In this document: positions 1 through 60,344 of the stretch, one piece after another
Layout of the letters: every line of letters starts with the position of its first letter
Position numbering within the stretch: the stretch's first letter is position 1
Assembly (NCBI GenBank): GCA_038045945.1
Contig: JBBSXC010000005.1
Location: forward strand, 1-60,344
From: Nanobdellota archaeon
GTDB lineage: Archaea; Nanobdellota; Nanobdellia; Pacearchaeales; GW2011-AR1
Length of the DNA stretch: 60,344 bases
Direction: 5' to 3'
The notes under the pieces: model-generated
What the model saw: the letters and a program-made list of their open reading frames with translations, nothing else
Told to the model about the DNA's origin: nothing
Database searches by the model: none
Made by a program: the position numbers and the translations under genes

Positions 1-81
1 ATAATAACAATAGTAATACTAACAATAATGACAGCAAGAATAATAAGAAAAATAAAAGAAGGAAATAAAGAAAACAATTAA
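1..81 (+). CDS. 3' end of a truncated membrane protein gene (partial)
   Basis: Frame 1 is open from the window edge: IITIVILTIMTARIIRKIKEGNKENN*, a hydrophobic stretch then a basic tail; its stop overlaps the stop of the convergent gene. Confidence 0.5.
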   Translation: MITIVILTIMTARIIRKIKEGNKENN

Positions 82-515
82 GTTGCCAATTCTAATTTTT
101 CAGTAAGATCTTTCTTATTACGACCTTTAGACAACCCCTCTCCCCTAAAATGCCATTTTTCTTTAGGTATACCAAAACCTTCTTTCGCTTGGTTAATACC
201 ATCATAAAATTTGTCTAAAACATCACCAAAACCCGCTCTTCTTGCTCGCCTTTGAGTAGCTGAAGGCTTGTCTAGCAAGTATTCACAAAAGGCTATTCTT
301 CTTGTAAGCCAATAATCCTCATCTTTAGGTGAAAACTTCGATACTTTAACACCAGCAGCTAATTTAGCATTATTTATACCGCCATACTTTTTATCTATAA
401 TATTCTGAAAGCCATAATCCCTTGCCTTTTTTTGAGTAGCACGAGGATATTTTTGCAAAAAAGTCATAAATGAACAATCAATAGTACTCCAATATTCATC
501 AGTGTATTTTACCAT
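78..515 (-). CDS. hypothetical protein with two ~59-aa internal repeats (possibly DNA-binding)
   Basis: Repeats YWST..F..FL.KYPRATQKKAR.YGF..IIDK.YGGINNAK and YWLT..F..YL.DKPSATQRRAR.AGF..VLDK.YDGINQAK. Confidence 0.75.
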   Translation of the reverse strand: MVKYTDEYWSTIDCSFMTFLQKYPRATQKKARDYGFQNIIDKKYGGINNAKLAAGVKVSKFSPKDEDYWLTRRIAFCEYLLDKPSATQRRARRAGFGDVLDKFYDGINQAKEGFGIPKEKWHFRGEGLSKGRNKKDLTEKLELAT

Positions 516-531
516 TTCACTTTAGAAAAAA

Positions 532-759
532 CTAGTTTTTTGTGGTTTTGTGATTTTTGGAATGTTCTCCTTCTTCTAGCCCACAAGTACAATCAGCCAT
601 TCCTTTAAAATCACGGGCCGTTAATCCTTCCTCGTAACCAGCAATAAGTTTCATAGTCTCATCTAATAATTCTTGCTCTTTAAGACGATCAGGATGATCA
701 TCAGAGTGATCACTAGAAGAATTACTTACACTTTTAACAATTATATTTTTAGAAGTCAT
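532..759 (-). CDS. small hypothetical protein (75 aa, C-terminal CxC...H)
   Basis: ATG at 759 removes the overlap with the helicase gene: MTSKNII...DCTCGLEEGEHSK. Confidence 0.5.
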   Translation of the reverse strand: MTSKNIIVKSVSNSSSDHSDDHPDRLKEQELLDETMKLIAGYEEGLTARDFKGMADCTCGLEEGEHSKNHKTTKN

Positions 760-805
760 AAAAATGATAAATGGAAACGATTTAAAAATCTTATTAAAAA
801 CATAC

Positions 806-2173
806 TTACCATCTTCCTGCTGATCTTTGTCTGTTACTAGATCTACCATTACTTCTGTCGTGTCTTCCTCCACCACGACCGCCTTGCCCCCCGCTACCGC
901 CGCTTCTACCACTGCTCCTAGTTCCTCCGCTTCTGCTGTCACGACCGCTCTTACCACCTCTACCCCAATGATTACCACCACGATGACCACCACGGTTTTG
1001 TTCTCTAGGTTTAGGTTTAGCAGCTAAGCCGACAGCGTTTCTTGATTCTTCAGAATGATAAGTATGAGTCATAACCTCAATAGGCATCTTGATAAGTCTC
1101 TCAATATCCCTCAAAAAATTTCTTTCTTCACCAGAACAAAAAGAGTAAGCAGTGCCTTGAGCTCCAGCCCTTGCCGTTCTACCTATACGATGAACATAAC
1201 TTTCAGGCTCGTTAGGTAACTCAAAATTAATAACGTGAGAAATATCATCAATATCAATACCTCTAGCAGCAATATCAGTAGCTACTAAAACTTTAACTCT
1301 ACCATTCTTGAAGTCATCAAGCGCAGCAGTACGATAATTTTGTGCTTTGTTACCATGAATGGCATCAGACTTGATACCGTTCCTTCTAAGAAAATAAGCA
1401 ATTTTGTCAGCACGATGCTTAGTTCTAGTAAAAATTAGGACTTTGCTCAAATGTTCCTTTTGAAGAAGGTCTAACAATAATTGTTCCTTATCAGGTTTAT
1501 CAACGAAGAATAAGCATTGTTTGATTCTATCAACAGTTGTTGCTTGAGGGGTAACACTAACACGAAAAGGATTTCTCAATAAACTACTAGCTAAATTATC
1601 AACATCAGGCGACATCGTAGCAGAAAAAAATATTGTTTGACGTTTTTGAGGAAGCCTGGAAATAATCCTTTTAATATCATGAATAAAACCCATATCTAAC
1701 ATCCTATCAGCTTCATCTAAAACAAAAAACTCAATTTCTTGTAAACTAACAAGTCTTTGCTCCATTAAATCAAGAAGTCTGCCAGGAGTAGCAATGATAA
1801 TATCTACTCCCCTTCTAATTGCACTAGCTTGTGGCGACTGATTAACACCACCAAAAATAACGACTTTCTTAAAATTTAAGAATTTACCATAATTATCAAA
1901 GCTTTCACCAATTTGTGCGGCAAGCTCACGAGTAGGTGCTAAAACCAAAGTTTTCATCCCGCCACTATTATGAGTAGATTGACTCATACGTTGAAGTATA
2001 GGCAAAACGAAAGCAGCAGTCTTACCAGTGCCAGTTTGAGCAATACCTATCAAATCCTTACCAGACAGAAGTTCAGGAATAGCCTTAGACTGTATAGGAG
2101 TAGGTTCAGTATAACCCTGTAAAGCTACAGCTTTCTGCAAAGGTTCAATCAATGATAAATCTTTAAATGACAT
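806..2173 (-). CDS. rhlE: DEAD-box RNA helicase, RhlE-like (bacterial type)
   Basis: Q motif (PTPIQ), AQTGTGKT, PTRELA, TPGRL, DEAD, SAT, ARGID, HRIGRTARAG and a Gly/Arg-rich tail. Confidence 0.9.
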   Translation of the reverse strand: MSFKDLSLIEPLQKAVALQGYTEPTPIQSKAIPELLSGKDLIGIAQTGTGKTAAFVLPILQRMSQSTHNSGGMKTLVLAPTRELAAQIGESFDNYGKFLNFKKVVIFGGVNQSPQASAIRRGVDIIIATPGRLLDLMEQRLVSLQEIEFFVLDEADRMLDMGFIHDIKRIISRLPQKRQTIFFSATMSPDVDNLASSLLRNPFRVSVTPQATTVDRIKQCLFFVDKPDKEQLLLDLLQKEHLSKVLIFTRTKHRADKIAYFLRRNGIKSDAIHGNKAQNYRTAALDDFKNGRVKVLVATDIAARGIDIDDISHVINFELPNEPESYVHRIGRTARAGAQGTAYSFCSGEERNFLRDIERLIKMPIEVMTHTYHSEESRNAVGLAAKPKPREQNRGGHRGGNHWGRGGKSGRDSRSGGTRSSGRSGGSGGQGGRGGGRHDRSNGRSSNRQRSAGRW

Positions 2174-2232
2174 AAAAATAAGACAAAAACAGCCCTCTTA
2201 AACTATAGCTTTTTAAGAAAAAAAGGCAAAAA

Positions 2233-2303
2233 TGCACCACCGGGGAATTGAACCCCGCTCTCGACCTTGGCAAGGTCGCGTTCTACCGATAAACCAGTAG
2301 TGC
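2233..2303 (-). tRNA. tRNA-Gly(GCC)
   Basis: Reverse complement GCACTAC...CGACC-TTGCCAA-GGTCG...GGTTCAATTCC...GTGGTGC-A forms a cloverleaf; no intron and no encoded CCA. Confidence 0.95.
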
Positions 2304-2397
2304 GTTTTACTAGATTAATCATAAATCATAGTATTAAAAACGTTATGGTCTAAGAAATAGTTTAAGTTTATAAACGAGAAAACGCTATTTTTTTCTG

Positions 2398-3147
2398 ATG
2401 GAGTTATTAACAGCCATAATAATAGCAGTAGTAATCGTTAGCCTAATATCATTTGTGGGGATATCAATACTTGTAATAAGAAAGAGGTTTCTTGATAAAA
2501 TAATAAACCTCCTTGTAGCTTTCTCAGCAGGATCACTACTAGCAACAGCATTTTTAGAACTAATACCGGAATCATACGAAAACGGCGCTAGCTTAATATT
2601 CGTAATTATTGGAATAATGATATTTTTCGTTATGGAAGCAATAATTCATTGGCACCACCACCACAACTCGGATGACGACGAGCACATGCACAAAGTACAC
2701 CCAGTAGTTTACCTAAACATTTTCGGAGACGCAATACACAACATGGTTGATGGAGCAATAATAGCAGCGAGTTACTTAGTAAGTATACCAGTAGGGATAT
2801 CAACGACAATAGCAATAGCCGCTCACGAAATACCACAAGAATTAGGAGACTTCGCAGTCCTAGTAAGCGGAGGGTTAAGCAAAAAAAGAGCATTATTACT
2901 AAACTCACTTAGTGCGATATTCTCAATAATTGGAGCATTAGTAAGCTACAGTTTACTAAACAGAATTCAGTCAGCAATACCGATAATAAACCTAATAGCT
3001 GCTGGAGGACTAATATATATAGCAACAGCAGACTTATTCCCAAGACTCCACGAAGAAAAAAACTACAAAAAAATAATAGTACAAGCACTAGGAATAATCG
3101 CAGGAGTAGTAGTAATATGGTTATTAGTAAAAAACTTAGCAGAATAA
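2398..3147 (+). CDS. ZIP-family zinc/metal transporter
   Basis: Multiple TM helices, His-rich loop (HWHHHH), GDAIHNMVDG and HEIPQELGDF motifs. Confidence 0.92.
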   Translation: MELLTAIIIAVVIVSLISFVGISILVIRKRFLDKIINLLVAFSAGSLLATAFLELIPESYENGASLIFVIIGIMIFFVMEAIIHWHHHHNSDDDEHMHKVHPVVYLNIFGDAIHNMVDGAIIAASYLVSIPVGISTTIAIAAHEIPQELGDFAVLVSGGLSKKRALLLNSLSAIFSIIGALVSYSLLNRIQSAIPIINLIAAGGLIYIATADLFPRLHEEKNYKKIIVQALGIIAGVVVIWLLVKNLAE

Positions 3148-3161
3148 AAAAATAATTATTA

Positions 3162-3232
3162 TGGCCCCGGAAGGAATCGAACCTTCAACATCTCGGTGTA
3201 AACGAGAGGGTTTGCCACTAGCCTACGAGGCC
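3162..3232 (-). tRNA. tRNA-Val(TAC)
   Basis: Reverse complement GGCCTCG...TCTCG-TTTACAC-CGAGA...GGTTCGATTCC...CGGGGCC-A. Confidence 0.95.
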
Positions 3233-3265
3233 AATCGTATAATAATAGTTTAAGAAAGTGAGTTT

Positions 3266-4372
3266 TTAAGCCTTACCGCTACCAATCATAGAGCCAGGAA
3301 CACTCCAATCATAAGTTCTAAGGCTGCCGTCACGACTCTTATCCCAAAAAGTACCATCATAACGCAGAGCTCTCGCCTTCCTCATCAATAAAACGCAAGT
3401 CTCATTAATGTCTGGTTTACGAAGACGTTCTTGTGACTCACTAATATTAGGATCATAAACTAACATGTTACTTCTTAAGAATTTAGAAAAAGCTACTAGT
3501 TCTTTAGAAGGAGTAAGAATTGGGGAAAAATCAAAAGCTGCCCGGTTCTTAAATTCTCTAATAATAAGGTGTTGAGCAGCGTAAGAAGCAGCAACGCAGT
3601 GAGCGGAAAAAGGGAGGACACGCATCAAGTTCATATCATCAAGTCTTGATTTAGTACCCCAATAAAAAAAGTCTGAGCGGTCTTCTTCACGATCATAATA
3701 AGTAGCAAGAGTCCAACCAAGAACTAAACCCTTTTTATCACTAACAGGTATGAATTCTAACTTGCCTTTGTAAAACTTATTAGTGCTTCTTGACGGCACC
3801 TCAAATTTTACTGATGCGCCATCACTATCAGCTCGCTCAGCATTATCTAGACTAACATTTATAGAAGACATGAGTAACGGCTCACCTGATTCGCTTAAAA
3901 GAGTGTGGGAATAAATTCTTGCACCATCAACAACAGTTTTTATAGGAACAACACGCGAAGGATGATCACCACCTTTTACTGGGCGATACTCATAACCAAC
4001 CCAGAATAATTCCTCTTCAGCAACATCTAATAACTTGTCAAAATCTTCTTTAATCACATCACAAGGTTTCTTAGGAGGCCTAACATCACCAGCAACGTAC
4101 AATGGTTGGTTAAGCTTAAAATAGCCAGAACGAAAATGTCTTCTTCTAGAAGCCTTGTTGGCTACACTCCCATTCCTCCCCCTACGATAAAATGCGGGGG
4201 TTAAGAAAGAATGGTTTTGTTCACAACCAATAATTAACGCCTTAGAATGATCAGTAGAATCAATAAGAGATACTAAACCACCAGGATTGTCAGCAATAAC
4301 CCTATCCAAACCCCTCAATTCAGAATCAGACCTATCAGCAAAGGCCGGTTTTCTATCACCCACAGTAATCAT
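3266..4372 (-). CDS. hypothetical protein (possible degenerate SWIM-like region)
   Basis: 368-aa ORF; VPSRS..KFY and AHCVAA segments loosely recall a SWIM context. Confidence 0.75.
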   Translation of the reverse strand: MITVGDRKPAFADRSDSELRGLDRVIADNPGGLVSLIDSTDHSKALIIGCEQNHSFLTPAFYRRGRNGSVANKASRRRHFRSGYFKLNQPLYVAGDVRPPKKPCDVIKEDFDKLLDVAEEELFWVGYEYRPVKGGDHPSRVVPIKTVVDGARIYSHTLLSESGEPLLMSSINVSLDNAERADSDGASVKFEVPSRSTNKFYKGKLEFIPVSDKKGLVLGWTLATYYDREEDRSDFFYWGTKSRLDDMNLMRVLPFSAHCVAASYAAQHLIIREFKNRAAFDFSPILTPSKELVAFSKFLRSNMLVYDPNISESQERLRKPDINETCVLLMRKARALRYDGTFWDKSRDGSLRTYDWSVPGSMIGSGKA

Positions 4373-4521
4373 TGTTAGTTATCACCATATTTATCTATAT
4401 CTATAGTAAATGATAACAATGGATAATTCATAACTATTAGTAGTATTAAAGAAGACAAAGAATGACGACAAAGCAATAAAAGAAGTGCAAGAAGTAGTAC
4501 TTTAATACAGACAGATAAAGG

Positions 4522-4529
4522 TTTAAATA
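4522..4529 (+). promoter_or_regulatory. archaeal TATA box (TTTAAATA), probable leaderless transcript
   Basis: Lies 22-29 nt upstream of ATG 4551; the same geometry recurs before many genes in the window. Confidence 0.55.
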
Positions 4530-4550
4530 AGCAAAAACAGTAAATTGTTA

Positions 4551-6398
4551 ATGGCTAACGAAGGAGCAAGCTTTGAAGACCAAGTAAAAGACAAAAAAGA
4601 TACTTATTCTAAAGAAAACGGTCAATCAGGAAATAATAACACAACAGGAATAGAAAAAGAAAAACTACCACAAGAAATGAGCGAGAAAGTTAGGAAAGAG
4701 ATGGAAAAGACGAGGCTAGAACTAGAAAAACTAAAAAAAGAGTTCGTAAAAAAGTATTCTTTCATAAGAGCAATAGGAATACTACCATCACAAGGAACAC
4801 AAAAATTTGTTGAAGAAGAATTCACGAACAAAGAGGATATTGAAAGAGTAAGCAAAATGATTAATTTAGTAGTAATAATACCAGAAGACAAATACAAAAA
4901 AGTCAAAGAAATAAGAGAAGGACTAATAAAAATTGCTGAATCACAAAAACAAAAAGTATGGATTCATATAATGTCACACGTTGACGTATTCAACTATGGC
5001 CTGGACGGAAAGTATGAATACACAGCAGACATAGGAATGAGTTACCCTCTTTACGATAAGGACTTCTTAGCAAATCTGCGCGTAGCAGAATACCACAAAC
5101 ACTTAGTATTAAGAAAATTCGAAAAATACATTGTTAGTTATGTAATAGCAGGAAGCTTCGTGCGAGGAGACGCAGTGAAAACTTCAGACGTTGACACATG
5201 CGTAATAATAGACGACACGGACGTTAAGAGAATGTCAAGACTTGAACTAAAAGATAAACTACGAGGATGGATTCACAGATACATTGCTGAAGCAGGAGAA
5301 TTAGCACAAGTAAAAAACGTTCTAAACGTACAAGTATACTTACTAACAGAATTCTGGGAAGCAGTAAAAGACGCACACCCAGTAATGTTCACGTTCATAA
5401 GGGATGGAATACCTTTGTACGATAGAGGAACATTCTTACCATGGAAGCTTCTGCTAAAAATGGGAAAACTAAAACCTTCCCCTGAAGCAATTGATATGTT
5501 CATGGCAAGCGGAGATAAACTAAACGAAGTAGTTAAAAGAAGGTTACTAGACATAGCCGTCGGAGACATTTATTGGAGTATTCTAACACCAACACAAGCA
5601 CTAATAATGCTTTACGGACAAGCACCACCAACAACCAAAGAAACACCTGGGATGCTAAAAGAAATATTTTATGACAAAGAAAAAATGTTAGAAAAAAAGT
5701 ATGTTGATTTCGTAGAAAAAATAATAAAGCTTTACAAGGATTACGAACACCAAAAAGTTAGTGAAGTATCAGGTAAAGAAGTTGACCAATTAATGGTAGA
5801 AGCAAACGCTTACCTTAAAAGACTTAAAGAATTGCGAGAACAAATAGAAAAAGGGGCTCAAAAAAAGACTTTAGCACAAGCTCACGAAGAAGTAAGTAAG
5901 ATTTTAGGGTCAATACTAGGAGAAAAACAAGAAAGCAAACTAGCATCAATGTTCGAAAAAGAACTAATAAATAAGGGATTGTTGAATCCTAGACACCTAG
6001 AAACAATTAAGAGCATTATGAAAATCAATAATAAAGATAAGAAGACTAAGTCAGAAATGAATAGGCAACAAGTAGAAGACTTAAGAAAAGACTCAAGCAC
6101 ACTAATACGCGACCTTACAGAGTTTAAACAAAGAGAGGAATTATCAAGAATCGAGAAAGGAAGATTTAGAATAAAAACAGCCAAAGGAGAAAATTACGAA
6201 TTAATATCAACTGGAGAAGCAGCATTCCTAATAAGCCAAACAGCAATTAAAAAAATAACTAATAGGGTTTACGAATCTAACGAAAAAGAATTAAGCGAAC
6301 ACTTAAGCAAAAAAGCAGCCAGTAAAGAAACAAGAATAGACCCAAAAATCTTCCACATACTAGAACTAGAACTAGGACAGTTCGAGATGATAGCTTAA
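4551..6398 (+). CDS. Pol-beta-family nucleotidyltransferase with HEPN-like helical domain (large paralog)
   Basis: AGSFVRG...SDVD..VIIDD motif, followed by the helical segment IYW....QALIM..GQAPP. Confidence 0.8.
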   Translation: MANEGASFEDQVKDKKDTYSKENGQSGNNNTTGIEKEKLPQEMSEKVRKEMEKTRLELEKLKKEFVKKYSFIRAIGILPSQGTQKFVEEEFTNKEDIERVSKMINLVVIIPEDKYKKVKEIREGLIKIAESQKQKVWIHIMSHVDVFNYGLDGKYEYTADIGMSYPLYDKDFLANLRVAEYHKHLVLRKFEKYIVSYVIAGSFVRGDAVKTSDVDTCVIIDDTDVKRMSRLELKDKLRGWIHRYIAEAGELAQVKNVLNVQVYLLTEFWEAVKDAHPVMFTFIRDGIPLYDRGTFLPWKLLLKMGKLKPSPEAIDMFMASGDKLNEVVKRRLLDIAVGDIYWSILTPTQALIMLYGQAPPTTKETPGMLKEIFYDKEKMLEKKYVDFVEKIIKLYKDYEHQKVSEVSGKEVDQLMVEANAYLKRLKELREQIEKGAQKKTLAQAHEEVSKILGSILGEKQESKLASMFEKELINKGLLNPRHLETIKSIMKINNKDKKTKSEMNRQQVEDLRKDSSTLIRDLTEFKQREELSRIEKGRFRIKTAKGENYELISTGEAAFLISQTAIKKITNRVYESNEKELSEHLSKKAASKETRIDPKIFHILELELGQFEMIA

Positions 6399-6437
6399 AA
6401 CAACAATTCTTATAAAACAAAAAAACTAGCCTTAAAC

Positions 6438-6710
6438 ATGGACATGAGATACATAGCCCTTTCAATTCAGAGAAGAAGACCAGCAGCGGAAGGAACAAGA
6501 AGAGGAATAGGAGAGCCAATAAAGTACGGATTTATCCTGTCATACGACGCAATGGACACACAAGACACTAAAGAAACTAGTGAAGTAAGAAGAGCTTTTG
6601 AAGAAAAAGATGGGAGAGTACTATACGAGGGGCCTGACAGGACTGAGGCTAAAAGACTTGTAACGGGACAAAGAAAATATTCAGAGTTCTTAGCAGATAA
6701 TTTAATATAA
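6438..6710 (+). CDS. hypothetical protein
   Basis: 90-aa ORF filling the gap, with an upstream TTATAAAA box. Confidence 0.6.
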   Translation: MDMRYIALSIQRRRPAAEGTRRGIGEPIKYGFILSYDAMDTQDTKETSEVRRAFEEKDGRVLYEGPDRTEAKRLVTGQRKYSEFLADNLI

Positions 6711-6770
6711 TAAAGAAGTTTTCATTTATGACACTAAAGCTTTAAAAACCTTAATTTTCTTGACTATTTC

Positions 6771-7052
6771 ATGAAAGGAACAGTAGTACAGTTCAGAAGA
6801 GGAAACAGAACACTAACAGAAAAGCATTTCACACTAAATTTTGATTGCAAAAATAGAGCTGAAGCTATGAAACTAATAGGCAAAGAAGTAGTATGGACAA
6901 GCACAGGAAAAGAGCCAAAAAAGATAAGCGGAAAAATTTCTAGCGCTCACGGAAACAAAGGACTTGTTAGAGCAATATTCGAAAGAGGACTACCAGGACA
7001 AGCACTAACAACAGAGATAGAAATGAAAGAGAATTCTGGAGGAAAAAAGTAA
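6771..7052 (+). CDS. rpl35ae: 50S ribosomal protein L35Ae (eL33)
   Basis: MKG.VV.FRRG...LIGKEVVW...GKISSAHGNKGLVRAIFERGLPGQA. Confidence 0.92.
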   Translation: MKGTVVQFRRGNRTLTEKHFTLNFDCKNRAEAMKLIGKEVVWTSTGKEPKKISGKISSAHGNKGLVRAIFERGLPGQALTTEIEMKENSGGKK

Positions 7053-7053
7053 T

Positions 7054-7620
7054 ATGGCATTAAGAAAAGCAGCAGCATACAGTAAGAGATATGCTCGCCC
7101 CTACACAAGAAAATCAAAAAAGAAAGGAAAAAATTATGTTAAGATGTACCCACCAAGCAAAATAGTAAAGTTTGATATGGGAGACGTATCAGGATTCAAC
7201 CAAGGAAAATTCCCAATACTTGTAAGATTAGTAGCAGGACACGACGTACAAATAAGAGACACAGCACTAGAAGCAGGAAGACAAGTAATAATTAAAGCAA
7301 TGGAATCAAACTTTGGAGTAAGCGGATTCGCAGCATTCCTTAAAGTTCACCCACACCACGTTTTAAGAGAACACAAAATGCTTACAGGAGCAGGAGCTGA
7401 CCGTATGAGCAGTGGTATGAGCTTATCATTCGGAGTTTCTGTCGGTAGAGCAGCAATGGTTAAGGGCGGAAGCGACATTTTTGTAGTAGCAACAAACAGC
7501 GAGAAGGGAAAGAAAATCTGCAGAGAAGCATACATGAAAATAAGACCAAAAATACCAGGATCATGCGTAATATTAGTAGATGAACCACCAGTAAAAAAAG
7601 CAACAGAAATAGAAGCATAA
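7054..7620 (+). CDS. rpl10e: 50S ribosomal protein uL16 (L10e)
   Basis: QIRDTALEAGR and HPHHVLREHKMLTGAGADRMSSGM..SFG..VGRAA. Confidence 0.93.
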   Translation: MALRKAAAYSKRYARPYTRKSKKKGKNYVKMYPPSKIVKFDMGDVSGFNQGKFPILVRLVAGHDVQIRDTALEAGRQVIIKAMESNFGVSGFAAFLKVHPHHVLREHKMLTGAGADRMSSGMSLSFGVSVGRAAMVKGGSDIFVVATNSEKGKKICREAYMKIRPKIPGSCVILVDEPPVKKATEIEA

Positions 7621-7685
7621 AAAAAAGAACAAAGACTGTTTTTTATAACATAAATACTTATTAATAGAATAAAAGATTTATCAAT

Positions 7686-8150
7686 ATGAATTTTAGAAAA
7701 ACAATTACATCATTAGGATTGTTAGCAACATTAACAGGATGTATGCAAGAACCTGACTTTAAGACGGAAACAAAATACCAAGTTAGTGAACTAAACTCTA
7801 ATGGAGGAGTATTCTCAAGGGATTCCCCACATGGATTAATGACCATCAGTGATAGAGACATATCATTCTCAAAAAGAAGAATCCCAGGAGGATATTTAGA
7901 ATTCATTAATTACGAAGACACAAACAAGGACGGTCAAGTAGACAGAGCAAGCGGAGATTTAATCGCTCCAGACGGATCATACTTTAAAGGAGACCTTATA
8001 AGAGACAGAGACTTTGATAAGTATCCAGACTACTTCGATTATTTTGATAAAGACTTCACCCAAGAAGTAAAGAATTTCCAGCCAACACTTGAAAAATATC
8101 GTGTTTGGCCAATATTCAAAGAAAAGGCAGAAATAGAAAATAAAAAATAA
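7686..8150 (+). CDS. putative lipoprotein / secreted protein
   Basis: Signal peptide with lipobox LTGC and a DxxxDGxVD Ca-binding-like loop (DTNKDGQVD). Confidence 0.7.
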   Translation: MNFRKTITSLGLLATLTGCMQEPDFKTETKYQVSELNSNGGVFSRDSPHGLMTISDRDISFSKRRIPGGYLEFINYEDTNKDGQVDRASGDLIAPDGSYFKGDLIRDRDFDKYPDYFDYFDKDFTQEVKNFQPTLEKYRVWPIFKEKAEIENKK

Positions 8151-8202
8151 AAACTTTTTCTTTAATCATAATCTTTATTAACTAAAGAATTTTTCTTTAA
8201 TC

Positions 8203-11049
8203 ATGATAATAAAGGGTGATAGTAGACCAGACTTTAATAATAATGAATTACACTACAACATAACTCATGACCAAAGAGCAAGAAATAATTCTGAAAAGAA
8301 AAAAGAAGTATTAACACCCCAGTACGTTAAGTGGTTTAGCGAATTATCATACAAAGACGTGAACATAGCAGGGGGAAAAGGAGCTAACCTTGGAGAAATG
8401 TACCAGAACAAGTTCCCAGTACCACCAGGATTCGTAATAGCAGCAACAGCATACACAAAATTTTTAGAAGTAACTGGCCTAGATAAAAAAATTTATGAAA
8501 TACTATCAAGACTCAACTTAGAAAACACACAAGAATTAGAAAGAGAAGCTAACGAAATACAAAAAATGATAATAGCACAAGAAATGCCAGAAAGAATGAA
8601 AGAAGAAATAGTAGAATCATACGAACACCTAAACGTTAATGAAGACTCACTAAAAGGAGCAAGTGCAGACGCATTAGCAATACTAAAAAGAGGAAGAGAA
8701 CCACCATTCGTAGCAGTAAGAAGCAGCGCAACAGCAGAAGACGGAGTTGAAGCAAGCTTTGCAGGACAAAACAGCACTTTCCTAAACGTTAAAGGAAACA
8801 CAAAAGTGATAGAAGCAGTAAAAGGATGTTGGGCATCACTATTCACAGCAAGAAGTGTGTATTACAGAGTAAAAAAAGGATTCAAACACGAAGAAACAGC
8901 AATAGCAGTTGTAATACAAGTAATGGTAAATTCTGACAGAAGCGGAGTAATGTTCACAAAAGACCCAGTAAAAAACACTAATAATGTAGTTATAGAGAGC
9001 GTGTTCGGACTAGGAGAAGGAATAGTATCAGGAATGATAAACCCAGACCACTTTGAAGTAAACGAGCATTTAGAAATAACAAACAGCAGACTATCAACAA
9101 AAAAAATAGCAATAATAAGAAACTCTAGCGGAAAAAACGAAACAGTAACACTAACACCAGAAAGAAGCGAACAACAATCACTAACAAATTACGAAGTGAA
9201 AAAATTAGCACAATACGGAATGGAATTAGAAAAACATTACGGAAGACCACAAGACATCGAATTCGCAGTTGACACAAAACAAATATACATTGTACAAACA
9301 AGACCAATAACAACTCTAGCAAACAGAGAAGATTACGAAAAGAAAGCAAAAGAAAACGAGATGAGCGGAGAAGAAATACTATCAGGGATAAGCGCAAGCC
9401 CGGGAGTAGGCAGCGGAGTAGTAAAAATAGTACATGACATGAGCGAACTGAACAAAATAAAAAAAGGAGACGTACTAGTGACACAAATGACAAACCCAGA
9501 CATGGTAGTAGCCATGCAAAAAGCAAACGCGATACTAACTGACGAAGGAGGGTTAACAAGCCACGCAGCAATAGTAAGCAGAGAAATGGGAATACCATGC
9601 ATAGTAGGAAGTAGAGTAGCAACAACAACACTAAAAGAAGGAGAAATAATAACGATTGACGGATACACAGGAAAAGTTTACAGAGGAATAGTAGAGGGAA
9701 AAAAAGTAACAGTCACACCAATAGTTCAAACAAAGACAAAAATAAAAGTCATTGTTGACTTGCCAGATTACGCGCAAAGAGCAGCAATAACTAACGCAAG
9801 CGCCGTAGGACTAACAAGAATGGAAGGAATAATAGCAGAAGGGGGGAAACACCCACAATACTTCCTAAAAAATGATAAGTTAGAAGAATACGAAGAAATA
9901 ATCTATAAAGGAGTGAAAAAAATCTCATCGTACTTTGATGAAGTTCGAGTGCGAACAAGCGATATAAGAAGCGACGAGTACGAACACTTAGAAGGAGCAC
10001 CAGAGTGGCATGAAGCAAACCCTATGCTAGGAATGCACGGAATAAGAGCAAGCCTAAAATATCCTGCCTTACTAAAAGCAGAACTCCGAGCACTAAAAAG
10101 AGTAGCACAAGAGGGAAAAAAGATTGGTGTAATGATGCCACAAATAATATCAGTTGAAGAAGTGAAAAAAACAAAACAATACATGCAAGAAGTAGGACTC
10201 CATGATAATATTGAACTCGGAATAATGGTTGAGACACCAGCAGCAGTACAGGTAATTGAAGAAATGTGCGATGAAGGAATAAAATTCATAAGTTTCGGAA
10301 CAAACGACCTGACACAATTCACACTAGCAATTGACAGAGGAAACGAAGATTGCCAATCACTATACAGCGAAATGCACCCAGCAATAATAAAACAAATAAA
10401 GCACGTAATAGAAGTATGCAAAGCTAGAGGCGTTGAAACAAGCATTTGCGGACAGGCAGGTAGTAGAAAAGAAATGGCAAAAATATTAGTAGAAGCAGGA
10501 ATAGACTCAATAAGCGTTAATGCTGATGCGGCAGGAGAATTATCAATATACATTAAAGAATTAGAAGAAGAAATGGAATCAAACAAAAATTCTGAATTGA
10601 TAAAAAATGAGATTGACCCAATAGTAAACAATAACGGTTTAAAGTCCACAAGAGAAGAAGCATTAACTGATCGCTCTCTCAAAGAAGAAGCAATAGTAGA
10701 CGCGAGAAAAAAAGAAGAAGCAATATCATACAAAAAAGAAGAAATGATTGAAGACAAAAGAGAAGAATACGATGATTCGGTACACGCAGAACCATTAGAG
10801 GACTACAGCACATACCAAGTAGAAGTTGAAGAAGCAGTGATTGTTGAAACAAAAGAAACAGTAGAAGAAAGTGGAATAGCAGAAACAAACCAGGAAGAAG
10901 CAGAAAGCATAACAACGACTACAACAACCACAACTAGCGCTGCTAGTTACGAAGAAGAGATAATAAAAGAACTAAGCGGAGAAGAAGAAACAGCAGGAGA
11001 AGGAAAAAAACCAGAAGAAGAAAAACACATATTCATGAGCATATTCTAA
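8203..11049 (+). CDS. ppsA: phosphoenolpyruvate synthase with acidic C-terminal extension
   Basis: GGKGANLGEM, AVRSSATAED, QDIEF, GGLTSHAAIVSRE (phospho-His), EANPMLG..GIR, SFGTNDLTQF and SICGQA. Confidence 0.93.
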   Translation: MIIKGDSRPDFNNNELHYNITHDQRARNNSEKKKEVLTPQYVKWFSELSYKDVNIAGGKGANLGEMYQNKFPVPPGFVIAATAYTKFLEVTGLDKKIYEILSRLNLENTQELEREANEIQKMIIAQEMPERMKEEIVESYEHLNVNEDSLKGASADALAILKRGREPPFVAVRSSATAEDGVEASFAGQNSTFLNVKGNTKVIEAVKGCWASLFTARSVYYRVKKGFKHEETAIAVVIQVMVNSDRSGVMFTKDPVKNTNNVVIESVFGLGEGIVSGMINPDHFEVNEHLEITNSRLSTKKIAIIRNSSGKNETVTLTPERSEQQSLTNYEVKKLAQYGMELEKHYGRPQDIEFAVDTKQIYIVQTRPITTLANREDYEKKAKENEMSGEEILSGISASPGVGSGVVKIVHDMSELNKIKKGDVLVTQMTNPDMVVAMQKANAILTDEGGLTSHAAIVSREMGIPCIVGSRVATTTLKEGEIITIDGYTGKVYRGIVEGKKVTVTPIVQTKTKIKVIVDLPDYAQRAAITNASAVGLTRMEGIIAEGGKHPQYFLKNDKLEEYEEIIYKGVKKISSYFDEVRVRTSDIRSDEYEHLEGAPEWHEANPMLGMHGIRASLKYPALLKAELRALKRVAQEGKKIGVMMPQIISVEEVKKTKQYMQEVGLHDNIELGIMVETPAAVQVIEEMCDEGIKFISFGTNDLTQFTLAIDRGNEDCQSLYSEMHPAIIKQIKHVIEVCKARGVETSICGQAGSRKEMAKILVEAGIDSISVNADAAGELSIYIKELEEEMESNKNSELIKNEIDPIVNNNGLKSTREEALTDRSLKEEAIVDARKKEEAISYKKEEMIEDKREEYDDSVHAEPLEDYSTYQVEVEEAVIVETKETVEESGIAETNQEEAESITTTTTTTTSAASYEEEIIKELSGEEETAGEGKKPEEEKHIFMSIF

Positions 11050-11412
11050 TTAAAAATAATAGTTTCTAAGAAAATAATAGCCTAAAACACAACCGAAAAT
11101 GTTAGAGGCCATTTGATCCCATTGTTTCTTTTTACCATCAATCCCGTAACCAGCAATCATTGAGACTATTGGCGCAGCAACATTATTAACACTAGGAATA
11201 TAGTCAATAGTATTGAATACTGCTCCAGCTAGAGCTGTTTGAGTAGCGTGATGAGCAACATGTTCAGCTTGGAGAAGAATTCGGTCAAGCTTAGGATAAT
11301 CTTTAGCTAAACCCTTCCTGAACAGAAATCTATCAGCAATTATGCCAGCGTGTGTAGCAGCACCAAAAGCGCCAATCAAACTAAGATCAATTAGCTTATC
11401 ATCAATATTCAT
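11050..11412 (-). CDS. hypothetical membrane protein
   Basis: 120 aa with hydrophobic helices; its stop abuts the ppsA stop. Confidence 0.6.
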   Translation of the reverse strand: MNIDDKLIDLSLIGAFGAATHAGIIADRFLFRKGLAKDYPKLDRILLQAEHVAHHATQTALAGAVFNTIDYIPSVNNVAAPIVSMIAGYGIDGKKKQWDQMASNIFGCVLGYYFLRNYYF

Positions 11413-11516
11413 TAAGAAAATAATAATTTCCCGTTTATAAATCTTCCTTTTATTTTACTACTAATAAGTTACACTATGAACGAAAGGTTTATATACATGT
11501 TTTGCCTTACCTTTTT

Positions 11517-12110
11517 ATGTCAAAAGCAAAGGTGCAAGAAACTGAAGAACCAGAGCGTACTAACGCCAAGGATCTAAGCAACTATTTAGGAGCTGTTGTA
11601 GCTGGAAGAATATCTTCAGACCCTTCAAGAAGAGGTTACACTATTGAATCTTTGAGAGTAATGTATAATGCTACTTACGGAGACGTCATAAAAAGAATAA
11701 AGGCTGACCCAATAATCGGCGGAGAACTTGAGGCAGCATTAGGAAGAGCAGAAGCAGGACTTGCATCAGGGCACATAACAGACGCTAAAGTATTAGAATC
11801 CATAGGTTTCTATTCAGAATTATTCAAAAAAGCTTACGAAAGCGCAAGAGTTTCAGAATTAATAGAAGCTTTCAGCACTGATGATCTGAAAGAGGACACT
11901 ATAAAAGTTTTATCATTATACCAAGATAAAACAATAAAGGAAATTGAGGATAAAGAACACCAAAAAATCGTTGCTCAAGCTTTCGGAATGCAAACAGAAT
12001 ACAAACAAGAAGAGTTTGCTTTCAAACTTGTTAAAGCTAGCAGAAAAGAAAACGCTGGCAGACTTGAAGATCTAGTTAAAGGTTTAAACCAAGCTAGAGA
12101 AACAGCTTAA
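11517..12110 (+). CDS. hypothetical protein
   Basis: Helical ORF; ATG 11517 sits about 25 nt after a TTTATATA box. Confidence 0.7.
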   Translation: MSKAKVQETEEPERTNAKDLSNYLGAVVAGRISSDPSRRGYTIESLRVMYNATYGDVIKRIKADPIIGGELEAALGRAEAGLASGHITDAKVLESIGFYSELFKKAYESARVSELIEAFSTDDLKEDTIKVLSLYQDKTIKEIEDKEHQKIVAQAFGMQTEYKQEEFAFKLVKASRKENAGRLEDLVKGLNQARETA

Positions 12111-12119
12111 AGAAGTTTT

Positions 12120-13010
12120 TTATTTTTGTTTATCTTCAGTATTATTCTTTTCTATTATTCCTTTTACTAATGCTATCATTACGTCCATGAATTCTTGTGC
12201 TCTTGCTTGCCACTCATCAATTTCTGACCCTTTTATTTCTTTTTGGTGTGCGTGGGCTATGCTTCTGTGAATTTCGTGAAAGTTTTTGAACCATATAGCA
12301 TACTTCATTTTTAGCATTCCCTTATCAACAAATTGTTCCTTAAGCATTATAGGTATTTGTTCAGGCGATGGAGGAACTATTCTAGAGGCCATTAGTGCTG
12401 CTTGTGAAGAATCAACCATACACCAATATATTCCTTCAACAGTGCTTAATTGAGCATTCTTACTTCTGGACAGATGTGCTGGCGCCCTTTCTAAGGCTGT
12501 AAAAACAGCTTCAGGCGTAGACTTAATTTTCCCTTGGTCTAATAAGATTTTTAGAGGGTTGAAGAATCCTCCAAAGTCAAGTATTGCTTCTCCGTAACGA
12601 ATAATGTTTATAACAACAGGGTCTCCTCTCATCATATCATTCCACCAAGTCGTTAATTTAGTAGTATTAACATGCAAATTTTTAGTGTAAGACTTTTCCG
12701 CAACCAAATTTGCTAACTCTTCTCTATACCAGGCTATTAGTTCTTGATCCCAAATAATGCTAGCGTCATCAACAATTATCATTATGTCAACGTCAGAATC
12801 AGAAGTGGAATTATTTTTAACTGAACTGCCAAACAATATTACACTTTTTATTAGTTTACTGAACTTTTTGTAAAGCCTTGTAGAAAAATCTAGTGCTATT
12901 CCCCTCTCATCAGTTATGTTAGATCCTTTGTTAAAACCGTCTTTTGATAATGCTGATTTGTAACTAACTGAGTGATTACTTCTCGACTTGTTTTTTTTCT
13001 TATTCACCAT
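12120..13010 (-). CDS. nucleotidyltransferase with HEPN-like domain (small paralog)
   Basis: LFGSSVK...SDSDVDIMIIVDD and IYWCMVDSSQAALM....PPSP. Confidence 0.82.
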   Translation of the reverse strand: MVNKKKNKSRSNHSVSYKSALSKDGFNKGSNITDERGIALDFSTRLYKKFSKLIKSVILFGSSVKNNSTSDSDVDIMIIVDDASIIWDQELIAWYREELANLVAEKSYTKNLHVNTTKLTTWWNDMMRGDPVVINIIRYGEAILDFGGFFNPLKILLDQGKIKSTPEAVFTALERAPAHLSRSKNAQLSTVEGIYWCMVDSSQAALMASRIVPPSPEQIPIMLKEQFVDKGMLKMKYAIWFKNFHEIHRSIAHAHQKEIKGSEIDEWQARAQEFMDVMIALVKGIIEKNNTEDKQK

Positions 13011-13054
13011 CTTTAATTATTATACTACAATATACATATTAAAAGCTTCTGGTT

Positions 13055-14965
13055 TTAGGCCATTGGTGTGCCGCTAAACCTACTACCCCTTGCTCCGCCC
13101 ATTTGTCCCCCTAGCGAAGTTGGCAGTCCAGTGAACCCTGCGCCAAAACTTTGGAAGTTGTAATCTGGTAAAGTGTCTCCCATCCCAGAATAATAGATGT
13201 TTTGGTTTGCTGCGCCTGCCGCACGATTCCAATTTAACCCTTGAGGAACACCCTCTGTTCCGTTCACGTAGATTGGTGAACCCATTGCTTCCAGAACCAT
13301 TGGTTGAGGCGAGGTTTGCCATTGAGCAACGAAAGCTCCCCCTTCAAAGATTTTTCTTGTTTTACCAAAATCTTTATTAGCTTTATTAAAAGCCTCCAGA
13401 GTTTCTTTTATTTGAATATCTCCCATTCCCGGAACTACGTCATCAGTGCTTCCACCTAAACTATCATTTAGGTGAACATGTTTTACGAATGGTGCTATTG
13501 TTTCTGTTTCTTTCATAATATCTTTTTTTGTGAAACCTTTCTCTACCATTTTTCCAATGTGTACTGTGTCCCATGTTGCACCAATAGTTCTTTCGGCGAT
13601 CTTGGTTGCTTGATCTAAAGACATACCTTCCTTCTCAAAGAGTTTTTGTGCGAATTTCTGCCTACTCATCTCGATTAATTCTTTTAATTCCTTACCAGAA
13701 CTTAATGCCCCACCATAAGGAGGATTCTCAATAGCCATAACTGGCGCTTTACCTGGAAACCTTTTGTACGATTGGAAAGCAACCTCGCTAAAAGTCTCAG
13801 AAGTATTTTTTTTAGCAAACTCCTCTATAGAAACAAATGCTTTAGGACCTTCGATTATATCATTTTCAGTTATGCTGTCCTCTTCTTTATCAAATCTAGG
13901 ATGAAGTGGATTAGTTATTACATGCTCCATACGCTGCATGAGCTTATTTAGAGCACCAGACTCAATGTTTGCTGCGACAAGAGGATGAATTCCCTTTTTT
14001 TGTTCTCCATCACCATCCCCCCTTATTTCTTTGGTCTCTTCTAAGAATTTTTTAGATATATTTCTTAGTTCATCCTGGAGTTTTTGGTTCCCATTAGCCT
14101 TAGCTACTTCTACGGCTTGATGAAAAGTAGAATTTAGACTCTTATGAGCCTCTCTGAAATATTCATTAGCAAGCCTTACTTTATGTATGCCAGCAGCAAC
14201 TCGAGGATCTTTTTGATTAGCAACTAATCCTTCCGAGTCTAAACCAGCGAGGATTAACTGAGCATCTTCAAGAATTTTTTCCCCTTCTGCCTTTCTAAAA
14301 ATTGCTGGTTTAATCTTATTATCCCAATATGTAGAGTTAGTATCTGCTAATTCTTTCTGGATATCATCCTTCTTACCTTTACCGGTCTTTGCGTAGTTAC
14401 TCAAATAATATTTTTCTTCATTCTTTATTGGGGTTAATTGGTTATCTACATAATTATAAACAATTAGTTGTTCAGTTTCCGCACCATCCTTTCCAGGAAC
14501 CATTGAACTTCCAGGAATAACGGCTGATGAGTGGAAAACTATTGGCATATTACCACTAGTATTCAAAGCCTGACCCCTCTCAACAACATACATTAATTCT
14601 CTTTCAACTTGTTTACGATTCTCCTCACTCCAACCACCTTGTTTACTAAAACCACTAGGATCAGTCATGTCATCAAAAGGAGCATGAAGACTAATCTCAG
14701 CCTTATTCAGCTTAGCTAAATTAGCAATCTCTTTCATGTGCCCAGCAGGAATCTGATCAAAAACTTTTTTGTGAACAAGTGATACCTCAATGTTACGAAT
14801 ACCCTGCTTCATTAAGTCGCCAACTTGTTTAAGCTGATTAGCAGTATTAATAGAAGTAGTAGCACCAAGGTTAGCTGCAGGAACCTTGTAACCTTGAAAA
14901 ATAGTGCTATACTCAGACTCTAAAATAGATGGAGTTCCAGGATAAAAATATTCGTAATTTCCCAT
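13055..14965 (-). CDS. xylose-isomerase/AP-endonuclease-2-like TIM-barrel protein with large insertion
   Basis: SLHAP, IVFHSS, AIEN, TWDTVH, HVHLND, VPGMG and IFEG metal-ligand pattern. Confidence 0.75.
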   Translation of the reverse strand: MGNYEYFYPGTPSILESEYSTIFQGYKVPAANLGATTSINTANQLKQVGDLMKQGIRNIEVSLVHKKVFDQIPAGHMKEIANLAKLNKAEISLHAPFDDMTDPSGFSKQGGWSEENRKQVERELMYVVERGQALNTSGNMPIVFHSSAVIPGSSMVPGKDGAETEQLIVYNYVDNQLTPIKNEEKYYLSNYAKTGKGKKDDIQKELADTNSTYWDNKIKPAIFRKAEGEKILEDAQLILAGLDSEGLVANQKDPRVAAGIHKVRLANEYFREAHKSLNSTFHQAVEVAKANGNQKLQDELRNISKKFLEETKEIRGDGDGEQKKGIHPLVAANIESGALNKLMQRMEHVITNPLHPRFDKEEDSITENDIIEGPKAFVSIEEFAKKNTSETFSEVAFQSYKRFPGKAPVMAIENPPYGGALSSGKELKELIEMSRQKFAQKLFEKEGMSLDQATKIAERTIGATWDTVHIGKMVEKGFTKKDIMKETETIAPFVKHVHLNDSLGGSTDDVVPGMGDIQIKETLEAFNKANKDFGKTRKIFEGGAFVAQWQTSPQPMVLEAMGSPIYVNGTEGVPQGLNWNRAAGAANQNIYYSGMGDTLPDYNFQSFGAGFTGLPTSLGGQMGGARGSRFSGTPMA

Positions 14966-15012
14966 TTGATATCACCTAAAAAGCATTAATGAATGGAGAT
15001 ATATAAATATGA

Positions 15013-15642
15013 CTAATAATTTTTTCTCCTCTTAACAATACCACTACCTTGTTCTTGTTCATCACTATCATCACCAAGCTTTTTTAGGTACGTATCAGCA
15101 ACAGTATACTCTGGACCTAAAGAATTATTAGAACCCATAACAGATCTAGAATTAGACCACTGATCAAGATCAACCTTTTTATCCCAAGGATTCTTAGCAG
15201 GCTTATTAGGATCATAAGGACGAGAGGCATCTTGATTTAAATCCTTAGGAGTTGTCATACCAAGATTAGGCCCACGACCAGAAGAAGAAAAATTTCTCTG
15301 ATTAGAAACGTAATCACCACTAATTTTATTTGAAGAATAGGAAACGTTATCATCCTTTTTATCCCTAGCACTAATAGAAGGATCATCTTTGATACTATCT
15401 AGACCCGTTCTAGAAACACTTTCTGATACGTCATCAAAAACTTCAGGCTTTATACTAACAGCAGAAGAAGGATTAACAATTCTTCTAACAGGCGCTAATA
15501 ATCTTCCTTCAATACTCGCAATCTTAGATTTTTCACTAATTTCTGAAACCTTAACATTGTCCTTTATCTCTCTAACAACAACTTTTTCATCTTTCTTTTT
15601 ACTAACGCGCTTCTTAACATTATTCTTTATCTTAACCATCAC
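15013..15642 (-). CDS. hypothetical low-complexity protein
   Basis: 209 aa, Ser/Asp/Lys-rich, co-oriented with its neighbours. Confidence 0.65.
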   Translation of the reverse strand: MMVKIKNNVKKRVSKKKDEKVVVREIKDNVKVSEISEKSKIASIEGRLLAPVRRIVNPSSAVSIKPEVFDDVSESVSRTGLDSIKDDPSISARDKKDDNVSYSSNKISGDYVSNQRNFSSSGRGPNLGMTTPKDLNQDASRPYDPNKPAKNPWDKKVDLDQWSNSRSVMGSNNSLGPEYTVADTYLKKLGDDSDEQEQGSGIVKRRKNY

Positions 15643-15676
15643 TAATTATTGTTTAATAAGTAAAAAAACCTTCGTA

Positions 15677-17227
15677 TTAGTCGTAAGGGTCTTTATGGGC
15701 TGGCATCCCATGACCTTTCTTGTAAGTATTAAAAATTTTGAAGCATGTTGCTTTTGCATCATTACAAGCCATTTTTCTTATCTCTTCCTCATAATGGTTA
15801 TCAGGCTTTATTTTACCAAACTCTACTTCTTCACTCTTCTTACTTTCCACACCAAACATAGATTTTATGTCTTTGAACGGATTAAAATCATCAAAAAAGC
15901 CCTTTGTTTTCTCAGGCTTCTTTTCTCCTTCTACACCACCAGGCGATGTCCCATCAGTACCTATTTTTTCCCCTAAGAAGTATTCTAAATCTTTTCTTAT
16001 TGCTTCCAAACTCTCAGTAGTCATCCCTTCAGCTAAGGCTAATGCTTCATTAATATCTGTTTCATCAATCATCCTATTAAAAAGTTTTAGTTCTTCATCA
16101 CTTAAACAATAACTCCTAAAAGTGATGTCTGTTCTGCCCCTCATAATATAAGCGCTTCCAGCTCTTTGCGGCAAACCATCAGGTATTCCTCTAAACTTGA
16201 AATCTATTATTACACAAGGATAATACTTTCTTTTTATTTTATCTTTAGGAAAATTAGGCCTTAATCTTCCCTGATAAACTGCGTCTTTAACATCAAACTC
16301 TTTCTGACCCATAATTGTTAACTGCATAATCATAGTGTTAAAAGCGTTTACTAATGCTGGATCATCATAATTCTTCATTTCTAACTGTGAAGCAGCTCTA
16401 AGATAAGGTTTAGCCCACCTAGTGTACATTTTTAGAGAGTTTACCTGATTCTTCAAATAAGCCTTTTCTACGCTGTAACGCTTCTTCAATTCTTCTTCGG
16501 ATAATTCTTTCCATTTCAAAAACTCATAAATCCTTTGCTCAATTATTTTCTTAATATTTTCCGTAGTATCCATACCTCTAGCCCCCTCAACGCTATCAAC
16601 TGATAAAAAGTAGTCTACGAGCCCTACAAAACCCATCTGAGCAGTCATAGCTTTAAGACCAGTATTACCCCTCTTAAAGTCAACTTGATCAAGCCATATT
16701 TGTTTTAGCGATAACATCCCAGACCTTGACTTAAGATCTTCTTTGGATTTTGCCGCCTCGTAATGCGAGAGTCTTATCTCAAAATCTTTAAGGTCATAAA
16801 CCAAGTTTATTATCCCCTTAACAACCCCAGCTACCGTACCCATAATCTTCATTCCTTCTTCTTGCATCCTTGTCGCTTTCCCTTGAGTTTCTGAAAAGTG
16901 TGATGACCCAACTGTTGAAGTAAAATTATCAATAATCTTTTTCACTTTTCCACCAAACATCCCATTCATCATATCAAGAATCCAAAAATATATAGGTTCT
17001 AAAGTTTCGCTTGACGCATCATAAATTATTTGGTGTTCCTCATCAGCTTTTCCTGAAGCAACATCAAGCGCTAAGTAAGGGCTCTCTTTCACCTTTTCTT
17101 TTATTGCCTTTTTTGTTTCTGAGTCTTTTGCATACTTATCAGGGTTTACTACCGCAAGGATTTTAGGAAGATTATCAATATTCTTCCTCTTCGCATCAAC
17201 CTCTTTCATTGTTAGCTTCCCAGCCAT
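15677..17227 (-). CDS. hypothetical protein (516 aa)
   Basis: Long ORF with globular composition and no recognised motif. Confidence 0.8.
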   Translation of the reverse strand: MAGKLTMKEVDAKRKNIDNLPKILAVVNPDKYAKDSETKKAIKEKVKESPYLALDVASGKADEEHQIIYDASSETLEPIYFWILDMMNGMFGGKVKKIIDNFTSTVGSSHFSETQGKATRMQEEGMKIMGTVAGVVKGIINLVYDLKDFEIRLSHYEAAKSKEDLKSRSGMLSLKQIWLDQVDFKRGNTGLKAMTAQMGFVGLVDYFLSVDSVEGARGMDTTENIKKIIEQRIYEFLKWKELSEEELKKRYSVEKAYLKNQVNSLKMYTRWAKPYLRAASQLEMKNYDDPALVNAFNTMIMQLTIMGQKEFDVKDAVYQGRLRPNFPKDKIKRKYYPCVIIDFKFRGIPDGLPQRAGSAYIMRGRTDITFRSYCLSDEELKLFNRMIDETDINEALALAEGMTTESLEAIRKDLEYFLGEKIGTDGTSPGGVEGEKKPEKTKGFFDDFNPFKDIKSMFGVESKKSEEVEFGKIKPDNHYEEEIRKMACNDAKATCFKIFNTYKKGHGMPAHKDPYD

Positions 17228-17329
17228 GATTTAAAGAAGAAGAAGCGATATATAAACTTTAATAATACATTCATAAACTAAAAGATACATCCACCAAATC
17301 TTTAAAAGTCTGACCAACTAGTAATTATT

Positions 17330-17776
17330 ATGGCTTGGTTCAAAAAAGGGGTAAGTGACGTTGGAGTTGTTGACTTAGCGGATTTACAAAGAAGAGGAAT
17401 ATTCAAACCAAAAACCACACCTAAAAAAGTTATAACACCAACAGACTCTCAAGGTTACGCAGACCTTGGCAGTTTAACAAGCAATAAATCACCAACAACA
17501 AGTTCCTCATCAAATAATACACCAACAACCACTAGCTCAACCGGAGGATTCTTCGACTTTTTCGGCAATTCAAGAAACAATAATACATCAAGCTCACAAG
17601 CAGCCGTAGCATCAAGTTCAGAATACGGAAGCACAAGCGAAAATGACAACTCATCACTAAAAAATAAGATTGATGACGTAGAATTCAAAATAGAAAACAT
17701 AAACAGAAAACTTAACAACTTCTTAGAAAGAATAGAACTAATAGAAAAAAAGATTAATAGGCTAGAAGGAAGATAA
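17330..17776 (+). CDS. hypothetical protein with Ser/Thr linker and C-terminal coiled coil
   Basis: VVDLADLQRRG N-terminus, GGFFDFFG and a C-terminal heptad repeat. Confidence 0.75.
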   Translation: MAWFKKGVSDVGVVDLADLQRRGIFKPKTTPKKVITPTDSQGYADLGSLTSNKSPTTSSSSNNTPTTTSSTGGFFDFFGNSRNNNTSSSQAAVASSSEYGSTSENDNSSLKNKIDDVEFKIENINRKLNNFLERIELIEKKINRLEGR

Positions 17777-17827
17777 ATAAAAATCATCTTTAAATAGGCT
17801 TTATTATTCTATGATTATAGGTAAAAA

Positions 17828-19510
17828 ATGGTTGATAATATTGATGAAAAAATATATGCGTACGCATTAGACAACGCTTATAATCACGGCGGTCGAGCAC
17901 AAGACGGAGCGGTACTGTCACACTTATTCAAAGACGGACTCCAAAAAGAAGAAATAAAGGAAGTTATGCCTAAAATAAAAGAAATAATAAAGAAGGTTAA
18001 CTCACTAAAAAAAGAAGAGTTAGATGAAGCATTCTCAAACTACAAAAAAGATTTTGAAAAACTAAAAGAGATAAACAAACAAAACACTAGACAAGAAGGA
18101 GAATTACCAGAATTGCCAGGAGCAATAAAAGGAAAAGTAGTAACAAGACTACCACCAGAACCATCAAAATACAATCATCTAGGCCACGCACTATCATTCT
18201 TACTAAACTACCTTTACGCACAAAAATACGAAGGAAAATGCATACTAAGATTCGAAGACACAAACCCAGAAAAAGTAAGCAAAGAATTCATAAAATCAAT
18301 GAAGGAAGACATTGAAGGATACTTAGACATAAAGGTTGATGAAACAAGATACGTATCTGATGACATGGAAATGCTCTACAAAATGGCATTGCAACTAATA
18401 AACCAAGAAAAGGCGTTTATGTGTTTTTGCGACAGAGAAGCATTACAAAATAATAGGCATCAAGGTTTAGCTTGCGTTTGCAGAGCAAACAGCAAAGAAA
18501 AAAACCTCCAAGAATGGGAAAAATTCAAAAAAGGAAAATACAAAGAAGGAGAAGCAACCTTGAGAATACGCGGAGACATGAAAGCATTAAACCACACAAT
18601 GAGAGACTCAGTAATTTTCAGATACTTAAAAGCAAGCCATTACAAATACAAAAAAAAGTATAAGGTTTGGCCAATGTACGACTTTTACAACCCAATTGAG
18701 GACAGCTCTATGGGAGTAACCCACATCTTAAGAAGTAATGAGTTCGAACAAAGAGAAGAATTACACGACTACATAAGAGGATTATTAGGATTAAGCAAAC
18801 AAACAATGGTTCAGTACGGAAGATTCAACGTTGAAGGTTCCACTACTAAAGGAAGAGAAATAAGAGAGATGATTGAATCTGGAGAATACTTAGGATGGGA
18901 CGACCCAAGACTAATGACTCTAAGAGCATTAAAGAGAAGGGGAATAACAAAAGAGGCAATTTATGAACTAGCAAAAAAAGTAGGGTTATCAAGATACCAA
19001 GTAAACTTCCAATTCGAAATGATAGCAGCACTAAACAGAAAAATAATAGACCCGATAGCAAACAGATACTTCTTCGTTGAATTGCCAAAAAAAATAGTTA
19101 TAGAAAAGTTCCCTGGCAGCATGAACAACATAGAACTCGCTATACACCCGGATAAAACAACTTTGAGAAAAATAAAGGCCGGACCAATAATATACGTAGC
19201 AAATAAAGATTTTGAGGAAAACAAAGACAAACAAGTAAGACTTATGAGCTTATTCAACATTAAAATGCAAGAAAAAACTGTTATGTCAGAAGACCACACC
19301 AGATCAATACAAAAAATTCAGTGGGTTAGCGAAAAATTCAAAACAAAAGCAAGAATAATGATGCCAGACGCAAAATGGGCGGAAGGACTAGCAGAAAAAA
19401 ACATAGAAAAACTAAAAGTGGGAGAAATGATACAATTCGAAAGAGTGGGATTCTGTAGATTTGACAAAAAGAAAGGAAAAACATACGAATTCTGGTACGC
19501 ACACAAATAG
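17828..19510 (+). CDS. gltX: glutamate--tRNA ligase (archaeal type)
   Basis: RLPPEPSKYNHLGH (HIGH), RFEDTNPE, STTKG (KMSK variant), GWDDPRLMTL and QFERVGF. Confidence 0.95.
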   Translation: MVDNIDEKIYAYALDNAYNHGGRAQDGAVLSHLFKDGLQKEEIKEVMPKIKEIIKKVNSLKKEELDEAFSNYKKDFEKLKEINKQNTRQEGELPELPGAIKGKVVTRLPPEPSKYNHLGHALSFLLNYLYAQKYEGKCILRFEDTNPEKVSKEFIKSMKEDIEGYLDIKVDETRYVSDDMEMLYKMALQLINQEKAFMCFCDREALQNNRHQGLACVCRANSKEKNLQEWEKFKKGKYKEGEATLRIRGDMKALNHTMRDSVIFRYLKASHYKYKKKYKVWPMYDFYNPIEDSSMGVTHILRSNEFEQREELHDYIRGLLGLSKQTMVQYGRFNVEGSTTKGREIREMIESGEYLGWDDPRLMTLRALKRRGITKEAIYELAKKVGLSRYQVNFQFEMIAALNRKIIDPIANRYFFVELPKKIVIEKFPGSMNNIELAIHPDKTTLRKIKAGPIIYVANKDFEENKDKQVRLMSLFNIKMQEKTVMSEDHTRSIQKIQWVSEKFKTKARIMMPDAKWAEGLAEKNIEKLKVGEMIQFERVGFCRFDKKKGKTYEFWYAHK

Positions 19511-19593
19511 ACTGCCCTATTTTGTCAAGAAAAGTACAACTCCAGTTTATATAGGAATTATTAAATATCTCCTAATGTTAATAAGAGAATAAA

Positions 19594-19935
19594 ATGGTTA
19601 CGACTCCAGAATCAACTTATAGGTTTTTAGGAAGAAGAGACCTCCATGTGATTCCATCAATTGCCCCAAGAGACACTAAAATGTATATGACTGGAAGCGT
19701 AGAAGCTCAAGAAGTGAAATATGATAAAGAACCTGATGGAAGCTACACTGCACAAATAGTTGACGGGTGTAATCGTTCCCCACCACTAAAAGAATCAAAA
19801 GTAGTAAGAAACGGCCCCATTGAAAAACTTGAAGCAATGCTCAGAGAGGTACTAATAGCAGAACCCCCAATCAGGATAAGAATAATAAGAGAGAGAAAAG
19901 GAGCAAACTCCTGGAATATTTGCGTAAAATCATAA
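19594..19935 (+). CDS. hypothetical protein
   Basis: 113-aa ORF between gltX and elp3. Confidence 0.55.
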   Translation: MVTTPESTYRFLGRRDLHVIPSIAPRDTKMYMTGSVEAQEVKYDKEPDGSYTAQIVDGCNRSPPLKESKVVRNGPIEKLEAMLREVLIAEPPIRIRIIRERKGANSWNICVKS

Positions 19936-21459
19936 CTTCTTGACCATATAAAAACCTTGTAGTTCGTATCCCATCTTCCTATAATAATCACGAACTCCAA
20001 CCCCACTAATAACAGCTATTTTTTTAAAACCAGCATTTCTTGTTAATTCTTCAGCTTTTGCCATTAATTCTTTACCAAGACCTGAATGCTGAACAACGTT
20101 ATCAGCTTCATTATGATAATCACTAATTTTTAGAGCCTTACCATAAACATGTAATTCTCTAACAATAGCACAACCTTCTAAGTCAGAAATAAAGGTTTTG
20201 TAAGGAAACCTCAAACGTAACAAACCAAAGAGAACCTGATCCTTATTAACAACTTGTAAAAACAATTCTTTACCCTTACTGCTTGCGTACTCTAAAACGT
20301 TTATTTGCGTTTTGTAATCATCAGTTTTAATAAAACCTATCTCACGAAGCCTAATCTCGCTAGACTTAGTAGTTTTATCTTTAAACTCTTTTTCTATTTC
20401 GTTACGTAAATCAATCCTCTTAAGACCAGCAATAACATAAACTGGTGGAAGTTCCCTCATAACCCTCATAACACGACAATAAGGAGGAACCCTTGCTACC
20501 ATCTTTACCAAAATATCCTTAGTTTCCTCTTCATCATAAGGCTTGTACAAACCCTTAGCGTAATCTTCTTCTAACTGAGCACCCTTAATAACTTGACAAG
20601 GATAAAGCTTGAGTTGATCAGGACGAAAATCTTCACTATCAAAAAGCGCGTTAAACATCTCTAAATCTTTTTGCGGATTACTACCAGGCAATCCAGGCAT
20701 GACATGATAACCGATCTTAAAACCAGAATCCTTAAGCCTACGAGTAGAATCAACAACATCCTTAACAGTATGACCCCTGTTAACCAACTCATAAATTTTG
20801 TCATCAGGCATCTGAATACCAAGTTCAACCCTTGTACAACCATAATCTAACATTTCAACAATTTCTTTTTCTGAACAATTATCAGGACGAGTCTCAATAC
20901 ATAAAGCAACGCAACGATTAGAAGCCGTTTCATTAATCCTTTTAGATTCTTCTAAATCCTTAGCCGGAACACCACCGTTTAACGCATCAAAACAAGCTTT
21001 AATGAAACGATACTTAAATTGTTGAGGGTATTGTAAAAATGTTCCACCAAGAATTATTATCTCAACCTTATCAGTAGGATGACCCATTTTTTGAAAAGCT
21101 TTAAGCCTAGCCTCAACTTGTTTTGACGGACTAAAATTAAGAAGCCTAGCCCTCATAACAGCAGGAGACAGTGGAGTGTAAGATTGAGGAGCACCGTGAT
21201 GTGTTGGACAAAAAGTACACGTCCCATGATCACAAGCACGCCAGGGAAGAACAACAGTTAAAGGAGCAACACCACTAATAGTTTTTGTTGGCTTACGCAA
21301 AACACTTTTTTTAGCAGTCTTAATTATTGATAATTCTGAATCATCAACAATTTTATTCTCATTATCAGTGGTCTTAGCAAGTGCTACCTTGGAACCATCA
21401 CTTTGCTTAACCTTCTTTGCGATATATGCCTTTCTTAATGTATTTTGTTTACTGACCAT
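19930..21459 (-). CDS. elp3: tRNA uridine(34) carboxymethyltransferase Elp3 (radical SAM + GNAT)
   Basis: CDHGTCTFC, GGTF, IETRPD, ELGIQ, RGH, RELHVYG, QHSGLG and ISGVGVRDYY. Confidence 0.95.
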   Translation of the reverse strand: MVSKQNTLRKAYIAKKVKQSDGSKVALAKTTDNENKIVDDSELSIIKTAKKSVLRKPTKTISGVAPLTVVLPWRACDHGTCTFCPTHHGAPQSYTPLSPAVMRARLLNFSPSKQVEARLKAFQKMGHPTDKVEIIILGGTFLQYPQQFKYRFIKACFDALNGGVPAKDLEESKRINETASNRCVALCIETRPDNCSEKEIVEMLDYGCTRVELGIQMPDDKIYELVNRGHTVKDVVDSTRRLKDSGFKIGYHVMPGLPGSNPQKDLEMFNALFDSEDFRPDQLKLYPCQVIKGAQLEEDYAKGLYKPYDEEETKDILVKMVARVPPYCRVMRVMRELPPVYVIAGLKRIDLRNEIEKEFKDKTTKSSEIRLREIGFIKTDDYKTQINVLEYASSKGKELFLQVVNKDQVLFGLLRLRFPYKTFISDLEGCAIVRELHVYGKALKISDYHNEADNVVQHSGLGKELMAKAEELTRNAGFKKIAVISGVGVRDYYRKMGYELQGFYMVKKL

Positions 21460-21712
21460 TGCCGATATATAGTTTGAAACGAATGAATGTATTTAAAGAC
21501 TTTTAGGTAAAAAGTAATTATGCAGACGGAAAATACAGTAACAAACAATTCTTCGACTAGCGATCAGGTCTGCAAATTACTCTCACATAAGTGAGCATAT
21601 CTCTCTAGGGTAGGGGGAGGTGTAAAAGGGGTGTAAAATTATTATGTAAGACCTCTTTTGTAAAAAAGCTGAATATAACAAAAAATAAAAAGTTGAAAAG
21701 CATAGTTATTTC

Positions 21713-22600
21713 ATGGGATGGAGAGAAGTTCGCAGAGAAGGAAGTAAAGATGTTATTTATGAAGATGGAGTAAGAATCGGAACTATAAAGAATGGAAGTA
21801 CGCCCTATGGTTTTGGTAGAGAAGACACAATAAGGAATGAAAGAGGAGAAAGAATAGGTTATTATGATGGGGATGAAATTTATGATGCTGATGATAGAAG
21901 AGTGGGCAGAAGAAATGATGAGAAAATCTTTGGTTTCAAAACTGGTCAAGTGGAAATAAGGGATAGAGATTACGATAGAGTTTCAACAGAAAGAGAACTA
22001 CTAGACAGAAAAAGTTCAGGAAACTCATCAGGGAGAATAAGCTATAGAGATAATAGCATAAGAGAGAGAAAAAGAATACCTTCTCCAAGTGGTGGAGACG
22101 GAACAATTTTTTGTACATGCTCAGAATCTTGCAGAGAACAAACTAAATCAAAATTAATAGCATGTGGAATTTTTTTCGGATTAGTTAGCTTAATAGGATT
22201 GTTTGTTTATGAGACTACTGGAGACCGCGACCCAATAAAAAAGAGGAATAGTCATAATCATCAAAGTACACCCCCTAAAGAAGATGGTAGAGACCAAATA
22301 CACATATATCACATTAAAGGAGGAAATTCTGCAAAAGTAGAACTAGAAACCGAGAGATGGTCAGAACCAATATACATCCATTCAAAAATTCCATGCATCA
22401 TCAACCTCAGGTACGAGACTAATAATCGTAATGGGTATTCGGATGGAATAATAAGGTTTGTTAATGGAGAAACAGGTTCAACAAACCGATTTGGAAATTA
22501 TGATGATAGACTTTTGAGCAGATTACAATTTAAATCTAGAGGACTACTAGAAGGAGAAAAGCAATCCGTAACAATCTCACTAGAGAAAAAGATTCATTAA
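21713..22600 (+). CDS. single-pass membrane protein with N-terminal beta-hairpin repeats
   Basis: Repeats IYEDGVRIG / IRNERGERIG / IYDADDRRVG, CxCxxxC, and a TM helix around aa 148-167. Confidence 0.7.
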   Translation: MGWREVRREGSKDVIYEDGVRIGTIKNGSTPYGFGREDTIRNERGERIGYYDGDEIYDADDRRVGRRNDEKIFGFKTGQVEIRDRDYDRVSTERELLDRKSSGNSSGRISYRDNSIRERKRIPSPSGGDGTIFCTCSESCREQTKSKLIACGIFFGLVSLIGLFVYETTGDRDPIKKRNSHNHQSTPPKEDGRDQIHIYHIKGGNSAKVELETERWSEPIYIHSKIPCIINLRYETNNRNGYSDGIIRFVNGETGSTNRFGNYDDRLLSRLQFKSRGLLEGEKQSVTISLEKKIH

Positions 22601-22603
22601 GAT

Positions 22604-23242
22604 TCAAGGCTTCTTAGCGTAAACTTCTATGTTGTGTCTAAATATTCTGTTATCCTTGCCGGTATAACTGTCCTTAACAACTTTTATTATTTTAAATCCA
22701 GCACCAGTTAATAATTTTAAGAATTCGCCCTCAGTAAAATAGTAATAGTATCTTTTGTAAGACACACCATCAACAAGAAAGCCAATCATTTCCTCATGCT
22801 TACCCTTAGCTATATCCCTAGACTTATCCCAAGTACTAATCATTAATTCTCCACCACTTTTCATAACACGAAAAAGTTCGTTGATAGCTTCCTTGCGATC
22901 ATCCTCGCTTTGGATACAATGAATTGTTGAGATACAAATAGCACTATCAAAAAATTCGTCATTGAATGGTAAATCAAAAGCATCAGCAAGAACTCCCTGG
23001 AAGCTAACACCTAAATTTTTAGCTTTAATAGAAGCGTTTTCTAATTGTTTTTCTGAAAAATCAACACCATAAACTTTTGCTTTAATAGGATAGATGTTTC
23101 TTCCGCTACCACAACCCAGATCTAAAACGTTACCTTTTTTGTCTTTTAAGAATTCTTCAACTACAAGTATTCCATCTTTTCTGTACTCTGACCATGTGTC
23201 AGCAATACTATCCCAAACTTCCTTCTGGCTTATCTGTTTCAT
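22604..23242 (-). CDS. class I SAM methyltransferase, Trm9/ALKBH8-like (putative cm5U34 methyltransferase)
   Basis: VLDLGCGSGRN, FDSAICISTIH, R..AINELFRVMKSGG...ISTW and RYYYYFTEGE. Confidence 0.75.
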   Translation of the reverse strand: MKQISQKEVWDSIADTWSEYRKDGILVVEEFLKDKKGNVLDLGCGSGRNIYPIKAKVYGVDFSEKQLENASIKAKNLGVSFQGVLADAFDLPFNDEFFDSAICISTIHCIQSEDDRKEAINELFRVMKSGGELMISTWDKSRDIAKGKHEEMIGFLVDGVSYKRYYYYFTEGEFLKLLTGAGFKIIKVVKDSYTGKDNRIFRHNIEVYAKKP

Positions 23243-23789
23243 CTTTCTTTTCTATCTGAGGGTTTATTTCATAAAACTCTAATTTTTCATCAACTAAAGG
23301 CTTCTTAACAGTACTAATTAAACTCATAAGATTAATAAGTTCAAACTTTGAAACAACACTATCAGAATCACGAACCCTTATTTTTATGAAATCAGTATTA
23401 GTTAATATTGCATTAACACCCCAAACAACTTCTAAATCCTTCTTTTGAACAACAGCAATAACTTTTTGCAAACCTAAAAGTATCTCTTTCTTATTAAGCT
23501 CAGCCTTAATTATCTCAACAACCTCATCAACACCCAGCCTTATTTCTCCTAACTCATCAAGCCTTTTCTCAACTAATTGCTCAGAAATTTTGTGATTACC
23601 AGCCAAATCAAAACTAGCAATTTTTTTAGTAGAGGGAATATAATAATCAAGACTTCTTTGTGAAGCACTCTCATTCTGAAAATCGATTATGAAAAAGCCT
23701 ATCCCCAAATAAGCATCAGGATTACTTTTATGAAAATCCTTAAAACCAGGAGTATTTTCAATAGTCACTCTCATATCAACAAGACTCAT
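23208..23789 (-). CDS. hypothetical protein
   Basis: 193 aa; overlaps the methyltransferase start, suggesting an operon. Confidence 0.7.
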   Translation of the reverse strand: MSLVDMRVTIENTPGFKDFHKSNPDAYLGIGFFIIDFQNESASQRSLDYYIPSTKKIASFDLAGNHKISEQLVEKRLDELGEIRLGVDEVVEIIKAELNKKEILLGLQKVIAVVQKKDLEVVWGVNAILTNTDFIKIRVRDSDSVVSKFELINLMSLISTVKKPLVDEKLEFYEINPQIEKKDETDKPEGSLG

Positions 23790-23870
23790 AAAAAATACGA
23801 AGAAAGGGCAGTTTTTAAGGATATTGGGATAGTTAGCAAGGATTAAAAATGAGTGTTTATTACAAGTATA

Positions 23871-24158
23871 ATGTTAGAAAGAACTGACAGAACAATCAGC
23901 GAACCATTATTTTCTCTCAAAAGACTAATACCTTTCTATTCAACAGCTGTTAATGCAGAGTACATGAAAAAAGAACACGGCGATAACTGGTACGTCCTTA
24001 GTTCGGGAATAGATGGATTATTATTAGAAGAACGAAAGGGTGACATAACACAAAGACTAGGCGACGAATTAGTGTCAAACATGATAATGCTATTAGACCT
24101 GGGAATATTAGCAGCCGAAGTAGCAGCAGTTTACCAAATAGGTAAAGAAATATTATAA
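23871..24158 (+). CDS. hypothetical protein
   Basis: Short ORF with a hydrophobic C-terminus. Confidence 0.5.
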   Translation: MLERTDRTISEPLFSLKRLIPFYSTAVNAEYMKKEHGDNWYVLSSGIDGLLLEERKGDITQRLGDELVSNMIMLLDLGILAAEVAAVYQIGKEIL

Positions 24159-24221
24159 AAAAATTAGTAAGAGTTAAAAACACTTATTTTTAGCTTTGAG
24201 ATTTTAATTTTGACAAACAAA

Positions 24222-24980
24222 TCATACTCTAATCTTACTTATTTCACCCTCATGTTTTTTTACAAAATCGTAAGATCTTCTTAAGAAGTCTTCAAAGTCC
24301 TTACGAGAGTCATATATTTCTCCAAGTTGGTCAAGTAAAGGCCTCCCACCAATAACGGCTTTCTTCCAAGCGCTATAAACTCTAGGTTGGTGAGGAATAA
24401 CTTTCTGGATTCTCGGGTCTGAAAGAACTGCATGAGGAACCATTTCACTTAATTTCCAAACTAAGTGAGGGTTCTCAAACTCCTGTTTAGGAGTTTGGGG
24501 GAAAACTTTTTTCCACTTATCAAAATAAAGAAAATGCAGTAATTCATGAGCGTTTAACTCTCTCATTTCCTGAGGGGTTCTCTTATGATAGATATCAAAA
24601 GTGTGATAGTCTAAAAACCTAGGGCTAACAGGATTCATTGAAACTCTAGCATCAAAATTTTGAGAACCTTCATACCATGGAGTCTGGACAACATCCGAAA
24701 GAGCAGTCATGAAATTGTCATTAACCTTATCCCAAGAACGCTGAAAAGAACGACTCTTCTTATTAAGAGTTTCAAGATTATTAGCATACTCCCTGGCAAA
24801 ATATTCATTCACCAAGGCTTCTCCCTTTTTATCATCACTAACTCCAGCCAAAGATTTTTCTAACTCGGGGTATTCGTGAATTGTTGATTTACTCCAAGGA
24901 TGCTTGCTAGACATAAACGCATGAATAAGAGGCATCATTTTTTTATGTTCAATAACTTTAAACTTCACTTTAGGAATCAT
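24222..24980 (-). CDS. putative zincin metallopeptidase-like protein
   Basis: HELLH (HExxH) followed by a downstream Glu in W.LSE. Confidence 0.65.
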   Translation of the reverse strand: MIPKVKFKVIEHKKMMPLIHAFMSSKHPWSKSTIHEYPELEKSLAGVSDDKKGEALVNEYFAREYANNLETLNKKSRSFQRSWDKVNDNFMTALSDVVQTPWYEGSQNFDARVSMNPVSPRFLDYHTFDIYHKRTPQEMRELNAHELLHFLYFDKWKKVFPQTPKQEFENPHLVWKLSEMVPHAVLSDPRIQKVIPHQPRVYSAWKKAVIGGRPLLDQLGEIYDSRKDFEDFLRRSYDFVKKHEGEISKIRV

Positions 24981-25074
24981 GATAAATTAATAATTAGCAA
25001 GTATAAAAAAGTTAACATTATTAATAAGTAATCATTTTAGAAGGATTTAAAACCGTATTTTACCCTAAAAAAAT

Positions 25075-26073
25075 ATGGCAAAAATTGACCAAAATAATGA
25101 GACCGTAGCTAAGGCTAACCTTTTAAGAAAAAGCGAAGAAATTAGTGGGTTAACAATTAAAGGTTACGACTTTGATAAAGGTGTAAACTGGGAAAACATC
25201 ATTGATAGTTACTCAAGCACAGGATTTCAAGCAACACACTTGTCACGTGCTATAGAGATAGTTAATGAGATGAGAAAAAATCAAGCGTTCATTTATCTAG
25301 GTTACACTTCAAACATGGTAAGTAGCGGCCTCCGAGACATTTTCAGGTTCTTAGTTAAGAATAAAATGGTTAATTTTGTTGTAACAAGCGCTGGAGGAAT
25401 AGAAGAGGACATAATAAAGTGTTTAGGAAGCTTCATTTTAGGAGACTTCAAAGCTAACGGCGCAGACTTAAGAAAAAAAGGGATAAACAGAATAGGAAAC
25501 ATCTTTGTCCCAAATAATCGTTATGTAGATTTTGAGTCATTCTTCCAAGAGATACTTGAAGAATTATACCAAGAGCAAAAAAAGACAGGTAAAATAGTTT
25601 CCTCATCAGAACTAATATGGAAACTCGGAGAAAAAATCGATAATCAAGAAAGCATTTATTATTGGGCAGCAAAAAACAAGATAAGAGTTCACTGCCCAGC
25701 AATAAGCGACGGAGCAATCGGTGACAACATATACTTTTTCAAGTTCAAACACCCAGACTTCGCAATAGACTTAACGCAGGACATAAAAATTATTAATGAC
25801 ACAACAATAGGACTAAAAAAGTCAGGACTAATAATTCTTGGTAGTGGAATGATTAAACACGCAATCCTTAATGCAAACATGCTTAGAAACGGAGCAGACT
25901 ACTCAGTGTACATTAATAATTCTCAAGAATTTGACGGAAGCGATGCTGGTGCAACACCAGATGAAGCTGTAAGCTGGGGGAAAATCTTACCAGGAGCAAA
26001 ATCAGTGAAAGTCTTTGGAGACGCAACAATACTATTCCCAATAATAGTAGCAAAAACATTCGCAAAAAAATAA
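25075..26073 (+). CDS. dys: deoxyhypusine synthase
   Basis: TGFQAT, GYTSNMVSSGLR, GGIEED, GINRIGN, FDGSDAGA.PDEAVSWGK and DATI.FP. Confidence 0.95.
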   Translation: MAKIDQNNETVAKANLLRKSEEISGLTIKGYDFDKGVNWENIIDSYSSTGFQATHLSRAIEIVNEMRKNQAFIYLGYTSNMVSSGLRDIFRFLVKNKMVNFVVTSAGGIEEDIIKCLGSFILGDFKANGADLRKKGINRIGNIFVPNNRYVDFESFFQEILEELYQEQKKTGKIVSSSELIWKLGEKIDNQESIYYWAAKNKIRVHCPAISDGAIGDNIYFFKFKHPDFAIDLTQDIKIINDTTIGLKKSGLIILGSGMIKHAILNANMLRNGADYSVYINNSQEFDGSDAGATPDEAVSWGKILPGAKSVKVFGDATILFPIIVAKTFAKK

Positions 26074-26111
26074 GTAGTTTTATATAAGATTTTATTCTGA
26101 ATAAAAGTAAA

Positions 26112-26726
26112 ATGTTTAACTTAACAAAAGAGGAATTATCAATTCTAAAAAGACTCAAGAAAGCTTCAACCATACAGGACTTCATAAGCAAGATACCAAT
26201 TAATTATGATGATGAAAAAGATACTTGTTTATCACCAAGAGAAGTACTAAAACAAAAAAAAGCACACTGTATTGAAGGAGCAATGCTCGCAGCATTAGCA
26301 TTAAGAATTAACGGCCATAAACCACTAATTGTTGACTTAACAGCCACAGATGATGATTTTGATCACGTAATAGCAGTATTCAAAGAAGAAGGAAGGTGGG
26401 GCGCTATAAGTAAATCTAACCATGCAGTTTTAAGATATAGAGAACCGGTTTACAAATCAATAAGAGAATTAGTCATGAGTTATTTCCACGAATATTTTGA
26501 TGATAAAGGAAAAAAGAACCTAAGAAGCTATTCAAACCCGGTGGACTTATCAATCTTTGACAAAAAAGAGTGGATTACTAGCAACAAAGACGTGTGGTTT
26601 GTACCAGAACACTTAGTAAAAATCAAACACCATAAAATACTAAACAAAAAACAAATAAGCAGCCTAAGAAGAGCAGAAGATATTGAGATATTATCAGGAA
26701 AAAATGTTGAGTGGAAGAAGGATTAA
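26112..26726 (+). CDS. transglutaminase/papain-fold-like conserved protein
   Basis: AHCIEGAMLAA, DHVIAVF and WGAISKSN give a Cys/His catalytic-like pattern. Confidence 0.65.
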   Translation: MFNLTKEELSILKRLKKASTIQDFISKIPINYDDEKDTCLSPREVLKQKKAHCIEGAMLAALALRINGHKPLIVDLTATDDDFDHVIAVFKEEGRWGAISKSNHAVLRYREPVYKSIRELVMSYFHEYFDDKGKKNLRSYSNPVDLSIFDKKEWITSNKDVWFVPEHLVKIKHHKILNKKQISSLRRAEDIEILSGKNVEWKKD

Positions 26727-26759
26727 TCTACACATCTATTAATAATAGCAAAAAGATAA

Positions 26760-28163
26760 TTAAGCACTAACATTTTTCTTATCGTAAGTCCCTCTACTCA
26801 AATGAGCTTTCAAAGCAGCCAATCTCTCAAGCTTTATAGAATAACATTCAGCAATTTCTGCAGAACTGCAACCAGCTCTAAGTAATTCAACGGCACCCTC
26901 TCTTGAAATACTCTCCTTCCTTTTAGGAGGAACATAAGAAGAACCAAGATCAACACGAGGAGGCATCCTAAATTGTTCAAATGCTTCTACTTCTTTAGCT
27001 AAATCATCTGCTTCTTTGAGCCATTTTTCTACTCCAACTTGAGATGCTCTCGCAACTATTGCACCAGAACAATTCACTCCTTTAAGGAAAACCTCTTTCC
27101 CTTCAGGGTTATAAGTTAATAATTCGCTTACTCTCTGGAGGAGCTTGAAACGGGCTGGGTTGAATGAGACCATATCCACAAGCATTGGACTTTTTGAATT
27201 ACTTAAGTACTCATACCTCTCACATGAACGAGGCACATAAGGGCCAGTAACCCTAGCATTCATCAAGAATAACAACCTAAGGGAATCCCAAGCAGTAATT
27301 CCCATACTTGATATTGCGCTAATAGAGTCTTCATTCCTAACCCGGTAATATGCCTTTGAGATATTTGTTTCTCTGTCATTAATAGAGGATTTTGCCGCTC
27401 CCAACTTGGCCATATACTTTTTATGTTTCTCTATTTCCTCAGGCTTTTTTGAGTCTTCAAGAAGAGACCGCAGGCCTACATCATCAGAAAATAAATGTTT
27501 CCCAAGAGGATAATTTATTGAACCTCCTCTAAAGATACTCATAATTTCATAACTAATTCCATCACTTCGAGATTGTGCTAAATCTAAGTCCCCCATAACA
27601 TCCTCACCAACTTTTTCCACGTCCTCAGTTCGGAATATCTTCCCCTTTCTGAGCTGATAAGAATCTAGAATCGCCCTTGAATGACGGTATTTTAAGAGTC
27701 TTTGAAGGAATCGGTTTTCATGTCCAGAAAAGTAGACCGTATGCAAAACTCCCCGATTATCTAATATGTGTTTAGAAGCTATAGTCTCAAGAGTAAGAGC
27801 TTCTTTAAGAGTCATCTGACCCTTATAATCAAGACTAATAACATCAAACTTCTTATCAGTTCTTAAAAAGAAATTATGAGCATCATCACAAACAACATCA
27901 ATTCCCAAGCTCGCATTCCTCAACCTCTCAGCAGTCTTTCTATGATACTCCAGACCAACTATGTTCTCTCTAGGGATTCCAAGAGAATCATAAACTTCTT
28001 TAACTTCCAAAGCCTCTTCACCTTCACGCTCAGCACCAGGAAAACAAACAACACGAATATCACGAGCACGCTTAATAGGAAGAAGTTGCAGAGCTATAAA
28101 ATCACGAAGTTTTTCACGAGACTTCTGTTTAACAGGATCAACATAGGATTTATCAGAAGACAT
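26760..28163 (-). CDS. putative SAM-methyltransferase-fold protein with C-terminal HTH
   Basis: VCFPG..IVGLE..DDAH..FDVISLDY and the C-terminal ELLRAGCSSAEIAECY..LAALKAH. Confidence 0.6.
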   Translation of the reverse strand: MSSDKSYVDPVKQKSREKLRDFIALQLLPIKRARDIRVVCFPGAEREGEEALEVKEVYDSLGIPRENIVGLEYHRKTAERLRNASLGIDVVCDDAHNFFLRTDKKFDVISLDYKGQMTLKEALTLETIASKHILDNRGVLHTVYFSGHENRFLQRLLKYRHSRAILDSYQLRKGKIFRTEDVEKVGEDVMGDLDLAQSRSDGISYEIMSIFRGGSINYPLGKHLFSDDVGLRSLLEDSKKPEEIEKHKKYMAKLGAAKSSINDRETNISKAYYRVRNEDSISAISSMGITAWDSLRLLFLMNARVTGPYVPRSCERYEYLSNSKSPMLVDMVSFNPARFKLLQRVSELLTYNPEGKEVFLKGVNCSGAIVARASQVGVEKWLKEADDLAKEVEAFEQFRMPPRVDLGSSYVPPKRKESISREGAVELLRAGCSSAEIAECYSIKLERLAALKAHLSRGTYDKKNVSA

Positions 28164-28182
28164 ATTGCGATAATAAGAAAAT

Positions 28183-28815
28183 TTATTCTACTCTCCCTTC
28201 TAAATCAGAAAACAATTTCTTGTTTAATTCTCTCATATTATCCCTAAGATCCCCATCTTTCAAAATTTTCTCCATAGAGATATAATTAGGATCCTCTCTT
28301 CCTTGGGGCATTAGGTGTTCTAACAATAATAGAGAGGCATCAATAGCTTTATCCGAATAAGAATTAAACCCGTCACTCCCTCTAAAAACAGAAATGAAGG
28401 CTTGATTAAAGTCACCATCAGACAAATCATCTGGAAATATACGATTAGCTTCTCTCCTAACACGACCTACAAATCTTGACAGAGTTCCATAGACTCTAGC
28501 AAAATCATTCTTAACGTGACGCTCTTCAATAGAAAGAGTACTCTTTTTATCAAACAAGGCCTCCATAGTCGCGTAACCCTGAGAAAAATAAGAAGAGGCA
28601 ATTCTAACTTGACCCTCAGTAGAAGCAACCTCATACATTCTTGTTAGACCTTCTTCTCTTTCTTCCCCTGAAAGATTATCCATTGAAAATATAGAACGAC
28701 TCAGAACTTCTCGCCATTTCTTCTCTTCAACTTCAGTAAATGATTTTTTCATACGAGCAGCGTACCATCTATCTAACTCTTTTAATACATACTCTCGAGA
28801 CCTAATATTTTTCAT
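28183..28815 (-). CDS. hypothetical protein
   Basis: 210-aa helical ORF. Confidence 0.65.
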   Translation of the reverse strand: MKNIRSREYVLKELDRWYAARMKKSFTEVEEKKWREVLSRSIFSMDNLSGEEREEGLTRMYEVASTEGQVRIASSYFSQGYATMEALFDKKSTLSIEERHVKNDFARVYGTLSRFVGRVRREANRIFPDDLSDGDFNQAFISVFRGSDGFNSYSDKAIDASLLLLEHLMPQGREDPNYISMEKILKDGDLRDNMRELNKKLFSDLEGRVE

Positions 28816-28879
28816 AAACTATATAGAAAAAACAAGCTTTTAAAACTAACGATTTATGTAACTATATAGAAGTAACAAT

Positions 28880-30376
28880 TTAGTAGCTTTTACCAATATA
28901 AGACCAATCTTTCGCCGCGGTAGTGCAGAAGGTGCACTTTTTGTTCTTTAAAGATTCTCTAGTTTGTTCTATAGGACTCATTAAAACTTTTATTCCATCA
29001 GCTTTAGTTCTCATTTCTTCTTCACATTCTTTTCTTCCGCAAAGAGCGGAAAGAACTGTGAATCCCTCATCTACAAACTTTATTACATCTTTTGAATTAT
29101 TACTATCCTTAAATTTTGAATGAAGAAACTTCATAGCATTTTTGTATAACTCATCATGAATATCATTAAGTATTTTGTTAGCTTGCTTCTTAACTTCAGT
29201 CGCTTTAACAATAACTTTTTCTCCATTATTTCTTTTAACCATAACCACAGATTTTTTCTCAATATCTTTAGGGCCTATCTCAATACGTAAAGGAATGCCT
29301 TTTAGTTCCCAATCACTAAACTTGAAACCAGGACTGTAAGAGTCACGATCATCAAGAATAGGGTTTAGTTCTGATAATTCATCAACAACCTTTTTTGCTT
29401 CTTTAAGGACAACATTGCGATTACTTTCATTATATATTGGTACGACTACCACCTTGTTATAAGCAACCCTAGGAGGAAGAACTAATCCTTTATCATCACT
29501 ATGAGTCATTACTGTTGCACCTATTAAACGAGTTGATATACCCCAAGAATTCTGCCAGGGTAAAATGTTTTCTCCTTGCCGACCTAAAGGACTAATACCG
29601 AAAGATTTTGCGAATCCTTGACCAAGATTATGAGAAGTACCACACTGTAATGATTTACCATCAGGCATTATTCCCTCAATAGTTGTCGTGTACAAAGCAC
29701 CAGCAAACTTTTCTTTCTCACTCTTAATCCCCTGAATTACAGGTAAGGCTAATAATTCTTTACAAATATTTGCGTACTCACTAAGATACATTAATGTTTC
29801 ATTATCACACTCTTCCTTTGTTTCATAAACACAATGTCCTTCCTGCCACAAAAATTCTCTAGTTCTCAAAAATAAACGAGTCGTTTTTGTTTCCCATCTA
29901 ACAACGTTAGCCCACTGATTAATCCTCAATGGTAAATCACGATAACTTCTAACCCATTTACTATAAGAATCATACATTATTGTTTCACTTGTTGGCCTAA
30001 TAGCTAATCTCTCCGAATCATCACCTTTTTCTTTAGCAATCCAAGCAACTTCAGGACTAAAACCTTGCGCGTGCTCACTCTCCTTCTTAAAAAAGCTTTC
30101 AGGAATAAGCAAAGGAAAATAAGCGTTTCTAACACCTAATACTTTTAGTCTTTCATTAAAATAATCCTGTACCTTTTGCCAAATGTAATAAGCATTAGGA
30201 CGAATAACCATGAATCCTTTAACTGGAGAATAATCAGCGAGTTCAGCTTTCTGCACCACTTCAGGATACCACTCAGAAAAATCCTCATTCTTCTTATGAC
30301 TCATACCAAGACCAGACTTAGAATCGCCAGGTTTAGAAACCTTAACAGAATCTTTTTTATCACTACCTTTAACCAT
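28880..30376 (-). CDS. proS: proline--tRNA ligase (archaeal/eukaryotic type)
   Basis: FSEWY, RPTSET, QWANVVRWE, FLRTREFLWQEGH, QCGTSHNLG, SWGISTR and C-terminal KSY. Confidence 0.96.
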   Translation of the reverse strand: MVKGSDKKDSVKVSKPGDSKSGLGMSHKKNEDFSEWYPEVVQKAELADYSPVKGFMVIRPNAYYIWQKVQDYFNERLKVLGVRNAYFPLLIPESFFKKESEHAQGFSPEVAWIAKEKGDDSERLAIRPTSETIMYDSYSKWVRSYRDLPLRINQWANVVRWETKTTRLFLRTREFLWQEGHCVYETKEECDNETLMYLSEYANICKELLALPVIQGIKSEKEKFAGALYTTTIEGIMPDGKSLQCGTSHNLGQGFAKSFGISPLGRQGENILPWQNSWGISTRLIGATVMTHSDDKGLVLPPRVAYNKVVVVPIYNESNRNVVLKEAKKVVDELSELNPILDDRDSYSPGFKFSDWELKGIPLRIEIGPKDIEKKSVVMVKRNNGEKVIVKATEVKKQANKILNDIHDELYKNAMKFLHSKFKDSNNSKDVIKFVDEGFTVLSALCGRKECEEEMRTKADGIKVLMSPIEQTRESLKNKKCTFCTTAAKDWSYIGKSY

Positions 30377-30423
30377 TAATTATCCTAGATTAAAGATTTT
30401 ATAAAGGTAATGTGGAGAAGTTT

Positions 30424-31020
30424 TTAAACACTAATCTGAACTTCTTTGCGATAATGATTTACCATATCCCTAACAACACAACAATCTTCATAAGCCTCAA
30501 CCCGAACTTTACTTTCTAAATCTTGAGCCATCCTCTCGTGAAAATTTCTTATTTCAGAATCAGTTCTTTGACCATCGAGCATCATCCTAACAGACAAATC
30601 CAGCTCCCGTTTATTATTAGAAGAAGGATTAGCATGATATTCTAAAAATGAGTGAACATAAGATCTTTCTCTATAACCCTGAGCTAAACCTAATAACCCA
30701 TAAATTGCATCATCCTTAAATTTTTTAGCAGGACCTAAAACCCTTTCTTTGAAATGCTCACGCATTTTTTCTAACATCCCCGCGTTTTGACTGTGACCAG
30801 CTTTTTTTGCCAAATCAAGATGAACATCAATTTCTCTAAGAAGAGGTTTTAACTCGCCAAGAGATCTTCGCGAAAGGATAAAAGCAATTCTTTCAGTCTG
30901 ACTAGACTCTTCAGGATAAGAATCACTAAAAGAAAAAGAGTTCATATAGAGGTTTCCAAGTCTTGAAGTTCTCCAAGTCTCAATAGTTCCCGGATCATAC
31001 TGAATTAAAGGACTGACCAT
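30424..31020 (-). CDS. hypothetical protein with UVR-like motif (two-module paralog)
   Basis: W.TSRLG shared with the next gene; C-terminal EAYEDCCVVRD. Confidence 0.7.
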   Translation of the reverse strand: MVSPLIQYDPGTIETWRTSRLGNLYMNSFSFSDSYPEESSQTERIAFILSRRSLGELKPLLREIDVHLDLAKKAGHSQNAGMLEKMREHFKERVLGPAKKFKDDAIYGLLGLAQGYRERSYVHSFLEYHANPSSNNKRELDLSVRMMLDGQRTDSEIRNFHERMAQDLESKVRVEAYEDCCVVRDMVNHYRKEVQISV

Positions 31021-31082
31021 TCAGCATAAGAGAAAAAACTACTATTAATAAAAATTTGTGTTATCAAAAATGAGAGAAATTT

Positions 31083-31370
31083 TTATCCCAAAGCTTTAAC
31101 TTCATAATATCTTAATGCTTCTCTAAGAACAGCCGCCCTTTTGTAATCCTCTTCAACACAATTATCTTTCATATGACCCTCAATCATTCTTACAACACCC
31201 ATTCTTTCAGAAAGAGGCCTTTTAGATAAGAGTTCTGCGACTATTTCTAATTGTTCTAAATCTTCAGGGTTTCTTCTGCTCTCAGAAAAATAATTAATAA
31301 AAGCAGCGCCGAGACGACTAGTAGACCAATAATCCATTTCATCAGGCGAACGTTTTAACAAATTACTCAT
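31083..31370 (-). CDS. hypothetical protein with UVR-like motif (one-module paralog)
   Basis: WSTSRLG...EEDYKRAAVLRE; the start may lie as far upstream as 31403. Confidence 0.65.
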   Translation of the reverse strand: MSNLLKRSPDEMDYWSTSRLGAAFINYFSESRRNPEDLEQLEIVAELLSKRPLSERMGVVRMIEGHMKDNCVEEDYKRAAVLREALRYYEVKALG

Positions 31371-31428
31371 AAATAATTCCATATTCGCGACATTTTTAAA
31401 CACTTGCGACGTCCGTTTATTTAACTAT

Positions 31429-31500
31429 GGACCCATAGTTCAATGGATAGAATAAGGGACTTCGGATCCCTTGATGGGGGTTCGACTCCTCCTGGGTCCA
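31429..31500 (+). tRNA. tRNA-Arg(TCG)
   Basis: GGACCCA...AGGGA-CTTCGGA-TCCCT...GGTTCGACTCC...TGGGTCC-A. Confidence 0.95.
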
Positions 31501-31537
31501 TAACTAAAAAAAAGTAAAAAATGGTGAATTATAAAAA

Positions 31538-32665
31538 ATGAAAGGTGACACAAAATTATTATTACAAGGAATAACAGCACAAAGCGGAACGATAATAGGC
31601 GCAGGATTTTTAGGAATCCCTTACGCTATGAACAAAGCTGGCTTCTTCACAGGCCTTGCGTACATCATTGGAATAGGAATGATAATGTTACTTGTTAATT
31701 TGTATTATGCAGAAATAATACTGCGAACAAACAAAATACACCAACACCCAGGATACGCAGAAAAATATTTAGGAAAGAAGGGAAAAAGAATATCATTCAT
31801 AGCATTACTAGTTGGAGCTTACGCAATGTTTTTAGCGTACCTACTAGCAGAAGGACAAAGCCTATCAACACTATTTTTCGGAAACACCAGCCACGTGTTA
31901 GAATTCGGAACATTATTCTTCATACTTATGTCTTATCTGAGCATCCGAGGAATGAAAGCATTCAAAAAATACGAACTTTTCGGGAGTCTAATGGTAATAA
32001 TGATAACAGCACTATTAGTATACCAGTATTATCCTCAAATAAGCGTAGAAAAATTATCAAAATTCAATCCAGACTTTTTAGCTTTACCATTTGGAATAGT
32101 TTTGTTTTCTTTTTTAGGAATTGACGGAATACCAGGAGTTCGAATGATCCTGTCAAGAAATGAAAGATTAATGAAGAAGTCAATAATAATATCAAGTATA
32201 ATACCAATACTTGTTTACACAGCTTTCTCATTAGTTGTTGATTCAAGCTTTACCAACATACCACAAATAGCAACACTAGCATTAGGAAAAATATTCATAG
32301 TTTTAGGGATACTATCAATGTTCACAGCATACTTCTCAACAAGTCTAACACTAAAAGACTCATTCCAAATAGACCATGGACACCACCCAGTATTAGCATG
32401 GTTTTTTGCGATATGCTTACCATTCATAATATTCTTACTAGTAGTTAACTACGGCTTTTTACAATTTGTAGACATATTAAGTATTGGAGGAGTAGTATTA
32501 GGAGGAATTTATGGAATAATGACACTAATAATGGTACACAAAGCAAAAAAGTACGGAGACAGAAAACCAGAATTCACAATAATGAACAATTGGGCAATAA
32601 GCGCATCAATAGCACTAATATTCTTAGCAGGAATAATATGGACAATAATACAAGTATTAAGGTAA
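31538..32665 (+). CDS. aromatic amino acid permease family transporter (APC fold)
   Basis: GTIIGAGFLGIPY, about 11 TM helices and C-terminal GDRKPEF. Confidence 0.85.
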   Translation: MKGDTKLLLQGITAQSGTIIGAGFLGIPYAMNKAGFFTGLAYIIGIGMIMLLVNLYYAEIILRTNKIHQHPGYAEKYLGKKGKRISFIALLVGAYAMFLAYLLAEGQSLSTLFFGNTSHVLEFGTLFFILMSYLSIRGMKAFKKYELFGSLMVIMITALLVYQYYPQISVEKLSKFNPDFLALPFGIVLFSFLGIDGIPGVRMILSRNERLMKKSIIISSIIPILVYTAFSLVVDSSFTNIPQIATLALGKIFIVLGILSMFTAYFSTSLTLKDSFQIDHGHHPVLAWFFAICLPFIIFLLVVNYGFLQFVDILSIGGVVLGGIYGIMTLIMVHKAKKYGDRKPEFTIMNNWAISASIALIFLAGIIWTIIQVLR

Positions 32666-33715
32666 TTACTTCTTTTTTAAGTTTTCAGCAAACAACTTCT
32701 TAAATCTTAAAACGTCTTCAGCAGGCATACTACTACCAACAGCGTTCTTATGACCACCACCAGTAGCACCATCAATTTCCTTGATAGCGTCAGTAGCAGC
32801 CTTAAGAACAGCAGTTTTTGAACGAATAGAAATATTTGCCTTAGCACCCATAATATAACAAACAAGTATTACCTTATCAGGAAAATGGTGGAATAACTCA
32901 TCAGAAATATCAGCAGACATGGACATATCACCGCCATACTGAAAATAAACAATACCATCCTCAGGAACAGAACTCTTAGCCTTAGAAATTAACTGCTGAT
33001 ACTTACCATTAATAAAAGAATAACGATCCAAAACAGTATTAGCACCAGACTCCTGAAAAACATCACTAGGAGACTTAACAGCACACAAAAACTTTATTGA
33101 TGATATAACGTTAGTAGTTTTATCTTTCAAACCAAAAGAAAAAATCATACCTATCTTACCAATTTGAGTTTTATACCTTCCTTCAGAAGCATTACTAACC
33201 TCACGCCAATAATCAGGGTACTGCGCGTGCAAATCAGAAGAAAAATCCGGCAAGTAAGCATCAGCTAAACAACCAACCATAGCAAGCCACATATCCTCCT
33301 TCCTTTTAGTAACTAGCCAACACCAATAAGTTGTAGGTTCACTAGAAGGATTCTTAGAATTTTGCAAAGGATTATAGTACTCTACACCCTCAAGGTTTGA
33401 TGGAGGGGTAACATCATGATGATCAATCCAAACAACAGGAATATTCTTTTGTCTTGCCATATCCAAAAAGTCAGGAGAAACTAATGCTTTATCAAGTATG
33501 AATAAACAATCAGGATTAAACTCATCAAGCTTACGAGAATAAGTAGTGTTAAGCTCAGGAAAAGACTTCACAGGAAAACCCTTACCACGATCAATAAACC
33601 TCCTAAGAAGTAAAAAACTTACAAGACCATCAGTATCATTGTCAAATAAAAAAAGAGGGTTTTGAGACTCTAATAGACGCTCCCTAATAGAAGAAATTTG
33701 TTCTGGAGTAAGCAT
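32666..33715 (-). CDS. DHH/DHHA1 phosphoesterase (RecJ/NrnA-like)
   Basis: DNDTDG, ILD, IDHH and GGGHKNAVG. Confidence 0.88.
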   Translation of the reverse strand: MLTPEQISSIRERLLESQNPLFLFDNDTDGLVSFLLLRRFIDRGKGFPVKSFPELNTTYSRKLDEFNPDCLFILDKALVSPDFLDMARQKNIPVVWIDHHDVTPPSNLEGVEYYNPLQNSKNPSSEPTTYWCWLVTKRKEDMWLAMVGCLADAYLPDFSSDLHAQYPDYWREVSNASEGRYKTQIGKIGMIFSFGLKDKTTNVISSIKFLCAVKSPSDVFQESGANTVLDRYSFINGKYQQLISKAKSSVPEDGIVYFQYGGDMSMSADISDELFHHFPDKVILVCYIMGAKANISIRSKTAVLKAATDAIKEIDGATGGGHKNAVGSSMPAEDVLRFKKLFAENLKKK

Positions 33716-33804
33716 TAAATGACCTAACACGCAGGATTTTTAAACTTCTCTACTATCAATAGTTTATATAAAAGTTTAAAAGAGGCAAGGTATAACAATA
33801 AACA

Positions 33805-36591
33805 ATGGTTAAAGGCGGTGCTAAAGAAGTGAATGTAGCTTGGAGAGCATTCTCGATACTAATAGTCCTAGGAATCCTAGGAGTTGCAATTTTAGGAGGA
33901 AAACCATTACTAACAGCTTTTGTAGTATCAGAGAGCGATTATAACGCACAAATATCAGAATCAGTAACTAACCAAGTACAAGAGGATGGTCAGGCAAGAG
34001 TAATAATAAAACTAAAAGATGAAGACGGATTAAAAGCAGCAGTGCTTGACGACACGACAGACTTATCTAAAAAATTATCAGACACTAATTACATTTCAGA
34101 AGAAAACAAAATAGTCTCAGCAGACATTAACACTGAAGAATTACAATCATTAGAAACAAACCCAGCAGTAAGTGAAGTTACATCAGTAAGAGAATTATCA
34201 TTCTTCTTACAAGACGCTAACAGAATAATAAACTCTACAAACACTTGGACTTACCAAATTAACGGCAGCAACATAACAGGAGCAGGACAAACAATTTGCG
34301 TAATAGACACAGGAATAAACTTCACACATAACGACCTAGCAGGAAAAAACGCATTAGGATCAGCAGCAAACATTGATTGCGTAAACAAAAACTGTGTAGC
34401 AAACGAATCAGTAAGCGATGATCACGGACATGGAACATTCGTTGCTGGAATAGCAGTAGCAAATGGAAACATTAAAGGAGTAGCACCAGAAGCAAAAGCT
34501 ATCGGAGTAAAAGTACTAAACTCACAAGGAGCAGGATACGAAGACGACTTAAAGAAGGGAATGGAGTGGTGCATAACTAACGCAGCAACTTATAACATAA
34601 CAACAATAAGCTTAAGTTTAGGAACAAGCACATTATACACTAGTTCATGCGATAATGTAGACGATGACTTAAACATAACAGCAACAGTAAACAGTGCAGT
34701 AAGCGCAGGCATTGGAGTAATAGCAGCAACAGGAAACCAAGGAAGTGTGAGCGGAATAGCTTCCCCTGCATGCATAAGCAATGCAGTAGCAGTTGGAGCA
34801 GTTGACAAAAGCGATAACCCAGTATTTAACAGAAACGCAATCACAGACCTATTAGCACCAGGATCAAACATTAACTCAACAACAATAACTGGAAGTTACA
34901 CGACACTTTCAGGAACAAGCATGTCAACACCACAAGTTTCAGGAGCATTCGCACTACTAAGACAATTCTACAATTTACAAAACGGCACTAACCCAAGCGT
35001 AAGCTTAATAGAAAACGCACTTAAGAATAACGGAAAAATAATTAATGATACATCATCAGGCAACATCTTAAGAAGAATTGACGTTTACGCAAGTATAATG
35101 GCATTATCAGGAAACATAAGCCAACAAAACACAACAAACAGTACAAACACTACTAATCAAACTCAAAATAACCAAACATTTTACATAACAACAACTCTTC
35201 AATCACCAGCAGAAGGATACTACATTAAGAATCAAGCAACAAACCAAGTATTTTCATGCACAGCGTCAACAAACCAAAGCAATGCTAACTTAACAACAAC
35301 AAGCCTAATATTGTGGAATTCAACAGGAAGCCAAACTTACAGAGAGACATACACATACAACATAACAAACAATACTAATAATGCAAGCATAAACTACACT
35401 TACAACATATCATCATTAATATCAGGAACTTACTACTGGAATTGTTACACCACGGACGACAGCAACAATACGGGCATGGCACAGAGCAATAAAACAATAA
35501 TAAAAGACTTAAACGCACCACAATTAGTATTACTAGGACCAGCAGATCAGGCAAATAACCAAACATCTAACACAATAAAGTTCACATTTAACGTTACTGA
35601 TAATTACGAAATAATGACTTGTAACCTAACAAAAGACGGAACAGTAGTCCAAACAAAAGCAAACGTTAGTTCAAGCACAGCATTCTTTTACCAATCAATT
35701 TATACAGGACAATACTTATGGAATATTAATTGCACCGATAACTCAGGAAACACTAACGCGTCCGAAACAAGAACATTATTAGTTAATTTTGGAACAGCAC
35801 CAACAAACACAAGCAATACTAGCAGTGGAGGATCGTCTTCTGGATCCGGGGGAAGTGGAGGATCATCAAGTAGCAGTTCCGATAGTGGTGAAAGCGTAGA
35901 AAAAAAGCCGCAAATATATTCTATATCAAGCGCTGATGCTTACTCAGGAAAAAACTATAAGTTAGTATCTCAAGACCAAATAAAATTCAAAATATTTAAG
36001 GAAGGAGTAGAAAAAGAAAATACTCTAATAGTTGAAGCTTTAGGACAACAAACAGCAAGACTTTTATTCTTAGAAAAGAAGATTAGACAAACAATGATAC
36101 TAGGAGAAGAAAAATCATTCTCAGTAGAACACACAGACAAAACTGACGTAACAATAAAGGTTAACGGAATAACAGCAGGAGTGTTAGACTTAACAATAAA
36201 GTCACTCGTAGCTCCACCAACGCCAGCAGCAACACCAACAAACAACACGGCTACAACAAACCAGAACAATCCAACAACAACAGGAAACGTAGTTAAGGAT
36301 CAAGAAACACAAAGAAATAGCACAATGACAGCATGGATAAGCGGATTCGTTGTCGGAATAAGAGAAAATTCAAATTACGCAATAGCAATAGGAATAATTA
36401 TAGGAGTACTAGTAATATATTACGTTGTTAGCAGATTCATAAAAAGAAAGAAAGACAAAACAGGAAATAAAGACGTAACAAAACAAAAAAACGAAAAGTC
36501 AAAAAAAGATAGTAACAAAAAAGACAAATCAGAACTAATTAAGAAAGAAGAATTAGACAAAGTACTTGATGAAATGGAAGAAAAAGAATAA
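33805..36591 (+). CDS. membrane-anchored S8 (subtilisin-like) serine protease
   Basis: Signal/TM segment, prodomain, triad VIDTG / HGHGT / GTSMS, Asn/Thr-rich Ig-like region and C-terminal TM. Confidence 0.92.
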   Translation: MVKGGAKEVNVAWRAFSILIVLGILGVAILGGKPLLTAFVVSESDYNAQISESVTNQVQEDGQARVIIKLKDEDGLKAAVLDDTTDLSKKLSDTNYISEENKIVSADINTEELQSLETNPAVSEVTSVRELSFFLQDANRIINSTNTWTYQINGSNITGAGQTICVIDTGINFTHNDLAGKNALGSAANIDCVNKNCVANESVSDDHGHGTFVAGIAVANGNIKGVAPEAKAIGVKVLNSQGAGYEDDLKKGMEWCITNAATYNITTISLSLGTSTLYTSSCDNVDDDLNITATVNSAVSAGIGVIAATGNQGSVSGIASPACISNAVAVGAVDKSDNPVFNRNAITDLLAPGSNINSTTITGSYTTLSGTSMSTPQVSGAFALLRQFYNLQNGTNPSVSLIENALKNNGKIINDTSSGNILRRIDVYASIMALSGNISQQNTTNSTNTTNQTQNNQTFYITTTLQSPAEGYYIKNQATNQVFSCTASTNQSNANLTTTSLILWNSTGSQTYRETYTYNITNNTNNASINYTYNISSLISGTYYWNCYTTDDSNNTGMAQSNKTIIKDLNAPQLVLLGPADQANNQTSNTIKFTFNVTDNYEIMTCNLTKDGTVVQTKANVSSSTAFFYQSIYTGQYLWNINCTDNSGNTNASETRTLLVNFGTAPTNTSNTSSGGSSSGSGGSGGSSSSSSDSGESVEKKPQIYSISSADAYSGKNYKLVSQDQIKFKIFKEGVEKENTLIVEALGQQTARLLFLEKKIRQTMILGEEKSFSVEHTDKTDVTIKVNGITAGVLDLTIKSLVAPPTPAATPTNNTATTNQNNPTTTGNVVKDQETQRNSTMTAWISGFVVGIRENSNYAIAIGIIIGVLVIYYVVSRFIKRKKDKTGNKDVTKQKNEKSKKDSNKKDKSELIKKEELDKVLDEMEEKE

Positions 36592-36626
36592 AAGCTAATA
36601 ATTCTTATAAATAAAGTAGGTTAACA

Positions 36627-36908
36627 ATGCAAAAAAGACTCAGACCAACACTTAGAGAAAAGAAAAGATACTTATTAATAAAAGCTAATAAAGAACAAAC
36701 AGAAAAAGCAATTCTAGAATTCATAGGCATTTTAGGTTACGCTAAGGCAGGAATAAAGTTTGTTAAGGACGAAAAGACCCCAGTAGAACACTCAATACTA
36801 GCAATTAACAGAGAAAAACTTAATGAAGTTAGAGCAAGCTTAATGTTCAAAGAAATAACAATAAAAAAAGTTAGCGGAACAATAAAAGGATTATTAGGGA
36901 AAAAATAG
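36627..36908 (+). CDS. rnp2: RNase P protein Pop5/Rpp14
   Basis: LRPTLREKKRY, G.LGYAKAG and VSGTIKGL. Confidence 0.88.
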   Translation: MQKRLRPTLREKKRYLLIKANKEQTEKAILEFIGILGYAKAGIKFVKDEKTPVEHSILAINREKLNEVRASLMFKEITIKKVSGTIKGLLGKK

Positions 36909-36912
36909 TTTT

Positions 36913-38064
36913 TTAGAAAGGAATATCATCAAAACTAACCTCTTCATCTCGCTCACCAGAAGCCCTACGTTGATTATCAAGACTGCCCCTAGCTTTATTT
37001 CCTTTATTTGTAACGACGCCACGATTACCCCTATCACAAGTAATGCTTTGATCATTACCAGACTCAGAAGTATTTTTAGAACCAGAGGAACTTTCTTCTG
37101 TCTTTCTAGAATGCCAAGAATAATAAGAGTAAGATAAAACATCAATAATCCCCCCTTCAACCCCATCTTCTGAAGCAATAGAGGCTAAATCTTCATTAAG
37201 ATAATAAGTTTCGGCTTCTCCAGCATCAGCAAATCTTGGACCTCCATAATAATCACCATCATCAAAACCTTCGTTTTCTAAATCATCTAAATGATCACTC
37301 GAGTCAAAGTATTCATAAGCTTCCTGATTAGCCTTATCTCTTTCACGATAACTTCCAGCAACAATAGAGTTTTCATCATTAACTTTGTCAAAACCATTAT
37401 CATAATCAGCACGATCATAATTTTCCTTAGTTTCAACAGCACTAACATCATCAAAGTCTGGAGCAAGATCTTTCAGGTCAGGACGCCAATAAAGAGCAAA
37501 GCGAGTAAGGTGATCAAGAAGATCAGCAGGCCTCTCCCCCACAGGAGGACTAGGATAATTGCTAACTGCGACCTCATCACTAGAAGAAGTATGATAAGTT
37601 GATGAACGAGCCCGAGGAGGGGGAGATCTAGAACCAACAGATAAACCACCAGCGTTAGATGAAATACCCTCGCCAGGAGCAAGAACGGGATTAGCAGGAA
37701 GAACTTTAACAACGGGCTTAGTATAATAAAGCTCAGGATGGGTAAAAAAAGGAATTTTCAAACCATTTTCACGAACCAAATCTTCCAAAGTTACATGCCT
37801 CCTAGCTATCTCAGTAATATGAGCCACAAAACTTTGATCCGCAGGACCAAGATTAGTAGTAGCAGGATCCCTACTAAAAACTTGGGGACTGGAAACAGCC
37901 AATTCCATTAAGGCACCGTAAACCTCTCTAGAGTCTCTAGTTTTAAAATTACCAGTTTTACCACCAAGAATAGGGTAAGAAACTAAGTAACCCGTATTAG
38001 CGCCGTGAATAATTGTAACAGGAGAATCATATAAACTTCTCACCGACTTTTTATCATCATCCAT
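36913..38064 (-). CDS. hypothetical acidic protein ending in SSB-like FDDIPF
   Basis: 383 aa with an acidic, low-complexity C-terminal half ending ...DEEVSFDDIPF*. Confidence 0.75.
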   Translation of the reverse strand: MDDDKKSVRSLYDSPVTIIHGANTGYLVSYPILGGKTGNFKTRDSREVYGALMELAVSSPQVFSRDPATTNLGPADQSFVAHITEIARRHVTLEDLVRENGLKIPFFTHPELYYTKPVVKVLPANPVLAPGEGISSNAGGLSVGSRSPPPRARSSTYHTSSSDEVAVSNYPSPPVGERPADLLDHLTRFALYWRPDLKDLAPDFDDVSAVETKENYDRADYDNGFDKVNDENSIVAGSYRERDKANQEAYEYFDSSDHLDDLENEGFDDGDYYGGPRFADAGEAETYYLNEDLASIASEDGVEGGIIDVLSYSYYSWHSRKTEESSSGSKNTSESGNDQSITCDRGNRGVVTNKGNKARGSLDNQRRASGERDEEVSFDDIPF

Positions 38065-38184
38065 GAGTAATATTAACCATTAAGGATTTTAAGCATTATT
38101 GTAATTAAAAAACAATAATAAAAGATTATTTTTCCACAAACCTTCAAGAATAATAATTCTTAAGGTCTTGAGGCTTATATGGAA

Positions 38185-38193
38185 CAAAAAACC
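38185..38193 (+). repeat. left 9-bp target-site duplication CAAAAAACC
   Basis: An identical 9-mer lies at 43968-43976; each copy directly abuts a TIR. Confidence 0.93.
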
Positions 38194-38210
38194 GGCTTTG
38201 TGTAAGAAGT
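38194..38210 (+). repeat. left terminal inverted repeat GGCTTTGTGTAAGAAGT
   Basis: Exact reverse complement of 43951-43967. Confidence 0.95.
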
Positions 38211-38242
38211 CCTTGTAATTGATTACTTTTTACACAGAAAAA

Positions 38243-38383
38243 TTAGTTTGGTATCATGTCTATTTCAAAGACGTTTTTCTTAATATCTACTGTGAATACC
38301 ATTTTAGGCATTTTATCTCCGAACTCTTTATGCGTCTCTTCTAAAAAATACTTTATGTCTTGTTGCACTTCTTTTAGTTCCAC
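38243..38383 (-). CDS. small hypothetical protein (46 aa, GTG start), transposon cargo
   Basis: MELKEVQQDIKYFLEETHKEFGDKMPKMVFTVDIKKNVFEIDMIPN, with TTTAAATA about 25 nt upstream; below the ORF-track cutoff. Confidence 0.5.
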   Translation of the reverse strand: MELKEVQQDIKYFLEETHKEFGDKMPKMVFTVDIKKNVFEIDMIPN

Positions 38384-38414
38384 AAGAATGTTAATGATAA
38401 GCTTTTATTTAAAC

Positions 38415-38699
38415 TTAAGCTTTTGGATGGCCACTCCTTAGCGGGATTTTTACTAATTCCTTCTTATTAGGTAATTTTAAGCATTCGTGGCAGAAAGTAA
38501 CTAATTCTTCTTCTACAAATTCTTGTTCTATATCAAATCCTTCTTCCCTACGAATTATTTTTCCACAAACATTACATATTAAGTCTTCAAACCAAGAATA
38601 GTATTTGTAATATCCTTTTTCTTTATTGTAAGCTTTCTCTAAATCTTCTTTAGTTGGGTAGCTAACATCTTCATTAGTTTCTTCTATATCTTTATCCAT
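38415..38699 (-). CDS. small zinc-finger protein, transposon cargo
   Basis: CNVC...CHEC. Confidence 0.7.
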   Translation of the reverse strand: MDKDIEETNEDVSYPTKEDLEKAYNKEKGYYKYYSWFEDLICNVCGKIIRREEGFDIEQEFVEEELVTFCHECLKLPNKKELVKIPLRSGHPKA

Positions 38700-38702
38700 T
38701 TT

Positions 38703-39020
38703 TTATGAGATTATAGACACCACTAAAGCCACAATAGATATTACAACTGCAACAACCGCCCAGATAAGGGTTAAGTCCTTTCTTCTTTCATCCTCTAATG
38801 TTCTAAGATATGTCATCCCTTTAGTAGTTAACAAATAATGTGCAGGTTGGCTAAATGTTACATAACCATGTGATTGCAATGTTGTAAACATAGCATCAGA
38901 CATTTTCTTCATAAACTTCTCCTTTTTAGTTTTATCAGACAAAGTGTCCATAATTTCAAGTGATTCATGACTAGCAAAGTACCTTAAAGCGTCATAAAAA
39001 GCTTTGTCAATTTTGTTCAT
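38703..39020 (-). CDS. winged-helix-like protein with C-terminal TM helix, transposon cargo
   Basis: L..HGYV.....Y.LT.KG pattern and a hydrophobic C-terminus. Confidence 0.65.
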   Translation of the reverse strand: MNKIDKAFYDALRYFASHESLEIMDTLSDKTKKEKFMKKMSDAMFTTLQSHGYVTFSQPAHYLLTTKGMTYLRTLEDERRKDLTLIWAVVAVVISIVALVVSIIS

Positions 39021-39478
39021 TTTTTAGCGTTTCCTTCTTCGTCAAATTCCATTTCTCCTTTCTTCTTGGTTAGTTCTTCTGGTATTCTGTATTCAACCCA
39101 TCTAACACGACCTTTCTCTATGGTTTCTTTCAGATTCTTTTCGTGAGCGTTTAGTTTTGATTTTCCTGATTTTATCTCTACAAATACTACTTCATCTATT
39201 TTCTTTTCATCCATGCCCTTGAAAACAATAAAATCAATAGGTTTACCAATAAAACGACACTCCGTTGGTAAATAATCAAAATCTGGCAAGTAAGGAGCTA
39301 ATTGTTCCGAGAATTGTCCACCTAATACTGCTCTAGACTTCATGATAGCATCTTTTCTATGGTCTGGCAAAGCTTCTTCCCATTCCTTATGCTTCCTGTA
39401 AGCCCCTATCTTCTGACCAATAAAGAAAGCTACAACCAAACCAATCAGTATAATTACAAGTGTTAATGCGTCTATCAT
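39017..39478 (-). CDS. membrane-anchored Holliday-junction-resolvase-like PD-(D/E)xK nuclease (Endonuc_Holl-like)
   Basis: N-terminal TM, SRAVLGGQFSEQLAPY and FIGKPIDFIVF...FVEIKSG. Confidence 0.85.
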   Translation of the reverse strand: MIDALTLVIILIGLVVAFFIGQKIGAYRKHKEWEEALPDHRKDAIMKSRAVLGGQFSEQLAPYLPDFDYLPTECRFIGKPIDFIVFKGMDEKKIDEVVFVEIKSGKSKLNAHEKNLKETIEKGRVRWVEYRIPEELTKKKGEMEFDEEGNAKK

Positions 39479-39479
39479 T

Positions 39480-41864
39480 TTAAAAGGTGCTTTTGATAAA
39501 ATTTAGACTCTTTTCAAAGGGCTCTTTTATTTCTTCAATTGTAGGAAGCTTCATCTGCGTTATGTTAGGTATTTCAAGTTTTAGTAGTCTTTTCTTTGTA
39601 ACCCATCTACCATAAGAGAAACGCCAATTATGAATGTTTATTTGTGAAGCGTAATAAAGGAGCTGTCTTAAACTCATATCTTTATTTGGGATTAATACTA
39701 AAACTGCTCCGTGACTTCTGGCTACGAAAGGCATTATTTGAACACTTGCTAAACCGAAAGATGACAAAGTTATACAGGGTTTTCTATAAATTAACTCTTC
39801 TTCATCTTCATCAATATACATTTCTACTCCATTGTTCGTTGTTGTACTGGTAATAAAGGGCATTTCCCCGTTACCGTAGTCTTCAATATTTTTTGACTTA
39901 GCATTTTCAATTGTGAATAAGTCTGATAATTGCTCATTACTCTTTATAGCACAATCAGTATCAAGATTTATAGAAGCTCCTTTGAAGAAAGGATTATTTA
40001 TTAGATGATTTACTAAGTTTAGGTGAGTGTGTCGCATTTGTTGAATAATTTCTTTGTTATTGTGTTTATCCTCTTTAAGGTAGTATTCGGGAGCACACTC
40101 CAAGTCTTTGTCTTCTTCATTGTACAGTATAGGTTCTATAGAATAGAGTTTAGGAACATTTTTTTGCTGTGTTATACTCCCATTGAGAAAATCTTTAACT
40201 AAAGACTTAATTGTTTCAATGTTACCATTTGACTTCTTTCTCATTACTCCTTTCTTCTTGATATAACCGTCTTCTAACCTTCCCCAAAAGACATCTTTCT
40301 TAAAATTATGCGGAACACCCTTTTGGATTATCACAGCCGAAGTAACAACACCTACAGGATAAAATAAATCTTCTGGAAGTTTTATTACAGCTTTTAGTGT
40401 ATTGTGCTTTAACATTTCTTTTCGCCATTCTCTTACCTTCATTCCTTTAAACATTATTGGGCTTGGAATAATAACAAATAGTAATCCACCGTCTTCCATT
40501 TGTGATAATCCGTAATCTACAAACTTGTATTCTTTTTCCTCTCCCTTCTTTAGGGCAAACGGCGGATTCATCAGAACCTTTGTTATAACTGGGTTCTTGT
40601 TTTCAGTCCCCTCTCTTTTAGCTTCCTTTCCAGTTTCAAATGAATCTTTAGTAATCTTGTTAATATTTTTTTGGAAACAGTTACCACTCATCATATTGTT
40701 TCTACCATCTCCCCTAAAAATCATATTAACCAGAGCTAGAGCAACAACCTCATCGTCTTGTTCTATCCCGAATAGGTTATAATTCTTGAATTTGTCTATT
40801 TGTTTAGCATTTGAATTTTTCTTAATATAATCAAAGGCAGAAACTAAAAATCCCCCTGTTCCACAAGCAGGGTCTAGGATATAGTCGCTATTCTTAACAT
40901 CTAAAACTTCTACTCCAAACTTTGTTATGTGTCTTGGTGTTAAGACTATGCCAATTTCCTTAGCACCATTTCCATACTTCAAAAACTTTTCATAGAACTT
41001 ACCCAGAATATCATTTCCAGAAGCCATGGCGTTCTTAATATCTAAAGTTTGTAATTCTTTTAATGTGTCTATTACGGCTTTGCGATATTTTATGTGATTT
41101 TCTGGTATCGGCGGAACTTCAAGTTTGATATAGTCATAAAATCCTTCTTTTTTTACTTCTCTTAGTTTCTTTTTAATCAGAGTATTAACATTTTCTACTA
41201 AAGTTGTTGTGTCTTTTTCTCTTAAGTCTATTTCAGAATCAATGGAAAGAGATAATACTAATCCTGCTAAAAATCTTGCTCTTTTATTTTTATTTACTCC
41301 AGCATTATGTAATATCTCGTTTATATTCTCGGCAGAACCCAGATATTTTTCTTCTGGAAAATCTGGAAACTCTTGCCAGTTTGGGGTTTTATTACTTAAA
41401 AGATAGTTAGCTTGTTCTTTAGATAAGAGTGTATCTTTAGGTTTTCCGTTAAACAAAATCTTCTCCCATTTTCCCTTATGTAAGTATTCATTTACTATAG
41501 TATAACCATCTGTATCATTACCTGCAATTCCAGAAGCGATAATACACTTAAGATTAGAATTATCATTAATCCGCCTGGCATAATAATTTTTTGCCTCTTC
41601 TAATGCTCTGTCAATTTCTTTCTTTTCCCTTTTGCTCTCTATTACCCAAACTTCTATTTCATTTAATTTTATTACAGCTTCGGGTCTTTTCGTTCCAAAC
41701 GCTTTCTTAATATCATCATTAGCTAAGCACTCATTTTGCTTGTAGACTTCTCCTTCTGGAACTCTTGCAGGATTTTTAACAATCCACCCTAACTTTTCTA
41801 ATTCTTCTTTAATGTAAGAATAAGCATCCACTTCACTATTAGTAGGATTATTTGAGTGAGCCAT
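39480..41864 (-). CDS. single-chain Type IIG-like restriction-modification enzyme (nuclease + m6A MTase + TRD)
   Basis: RPE...VIESK nuclease-like motif, LTPRHI, LDPACGTGGFL, NPPF and a C-terminal HsdS-like TRD (PFITSTTTNNGV, FSYGR). An alternative start exists at 41957. Confidence 0.85.
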   Translation of the reverse strand: MAHSNNPTNSEVDAYSYIKEELEKLGWIVKNPARVPEGEVYKQNECLANDDIKKAFGTKRPEAVIKLNEIEVWVIESKREKKEIDRALEEAKNYYARRINDNSNLKCIIASGIAGNDTDGYTIVNEYLHKGKWEKILFNGKPKDTLLSKEQANYLLSNKTPNWQEFPDFPEEKYLGSAENINEILHNAGVNKNKRARFLAGLVLSLSIDSEIDLREKDTTTLVENVNTLIKKKLREVKKEGFYDYIKLEVPPIPENHIKYRKAVIDTLKELQTLDIKNAMASGNDILGKFYEKFLKYGNGAKEIGIVLTPRHITKFGVEVLDVKNSDYILDPACGTGGFLVSAFDYIKKNSNAKQIDKFKNYNLFGIEQDDEVVALALVNMIFRGDGRNNMMSGNCFQKNINKITKDSFETGKEAKREGTENKNPVITKVLMNPPFALKKGEEKEYKFVDYGLSQMEDGGLLFVIIPSPIMFKGMKVREWRKEMLKHNTLKAVIKLPEDLFYPVGVVTSAVIIQKGVPHNFKKDVFWGRLEDGYIKKKGVMRKKSNGNIETIKSLVKDFLNGSITQQKNVPKLYSIEPILYNEEDKDLECAPEYYLKEDKHNNKEIIQQMRHTHLNLVNHLINNPFFKGASINLDTDCAIKSNEQLSDLFTIENAKSKNIEDYGNGEMPFITSTTTNNGVEMYIDEDEEELIYRKPCITLSSFGLASVQIMPFVARSHGAVLVLIPNKDMSLRQLLYYASQINIHNWRFSYGRWVTKKRLLKLEIPNITQMKLPTIEEIKEPFEKSLNFIKSTF

Positions 41865-41953
41865 CTTTATATTTATACCATTAAGCCTATTTAAATAGTT
41901 TTTCTTTTCTCTTATCTCGGTTTTACTTAAATCTTTATTGATAATAGAATCTT

Positions 41954-43174
41954 TCATCCTTTTTCCTCCAATACAAATTCTCCTTTTATCCCTAGTTCGC
42001 TTATTTCTTGTATTACGCAAACTATGTTATGACAAATAAATTTTAGTAATAGTTCGTTAGTTTGTGCTTCTTTCGTTTTGCTTCTAAGACCGTCTCTGAA
42101 CTTTGTTTTAATCATGTGAAAAACTGTTTCTACATTACTTCTTTTGTGGTAGTGTTCTAAGAACTCTTCTTGTTTGTAGATGAAATAGTGGTACATTCTT
42201 TTCCAAATGTCTGAGCCTCTTGCTTTTGCTATTGCGTTTCTTTTGAAAGGAATGTAGGGGACAGCTCCCACATCTTCTATGGTTTGTAAGTTCTTACGAG
42301 AACTATAAGCACGGTCTCCACTAACCTCGCCCACCTTAAATGTTTTAGCTGTCTCCTCAACAAGGTGAGGCAGTGAAGGACTATCATTCGTGTTACCATC
42401 AGTAATTTCAACACTTGTAACAATGTTGGTTTTAACACCTGTCATGATGTGAGCTTTAATCCAAGTTTGATACTTAATCTCCTTACCATGCTTGTAACTA
42501 AAGTATCTAGCAAAACGTGAAGTGGAAAAGCCCGAGCTGTCCACAGCAAAGCTACTTTCAACTTCTTTCAAGGGACTAGAACTCATTCTAATTAAAGATT
42601 GAAGAATATCAGTTATCTCTGGTTTCTGCATGAAGTGACCAATAGAAGCATAGCAAGGAACAGAATCAATTAATCTCATTTCCTTAGCAATCTTTAAGTC
42701 AGACATGAAACGCCTTAATGAGAATCCACTGTACACCTTTAATGCTGAAGCAAATATCATATCCGCAAAGGGAAGTTTAGGCCTTCCGAACTCATACGTT
42801 GGTTGTTCTATGTAGTCGCATAAATCCTTTAGGAGCTTCAAGAAGACAAGTTTTTCGTTAGTTTGAGCATTATCATAAGCTTTCCATTCTTGTGTATAAC
42901 TAACCTTAACGCCCTTAGTTTCCGTGACGTTTCCTCTATCATCAATCTGTTTCTTAATGTAAAACTCAACAGCATAGATGTGCTTACACTTACTCTTTCT
43001 TAATTCACAATCGGCACAGTTACATGATGGCTGGTGTCCATTGTATCTTACTAAGTAAGACTTACTGCTTGTCTCTGAAGGAACTCTCCAACCAAAAGGC
43101 GTCTTGACTATCTTGAAGCGTTTAACGATGTCCTTTCCTCGTTCTTCTCTTGTTGCTAATTTACTTTGTGTCAT
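41954..43174 (-). CDS. DDE transposase (IS5/IS4-like DDE_Tnp_1 fold) with N-terminal SWIM zinc finger
   Basis: CNCADC....KCKH SWIM finger; catalytic AVDSSG, GDRAY and Y..RSNVETVF..K residues intact. Confidence 0.92.
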   Translation of the reverse strand: MTQSKLATREERGKDIVKRFKIVKTPFGWRVPSETSSKSYLVRYNGHQPSCNCADCELRKSKCKHIYAVEFYIKKQIDDRGNVTETKGVKVSYTQEWKAYDNAQTNEKLVFLKLLKDLCDYIEQPTYEFGRPKLPFADMIFASALKVYSGFSLRRFMSDLKIAKEMRLIDSVPCYASIGHFMQKPEITDILQSLIRMSSSPLKEVESSFAVDSSGFSTSRFARYFSYKHGKEIKYQTWIKAHIMTGVKTNIVTSVEITDGNTNDSPSLPHLVEETAKTFKVGEVSGDRAYSSRKNLQTIEDVGAVPYIPFKRNAIAKARGSDIWKRMYHYFIYKQEEFLEHYHKRSNVETVFHMIKTKFRDGLRSKTKEAQTNELLLKFICHNIVCVIQEISELGIKGEFVLEEKG

Positions 43175-43177
43175 TTT

Positions 43178-43250
43178 GTAATAGTAATATAGTAATATGT
43201 ATTACTTTATCTATTTAAATGTTTCTATATGGAAATATTTATATATTACT
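43178..43250. promoter_or_regulatory. divergent promoter region with repeated AGTAATAT boxes (putative RHH operator)
   Basis: AGTAATAT at 43183 and 43191, inverted copies at 43200-43206 and 43243-43250, and TATA-like boxes between them. Confidence 0.6.
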
Positions 43251-43269
43251 TTTCATACCTCTTTTTAAT

Positions 43270-43410
43270 ATGAATGAACAAAAAGAGACTATCAGCCTCA
43301 AAATTGACCCTCAACTGTGGAGAGATGCAAAAAAACATTGCATTGATAAAAAACTAAAATACTCTGACTACGTTGAGAGTCTTATAAAAAAAGATTTGGG
43401 TAAAAAATAA
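43270..43410 (+). CDS. ribbon-helix-helix (CopG/Arc-like) regulator, 46 aa
   Basis: KETISLKIDPQLWRDAKKHC...YSDYVESLIKKDL has a beta-alpha-alpha pattern. Confidence 0.8.
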   Translation: MNEQKETISLKIDPQLWRDAKKHCIDKKLKYSDYVESLIKKDLGKK

Positions 43411-43429
43411 TTTAGGTAGTAGAAAATAT

Positions 43430-43747
43430 ATGTCCAAAGAATCGCTTAATAAACAAATATTTTTTGGGGCTATGGGATTATTCTTTTCCTTTCCTACTGC
43501 AGAAGAAACATTCTTGCAATATATCGCCCCTACTGTCTTAAGAGATTCTACTAACCCCTCAATTCCAATACTCATAGGCTTAATAGGAATTTTAATAGCT
43601 ATATCATCTATTTCTTGGCTTATTATCATAGCTAAGCAAATTAAAAAGATGTGGGGAATACTCACTGATAAACATCTAAGAAACATGGTTTTTGCGTTCT
43701 TTTTAGGAGCAGTAGTCGGAATGGCACTCAAAGTAATAGTCTTTTGA
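43430..43747 (+). CDS. small membrane protein, transposon cargo
   Basis: Two to three hydrophobic helices. Confidence 0.6.
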   Translation: MSKESLNKQIFFGAMGLFFSFPTAEETFLQYIAPTVLRDSTNPSIPILIGLIGILIAISSISWLIIIAKQIKKMWGILTDKHLRNMVFAFFLGAVVGMALKVIVF

Positions 43748-43792
43748 AGATAAAATAATAAGAATATTTAATAATAAGCCTATGTTTAGTTT

Positions 43793-43933
43793 ATGATGAG
43801 TCAGCAATTTAAATGCCCCGAATGCCAGTCTAGCCTATTTCATGTGGATAGTTCAGGTAACGAAGAATACGTTCTAAAGTGTTACAAAACTAAGAATTGT
43901 AAATGGGAAATAAAGGTCAAAAAGTCAAATTGA
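43793..43933 (+). CDS. small zinc-ribbon protein (46 aa), transposon cargo
   Basis: MMSQQFKCPECQSSLFHVDSSGNEEYVLKCYKTKNCKWEIKVKKSN; not in the ORF track. Confidence 0.6.
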   Translation: MMSQQFKCPECQSSLFHVDSSGNEEYVLKCYKTKNCKWEIKVKKSN

Positions 43934-43950
43934 CTTTATACACAAGCTTT

Positions 43951-43967
43951 ACTTCTTACACAAAGCC
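43951..43967 (-). repeat. right terminal inverted repeat
   Basis: ACTTCTTACACAAAGCC is the reverse complement of the left TIR. Confidence 0.95.
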
Positions 43968-43976
43968 CAAAAAACC
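43968..43976 (+). repeat. right 9-bp target-site duplication CAAAAAACC
   Basis: Identical to 38185-38193. Confidence 0.93.
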
Positions 43977-44110
43977 TCAAAGTTTAAATACCCCCAAGAA
44001 AGTATTATAATTAATAAAGAAAATAAGTTAATTTAGGTTTTTAATTTCTTCATAAGGGCCAATTAAAAGGCTAAATTAAAGTAAAAAATTACAGGATAAA
44101 AACAAAAATC

Positions 44111-44833
44111 ATGGAAATGCCAATGGATATGCAAAATCAAGCAATGGGTTATGATAGAGCAGCAACTATGTTCTCACCAGACGGACACTTATTACAAGTA
44201 GAATACGCAGAAAAAACAGTAAGGTGGGGAAGTGCAAGCATAGGAATAGTATGCTCTGACGGAGTAGTAATAGTAGCACACAGAAGAGTAAAAGACCAAT
44301 TGATAAACGAAGAAAGTGCTAACAAAATATACGAAGTTGACAGACATATAATGGGAGCAGCAGCAGGAATATTATCAGACGCTAGAGTACTAATAGAAGA
44401 CGCACAACTAATAGCACAACAAAACAGAGTAACATATGACAGCGACATAAACGTAGAATCAATAATAAAAGATATAGCAAACGCAAAACAAAAATTCACA
44501 CAGTACGGAGGAGTAAGACCATTTGGAGTAGCAGTAATGATAGCAGGAGTATCATCAGGCAAACCACAACTATACCTTTCAGACGTAACAGGAAACTACT
44601 TCTCATACAAAGCAGCAGCAGTAGGACACGACGACGACAAAATAAGAGAAATACTAAGACAAGAATACAAAGAAAATATGAACTTAAGCAGCGGAATAAA
44701 ACTAGCACTAAAAGTATTCAAAAGAGTTCTAGAAAAAGATTATAACATTAACAATTTTGACGTAGGAATAATAAAAACTGACGAAGCAAAAATAAAAAGA
44801 TTAAACACAGAAGAACTAAAAAAACATGAGTAA
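44111..44833 (+). CDS. psmA: proteasome alpha subunit
   Basis: GYDRAATMFSPDGHLLQVEYA and TQYGGVRPFGV. Confidence 0.96.
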   Translation: MEMPMDMQNQAMGYDRAATMFSPDGHLLQVEYAEKTVRWGSASIGIVCSDGVVIVAHRRVKDQLINEESANKIYEVDRHIMGAAAGILSDARVLIEDAQLIAQQNRVTYDSDINVESIIKDIANAKQKFTQYGGVRPFGVAVMIAGVSSGKPQLYLSDVTGNYFSYKAAAVGHDDDKIREILRQEYKENMNLSSGIKLALKVFKRVLEKDYNINNFDVGIIKTDEAKIKRLNTEELKKHE

Positions 44834-45500
44834 CGTAGAAGCAAAAATAAGAATTAATGGAAAAACTTACGGAGTCCTAGTTGATTTCGAAAAAGCAATA
44901 GCAGTAAAAGAAGGAAGAGCAAAATTAGGAGCAGAAGTATTAGCAATGAACGAAGTATTCTCAGATATTAAAAAAGGAATGAGAGCAGGATCTGACGAAG
45001 TTATGAATGCATTCGGAACTAATGACATATTCAAAATAACTGAAAGAGTAATAAAAAACGGAGAATTACAAATACCAGCAGATTACAAAAACAAACAAAG
45101 AGAAGACAAAGTAAAACAAGTAATCGACTTCATAAGTAGAAACGCAGTAGACCCAAAAACAGGCAGACCACACACAATAGAAAGAGTGAAAACAGCGATA
45201 GAACAAGCAGGAGTTAACGTAGATAACAGACCAATAGAAGAACAAATAACACACATCATGGATAAACTAAAAGTCATAATACCACTAAAAATGGAAACAA
45301 AAAAAATAAAAGTAACGATACCAGCGTCGTATAGTGGAAGAGCATACTCAATAGTGAAAGATTTAAAAGAGAAGGAAGAATGGTTAAACAATGGAGACTT
45401 GTTATGTGTAGTAAACGTCCCTGCGGGAATGCAAATGGACTTTTATGATAAACTTAACGGGGCAACACACGGAGCAGCAATAGCTGAAGAAATAAAATAA
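44826..45500 (+). CDS. sdo1: ribosome maturation factor SBDS/Sdo1
   Basis: FSDIKKG.RA, AFGT.D, GELQ, DPKTGRPH and PAGMQ..FYD; usual operon position after psmA. Confidence 0.92.
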   Translation: MSNVEAKIRINGKTYGVLVDFEKAIAVKEGRAKLGAEVLAMNEVFSDIKKGMRAGSDEVMNAFGTNDIFKITERVIKNGELQIPADYKNKQREDKVKQVIDFISRNAVDPKTGRPHTIERVKTAIEQAGVNVDNRPIEEQITHIMDKLKVIIPLKMETKKIKVTIPASYSGRAYSIVKDLKEKEEWLNNGDLLCVVNVPAGMQMDFYDKLNGATHGAAIAEEIK

Positions 45501-45502
45501 CA

Positions 45503-46243
45503 ATGGCATACGAACAAAGACAGAATTATGAACGTGAAGAACCACAATCTCAAGATATGGGAAGTGATATCGACCACGACAAAAAAAGAAGCATAGCAAT
45601 ACCTGGAGAGATAATAAAGACAGGAAAAGAATACTTACCTGGAGACGGAACAAGAAGAGAAGGAGACGATATTGTAGCTTCCAGATTCGGACTACAAGAC
45701 GAATACAACAGATTCATCAGGGTTATACCACTATCAGGAGTTTACATACCAAGGCGTGGAAACTTAGTAATAGGAAAAGTATTAGACATAACATTCAACG
45801 GATGGATAATAGACGTTGGAGGACCATACTCAGCATTCTTAATGATTAACGAATACCCAAAGTATATCGAAAGCGACGACTTAGACTCTTATATCGCAAT
45901 AGGAGACTTAGTACTTTGTAAAATCCTAAGAACAAAAAGAAAGGGATTAGACTTAACAATGAAAAGCAGAGGACTAGGAAAAATCGATGACGGAATGATA
46001 GTTCAAATAAACTCAAATAAAGTACCAAGAGTAATAGGAAAAGAAGGAAGCATGATAAACCTAATAAAAGACGCAACAAAATGCGACATAACAGTAGGAC
46101 AAAACGGAATAATATGGATTAAAGGAGCAAGCGTGAGCGAAGAACTAAAAGCTAAAGAAATAATAAGTTTTGTTGTTGAAAGATCATACGTATCAGGATT
46201 AACAGAAGAAGTTAAAAAATATGTTGCGGAGATGAACAAATGA
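45503..46243 (+). CDS. rrp4: exosome RNA-binding subunit Rrp4
   Basis: VIPLSGVYIP..G..VIG, S1 domain and KH domain (KVPRVIGKEGSM, VGQNG.IW). Confidence 0.93.
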   Translation: MAYEQRQNYEREEPQSQDMGSDIDHDKKRSIAIPGEIIKTGKEYLPGDGTRREGDDIVASRFGLQDEYNRFIRVIPLSGVYIPRRGNLVIGKVLDITFNGWIIDVGGPYSAFLMINEYPKYIESDDLDSYIAIGDLVLCKILRTKRKGLDLTMKSRGLGKIDDGMIVQINSNKVPRVIGKEGSMINLIKDATKCDITVGQNGIIWIKGASVSEELKAKEIISFVVERSYVSGLTEEVKKYVAEMNK

Positions 46244-46947
46244 GTTACATAAAAAGATTTGACGGAAGAAAATTCAACGAAGCAAGAAAAATGACAGCAG
46301 AAGTAGGAGTAATACCTAACGCTGACGGAAGCGCAAAATTCTCATTCGGAGACACAATAGCAATAGCAGCAGTATACGGACCAAAAACACTACACCCACA
46401 ACACATGCAAAACCCACAAACAGGAATTCTGCGTTGCACTTATGACATGTTATCATTCTCAGTATCAGAAAGAAAGAAGCCAGGAATTAACAGAAGAAGC
46501 CAAGAAATAGGAAAAATAATCGAGTGGGCTCTTTCACCTACACTTGACTTAGAAGAATTCCCAAATACTGTAGTTGACGTTCATGTTATGATAATTCAAG
46601 CAAACGCAAGCACAAGATGCGCTGGAATAAACGCAGCATCAATGGCATTAGCACAAGCAGGAGTACCAATGAAAGACTTAGTATCAAGCATATCAATAGG
46701 AAAACTAGACAAACAGTTAGTAGTTGATGTTAGCAAAGAAGAAGAAGACTATAAAGAAGGAGAGGGGGCAACTGATATGGCAATGAGTTTCCTATCAAAC
46801 TCTGACACTCTAGTAGCATTACAACTTGATGGTAAAATACAACCTAACACGCTTAAAGAAGCAATAAAACTAGGTAAAGAAGCAACTAAAGAAATACACG
46901 CATTACAAGTAAAAGCACTAAAAGATTTCATGGAGAAAAAACAATAA
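46240..46947 (+). CDS. rrp41: exosome exonuclease Rrp41
   Basis: RFDGRK..EAR, ADGSA, AAVYGP, FSVSERK and ASTRCAGINAA. Confidence 0.95.
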   Translation: MSYIKRFDGRKFNEARKMTAEVGVIPNADGSAKFSFGDTIAIAAVYGPKTLHPQHMQNPQTGILRCTYDMLSFSVSERKKPGINRRSQEIGKIIEWALSPTLDLEEFPNTVVDVHVMIIQANASTRCAGINAASMALAQAGVPMKDLVSSISIGKLDKQLVVDVSKEEEDYKEGEGATDMAMSFLSNSDTLVALQLDGKIQPNTLKEAIKLGKEATKEIHALQVKALKDFMEKKQ

Positions 46948-47768
46948 TGGAAGTAACAAGACTAACCAAGAAAAGAATAGCAGAATACTTACTGCAAGGT
47001 AAAAGGTTTGATGGTCGAACAGCTCAAGAATTTAGAGATATAACAATAACTTTAGGCGCTAGTAACATGGCAGAAGGAAGCGCAACAGTAAAACTAGGAA
47101 AAACAGAAGTAATAGCAGGAGTTAAGATGAACGTTGGAACACCATACCCTAATGAAGAAGAAAGTGGAACTATGAGCGTAGGAATGGAACTACTTCCACT
47201 ATCAAGCAACAGGTACGAAGCAGGACCGCCAAAATTCGACGCAACAGAAATAGGAAGACTAATAGACAGAGGTCTGAGAGACAGCGGAATGATAGACTTC
47301 AAAAAATTATGCATTAAAGTAGGGGAAAAAGTATGGATGATAAACATAGACATATACTCAATAAATGATGATGGTAACCTTCTAGACGCAGCAGGAATAG
47401 CAGCAATAGCAGCCCTTAGAAGTGCTAAGATGCCTAAGTATGACGAAACAACAGGAAGAGTACAATTTGGAGAATGGACTGATAACGCACTACCATTAGA
47501 CTTAAGCGTTATGCCAATAAACGTAACATTCCACAAAATAGGAGACAAATTCTTAGTAGACCCTAGCGCAATAGAAGAAGACTCAAGCGACTCAAGAATG
47601 GCAATAGGACTATCAGAATACCAGGGAAAAGTAATGATTAACAGCATACAAAAAAGCGAAAGCGCAGAAATGTCAATAAACGAAGTAGAACAAGTACTAG
47701 ACATGGCAGAAGAAGCATTTAAGAACCTTAAAATAAAAGTAGAGAAAGCACTAAAGGAGAAAAAATAA
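46947..47768 (+). CDS. rrp42: exosome subunit Rrp42
   Basis: RFDGR...[26 protein letters not shown] and NDDGNLLDA. Confidence 0.95.
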
Positions 47769-47772
47769 CACC

Positions 47773-48195
47773 ATGATGCATGACTTAGAAGAATTAGAAA
47801 AAAAGTTCACAAAGTACGAAATAGCAAGAATTCTAGGAGCTAGAGCATTACAAATAGCTATGGACGCACCACTAATGGTCAAAATAGAAAAAGAGGAACT
47901 AGAAAGAATAAAATACGACCCTTTACTAATAGCTGAAAAAGAATTACGAGCAGAAGCATTACCAATAACTGTTAACAGACCTTTACCAAGAAAAACAGAC
48001 AAAGAATTATCATTTGAAACACAAGAAAAAGAATTGCAAATAAGTAAGGAAGAAGAAGACAAAAAAATGAAAATAACTGAAGAAAAAGAAGAAAAAAGCA
48101 TCAAGGAAGAAGGAGAAATAATGGAGTTAGCTAACCCTGATGACGAATTCGACAGCGAAGCAAGCGATGACGGCGACAGCGCAGAAGTAGACTAA
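47773..48195 (+). CDS. rpoK: RNA polymerase subunit Rpo6 (K) with acidic C-terminal extension
   Basis: [28 protein letters not shown]...LPITVNRP. Confidence 0.93.
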
Positions 48196-48198
48196 CTA

Positions 48199-48711
48199 AT
48201 GGTAATCACACAAAAAAACATAAAGAAAGAATCGTTTATCTTTGCAGTGTGCGTATTTTTCTACGGTTTTATTCTAGCAGCAATACTATCCTGGGGACAA
48301 CCACAAATAACTAACATCATAGGAAGCATAATAGTTGCTACAACACTAGGATTCTCTATTTATTCAGGGAAAAAATGGTTATCAAACCAAAATCCTACAA
48401 AAATTTTCTATAAGATGCCACTAGCGTCACTCTACACATCAGTTATTATATCAGCACTAATAGAAGTTTACATTATGATATGGGTTTTTATAACAAACCC
48501 AGGAGAAAGCGGAATGGCTATTATATTCTGGCCTATCTATTCTTTAGCCTATATCATCGGATCAATGGTTGCAAGCCTAATAATTGCTACTTACTTATAC
48601 GCATACAAATTTTGGGGTAAGAAAACGCTTCTAAAATGGGTAGCGATAATACTACTAGCCTTACCTTACGCATTTGTGATAATGGACCTCATACAAAAGG
48701 GCATGAGATAA
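48199..48711 (+). CDS. hypothetical membrane protein
   Basis: About five TM helices. Confidence 0.7.
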   Translation: MVITQKNIKKESFIFAVCVFFYGFILAAILSWGQPQITNIIGSIIVATTLGFSIYSGKKWLSNQNPTKIFYKMPLASLYTSVIISALIEVYIMIWVFITNPGESGMAIIFWPIYSLAYIIGSMVASLIIATYLYAYKFWGKKTLLKWVAIILLALPYAFVIMDLIQKGMR

Positions 48712-48766
48712 AGCTTAATTATCTAAGAGACATAATTTTATAAATATAAACTAACACTAGTAATTA

Positions 48767-49129
48767 ATGACCTCTAGAATAGTGGGAAAAGTTTTTGACG
48801 GCGGTTTAGAATCAGTGATATGTTTAGGATTAAGTACAATAATGCACGTAGCAACACCATTTGTTATACCATCAATGAGGAAGAGTGCAGATTTAAGAGC
48901 AACATATAAGGATTTATCAAGTGCAGCTATGAGTGAAAGTAACATTACAGCCATGTCATGGATTGTGGGAGGAGTAATAGGGCTAGGTACTGATTTAGCA
49001 GCATTTTATCATGTAACAAGAGAAAAACCCGCACTTTTATTAATACCAGCATTAACAAACACCATAAGCGGAATTTATGAGTATCTGACTTATAGAGCAG
49101 ATAAAACCATTGATAACGAGAACGACTAA
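48767..49129 (+). CDS. hypothetical membrane protein
   Basis: Hydrophobic segments and a P.LTN..SG.YEY motif. Confidence 0.6.
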   Translation: MTSRIVGKVFDGGLESVICLGLSTIMHVATPFVIPSMRKSADLRATYKDLSSAAMSESNITAMSWIVGGVIGLGTDLAAFYHVTREKPALLLIPALTNTISGIYEYLTYRADKTIDNEND

Positions 49130-49134
49130 GAACT

Positions 49135-49506
49135 ATGACAGTAACTATTGATGACTTAACTGTATTAGACGGATTAAGAGTGAGAGTAGAAAATTTAGGC
49201 AGAGTTGATGGAGAAATAAAAATCGTTAATTCTTATGAGGGAGTAGTCCTAAGAACACCAAGATGTGATGGGAGGGCAACAATGGCAGTAGCACATAGGG
49301 ATGGAAAAAGATTATCCTGGACTAATTTGTACCCGGCAGAAAAACACATGAATGAATACGCAGTAATAGGAATAGTTAGAGGAATTGAGAGAATAACCAT
49401 CCAAATCCCAGGTTCCGGCGGAGGATATTATGACCATCAGAGTCGTGGAGTAACACAAGATGAATCAGATAATGCTGAATTAGCATTACTAGAAGCAGGA
49501 CTATAA
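49135..49506 (+). CDS. hypothetical protein
   Basis: 123-aa ORF starting 5 nt after the previous gene. Confidence 0.6.
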   Translation: MTVTIDDLTVLDGLRVRVENLGRVDGEIKIVNSYEGVVLRTPRCDGRATMAVAHRDGKRLSWTNLYPAEKHMNEYAVIGIVRGIERITIQIPGSGGGYYDHQSRGVTQDESDNAELALLEAGL

Positions 49507-49519
49507 AAAATAAATATTT

Positions 49520-49750
49520 CTAAAAACTCTTAACAATTTTCTTTGATTTTTTGATAATACTTCTAGAACCCTTTTTTACCTTATTCAGAACTTTTCTAGC
49601 CCAAACAAAATGACCTGCAAGAATTACTAAACCAAGAATAATCAAAGGAATACCAGGACCAGGCAAAAACAATAAAGCAAAACCAGCGATCAACAAAAAG
49701 CTACCTAAAACTATCAAAGAAAGATTAACAATGGAGTAAATTTTTTTCAT
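49520..49750 (-). CDS. PGPGW-family small membrane protein
   Basis: G.ALLFLPGPGIPLIILGL.ILA..F.WA. Confidence 0.8.
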   Translation of the reverse strand: MKKIYSIVNLSLIVLGSFLLIAGFALLFLPGPGIPLIILGLVILAGHFVWARKVLNKVKKGSRSIIKKSKKIVKSF

Positions 49751-49800
49751 TAATAGGCTAAGTAACTAATCTTTATAAATCAGCATTAATTAATCATTTC

Positions 49801-52449
49801 ATGCATGAACATAAGGGGTTAGACGAAAAAGAGGTAGAAGAAGGAAGGAAAAAGTATGGTTATAACGAAATCCAAGACTTATCAAAAATAACCCCCATAC
49901 AAATAATCTTGAGAACATTCAAAAGCAACTTCGTCGTTTACTTACTAATAATTGCTGCATCACTATCATTCTTAGTAGGGAAAACAGTAACAGGATGGGT
50001 AATAATAGCAACAATAACAGTAGTAATATCAACAGCATTCATACAAGAATACCGAGCTGAAAAAGCTATAGAAGCACTAAAAGGAATGGTAATACCAGTA
50101 TCAGTAGTTATAAGATCAGGATTAGAAATAAAAATACCATCAAGAGAAATAATACCTGGAGACATATTAGTCTTACGAAGCGGGGAAAGAATACCAGCAG
50201 ACTGCGTGCTACTAGAAGAAAATAATATTTTGGCAGACGAATCAATACTAACAGGAGAAAGTAAAGCCGTGCCTAAAAGAGCAGCAAAAAACGCGGATGA
50301 CAAAGAAAAATCTTGCCAATTATTCATGGGATCATTCATAACTAATGGAAGGGGAATAGCAAGAGTAACAAGCATAGGTATGAACACAAATTTTGGAAAG
50401 ATAGCAGGACTAATATCAAAAACAGAAAAAGAATTACCACTGCAAAAAAAAGTTAATTCAATAACAAAAAAAATAATCATTCTAGGAATAAGTTTCGCCA
50501 TACTAACAGGACTTATAATGTTCCTAAGAATGGACGGAATAACAACAAGCGGACTTCTAGAACTAGCACTACTAATAATAGCCATATCAGTAGCATCATT
50601 CCCAGAAGGATTCCCAGTAGTTCTGACAACATCACTATCAGTAGGAGCTTTTAGGATGGCGAGAAATAACGCAATAGTTAACAGAATGTCAATAATAGAA
50701 ACTTTAGGAGAAACAACAGTTATTTGTTCTGACAAAACAGGAACAATAACAAAGGGAGAAATGACAGTTAAAAAAATGTTTTTTGATAACAGCATAATAG
50801 AAGTCACAGGAGCAGGCTATAACTCGCAAGGAGAATTTCTTTACGAAGGGAAAAATTTTGATGTAAGAAAAAACTCTGTTGGGAAAATAATTATTGACGC
50901 AGCAATTAATTGTAATGACGCAAAAATATCAAACACAGGAGAAGAAGGAAAATATAGCATTATTGGAACACCAACAGAAGCAGCAATACTAATAATGGGA
51001 GCTAAAGCAAAAAGAACAAAAGAAGACTACTCTAGCTACCAAAGAATTGAAGAAATACCATTCAACTCAACAAGAAAAATAATGTCAGTTTTATGCAAGA
51101 CACACGAAGGAAACTATTTGTACAGTAAAGGAGCAGTGGAAGTACTAATAAAGAAGTGTAAAATGGTCCAGAGAGTTAATGGAGTATTCACAATGACAGA
51201 TAAAGAAAGAGAAAGAATACTAAAAGAAAATCACAAAATGAATACCTCAGCACTAAGAACATTAGGATTAGCATACAAAAAAGTAAGCACTAAAGAAATA
51301 AACAGCGCAGAAAAAGACTTAGTATTCTTAGGTTTTGTTGGAATGGAAGACCCACCACGCGAAGAAGTATCACAAGCAATAAAAATGTGCACTAGTGCAG
51401 GAATAACAGTTAAGATGATAACAGGAGACAATAGAGAAACAGCCCTAGCAATAGCAGAACAAGTGGGTTTAGGAACAAAAATAATTATTGGTGAAGAAAT
51501 AGAAAAATTATCAGAAGAAGAATTAAGACAAACAGTTAAGAAAATAACAATCTTTGCTAGAGTAACACCAGAACACAAAATAAGAATTGTAAGAGCACTA
51601 AAAGCCAACGGTGAAGTAGTAGCAATGACTGGCGATGGAGTTAATGACGCACCAGCACTAAAAGAAGCACACATAGGAATAGCTATGGGCAAGAACGGAA
51701 CAGACGTTTCTCGTTCAGTAGCAGATTTAGTGTTAAAGGATGATAATTTTGCAACGATAGTATCAGCTATTAATGAAGGAAGAACAGTTTTCAAAAACAT
51801 AAGAAAGTTCGCATCATACCAAATTGCTTGCACACAATCAGAACTATCAATATTATTCTTAGGCGTTCTTCTAGCACCGTTTTTTGGCTGGCAAGTACCA
51901 ATAATCAGTGGAATACAAATATTATTCATGAACATCGTTACTAGTGATTTACCAGCAATAACTCTAGGACTTAACCCTTCATCAAAAGACAACATGCTAA
52001 TACCACCAAGAAAAAGAGAAGAATCATCACTTATAACACCAGATTACACAAAACTAATAATTTTTTCCGGAATAATTATGGGACTATTAACACTATCATC
52101 ATACTACTTATCATACAACGTACTAGGATCAACACAACAAGAAGCACAAACAGTAGCGTTAGTAACACTAATAATCATAGAGATAGGGAACGCTTTCAAC
52201 TTCAGATCATTTAGAAAAGGAGTATTTGGAAGATCACTCCTAGTTAACAAATACTTATTTTTAGCATCATTAACATCAATAATTGCAACACTAATAATAA
52301 TTTACACACCAGTAAGTAAAGTCTTCCAAACAATACCAATAGGATTAGAATTCTGGGCAGTAGCAATATCACTAACACTTATAATGATAATAGTATATGA
52401 CATACTAAAATACTTTAACAACAAGAGAGAATTCCTAAAAATAAACTAG
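49801..52449 (+). CDS. P-type cation-transporting ATPase (type II, Ca2+-like)
   Basis: TGES, PEGF, DKTGT, KGA, DPPR, TGDN and GDGVNDAPAL. Confidence 0.95.
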   Translation: MHEHKGLDEKEVEEGRKKYGYNEIQDLSKITPIQIILRTFKSNFVVYLLIIAASLSFLVGKTVTGWVIIATITVVISTAFIQEYRAEKAIEALKGMVIPVSVVIRSGLEIKIPSREIIPGDILVLRSGERIPADCVLLEENNILADESILTGESKAVPKRAAKNADDKEKSCQLFMGSFITNGRGIARVTSIGMNTNFGKIAGLISKTEKELPLQKKVNSITKKIIILGISFAILTGLIMFLRMDGITTSGLLELALLIIAISVASFPEGFPVVLTTSLSVGAFRMARNNAIVNRMSIIETLGETTVICSDKTGTITKGEMTVKKMFFDNSIIEVTGAGYNSQGEFLYEGKNFDVRKNSVGKIIIDAAINCNDAKISNTGEEGKYSIIGTPTEAAILIMGAKAKRTKEDYSSYQRIEEIPFNSTRKIMSVLCKTHEGNYLYSKGAVEVLIKKCKMVQRVNGVFTMTDKERERILKENHKMNTSALRTLGLAYKKVSTKEINSAEKDLVFLGFVGMEDPPREEVSQAIKMCTSAGITVKMITGDNRETALAIAEQVGLGTKIIIGEEIEKLSEEELRQTVKKITIFARVTPEHKIRIVRALKANGEVVAMTGDGVNDAPALKEAHIGIAMGKNGTDVSRSVADLVLKDDNFATIVSAINEGRTVFKNIRKFASYQIACTQSELSILFLGVLLAPFFGWQVPIISGIQILFMNIVTSDLPAITLGLNPSSKDNMLIPPRKREESSLITPDYTKLIIFSGIIMGLLTLSSYYLSYNVLGSTQQEAQTVALVTLIIIEIGNAFNFRSFRKGVFGRSLLVNKYLFLASLTSIIATLIIIYTPVSKVFQTIPIGLEFWAVAISLTLIMIIVYDILKYFNNKREFLKIN

Positions 52450-52543
52450 TAACCGCACAATTAATAAACCAAGATATATACTTTAGAATATATAATGAGA
52501 TGAATACATCTCAAATTTAAATTTTTAAAGACAAAAAATTAAA

Positions 52544-53746
52544 ATGATTATAAAAGAGTCAAAAGGGGAGATAATTCTTAATTCTCGTAACGAAACAACT
52601 ATTTCTTACACAATAAAAACTGGTAAAGGAATATTCAAAACTAGCGCACCTAACGGCAAAAGCAAAGGAAAGTATGAAGCAAAACCGTGGGGTAAAGAAG
52701 GAGATGGAGGAATAGTACACGACGTTACAGCTCTAAACGAGATAAGAATGAGCGAGATAACAAGCATTGATGATATAGAAAGAATAAGCAAGATATATAG
52801 CGGACTTGTAGGAGCTAACACTAGATTCGCACTAGAAGGAAGCCTTCTAAAAGCATGGGCAGCAGAACACGGAATGCAACTGTGGGAACTAATAAGCGGA
52901 GGAAAAAACATTCACAAGATGCCAATGCCTGTAGGAAACACCATAGGAGGAGGACTGCATTCAGTTGAAGGTAAGAAGGTATCAACACCAGAATTCCAAG
53001 AATTCTTATTCATTGCCGGACAACAAACAAAAACATTCAAAGAAGCAGCAGAACTAAACGACCAAGCATACAAAGAAGCGGGATTGATGCTAAAAAAGTA
53101 TGATGACTCATTCAGAAGCGAAAAGAATGATGAGGGAGCATGGAAAACAAAACTAACAAACGAACACATACTAAAAATAATGTTCATAATAGCAAAAAAG
53201 TTAGGATTAAGAGTAGGAATTGACGCAGCAGCATCAAGCTTTTATGAAGGATTCTACAAGTACCATGACAAAACACTAAACGACACAGGACAAATAAACC
53301 ACATAGAACACATAATAGACGATTACGAACTATTATACGTAGAAGACCCACTAGGAGAAAAAGAATTCTACTTCTTCAAAAAACTATTAGAAAAAACAAA
53401 AGAAGAACACCAAGAAACACTAATAGTAGGCGATGACCTAACAGTTACGAATCACGACAGACTAAAAAAAGCAATAACAGAAAAATCAATTAATACTATA
53501 ATAATAAAACCTAACCAGAACGGAAGCATTTTTGAAACAGGGAAAGTGGTGAAATTAGCTAAAGACCACAACATTAAGATAATCGTTTCTCATAGAAGCG
53601 GAGAAACGATGGATGACACTATTGCTGACTTGGCCGTTGGTTGGGATGCTGATTATATTAAGTGCGGAGTTCACGGAAAAGAAAGAAGAGCAAAAATAAA
53701 CAGGTTATTAGAAATAGAAAGAAAAATACAAAAGAAAAAGAAATAA
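52544..53746 (+). CDS. eno: enolase
   Basis: GGGLH, QEF, DEG, DAAASSF, EDP, VGDDL, KPNQ.G, SHRSGET and IKCG. Confidence 0.92.
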   Translation: MIIKESKGEIILNSRNETTISYTIKTGKGIFKTSAPNGKSKGKYEAKPWGKEGDGGIVHDVTALNEIRMSEITSIDDIERISKIYSGLVGANTRFALEGSLLKAWAAEHGMQLWELISGGKNIHKMPMPVGNTIGGGLHSVEGKKVSTPEFQEFLFIAGQQTKTFKEAAELNDQAYKEAGLMLKKYDDSFRSEKNDEGAWKTKLTNEHILKIMFIIAKKLGLRVGIDAAASSFYEGFYKYHDKTLNDTGQINHIEHIIDDYELLYVEDPLGEKEFYFFKKLLEKTKEEHQETLIVGDDLTVTNHDRLKKAITEKSINTIIIKPNQNGSIFETGKVVKLAKDHNIKIIVSHRSGETMDDTIADLAVGWDADYIKCGVHGKERRAKINRLLEIERKIQKKKK

Positions 53747-54207
53747 TGAGGAAAACTTCAAGAAACACTAAAGAAGCATTTTTGTGGATTGTGGGTATTC
53801 TTAAAAATAATGATGTTCCTTTCAGGATATCTGGTGGTCTGGCAGCTAGACTTTACGGCACTAAGAGAAAATTAGCAGACATAGACCTGGAAATAAAGAA
53901 GAAAGATTTTAACAAGATATTAGCAGAGATTATTATTTACGCAAAATCTAAACCAAAATATTATCGTGACAAAAACTGGAATGTTTACGGAATGACTCTT
54001 AATTACAAAAATCAGTTAATAGATGTCTCAGCAAGAGATGACGTCAAATTGTTTGATTATCAAAAGAAGAAATGGTTTATGCCAAAAGATAAAATTCCTG
54101 ATAAAAAAATGAGAATTTATGGTTTAGTTGTGCCCGTACAAAACCGAGAAGAACTAATTGACTATAAAACACGTCTTGGAAGAAAAGTCGATAGGATCGA
54201 AGTTTAA
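53746..54207 (+). CDS. putative nucleotidyltransferase-fold protein
   Basis: ISGGLAARLYG..R.LADIDL; the ATG overlaps the eno stop (TAATG). Confidence 0.7.
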   Translation: MRKTSRNTKEAFLWIVGILKNNDVPFRISGGLAARLYGTKRKLADIDLEIKKKDFNKILAEIIIYAKSKPKYYRDKNWNVYGMTLNYKNQLIDVSARDDVKLFDYQKKKWFMPKDKIPDKKMRIYGLVVPVQNREELIDYKTRLGRKVDRIEV

Positions 54208-54289
54208 AGAATGATAAAAGCAGGAAAGTAAAAATTTCGTCTCTTCTTAGACTGCACTTATTTATTTAACAAAAAAACCATTATTTTTT

Positions 54290-54550
54290 ATGAGTGATTC
54301 ATACAAAAGTGCTATAATCCTTGTTGGAGTATTATTCATCCTTCTAGGACTAATATCTGCAAAGTATAGTATTGTTCTAACAGAGGAGAACTTACTTCAA
54401 AAGAAGACTTATACTGAAAAACCTTACGAGTCTTACTCGATACCCCTAATGATTGCGGGCATAGCACTAGTAATAGTTGGTGCAGCAATGTCCGGACGAG
54501 AAACAGTAGTTAGAGAAAGAGTAATAACAAAAAGAAGAGAAGAAGACTAA
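54290..54550 (+). CDS. small two-TM membrane protein
   Basis: Two hydrophobic helices. Confidence 0.65.
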   Translation: MSDSYKSAIILVGVLFILLGLISAKYSIVLTEENLLQKKTYTEKPYESYSIPLMIAGIALVIVGAAMSGRETVVRERVITKRREED

Positions 54551-54720
54551 CATAGTATAGAAATTATTATTAACTTAGAAAAATAGAAAAAATAATAGTT
54601 TTTGGTGACGAATTCAAACCTTATTCTCAAGAGTTAAGAGGAGACTTATTAGATTATTTACGAGAGCATGATGGTTTTAGTACTGATAACGCATTTGAGG
54701 GACCAAAATATTTTTTTGTT

Positions 54721-54948
54721 ATGAAAGATAAAGGATTTATTATCCCTGGGTTAAGCTGGGTAAGAGTTGATAGAAGCCCAATACCAGATATAGGATATAT
54801 AGTAAACTCTGAGTATATGTTAGAAAGTCCTGGTGAAGGAGAACCAAGTATGAGCCTTATGGGAGCACCAAGAGGCGTTTATGATCCTAGAGAAGCATTA
54901 AGAGGCGCAAGCTGGTCTATTAACTTTTTAAATCTCGGAGAGCACTAA
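54721..54948 (+). CDS. hypothetical protein (frame open upstream to 54574)
   Basis: 75 aa from the first ATG, with a coding-like upstream extension. Confidence 0.45.
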   Translation: MKDKGFIIPGLSWVRVDRSPIPDIGYIVNSEYMLESPGEGEPSMSLMGAPRGVYDPREALRGASWSINFLNLGEH

Positions 54949-54978
54949 GATAACATTTATATTACCAAAAACCCAAAA

Positions 54979-55590
54979 GTGTGGATGAATGAAAAAGTCT
55001 TATGGGGCAACAACGCACTAAAATATACCGGAGCAGCAGGATTTTTTTTAATTGCTGCAGCCATAATATGGAAAATATCACAAGGACCTAGTAATTTTTT
55101 GAAACCAGCATTATACCTTTTCTCTGCCATCATGTTATACTTATCCATTAACGCTTGCTTTTCTAAGGAGTTGATCGTTACAGATAAAGGAGCAAGGCTA
55201 GGAACTTACTATTTATCAAAGCCAAAAACACTTAAATGGAGCTTTAATGCGCTAACAAGTATTTTTAGGAGAAGAATATTCATATCATGGAAAGAAATAG
55301 TGTCCATCAAGAAAGAGTCAAAAGTTTACAGAATATATAGAATTGGCGGACCTTCTTTTTATTCCAAGCAAGAATTTTATTTAATAAGAACTAGGAAAGG
55401 CAATAAATTCTGGGTTCCAGTAAGTTCACAATCATTTAAGAAGAGGATTATTGACCTTGATAAACTATTATTTAGCAAGGGCAAAAAACTAGAGCTCATT
55501 GAAAACCCAACATTTACAGCTAATATTCTAAAGTTAACCTTTATCTGCCTTGTTTTAGCAGTATTCCTTACAATAGTGCTAGGGTTCTAA
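54979..55590 (+). CDS. hypothetical membrane protein (possible bacterial PH-like domain)
   Basis: Two N-terminal TMs, a 'FISWKEIVSI' segment and a C-terminal TM. Confidence 0.6.
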   Translation: MWMNEKVLWGNNALKYTGAAGFFLIAAAIIWKISQGPSNFLKPALYLFSAIMLYLSINACFSKELIVTDKGARLGTYYLSKPKTLKWSFNALTSIFRRRIFISWKEIVSIKKESKVYRIYRIGGPSFYSKQEFYLIRTRKGNKFWVPVSSQSFKKRIIDLDKLLFSKGKKLELIENPTFTANILKLTFICLVLAVFLTIVLGF

Positions 55591-55603
55591 TTATCGCAAA
55601 AGC

Positions 55604-55611
55604 TTTAAATA
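55604..55611 (+). promoter_or_regulatory. TATA box of rps2
   Basis: CGCAAAAGC-TTTAAATA (BRE plus TATA) lies 23-30 nt before ATG 55634. Confidence 0.6.
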
Positions 55612-55633
55612 CGCACTTTTTCTGTAGTCTTTT

Positions 55634-56581
55634 ATGGCTAAACAAGCAAGTAATAAGTCTGATGAAGAATCAGTCAAAGAGATAGCAACAGAAGTAAAAA
55701 AAGAAGCAACAAAGAAAAGCAAGGTTAGTAAGTCTAAATCTGAAGAAAAAAGTGATGAAGAATCAGTAATGGTAATTGCTGAAGAGGTTAAGAAAGAGGC
55801 AACAGAGGACGGAGTTGTTGAAACAAAGGTTAAGAAACAAATAAAAGTAAAACTTGAAGATGTTGTACCAAAAACAGACAAGGACGCTAACACACTAATA
55901 CCTCTAAACGACTATATTAGAAGTGGAACTTATATCGGAACAAAAGTAATAACACCACACATGAGACCTTTCATCTACAGAAGAAGAAATGACGGAATAG
56001 CAATAATTAACACCAACATAATTGACGAAAAACTTAAAGAAGCAGCAAGATTCTTAGGAGACTTCAACCCAGAAAACATAATAATTGTTTGTAAAAGAGA
56101 AAGCGGATGGAGAGCAGTAAAACTATTCTCAGAACTAACAGGAATAAGAGTATTCACAAAAAAGTATCCAGCTGGAATAATAACTAACACAGCACTACCA
56201 GACTTTTTCGAAACAGAACTAGTAGTAATATGCGACCCATGGATTGACAAAAACGCACTAAGCGACGCACTAAAAATGAAGAAGAAAGTATTAGGATTAT
56301 GCGACACAAACAACTTCTCATTCGGAGTGGACAAAGTAGTACCTTGCAACAACAAAAGTAACAAGTCATTAGGAGTAATATTCTACATACTAGCAAGAGA
56401 ATACATGAAAATTCAAAGAATTAACAAACCTCTACCACCAATGAAAGACTTCATAGGAGAGGAACTCGAAGACTTCATAAAAGAGAAAAAGATAGACAAA
56501 GAAAAGAAAGAAGAATTAGAAGAAGCAAAAAGCAAAGTAGAAAAACTACTTAGCTTCAATGATGACGAAGAAGAAAACTAA
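55634..56581 (+). CDS. rps2: 30S ribosomal protein uS2 with long charged extensions
   Basis: LIPL.DY..SG.YIGTK....M.PFIY, K.Y.AG.ITN, DP..D.NA and LCDTNN..V.PCNNK...SLG. Confidence 0.93.
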   Translation: MAKQASNKSDEESVKEIATEVKKEATKKSKVSKSKSEEKSDEESVMVIAEEVKKEATEDGVVETKVKKQIKVKLEDVVPKTDKDANTLIPLNDYIRSGTYIGTKVITPHMRPFIYRRRNDGIAIINTNIIDEKLKEAARFLGDFNPENIIIVCKRESGWRAVKLFSELTGIRVFTKKYPAGIITNTALPDFFETELVVICDPWIDKNALSDALKMKKKVLGLCDTNNFSFGVDKVVPCNNKSNKSLGVIFYILAREYMKIQRINKPLPPMKDFIGEELEDFIKEKKIDKEKKEELEEAKSKVEKLLSFNDDEEEN

Positions 56582-56604
56582 GAAGAAGTGATAGGACGAT
56601 TTTT

Positions 56605-56910
56605 ATGAGTAAAGCAGATTATCAACGTGATGAAAATTCTTGCCCAATATATCGATTCTGTAACAGTAATTTAAGAGATCATGGTTTTGAAACTCATAGA
56701 GATGTCTTATTAGGGTCAAACGGAATTAAAAGTCATCACTATTCCCAAGTTAGAATAGAGTCATGTTTAAGTCAATGCGGGTCATCAAGAGACTCGGGAG
56801 ACAGAGGAATGTGCGAAAGAAGACCTTTTGTTGAAGTAAACGGAGAAATTATTAATGCAGAAAATACTATCAGGCTAACCCAGAAGCTAGTTAATGATAG
56901 ATTAACTTAA
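56605..56910 (+). CDS. hypothetical Cys-rich protein
   Basis: CPIY.FC ... CL.QC ... C. Confidence 0.55.
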   Translation: MSKADYQRDENSCPIYRFCNSNLRDHGFETHRDVLLGSNGIKSHHYSQVRIESCLSQCGSSRDSGDRGMCERRPFVEVNGEIINAENTIRLTQKLVNDRLT

Positions 56911-57302
56911 ATTCTTTTAACTAAATTATCAACTTTTGTAATAATTTCTTTAATTATTGGTGATAAGTCTTGACCTCTTTCACCATCATGAACTTCTAAA
57001 CGAATAAGCTTCTTACCATGATTTATTGCCTGATTAAAAGTAGGAGTAGGAACATTATCAGCAACATTAACTATTATGTCAACCCAACGAAAAAGTTCCT
57101 CACTGAGAGGACTAGTAGAAACTTTAAGCTTCAAACCAAACTTCTCTGCAAACTTTTTCAAGCTAGAATCAACAGGATCACCCTTAATTAAACCAGCAGA
57201 CCTAACATGAATAGACTTATCACTATTAATCTTATTAAAATAAGCCTGCGCAACTTTACTCCTAAAACGATTATACTTACAAACAAAAAGAACGTTACCC
57301 AT
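56907..57302 (-). CDS. low-molecular-weight protein tyrosine phosphatase/ArsC-fold protein
   Basis: VLFVCKYNRFRS (CX5R) and SAG. Confidence 0.8.
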   Translation of the reverse strand: MGNVLFVCKYNRFRSKVAQAYFNKINSDKSIHVRSAGLIKGDPVDSSLKKFAEKFGLKLKVSTSPLSEELFRWVDIIVNVADNVPTPTFNQAINHGKKLIRLEVHDGERGQDLSPIIKEIITKVDNLVKRI

Positions 57303-57627
57303 AAAGAATTATCCCGATAAGTACAGTTATGTTAGAGGCCATGGCCAAAATATAAGCCACGATTAAAGGCTTCTCCTTATGAATAAAACCATAAATAAGC
57401 CAAGGAATATTAAACAAACAATAACCAATCCAAGAAATGATAGATAAACCAGAAGCGTTCTGCAAAGAATAAATATGAAATATTTGAGGAATAGCAATTA
57501 GAGGATGAATAATTGCAATGATTATCATAAACTTATCAAACAAACGAACAGCATTACTCTCCTTAGGCAAATTATTCCTCTTTCTTTTTGAAATATGATG
57601 AAGAACACCCCCTTGATTATTAGGCAT
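57295..57627 (-). CDS. SemiSWEET/PQ-loop transporter
   Basis: IPQI..I...QNASGLS..SW, W..YG..HKEKP and three TMs. Confidence 0.8.
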   Translation of the reverse strand: MPNNQGGVLHHISKRKRNNLPKESNAVRLFDKFMIIIAIIHPLIAIPQIFHIYSLQNASGLSIISWIGYCLFNIPWLIYGFIHKEKPLIVAYILAMASNITVLIGIILYG

Positions 57628-57702
57628 GATTAATCAATAGAAAAAATTCTTTATATAGCTTATGATAAGAAATTTTAATAACCCATAAGAAGCCCTATAA
57701 CA

Positions 57703-58569
57703 ATGAGCAATAAAAGAATCGACAATACCATAATGAATTATGGTGAAATTGCAAAAAAGTATCCTCTTTTATCTAAAGAGGACTTTAATGACCATCACTC
57801 AAGGATGAAAAAAGGTGATAGGCACTGCCCAGAAAAAGAATTACTTCTCCTTTCAAACTTGAGACTTGTGATGAAGATTGCTAACGGATATCATCACTTT
57901 AACCCCTCAGGAGATATTAATGAAATAATACAAAACGGACTCATAGGTTTAGATACCGGAATTGAAAGATATGACCCATCAAGAGGTTTTCAACCAAGCA
58001 CTTATCTATCATGGTGGATAAAAAGATCTATAATAAAAACATTCAAAGATGAAAGTAGAACTATAAGAACACCGTTACATGTTTACGAAAAATTATCTAA
58101 GTATAAGAAATTTTTGGAAGATTTTACGCAAAAAAATAATAGGGATCCAAGAAGGGAAGAAATTGAGGAAGCTGATAAAGAAGATGAGGGAGTATACTTA
58201 GGGTATATAGCATACCAAACAAGCCACGTCATCTCTATTCATAGTACAAAAGAAAGAAATGGTGATGAAAGCGGATTTGAAGACGAATTAAGATGGGATG
58301 GTCCAGGGCCTGTTGAGAGAATTATTGAAGGGAAAGAAAGCATCACTTTAGAATACCTTACTTCTGTTCTTCCACCAATCGAAAGGTTTGTAATAACTCA
58401 AAGATTCACCACTGACAAAACTTTAGAAGAAGTAGCTGCATCATTATATGAATCAAACAGTTATATACTTAACAGAGAAAAGCCATTATCAAGAGAGAGA
58501 ATAAGACAAATAGAAAAAAGGGCTTTAAAAATAATGAGTGAAAAATTAGAAACAAAAGTAGAAGTATAA
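57703..58569 (+). CDS. bacterial-type sigma-70 family RNA polymerase sigma factor homolog
   Basis: Region 1.2 YPLLSKE, 2.1 SNLRLVMKIA, 2.2 EIIQNGLIGL, 2.3-2.4 YDPSRGFQPSTYLSWWI, 3.0 SRTIRTPLHV and 4.2 TLEEVA...SRERIRQIEKRAL. Confidence 0.88.
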   Translation: MSNKRIDNTIMNYGEIAKKYPLLSKEDFNDHHSRMKKGDRHCPEKELLLLSNLRLVMKIANGYHHFNPSGDINEIIQNGLIGLDTGIERYDPSRGFQPSTYLSWWIKRSIIKTFKDESRTIRTPLHVYEKLSKYKKFLEDFTQKNNRDPRREEIEEADKEDEGVYLGYIAYQTSHVISIHSTKERNGDESGFEDELRWDGPGPVERIIEGKESITLEYLTSVLPPIERFVITQRFTTDKTLEEVAASLYESNSYILNREKPLSRERIRQIEKRALKIMSEKLETKVEV

Positions 58570-58578
58570 ACTTATTAT

Positions 58579-58911
58579 TTACCCAATCCTCTTACCATTT
58601 TCAACTTTTCTTTGCGGCTCAAGCAAAACTACTTCTTTGTTATCTCCGACAACACCCATAACTAAACACTCCGATAAAAAATTAGCGATTTGTTTAGGAG
58701 GAAAATTAACAACAGCAACGACTTGTTTACCAACCAAGTCATTTTTGGAGTAAATTTTTGTTATTTGAGCAGAAGACTTCATAACACCCAAGTCTTTGCC
58801 AAAATCAATAGTTAATTGGTAAGCAGGATTAACAGCTTTAGGAAAATCATTAACCTCTAAAATAGTGCCGACACGAATATCAACTTTAGTAAAATCATCC
58901 CAGGAAATCAT
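58579..58911 (-). CDS. csaA: CsaA tRNA-binding/export chaperone (OB fold)
   Basis: ISWDDFTKVDIRVGTI, IDFG, SSAQIT and VVNFPPKQIANFLSECLV.G. Confidence 0.9.
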   Translation of the reverse strand: MISWDDFTKVDIRVGTILEVNDFPKAVNPAYQLTIDFGKDLGVMKSSAQITKIYSKNDLVGKQVVAVVNFPPKQIANFLSECLVMGVVGDNKEVVLLEPQRKVENGKRIG

Positions 58912-58988
58912 AAAAAGAAAAAGCAGAATTGAGAATATAAAGATTATGTACACAAATTATTAAATACTAACTAAGAGAAGAACTAATT

Positions 58989-59342
58989 ATGAATAAGAAA
59001 ATAGCTTCTGGAATAATATCACTTGCAGCATTAGCAGCTTCTACAAGAGGCGTTTATGACATAACAGAAGTAGGGAAAATTTATGGGGCTAACCCAGAGA
59101 TAGGAGAATTATACACTTTAAGAGAAAAGGCCGATGAACTAAAGGGTTATAAAATTCTTGATGAAGCAAAAGAAAGAGTTAACCTGAGAATAAATGAACT
59201 AGAAGCAATACCAGGTTTATTAGAAAATGAGAAGGAATGGGAGGATGCAACTCATAGAGCACTAAGTTTTTTGGCGGGCGGAATATTATTAACAGCTTTC
59301 GGAGTCGCCACATGGAAATCTTCACCAAGAATACAAGTCTAG
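58989..59342 (+). CDS. hypothetical membrane protein
   Basis: Hydrophobic segments at both termini. Confidence 0.6.
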   Translation: MNKKIASGIISLAALAASTRGVYDITEVGKIYGANPEIGELYTLREKADELKGYKILDEAKERVNLRINELEAIPGLLENEKEWEDATHRALSFLAGGILLTAFGVATWKSSPRIQV

Positions 59343-59490
59343 ATAAAGGATTAGCAAGAGTGTGCCAATAACGCGATGAAGGCAGAGTAAGAACTTCTCA
59401 AATAAAAAATCTTGAAGAAATTTTTGTCTATTACCCCTAAAAAGTAACTGTAGAAAAATCGCATTTTATTATCAGAAAAACGACGAAACG

Positions 59491-59498
59491 TTTAAATA
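59491..59498 (+). promoter_or_regulatory. putative rRNA promoter TATA box
   Basis: CGAAACG-TTTAAATA (BRE plus TATA) at the head of the ~370-nt leader before the 16S gene. Confidence 0.5.
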
Positions 59499-59865
59499 GT
59501 CATTTTTGTCTGACTATTCATTAAAATGTTAACTGGAATGAGTGCCTTAACAACTGTATATCAGCTAAGGTATGATGTAGAGTAGTCATTCTAGTTAATA
59601 CAACAATTTTCTGATACAAAAATTATTTATTAATGATTATTTATCGATGATATGAGGTAAAAAAGAAATTTTTATTTTTTGTAAGTGACGAAATATAATT
59701 CTATTAACTTTAATGTTGTGTAATGTAGTACCGTTAAATTTCCAAATTTAAACGAGTATCGGAGAACGAGCTTTGCATTCACTCGAAAGAATAATTTTCG
59801 AGATTTTCAATAATAATTTAGTAGTGGATTTTAAACAACTCCAAGCAAATGAATCTGTGAATTAA

Positions 59866-60344
<479 letters not shown>

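Follow-up and report, generated by a model that had tools for sequence, protein, structure and literature searches.

Genes and termini of the element

The window analysed here (the whole stretch of DNA, 60,344 bp) contains at positions 38194–43967 a block of 5,774 bp, whose extent we take from the 17-mer GGCTTTGTGTAAGAAGT at both of its ends in inverted orientation and from the copies of the 9-mer CAAAAAACC that directly abut them (Table 1). Both the perfect 17-bp terminal inverted repeats and the adjoining identical 9-mers that a first-pass annotation had read from the sequence were thus recovered. Exact matches to the 17-mer in the window number two, namely the element ends; a single further match with three mismatches lies at 44598–44614, as compared to a mean of 0.39 matches at up to three mismatches in dinucleotide shuffles of the window, and the whole 847-kb genome has no further copy at up to two mismatches. 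A second copy of the end motif is situated just inside each terminus, inverted at the left end (ACTTTTTACACAG, the reverse complement of CTGTGTAAAAAGT) and direct at the right one. This subterminal layout is seen again in most of the related elements described below, with the variable core of the second site co-varying with that of the terminal site within each element. The GC content of the element is similar to that of its flanks.

Table 1. Coordinates of the element's features in the window, with the best available match or support
Feature	Position	Strand	Match or support
9-bp target-site duplication, left copy (CAAAAAACC)	38185–38193	.	Identical to 43968–43976
Terminal inverted repeat (GGCTTTGTGTAAGAAGT), end downstream of the transposase gene	38194–38210	+	17/17 complementary to 43951–43967
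Second end-motif copy, inverted, subterminal	38225–38237	-	14 nt inside the terminus
46-aa ORF, GTG start	38243–38383	-	Open frame; no Pfam or PADLOC match; without homologue in the other elements
94-aa ORF with two CxxC pairs	38415–38699	-	No family match; unique among the elements
105-aa ORF with hydrophobic C-terminus, possible wHTH	38703–39020	-	HTH_45 as sole match, E 0.058
Endonuclease, 153 aa, Holliday-junction-resolvase-like (PD-(D/E)xK fold), N-terminal hydrophobic helix	39017–39478	-	PF10107 Endonuc_Holl, E 1.2e-35
R-M enzyme, 825 aa from ATG, single-chain, type IIG-like	39480–41957	-	N6_Mtase, E 5.9e-39
Transposase, 406 aa, N-terminal SWIM zinc finger followed by IS5-family DDE domain	41954–43174	-	DDE_Tnp_1, E 2.7e-27
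Small RHH-like ORF	43219–43410	+	CopG_antitoxin, E 0.011
105-aa hydrophobic (membrane) ORF	43430–43747	+	No family match; unique among the elements
46-aa Cys-rich, zinc-ribbon-like ORF	43793–43933	+	Weak zinc-ribbon matches; unique among the elements
Second end-motif copy, direct (CTTGTGTATAAAGT on the - strand), subterminal	43933–43946	-	4 nt inside the terminus
Terminal inverted repeat, end upstream of the transposase gene	43951–43967	-	Exact reverse complement of GGCTTTGTGTAAGAAGT
9-bp target-site duplication, right copy (CAAAAAACC)	43968–43976	.	Identical to the left copy

One transposase and eight other ORFs lie within these ends. The transposase belongs to a co-directional string of five genes, which continues with a type IIG-like restriction-modification (R-M) enzyme, a Hjc-like nuclease and two small ORFs and closes with the 94-aa ORF, and three small genes on its other side are divergent from it. 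The ATG of the R-M enzyme overlaps the stop codon of the transposase (ATGA), and the start of the possible wHTH ORF similarly overlaps the stop of its upstream gene by 4 nt. A scan for sigma-70 promoters and terminators returned nothing above shuffled sequences, its model being a bacterial one that does not apply to archaea.

The frame of the transposase is open over all 406 residues and keeps every catalytic and zinc-binding residue, which bears out the earlier reading of a single intact transposase: the SWIM finger is formed by C51, C53, C56, C63 and H65, the catalytic triad by D212, D287 and E349, and E349 is embedded in the signature Y342-x2-R-x3-E-x6-K356. A Y-R-E-K signature of this kind marks the IS5 family, and together with the triad and the match to PF01609, of which this protein is the sole instance in the genome, it places the enzyme there. 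The best NCBIfam model, transpos_IS5_2, scores 135.8 bits, slightly below its cut-off of 140 that the related element L058 passes with 143.3. In an alignment of 35 transposases the triad is invariant, Y342, R345 and K356 are conserved, C63 is found in all, and C51, C53 and H65 in at least 90%. The Pfam score for SWIM (PF04434) is likewise slightly below the cut-off (18.6 as compared to 19.6 bits), precomputed annotation assigns PF04434 to several close homologues, and an AlphaFold model (mean pLDDT 83.8) predicts three strands and then helices across residues 23–75 (block mean pLDDT 82–90), consistent with the CxCxnCxH, β-β-β-α form of this finger. The best PDB folds for the model are the ISCth4, P element and Tn5 transposases; a sequence search of the PDB with the transposase profile gave no significant match.

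Judged from its sequence, the 825-aa enzyme would combine an N-terminal region with a P-E...E-x-K motif, a γ-class N6-adenine methyltransferase core (NPPF) and, at the C-terminus, a single HsdS-like target-recognition domain (TRD). PADLOC matches it best to REase_MTase_IIG (E = 8.6e-43), and residues 677–823 resemble the TRDs of S subunits (E = 5e-8). For the presumptive nuclease part, five of six homologues keep the P-E...E-x-K motif, the match to HSDR_N being weak (E = 0.07); a structure model from a six-sequence alignment was poor (mean pLDDT 52.5). These features, i.e., the γ N6 core, the single TRD and the PADLOC match, liken the protein to the type IIG/IIB (BcgI-like) R-M enzymes as a predicted member of that class. 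BcgI itself has an A+B architecture with a separate S gene, and relatives of the enzyme in the elements L009, L043 and L051 show the same separation; in L051 a homologue of the Endonuc_Holl nuclease adjoins the M and S genes. The 825-aa protein is the only match to PF02384 in the genome and the only DNA methyltransferase found there with the four Pfam families searched.

The remaining cargo is less sharply defined. Six of the other seven ORFs lack a PADLOC match, the exception being the 46-aa Cys-rich ORF with one weak match (PDC-S64, E = 5.6e-4). The RHH-like ORF has a conserved core of about 46 aa from an ATG at 43270, with homologues in 13 of 52 elements. The first-pass annotation had listed about eight passengers, of which the count, the R-M enzyme and the nuclease stand, whereas its wHTH, RHH, zinc-finger and membrane labels go back to weak Pfam matches (E 0.01–0.06) or to visible Cys pairs and hydrophobic runs.

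A family of cargo-carrying elements

With the transposase as a probe we delimited 51 distinct related insertions of 2,326–11,371 bp, each bounded by inverted ends of the type GGCTTTG... and by an exact target duplication of 9 bp. Their cargo and duplications differ, and none of these 2.3–11.4-kb relatives is a transposase-only copy bounded tightly around the gene. They come from metagenome-assembled genomes (MAGs) of Pace-, Woese- and Nanoarchaeota, from further archaea, from bacteria and from a number of viral contigs; the family is thus not confined to DPANN and spans archaea and bacteria. The boundary finder worked without an assumed end motif: it looked for inverted ends with an exact seed of 8 nt and no more than three mismatches over 17 positions, together with an exact repeat of 9 bp on both sides of the transposase gene. 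Boundaries of the GGCTTTG type emerged at 40 of 80 genome loci (nine of them elements already found by genome search) and none at the other 40, many of which are interrupted by contig ends; looser variants with a 7-nt seed placed boundaries at 2 of 22 further loci and at 5 of 11 viral-contig loci. Among the first 13 elements with both ends, 12 have an exact 9-bp duplication, all different, the exception being L051 with both ends and no duplication. A symmetric bias toward A/T tracts flanks the duplications of the relatives.

The wider transposase set, drawn like all our data from MAGs, comprises 6,712 clusters at E ≤ 1e-20 among 8,000 candidates, and the nearest transposase elsewhere is 74% identical to the one in the window. 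In a quick version of the tree, the monophyly of the group termed 'DPANN_nano' is partly circular because high identity and low GC served in part to define the group, which takes in contigs titled Fusobacteriaceae, Methanosarcinales or Thermococci. A distant relative (L008, 32% identity) resembles a plain IS of 1,240 bp, with a right flank that runs off its contig. We also considered whether the SWIM finger is tied to cargo, such that relatives with matches beginning near residue 90 would be plain ISs. This was not established: in the short loci (about 4 kb) of such relatives the boundary finder gave no result, and a motif listing places the ends of at least L143 (5,911 bp, duplication ACGTCAACA), L147 and L059 at a distance of kilobases from the gene as well.

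Two elements in one bacterial genome, L130 and L132, agree at every one of their 3,040 bp (100% identity) and have different duplications; therefore, such units move whole. Two others (L098 and L115) occupy different sites in different genomes and share 89% identity across some 80% of their length. Movement of whole units is accordingly shown in relatives, the activity of the present copy and the defence role of its cargo being predictions. These observations also bear on whether the repeats in the window might have nothing to do with mobility of the block, having arisen by chance or stemming from a small IS and an additional solo end, with the block acquired as a genomic island by another route. 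The one point in favor of this is that the genome holds a single copy. However, the genome has a single transposase gene and lacks a second IS copy, the duplication lies on either side of the entire block, the same ends and 9-bp duplication surround variable cargo at 51 relative sites, and identical whole units occupy two sites in one genome, so that we hold this explanation to be exceedingly improbable as compared to a transposon that includes its cargo.

Across the first 13 elements the transposase alone is common to all, the 97 ORFs falling into 71 clusters. In the archaeal elements the cargo consists mostly of R-M or defence genes. Pfam scans, covering ORFs of at least about 140 aa in the first elements and at least 100 aa in A3 and A4, detect a DNA methyltransferase in 10 of the 13 elements scanned; among further archaeal elements one is found in 14 of 18 by phmmer and in two more by motif IV only. 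The cargo of L058 lies outside the Pfam scans and its C5 methyltransferase is deduced from blastp clustering. Other cargo includes GmrSD, NurA/HerA-like, AEP-TOTE and DUF2779 proteins and PD-(D/E)xK nucleases.

Given this cargo, the methyltransferase and nuclease might be conceived of as part of the transposition machinery rather than as passengers, for example with methylation of the ends timing transposition in the manner that Dam methylation times that of some bacterial ISs. No other kind of cargo is nearly as common as methyltransferases, and in six elements their gene directly follows the transposase with its start and the transposase stop in an ATGA overlap. Yet they belong to unrelated classes (γ N6, C5, D12, EcoRI-type, N4/N6 and MT-A70), elements including L040, L046, L048, L093 and L154 have none, they make up only 2 of 33 cargo ORFs in the bacterial relatives, most of which lack one, and the cargo of the two identical mobile copies, L130 and L132, is of other kinds. 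A machinery role is hence very unlikely, and we treat these genes as passengers of the transposon.

The insertion site and the state of this copy

The element sits between the gene for an acidic protein and psmA. In a same-genus genome (G001) and two other members of the taxonomic family pop5 is next to psmA and the element is absent, the pop5–psmA gap measuring 352–831 bp in these three relatives as compared to 7,202 bp here. Thus, the relatives carry the locus as an unoccupied site and not the same genes without the ends. Subtracting the element and one duplication leaves 263 bp between the acidic ORF and psmA, as against 286 bp in G001; with about 70–80% identity to the sister genome around the site, the empty site is defined by synteny and spacing rather than base for base. 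From the perfect ends and the absence in the sister species we infer a recent insertion. Both junctions are spanned, with even depth, by contigs from four runs; these derive from one study with two samples, possibly the source data of this DNA, and show no empty-site allele, excised form or joint, a result that speaks neither for nor against such forms, rare variants being hidden in contigs. An exact 30-nt pattern of the left flank had no match in metagenome contigs, and no second insertion is found in this genome.

The single copy, the even depth without an empty-site or joint form in the contigs of the four runs, the 74% identity to the nearest transposase elsewhere and a GC content resembling the flanks would all fit a fossil, i.e., a once mobile copy that is now fixed and domesticated, with an inactive transposase, and kept for the host's use of the R-M enzyme. 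Against this, the ends are perfect (17/17) and the duplication exact (9/9), the transposase ORF is open with its catalytic and zinc-binding residues all intact, and a genome of the same genus lacks the element. We regard the fossil interpretation as rather unlikely and favor a transposon that may still be active.

Known transposons and the predicted biology of the element

We interpret 38194–43967 as very likely a unit transposon ('transporter IS', tIS) of the IS5 family with IS903-like ends, in keeping with the label first given to it: a single transposase and passengers within one pair of ends and one 9-bp duplication. A composite transposon with two flanking ISs was rejected, there being one transposase gene and no second end copy in the genome.

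The closest known relatives are in the IS903 group of IS5 (IS903, ISPko1 and ISRusp1), whose ends by the ISfinder rule start with GGC, whose namesake encodes a transposase of about 307 aa, and for which IS903 shows a palindromic target preference. The likeness claimed in the first-pass annotation is confirmed by the IS5-family DDE transposase, by termini that begin GGCTTTGT as in a bacterial ISRusp1 copy (the latter reading GGCTTTGTTGCGCAAAGG), and by the 9-bp duplication, exact here and at the 51 relative sites. The transposase is 26–28% identical to the ISPko1- and ISRusp1-type enzymes. It differs in an additional SWIM zinc finger, about 95 aa long, at its N-terminus, and the element in the second subterminal site at each end and in having no transposase-only copy among its 51 delimited relatives. 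Moreover, canonical IS5/IS903 elements have a 9-bp direct repeat and measure 1,050–1,054 bp with one ORF according to the tabulated part of PMC3281130 (Table 2), unlike the 5,774 bp and nine ORFs found here.

In PMC9330008 tISs are defined by IS-type ends enclosing one IS-type transposase and passenger genes. The IS1202-family examples given in PMC10132070 have a single extra ORF each, whereas here cargo of 1–10 kb is variable and present in every delimited member. Similarly, Benler et al. 2021 (PMC8649781) describe Tn7-like transposons that carry defence systems, which makes variable, defence-rich cargo a shared feature. However, Tn7-like elements use a multi-protein TnsABC(D/E) apparatus with site-specific targeting, in contrast to the one IS5-type DDE transposase and loose symmetric target preference seen here, and they are bacterial, while the present family also spans DPANN and other archaea. 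In the literature searched, a comparison that leaves ISfinder and TnCentral outside, a tIS family of IS5/IS903 type whose transposase has a SWIM finger did not turn up; hence, this cargo-carrying IS5-type family is apparently undescribed.

We posit that the SWIM-DDE transposase would bind two sites per end, the terminal 17-mer and its subterminal copy, synapse the ends and cut at their GG termini. A 9-bp staggered cut of the target would then lead to insertion of the whole 5.8-kb unit and, between the acidic-protein gene and psmA, would have left the CAAAAAACC duplication. The ATGA overlap makes co-translation of the R-M enzyme with the transposase probable. The enzyme is predicted to methylate the DNA of the host and to cleave incoming DNA that is unmodified, thereby protecting the host, and may in addition stabilize the element by post-segregational killing.

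Taken together, these features suggest a broader picture that we offer tentatively, as a possibility on the less probable side. The family would be a cross-domain one of SWIM-DDE, IS903-like elements that always carry cargo, for which a bare IS may not exist, and would be a principal vehicle for R-M and other defence genes between the tiny genomes of Pace-, Woese- and Nanoarchaeota. Translational coupling of transposase and methyltransferase would let an addiction module and a transposon stabilize each other, and the SWIM finger and doubled end sites might be adaptations for synapsis across many kilobases.

Owing to their sharp ends and duplications, the elements offer a well-delimited set of cargo that can be searched for new defence genes, and a compact one-protein transposase capable of moving 2–11 kb might be useful as a tool. 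The genomes of DPANN archaea are very small, and a recent survey finds R-M and CRISPR systems to be under-represented in them (PMC12988326). In the genome at hand the sole methyltransferase found with four Pfam families sits in a transposon, and the related transposons of sister lineages have each their own R-M or defence set. This points to a simple, single-enzyme vehicle for the exchange of defence genes among DPANN archaea and, more widely, suggests that a family of cargo-carrying IS5-type transposons has been overlooked.

Architecture of the element and its transposase

The ends claimed by the first-pass annotation can be read directly as a perfect 17-bp inverted repeat, adjoined on each outer side by the same 9-mer: on the left GGAA precedes CAAAAAACC, GGCTTTGTGTAAGAAGT and CCTTG, and on the right ACTTCTTACACAAAGCC is followed by CAAAAAACC and TCAAAG. 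In the 60,344-bp window the 17-mer has exact matches only at these two ends (shuffled sequence gives a mean of 0.39 even allowing 3 mismatches), and there is no third copy at ≤2 mismatches in the 847-kb, 7-contig genome (93% complete). Each end comprises two sites, the terminal 17-mer and a second inner copy, which is direct and 4–5 nt inside at the end upstream of the transposase gene (CTTGTGTATAAAGT in the window), and inverted and ~13–14 nt inside at the opposite end (ACTTTTTACACAG). This motif has a variable core (GTGTAA, GTTAAA, GCACGA etc.) that differs between elements yet agrees among the four sites within each, the pattern that cognate binding sites would show. In a few elements the transposase gene is flipped relative to the end asymmetry, and cargo can lie on either side of it in the delimited elements.

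Coordinates of features in the window and at loci (L-numbers) holding relatives of its transposase
Feature	Coordinates	Strand	Size
ORF upstream of pop5	33805-36591	+	928 aa
pop5	36627-36908		
Acidic low-complexity ORF	36913-38064	-	383 aa
Left duplication	38185-38193		9 bp
Left terminal repeat	38194-38210		17 bp
Right terminal repeat	43951-43967		17 bp
Right duplication	43968-43976		9 bp
psmA	starts 44111		
L009 stretch	3885-3950		~66 bp
L051 element	6986-15340		8,355 bp
L081 outer element	2538-15068		12,531 bp
L081 nested IS5-like element	7419-14806		7,388 bp
L093 element	9677-19269		9,593 bp

The gene content also agrees with the claimed single intact transposase and about eight passengers: a 406-aa DDE transposase (DDE_Tnp_1, E 2.7e-27), an 825-aa N6-adenine methyltransferase protein, a 153-aa Hjc-like nuclease (PF10107, E 1.2e-35) and six small ORFs, at a GC content (0.31–0.37) similar to the flanks. 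On the minus strand the genes are closely packed: the stop codon of the transposase gene and the ATG of the methyltransferase gene overlap (GGATGAAAG), 1 nt separates the methyltransferase stop from the following start, the third and fourth genes overlap by 4 nt, and 3 nt precede the final gene. An RHH-like ORF of ~46 aa points away from the transposase gene and has homologues in 13 of the 52 elements compared; the window's remaining small ORFs have none there.

The best PADLOC model for the 825-aa protein is REase_MTase_IIG (E 8.6e-43), sequence comparison with the PDB relates the protein to type I M subunits, and its residues 677–823 resemble single target-recognition domains from the stand-alone S subunits of L043 (E 5e-8) and L051 (E 2e-6). 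A nuclease part is predicted from an R-P-E...V-I-E-S-K motif (~residues 93–108, kept in five of six homologues) and an overlapping weak HSDR_N match, the structure model being poor. This enzyme is the single PF02384 match in the genome, which has zero matches to PF01555, PF00145 and PF02086.

For the transposase, the best NCBIfam model is IS5_2 (135.8 bits; cut-off 140), followed by IS1182 (62.7 bits), and among plasmid-borne proteins its best relatives (26–28% identity) belong to the IS5 family and include ISRusp1- and ISPko1-type transposases; an ISRusp1 copy spans 1,051 bp with ends GGCTTTGTTG.... When 35 family members are aligned, D212, D287, E349, R345 and K356 are invariant, as is C63 of the SWIM residues, with C51, C53 and H65 kept in at least 90%. 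The AlphaFold model (mean pLDDT 83.8) has a three-strand plus helix module (residues 23–75), a disordered linker (81–92), helices up to residue 202 and then an RNase-H-like core, its closest PDB folds being the ISCth4, P element and Tn5 transposases.

The insertion site

The element lies within the conserved archaeal neighbourhood pop5–psmA–SBDS (36627-45500), 134 bp upstream of the psmA start. The pop5–psmA distance is 7,202 bp in the window, as against 831 bp in G001 (same genus; including a 180-aa acidic ORF), 670 bp in G421 and 352 bp in G014; consistent with the proposed insertion, these related genomes lack the transposon at this locus, rather than keeping its genes without the ends. The acidic-ORF start lies 286 bp from psmA in G001 and 263 bp in the window after subtracting 5,783 bp (element plus one duplication), and DNA similarity to G001 (79.5%) restarts 20 nt past the right duplication. 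Because the two acidic ORFs occupy the same place and are only weakly alike (E 0.006), the window's ORF is a fast-evolving resident gene. Both junctions are spanned, at even depth, by contigs from four runs of a single study, and none of these contigs has the joint form. The element parts psmA from sequence once further upstream. Read by eye, the translation of the ORF immediately before pop5 has repeats rich in Asn and Thr and a membrane anchor at its C-terminus, and resembles a secreted protease of the subtilisin-like (S8) type.

A family of cargo-bearing relatives

Transposase relatives are present in 7 of 41 close genomes and, across the order, in 63 of 401 (E ≤ 1e-30). Regions around the best matches (4, then 20 more) were taken and the end motif sought in 27 loci; both ends were found for 13 elements (3,241–9,041 bp), 12 of them with exact 9-bp duplications, each different. 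A boundary finder built without an end-motif assumption (8-nt exact inverted seed, ≤3 mismatches in 17, an exact 9-bp direct repeat outside the ends, the pair spanning the transposase gene) gave boundaries at 40 of 80 loci on contigs from one genome per species, nine duplicating the first set; all start GGCTTTG (one AGCTTTG), bar an extra outer pair in L081. With looser variants (7-nt seed) used for extra loci, including viral contigs, two more elements came from 22 other loci and five from 11 viral-contig loci, and one (L143) from a motif listing. The search for copies with other cargo and duplications thus yielded 51 distinct insertion sites (2,326–11,371 bp) with varied cargo, at none of which is the element bounded tightly around the transposase gene. 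At 34 archaeal sites the duplication flanks show a symmetric bias, with T at -4 to -2 (27, 24 and 21 sites) and A at the third to fifth bases past it (21, 23 and 21).

By database record labels, close relatives (61–73% identity) come from Pacearchaeota, Woesearchaeota and Nanoarchaeota metagenome-assembled genomes, and more distant ones from Aenigmatarchaeota, Micrarchaeota, Methanosarcinales and Thermoplasmata, and from bacterial Acidobacteriota, Eremiobacterota, Trueperaceae, Chloroflexota and Hyphomicrobium isolates. Of the 8,000 candidates scored in a protein search, 6,712 clusters reached E ≤ 1e-20, and every one of these bears the bare name 'transposase'; the best non-self match is 74% identical.

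Several loci show further features. The L051 element has both ends and no target duplication (3/9 bases match), which may stem from two copies having recombined or from a neighbouring deletion. Eleven IMG/VR viral-collection contigs (L156–L166) encode transposase relatives, five in delimited elements (3.7–4.3 kb, 9-bp duplications); accordingly, viruses or proviruses may also carry these transposons, or else the viral label of the contigs may be wrong. The L009 stretch (starting GGCTTTGAAATT, ending TTAACAAAGCC) adjoins the duplication of a 9,041-bp element and may be an ends-only remnant or MITE-like derivative.

Cargo and relationship to described elements

Cargo of the first elements (Pfam matches)
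Element	Cargo
Window	N6_Mtase; Endonuc_Holl
L009	DUF2779; Methylase_S; N6_Mtase; DUF3644
L010	C5 DNA_methylase
L012	GmrSD_N-HNH; EcoRI_methylase
L040	AEP-TOTE; NurA; HerA-like ATPase
L042	GmrSD_N; D12 methyltransferase
L043	PDDEXK_1; Methylase_S; N6_Mtase
L044	N6_Mtase/Eco57I; PDDEXK_3
L045	N6_Mtase/Eco57I; PDDEXK_1
L046, L048	none recognisable
L051	Methylase_S; PDDEXK_5; N6-type methyltransferase and Endonuc_Holl homologues (latter two by clustering with the window's proteins)
L052	890-aa HSDR_N_2-Eco57I-TaqI_C enzyme

Among 70 cargo ORFs of ≥100 aa in 18 further archaeal elements, there are N6_Mtase (11), N6_N4_Mtase (3), DNA_methylase (1) and MT-A70 (1) methyltransferases, alongside PDDEXK_1 (5), HSDR_N_2 (4), ResIII (3) and RestrictionMunI (1); a methyltransferase homologue is found by phmmer in 14 of the 18 and by motif IV only in two more. 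Eleven bacterial elements look different, methyltransferase-Mrr fusions being 2 of 33 ORFs and the rest including SDH-type proteases, a deaminase, P63C and HTH proteins. The L093 cargo is of a different kind: eight same-strand ORFs of ~300–370 aa, with no recognisable methyltransferase among them.

L130 and L132 are 100% identical 3,040-bp copies with different duplications on one Trueperaceae contig, and L098 and L115, at different sites in different genomes, are 89% identical across ~80% of their length; other pairs mostly have just the transposase third in common. The 97 ORFs of the first 13 elements fall into 71 clusters, the transposase alone being in all 13. Judging from these sequences, the units move whole and exchange cargo. 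The L081 nested element lies within an outer one with its own exact 9-bp duplication and different ends (GGTTCTGTCGCA..., which we take to resemble the IS6 type). The outer element encodes a transposase of 430 aa, in which a CxC...CxH motif of SWIM-like type is joined by a zinc ribbon, and has a type IIG-like methyltransferase ORF of 820 aa; it would represent a second family of SWIM transposases that carry R-M cargo.

IS5/IS903 elements are given in PMC3281130 as 1,050–1,054 bp long with a direct repeat of 9. The proposed IS903-group likeness holds for the chemistry, i.e., the DDE core, GGC ends and 9-bp duplication, whereas size and the single ORF set the window element apart. It would work like an IS903-type IS, and it falls under the transporter IS definition of PMC9330008. 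We infer both that this copy is active and what its cargo does. The suggestion of a possibly undescribed family stands as far as the literature searched, which holds no description of a SWIM-DDE cargo-transposon family; an ISfinder match lies outside this comparison. Four features set these transposons apart from the described elements found: a transposase fused to SWIM, two sites at each end, cargo in all delimited members, and a range that takes in both prokaryotic domains, with R-M-rich cargo in DPANN archaea.

Follow-up and report, generated by a model that had tools for sequence, protein, structure and literature searches.

Sigma factors on the one hand, and TBP, TFB and TFE on the other, are textbook markers of bacterial as opposed to archaeal and eukaryotic transcription initiation. 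TFB and TFE are functional analogues of sigma factors with no sequence kinship to them. The presence of sigma-70 genes in DPANN archaea, especially Woesearchaeota, is not new, since it was reported by Castelle et al. 2021 (PMC8204110), which was the sole description of DPANN sigma genes found in the literature; no experimental study was found. In the portions available of a further preprint (bioRxiv 10.64898/2026.05.13.725050), there are passages on RNA polymerase and 0 occurrences of the word "sigma".

As far as the accessible text of PMC8204110 goes, its set of genes (fam00359) resembles the gene described here in being a bacterial-type sigma on an archaeal contig, in a small DPANN genome that also encodes TBP, TFB and TFE. 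The same text reports no anti-sigma partner for the set, and a search of the present genome for HATPase_c_2 and STAS likewise gave no match. The gene described here differs from that set in representing a rare sublineage with an F427P substitution, an insert in the region 4.2 helix-turn-helix (HTH) and a changed region 2.2. The two are likened by features only.

Two further groups are close enough to be compared. Bacterial group 2 factors, such as RpoS and cyanobacterial SigA-like proteins, share with the archaeal protein a size of ~290–330 amino acids and a layout of regions 1.2–4.2 with no region 1.1, and the archaeal protein keeps their -10 and -35 contact residues. It is set apart from RpoS by a far lower model score, a changed region 2.2 and a host devoid of bacterial core RNA polymerase (RNAP). 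Phage sigma factors (phrog_351) are, like the archaeal protein, short and divergent members of the sigma-70 family; the archaeal gene differs from them in its housekeeping flanks, its conserved position and a sequence no closer to viral than to bacterial sigmas. Our best guess is that the gene encodes a domesticated promoter-DNA-binding factor that works inside the archaeon, perhaps on the clamp of the archaeal RNAP.

The sigma-70 gene and its archaeal surroundings

The window, meaning the whole 60,344-nucleotide stretch of DNA that was analysed, belongs to the 847 kb genome of a groundwater archaeon that is 93% complete. The features that bear on the sigma gene are as follows.

55634–56581, plus strand: uS2 ribosomal protein of archaeal/eukaryotic type (TIGR01012, E = 2.7e-51; Pfam Ribosomal_S2)
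56907–57302, minus strand: low-molecular-weight phosphotyrosine phosphatase-like protein (Pfam LMWPc, E = 2.7e-10), syntenic in a related archaeon
57295–57627, minus strand: PQ-loop membrane protein, divergent from the sigma gene (Pfam PQ-loop, E = 5.5e-05)
57664–57681, plus strand: predicted promoter at -39 to -22 from the ATG, with an A-rich BRE-like stretch (57664–57672) and TATA box TTTTAATAA (57673–57681)
57703–58569, plus strand: sigma-70 family gene of 288 amino acids with an ATG start and regions 1.2–4.2, without region 1.1
57850–58062, plus strand: sigma region 2, residues 50–120 (Pfam)
58078–58317, plus strand: equivalent of regions 3.0–3.2, residues ~126–205 (HMMER to SigA/RpoS chains, BLASTP to RpoD)
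58366–58536, plus strand: sigma region 4, residues 222–278 (Pfam)
58438–58473, plus strand: insert of ~12 residues that separates the two helices of the region 4.2 HTH, residues ~246–257
58579–58953, minus strand: tRNA-binding-domain protein, convergent with the sigma gene (Pfam tRNA_bind, E = 1.1e-15)
59866–60344, plus strand: archaeal 16S rRNA, 5' part, cut by the window end (RF01959, 420 bits, E = 5.8e-121)

The product of 57703–58569 is an intact and genuine bacterial-type sigma-70 family protein. Pfam identified Sigma70_r2 (PF04542) at residues 50–120 (E = 1.3e-14, 54.2 bits against a cut-off of 24) and Sigma70_r4 (PF04545) at residues 222–259 (E = 1.5e-10, 40.8 bits against a cut-off of 24.1), with no match to the region 3 and region 1.2 families at E ≤ 0.01. 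Full-length NCBIfam models match the protein from end to end, among them the RpoD/SigA subfamily model (E = 1.9e-39) and rpoS_proteo (residues 7–285 on profile positions 12–277 of 285, E = 1.8e-35). An exhaustive search with the protein returned 52,353 relatives at E ≤ 0.001; with this number of relatives and E-values from 1e-14 to 1e-39, the match is not due to chance. The best solved structures were those of a cyanobacterial SigA (E = 8e-29) and RpoS (E = 5e-27) in a HMMER search, and residues 2–288 of the ESM Atlas model (pLDDT 0.74) superpose on group-2-like sigma clusters with TM scores of 0.74–0.77. The superfamily model TIGR02937 is the sole NCBIfam model whose cut-off was passed (71.9 against 42.9), and all equivalog and subfamily cut-offs were missed by far. 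Against the RpoS equivalog TIGR02394 the protein scored 122.8 bits where 378.7 are required. The features of group 1 (RpoD/SigA) are also lacking: region 1.1 found no match, region 1.2 being where the protein begins, and RpoD_Cterm gave 117.8 bits against 354.

The preliminary description of this DNA placed the gene 1.1 kb from an archaeal uS2 gene and 1.3 kb from an archaeal 16S rRNA gene, and took it for a bacterial sigma inside an archaeal chromosome. Both points stand. Upstream, 1.12 kb lie between the end of the uS2 gene at 56581 and the sigma gene; downstream, the small-subunit rRNA begins after 1.30 kb, at 59866. The uS2 protein scored 173.9 bits with TIGR01012 (cut-off 211.5) as opposed to E = 7.8e-11 with bacterial rpsB. 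A gltX_arch gene that scores above its own cut-off lies on the contig together with uS2 and the archaeal 16S rRNA, which is the safeguard against mis-binning used for the DPANN sigma-70 set. The chromosome is natively archaeal, with one large RNAP subunit in the genome, which is Rpb1-type and archaeal, and with TBP, TFB and TFE as basal factors. Logan contigs from two sequencing runs (X1 and X2, 13,891 nt each, representing two samples of a single study) cover 55600–59919 with 0 differences. Since the per-run assemblies of two samples span the whole stretch, the locus is not an assembly chimera.

A syntenic copy was identified in a related archaeon whose 16S rRNA is 96% identical over the 5' part. 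The genes for an ATPase, enolase, uS2, the phosphatase, the PQ-loop protein, sigma and 16S rRNA are found there in the same order. The sigma orthologs are 288 and 287 amino acids long and 41% identical, whereas five of the six neighbouring genes are 55–82% identical, including the PQ-loop gene at 67%. The corresponding dN is 0.54 for sigma against 0.13–0.37 for the five neighbours, making sigma 1.4- to 4-fold faster. Since dS was saturated or undefined in all seven gene pairs, all that holds for the sigma pair is the bound of dN 0.54 below a dS of at least 1.42. The nearest relative in 61 related genomes is 34% identical. The sigma copy belongs to a rare, fast-evolving sublineage of which one ortholog was found. 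The PQ-loop gene was not found in a same-genus genome that is 79% complete, and among five genomes (that one and four of the same family) it is found elsewhere in two.

The fast evolution and the distance to the nearest relative would fit a functionless relic, or an assembly or binning artefact. Either is most improbable and already largely refuted. The reading frame is intact in two lineages, dN lies well under dS, functional residues are kept and the promoter signal is strong and typical of the genome. In addition, uS2, sigma and 16S are spanned without a difference by the two per-run assemblies, and GC content is even along the window at 0.32–0.38. The preliminary description had named a chimera, or an unexpressed lone copy with dN/dS near 1, as grounds for giving up its view; instead, the stretch proved contiguous and the gene has a syntenic ortholog under the dN and dS bound given above.

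Distribution, relatives and a possible viral origin

A sigma region 2 match was found in 167 of 401 genomes of the phylum, where the occurrence of sigma genes is scattered and many genomes have several copies. The positives include three unpublished genomes (G391, G303 and G452), of which G391 supplied one row (L036) in the first tree and in promoter scoring; the conclusions are independent of all three. The first tree was built from 44 of 46 DPANN ORFs (two shorter than 200 amino acids were dropped), 34 of 80 bacterial loci and 16 of 150 unlabelled matches. For the second, seven long-branch rows were dropped, 20 bacterial sequences were kept and 24 of 80 viral sequences (≤340 amino acids, non-identical) were added. 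Quick trees hinted at a loose grouping with many DPANN members. In the careful tree, the backbone was not resolved and the bootstrap was unsettled (correlation 0.942), the pair of window sigma and ortholog alone being robust (100/99). Forcing this pair into the RpoS clade improved on the unconstrained quick tree by 56 log-likelihood units (AU p = 0.9), so the quick-tree placements are not to be trusted. Membership of the gammaproteobacterial RpoS clade is neither shown nor rejected by these trees. Among the best 80 bacterial near-relatives (567 of 600 stretches confirmed, from genome contigs), none exceeded 39% best-segment identity. Viral relatives, with 543 of 588 stretches confirmed, were no closer than bacteria at 25–39%.

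These data bear on whether the gene is linked to viruses or to conflict, either as a virus-derived sigma or as a rapidly changing regulator that serves defence or counter-defence. The literature reports rpoS-like genes from viruses of DPANN archaea (PMC12647753). The patchy, multi-copy distribution in the phylum and an evolution faster than that of five of six neighbours would agree with such a link. In addition, the protein-language-model neighbours of the sigma are for the most part viral short-sigma clusters, phrog_351 is matched at E = 6.3e-40, and the sigma part of MzaA, the sigma of the MZA anti-phage system, is also matched. However, the MzaA score is 128.4 bits against 800, with profile positions 450–702 of 726 aligned, and PADLOC, which returned this same match, found no other defence protein among four neighbours of the sigma gene. 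The gene is flanked by housekeeping genes, phage and defence genes being missing there, the position is conserved in the related genome, the main viral clade is separate from the sigma in the trees and viral contigs are no nearer than bacteria. Taken together, a virus- or conflict-linked gene is considered improbable.

Kept and changed residues

Residues were referred to E. coli K-12 RpoD, to which the archaeal protein is 31% identical over 264 columns by BLASTP, with an offset of 329 in region 2. Inspection of the sequence had suggested sigma regions 1.2 to 4.2, the promoter-melting tyrosine and WW dyad, substitutions at F427 and Q437 and an insert of ~10 residues in the region 4.2 HTH. Pfam, NCBIfam and the RpoD alignment bear this out, with a slightly longer insert. 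In region 2, Y101 corresponds to Y430 and W104/W105 to W433/W434, the positions of -10 element recognition and melting, and there are substitutions of P98 for F427, R108 for Q437 and I111 for T440. In region 3, H126 and E129 correspond to H455 and E458 and an acidic stretch aligns with the region 3.2 linker. The region 4.2 recognition helix, SRERIRQIE (263–271), has the same R584, E585, R586, R588 and Q589 as E. coli. The insert that precedes it is a gap in E. coli RpoD and in solved SigA and RpoS chains; shorter inserts are present at the equivalent place in the ortholog and in a same-genus homolog.

Of 19 E. coli sigma-70 positions that we take to contact DNA (Y430, W433 and W434 in melting; R584, E585, R588 and Q589 in reading the -35 element), 11 are identical: R423, Y430, W433, W434, H455, E458, R584, E585, R586, R588 and Q589. 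Five others are conservative changes, to be compared with an overall identity of 31%. Region 2.2, which includes the positions N73, E74, Q77, N78 and L80, has the changes L402N, D403E, E407N, N409L and M413D relative to E. coli, at positions which are presumably contacts to bacterial beta'. In a comparison with 34 bacterial sigmas, four of five near-invariant region 2.2 positions are changed (L402N, D403E, E407N and N409L); where the archaeal sigma has E, N and L, the bacterial proteins have D in 34/34, E in 34/34 and N in 31/34. Substitutions at such positions weaken core binding. Judged by alignment, the residues taken to contact DNA are kept and those taken to contact beta' are mostly changed; the region 2.2 changes could equally mean that RNAP binding was lost.

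The preliminary description proposed a sigma repurposed as a DNA-binding regulator, which is plausible, and also considered an effector against the RNAP of a bacterial host, if the archaeon is an episymbiont. A complete sigma in a genome without a bacterial core polymerase, with its one Rpb1-type match, would be explained by a factor aimed at the enzyme of a bacterial host or neighbour of this presumed episymbiont. This is a quite improbable role for the gene. The near-invariant D, E and N of region 2.2 became E, N and L, the N-terminus (MSNKRIDNTIMNYGEIAKKY...) is without a hydrophobic signal-like stretch, and there are no secretion or injection genes adjoining the sigma gene.

Promoter signals and a possible place on the archaeal polymerase

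The archaeal TATA-like box noted earlier upstream of the gene is TTTAATAA at 57674–57681, and the genome-wide profile agrees with it. Upstream of 961 ORFs, the genome is A-rich at -39 to -32, with T at -29 to -27 and A at -26 to -23. The sigma gene has a promoter PWM score of 4.70, which is the 86th percentile among 960 genes; of 5000 positions drawn at random from the genome, 0.06% score as high. Upstream of the ortholog, TTTAAGAA is found at -29 to -22. The -39 to -22 element is thus a predicted archaeal-type promoter, and its spacing is as expected of a leaderless mRNA. For the DNA itself, four sequencing runs were found, all of DNA and from a single study.

Throughout the genome, the promoter signal is of purely archaeal type. 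Sigma-70-type promoters (-35 and -10 elements with ≤1 mismatch each, spacer of 16–18) were sought in 528 intergenic regions (90,573 nt, from a crude ORF call) and in 30 shuffles of these. No enrichment emerged: there were 27 matches against 28.1 ± 5.6 in shuffled sequence, with a perfect -35 element there were 1 against 1.3 and 4 against 3.8, and TTGACA alone occurred 33 times against 41.4 ± 6.4, in a scan that is blind to a small regulon or to an altered -10/-12 specificity (Q437R, T440I). The genome also encodes a second, FliA-like sigma. Of the sigma-28-type sites such a factor might use, CCGATAW occurred 97 times against 89.9 expected and there were just three bipartite matches, which amounts to no signal.

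A complex of Rpo1 residues 1–340 and sigma residues 1–130 was predicted with a score of 0.34 (runs of 0.07, 0.40 and 0.34), the best of three controls being 0.00. The runs share at least 67% of their contacts and the partner pLDDT is at least 71, which amounts to weak support. Among 80 solved complexes, 58 reach the mark for a pass, as do 2 of 110 mismatched pairs; at scores of 0.60 or less, the passes comprise 7 of the 80 solved complexes and both mismatches. A pass at a low score is more often wrong than right unless binding was likely beforehand, and the score may also reflect memory of solved sigma–beta' complexes. In E. coli, R275, E295 and A302 of the beta' coiled-coil are needed for sigma-70 binding; these align with A226, L246 and H253 of the archaeal Rpo1. 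The Rpo1 coiled-coil was invariant in the 19 relatives aligned, with or without a sigma found, and therefore gives no sign of co-adaptation with the sigma.

The lack of conserved clamp residues is one reason to consider a stand-alone DNA-binding regulator, which would act on operators through the region 4.2 HTH and perhaps region 2 and make no contact with RNAP. Its -35-reading residues are all identical to those of E. coli, its region 2.2 core-binding positions are changed, the promoters of the genome are purely archaeal, and region 1.1, which masks DNA binding in free sigma-70, is missing. On the other hand, a regulator of this kind gives no reason for the retention of Y430, W433 and W434, which are exposed residues of melting, or of the full 2-3-4 architecture of a sigma, clamp docking has some weak support, and TTGACA-type sites are not enriched in intergenic DNA. 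This alternative is a serious one, if unlikely.

We tentatively favor, at somewhat short of even confidence, a resident and horizontally acquired sigma that acts in the archaeon as a DNA-binding accessory factor docked on the Rpo1 clamp. A bacterial-type sigma-70 gene (group 1/2-like, without region 1.1) would have been gained horizontally in the past and would now be resident in a DPANN genome of Nanoarchaeota/Nanobdellota type, kept at the same chromosomal position in the related archaeon. Its own BRE/TATA probably directs the archaeal machinery to make a leaderless mRNA. Most likely, the protein retains the behaviour of sigma domains on DNA. Region 4.2 would read a duplex element of -35-like type and region 2 would bind one of -10-like type, on a small set of targets within the archaeon. 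Region 2 would also dock on the Rpo1 clamp coiled-coil. This coiled-coil is the structural counterpart of the sigma-binding site of bacterial beta' and is also the site of TFE and Spt5. The docked sigma would be an accessory, promoter-specific factor for initiation or modulation beside TBP, TFB and TFE and, if this explanation is right, would share its docking site with TFE in aiding promoter recognition and opening. Since both TFB and TFE are present in the genome, the sigma comes on top of them and does not take their place. In favor of such a factor, the whole 2-3-4 layout is retained, and not an HTH alone. The analysis shows what the gene is, that it is intact, its archaeal surroundings, a promoter-like signal, synteny and which residues are kept or changed, and expression of the sigma, its DNA binding and, above all, its docking on RNAP are what we infer.

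A stronger version would have the sigma serve as a true initiation or promoter-specificity factor on the Pol II-like archaeal RNAP, with its region 2.2 surface remodelled to fit the Rpo1 clamp. This is rather unlikely. The remodelling would consist of the five region 2.2 changes, from L402N to M413D, and the clamp in question differs from beta' at A226, L246 and H253.

Since sigma genes in DPANN archaea are already in print, the locus is no discovery in itself, and its value lies in offering hypotheses and a well-characterised example. It makes a good test case, with a small near-complete genome, a clear promoter signal, a syntenic ortholog and a defined set of kept and changed residues. Many DPANN archaea retain intact sigma genes with an archaeal-type promoter signal despite having an archaeal polymerase only, which poses the concrete question of whether a sigma can work on, or next to, a polymerase of Pol II type. 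Should a sigma serve as a true initiation or promoter-specificity factor on such an enzyme, bacterial and archaeal/eukaryotic initiation would be combined in a naturally occurring hybrid. Given that about 4 in 10 of the sampled Nanoarchaeota-type genomes carry sigma genes, hybrid initiation of this kind could be widespread.

An archaeal setting for a sigma-70 family gene

The gene is genuine, native to the archaeon and maintained, and its product belongs to the sigma-70 family over its whole length.

57703–58569, + strand: sigma-70 family open reading frame, 288 residues

Pfam identifies sigma-70 region 2 at residues 50–120 (E 1.3e-14) and region 4 at residues 222–259 (E 1.5e-10). The full-length sigma models of NCBIfam align the protein from end to end, among them the proteobacterial RpoS model (residues 7–285, E 1.8e-35) and the RpoD/SigA subfamily (E 1.9e-39); the cut-off of the superfamily model alone is passed and all specific models fall far short. 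Among solved structures, cyanobacterial SigA matches best (E 8e-29), followed by RpoS (E 5e-27), and the ESM Atlas model of the protein itself (pLDDT 0.74) superimposes residues 2–288 onto group-2-like sigma clusters with a TM of 0.74–0.77.

The preliminary description placed this bacterial-type gene within an archaeal chromosome, and the surroundings agree. An archaeal 16S rRNA gene lies at the window's end, an archaeal/eukaryotic-type uS2 and an archaeal glutamyl-tRNA synthetase (the latter above cut-off) are encoded in the window, and the G+C content along it is uniform (0.32–0.38). The genome (G000; 7 contigs, 847 kb, completeness 93%) encodes one TBP, one TFB, TFE-alpha and only one Rpb1-type large subunit. 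rpoA is split in most archaea; this subunit is fused, and most of the best Rpo1 matches in the relatives searched (loci L136–L158) are open frames of 1133–1203 aa. A second sigma gene adjoins an aminoacyl-tRNA-synthetase-like gene ~9 kb from the Rpo1 gene.

G000:C1:118834–122301, − strand: largest RNAP subunit (Rpo1), A'/A'' (A'+A'') fusion, single open frame of ~1150 residues
G000:C1:108721–109524 (locus L002, 1390–2193): second sigma, FliA/WhiG type (E 6.8e-30), 267 aa

The stretch is present in four DNA runs from two groundwater samples of a single study. Logan per-run contigs (13,891 nt; two runs) span 55600–59919, from uS2 through the sigma gene to 16S, with 0 differences, which excludes a chimera wrongly joined by the original assembler; these runs are perhaps the source of the GenBank assembly, and the contigs represent a second assembly of like data rather than an independent sample.

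Two further features of the window were observed. The uS2 protein is 315 aa long compared to 283 aa in its syntenic ortholog, and a protein with a DNA methyltransferase part is possibly, judging by its matches, a restriction-modification or defence gene.

55634–55890: Lys-, Glu- and Ser-rich N-terminal extension of uS2, ~85 residues
39480–42020, − strand: 846-aa protein, methyltransferase part resembling hsdM (E 3.3e-9) and MAD2 (E 1e-15), the latter from a methylation-associated defence system

Promoter signals

A profile was compiled from 961 ORFs with at least 60 nt upstream, taken from a crude call of 963 ORFs (ATG starts only). At a fixed distance to the start codon it is A-rich at −39 to −32, followed by TTT at −29 to −27 and AAAA at −26 to −23, with no Shine-Dalgarno signal. 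From established knowledge of archaeal promoters, we infer BRE/TATA promoters with leaderless mRNAs, and the profile suggests that the majority of mRNAs in this genome are leaderless. Upstream of the sigma gene, where the preliminary description reported an archaeal TATA-like box, GATAAGAAATTTTAATAA lies exactly at the genome-typical position. With a weight matrix made from all genes the sigma gene scores 4.70, which places it at the 86th percentile among 960 genes, a value equalled or beaten by only 0.06% of 5000 random genome positions. The upstream region of the second sigma likewise reads as an archaeal promoter, at the 73rd percentile, and the ortholog P0270, encoded on a metagenome contig of a related archaeon (L243), has the TATA-like TTTAAGAA at −29 to −22. 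When the same matrix was applied to sigma genes of related genomes, 17/45 exceeded 2.0, a threshold set at the 95th percentile of random positions, compared to 47% of the genes of G000 itself, and several long, bacterial-looking sigmas are among the 17.

Neither sigma-70-type promoters nor sigma-28-type −10 motifs (97 vs. 89.9 expected) are enriched in the genome, and its promoter landscape is purely archaeal. Both the missing enrichment of sigma-70-type promoters and the archaeal landscape speak against a classical sigma role for the window sigma.

Distribution, ortholog and origin

The Pfam model of sigma region 2 has a match in 167/401 genomes drawn from the whole phylum, each at least 90% complete (three of the positives, G391, G303 and G452, are unpublished). 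By genus the count is 145/281, and within the window's own family 10/27. With the window sigma itself as query, 15 of 61 relatives match, the best being 34% identical and of the same genus. Many genomes carry multiple copies, in part tandem, and many DPANN copies are long (430–740 aa) with regions 1.1, 1.2, 2, 3 and 4. This spread fits the account of Castelle et al. 2021 (PMC8204110), which describes sigma-70 genes in DPANN, above all in Woesearchaeota, excludes mis-binning, finds no anti-sigma factors and leaves the mechanism open. It is the sole published account found, and no experimental work on these genes was found in the literature searched. Since the phenomenon is already known, the window sigma is not the first of its kind; it is an unusually divergent new example.

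Elsewhere in the phylum, two or three sigma genes lie in tandem at G255:C3:17754–20145, G211:C6:9594–11686, G041:C64 (loci L008/L018) and G233:C42:26959–28058. Long primary-like ORFs include L030 (G270), L028 (G255), L035 (G453) and L052 (G211), the last three with strong archaeal-type promoter scores (5.4–6.0). In quick trees L030 forms a short-branch group with Desulfonauticus and an unlabelled protein (95*), suggestive of either recent transfer or mis-binning of the contig. The 740-aa sigma L027 (G169) has a weak additional HTH_31/HTH_3 match at its C-terminus, residues 676–718 (E ~2e-4, below cut-offs), possibly a fused second DNA-binding domain.

Among 52,353 relatives retrieved by an exhaustive protein search, one alone is close, P0121/P0270 (E 1e-50; 39–42% identical). 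Its contig, L243, keeps the window's order of P-type ATPase, enolase, uS2, phosphatase (−), PQ-loop protein (−), sigma (+) and archaeal 16S, whose 5' parts agree at 442/460 positions (96.1%). The two contigs differ in that a 117-aa membrane protein lies on the opposite side of the sigma gene and a tRNA-binding-domain gene was not seen beside the L243 sigma.

Amino acid identity of neighbouring pairs, window vs. L243
uS2: 82%
ATPase: 74%
PQ-loop protein: 67%
Enolase: 63%
Phosphatase: 55%
Sigma: 41%
117-aa membrane protein: 29%

The concern that the gene might be a lone copy with dN/dS near 1 is answered by this positional ortholog and by a dN of 0.54 set against dS ≥ 1.42 (saturated). Selection acts on the sigma, which is nevertheless looser or more changeable than most of the genes beside it. 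That the gene has no function, or is an artefact, is very improbable.

In their best segments the nearest bacterial and viral sequences, which span many phyla, all show ~25–39% identity. In the careful tree, support is confined to the pairing of the window sigma with P0270 (100/99), with the backbone collapsed into a polytomy. The data do not reject a clade with gammaproteobacterial RpoS (AU p 0.9), and the search constrained to it even arrived at a tree that improved on the one from the quick free search; looser groupings seen in the quick trees are thus not reliable. A link of the gene to viruses is improbable.

A phage-like viral contig, L187, encodes a serine recombinase, a Sak annealing protein, a dCTP deaminase, a phage lysozyme and a 304-aa sigma (4268–5182). 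This sigma paired on long branches with the same-genus homolog L004 in a quick tree, and the pair was lost in the careful tree.

Residue pattern and possible role

The most informative result on what the window sigma may do is its residue pattern. Aligned to E. coli K-12 rpoD (31% identity, 264 columns), every residue named in the preliminary description proved correct: the promoter-melting Tyr and WW dyad are kept (Y101 = Y430, W104 = W433, W105 = W434), F427 and Q437 are replaced by P98 and R108, and the region 4.2 helix-turn-helix holds ~12 additional residues between its two helices, where ~10 had been estimated. A further change is T440 to I111. P0270 shares F427P and has a shorter form of the insert. 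In the recognition helix R584, E585, R586, R588 and Q589 are all as in E. coli. The roles of sigma-70 residues, both the promoter-DNA contacts and the region 2.2 positions facing the β' clamp helices, are assumed here as described in the sigma-70 literature. The positions that contact promoter DNA in E. coli sigma-70 are largely retained, 11 of 19 being identical and 5 more conservatively changed, against the overall 31%. Region 2.2 carries L402N, D403E, E407N, N409L and M413D with Q406 retained, and the positions presumed to face β' are mostly changed. In 34 bacterial sigmas, D403 and E407 are invariant (34/34 each) and N409 is kept in 31. A link to bacterial RNAP, by which the protein would act on a bacterial polymerase, is slightly less probable still than a viral one.

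The archaeal Rpo1 clamp coiled-coil aligns with E. coli β' 233–373 free of gaps at 37% identity. At β' R275, E295 and A302, which we take to be needed for sigma-70 binding, it has A226, L246 and H253. With the region 2.2 positions mostly replaced and Rpo1 differing at these three, the bacterial sigma–β' interface is changed on both faces, which is equally compatible with an interface that was re-fitted or lost. The coiled-coil does not vary across the 19 relatives aligned and so offers no signal of co-adaptation.

A complex prediction of Rpo1 1–340 with sigma 1–130 scored 0.34 (runs 0.07, 0.40 and 0.34; verdict 'weak support'), the best of three controls scoring 0.00. Contact agreement between runs was at least 67% and the partner pLDDT at least 71. 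The mark is reached by 58/80 solved complexes and 2/110 mismatched pairs; at scores of 0.60 or lower, only 7 of the 80 and both passing mismatches reach it. A pass at such a predicted score is wrong more often than right unless the complex was likely beforehand, and the score may reflect memory of solved sigma–β' complexes.

A stand-alone regulator, reading DNA apart from the polymerase, ranks second among the readings and is rather unlikely. We tentatively favour a DNA-reading role within the archaeon, in which the window sigma would most likely act on the clamp of the archaeal RNAP.
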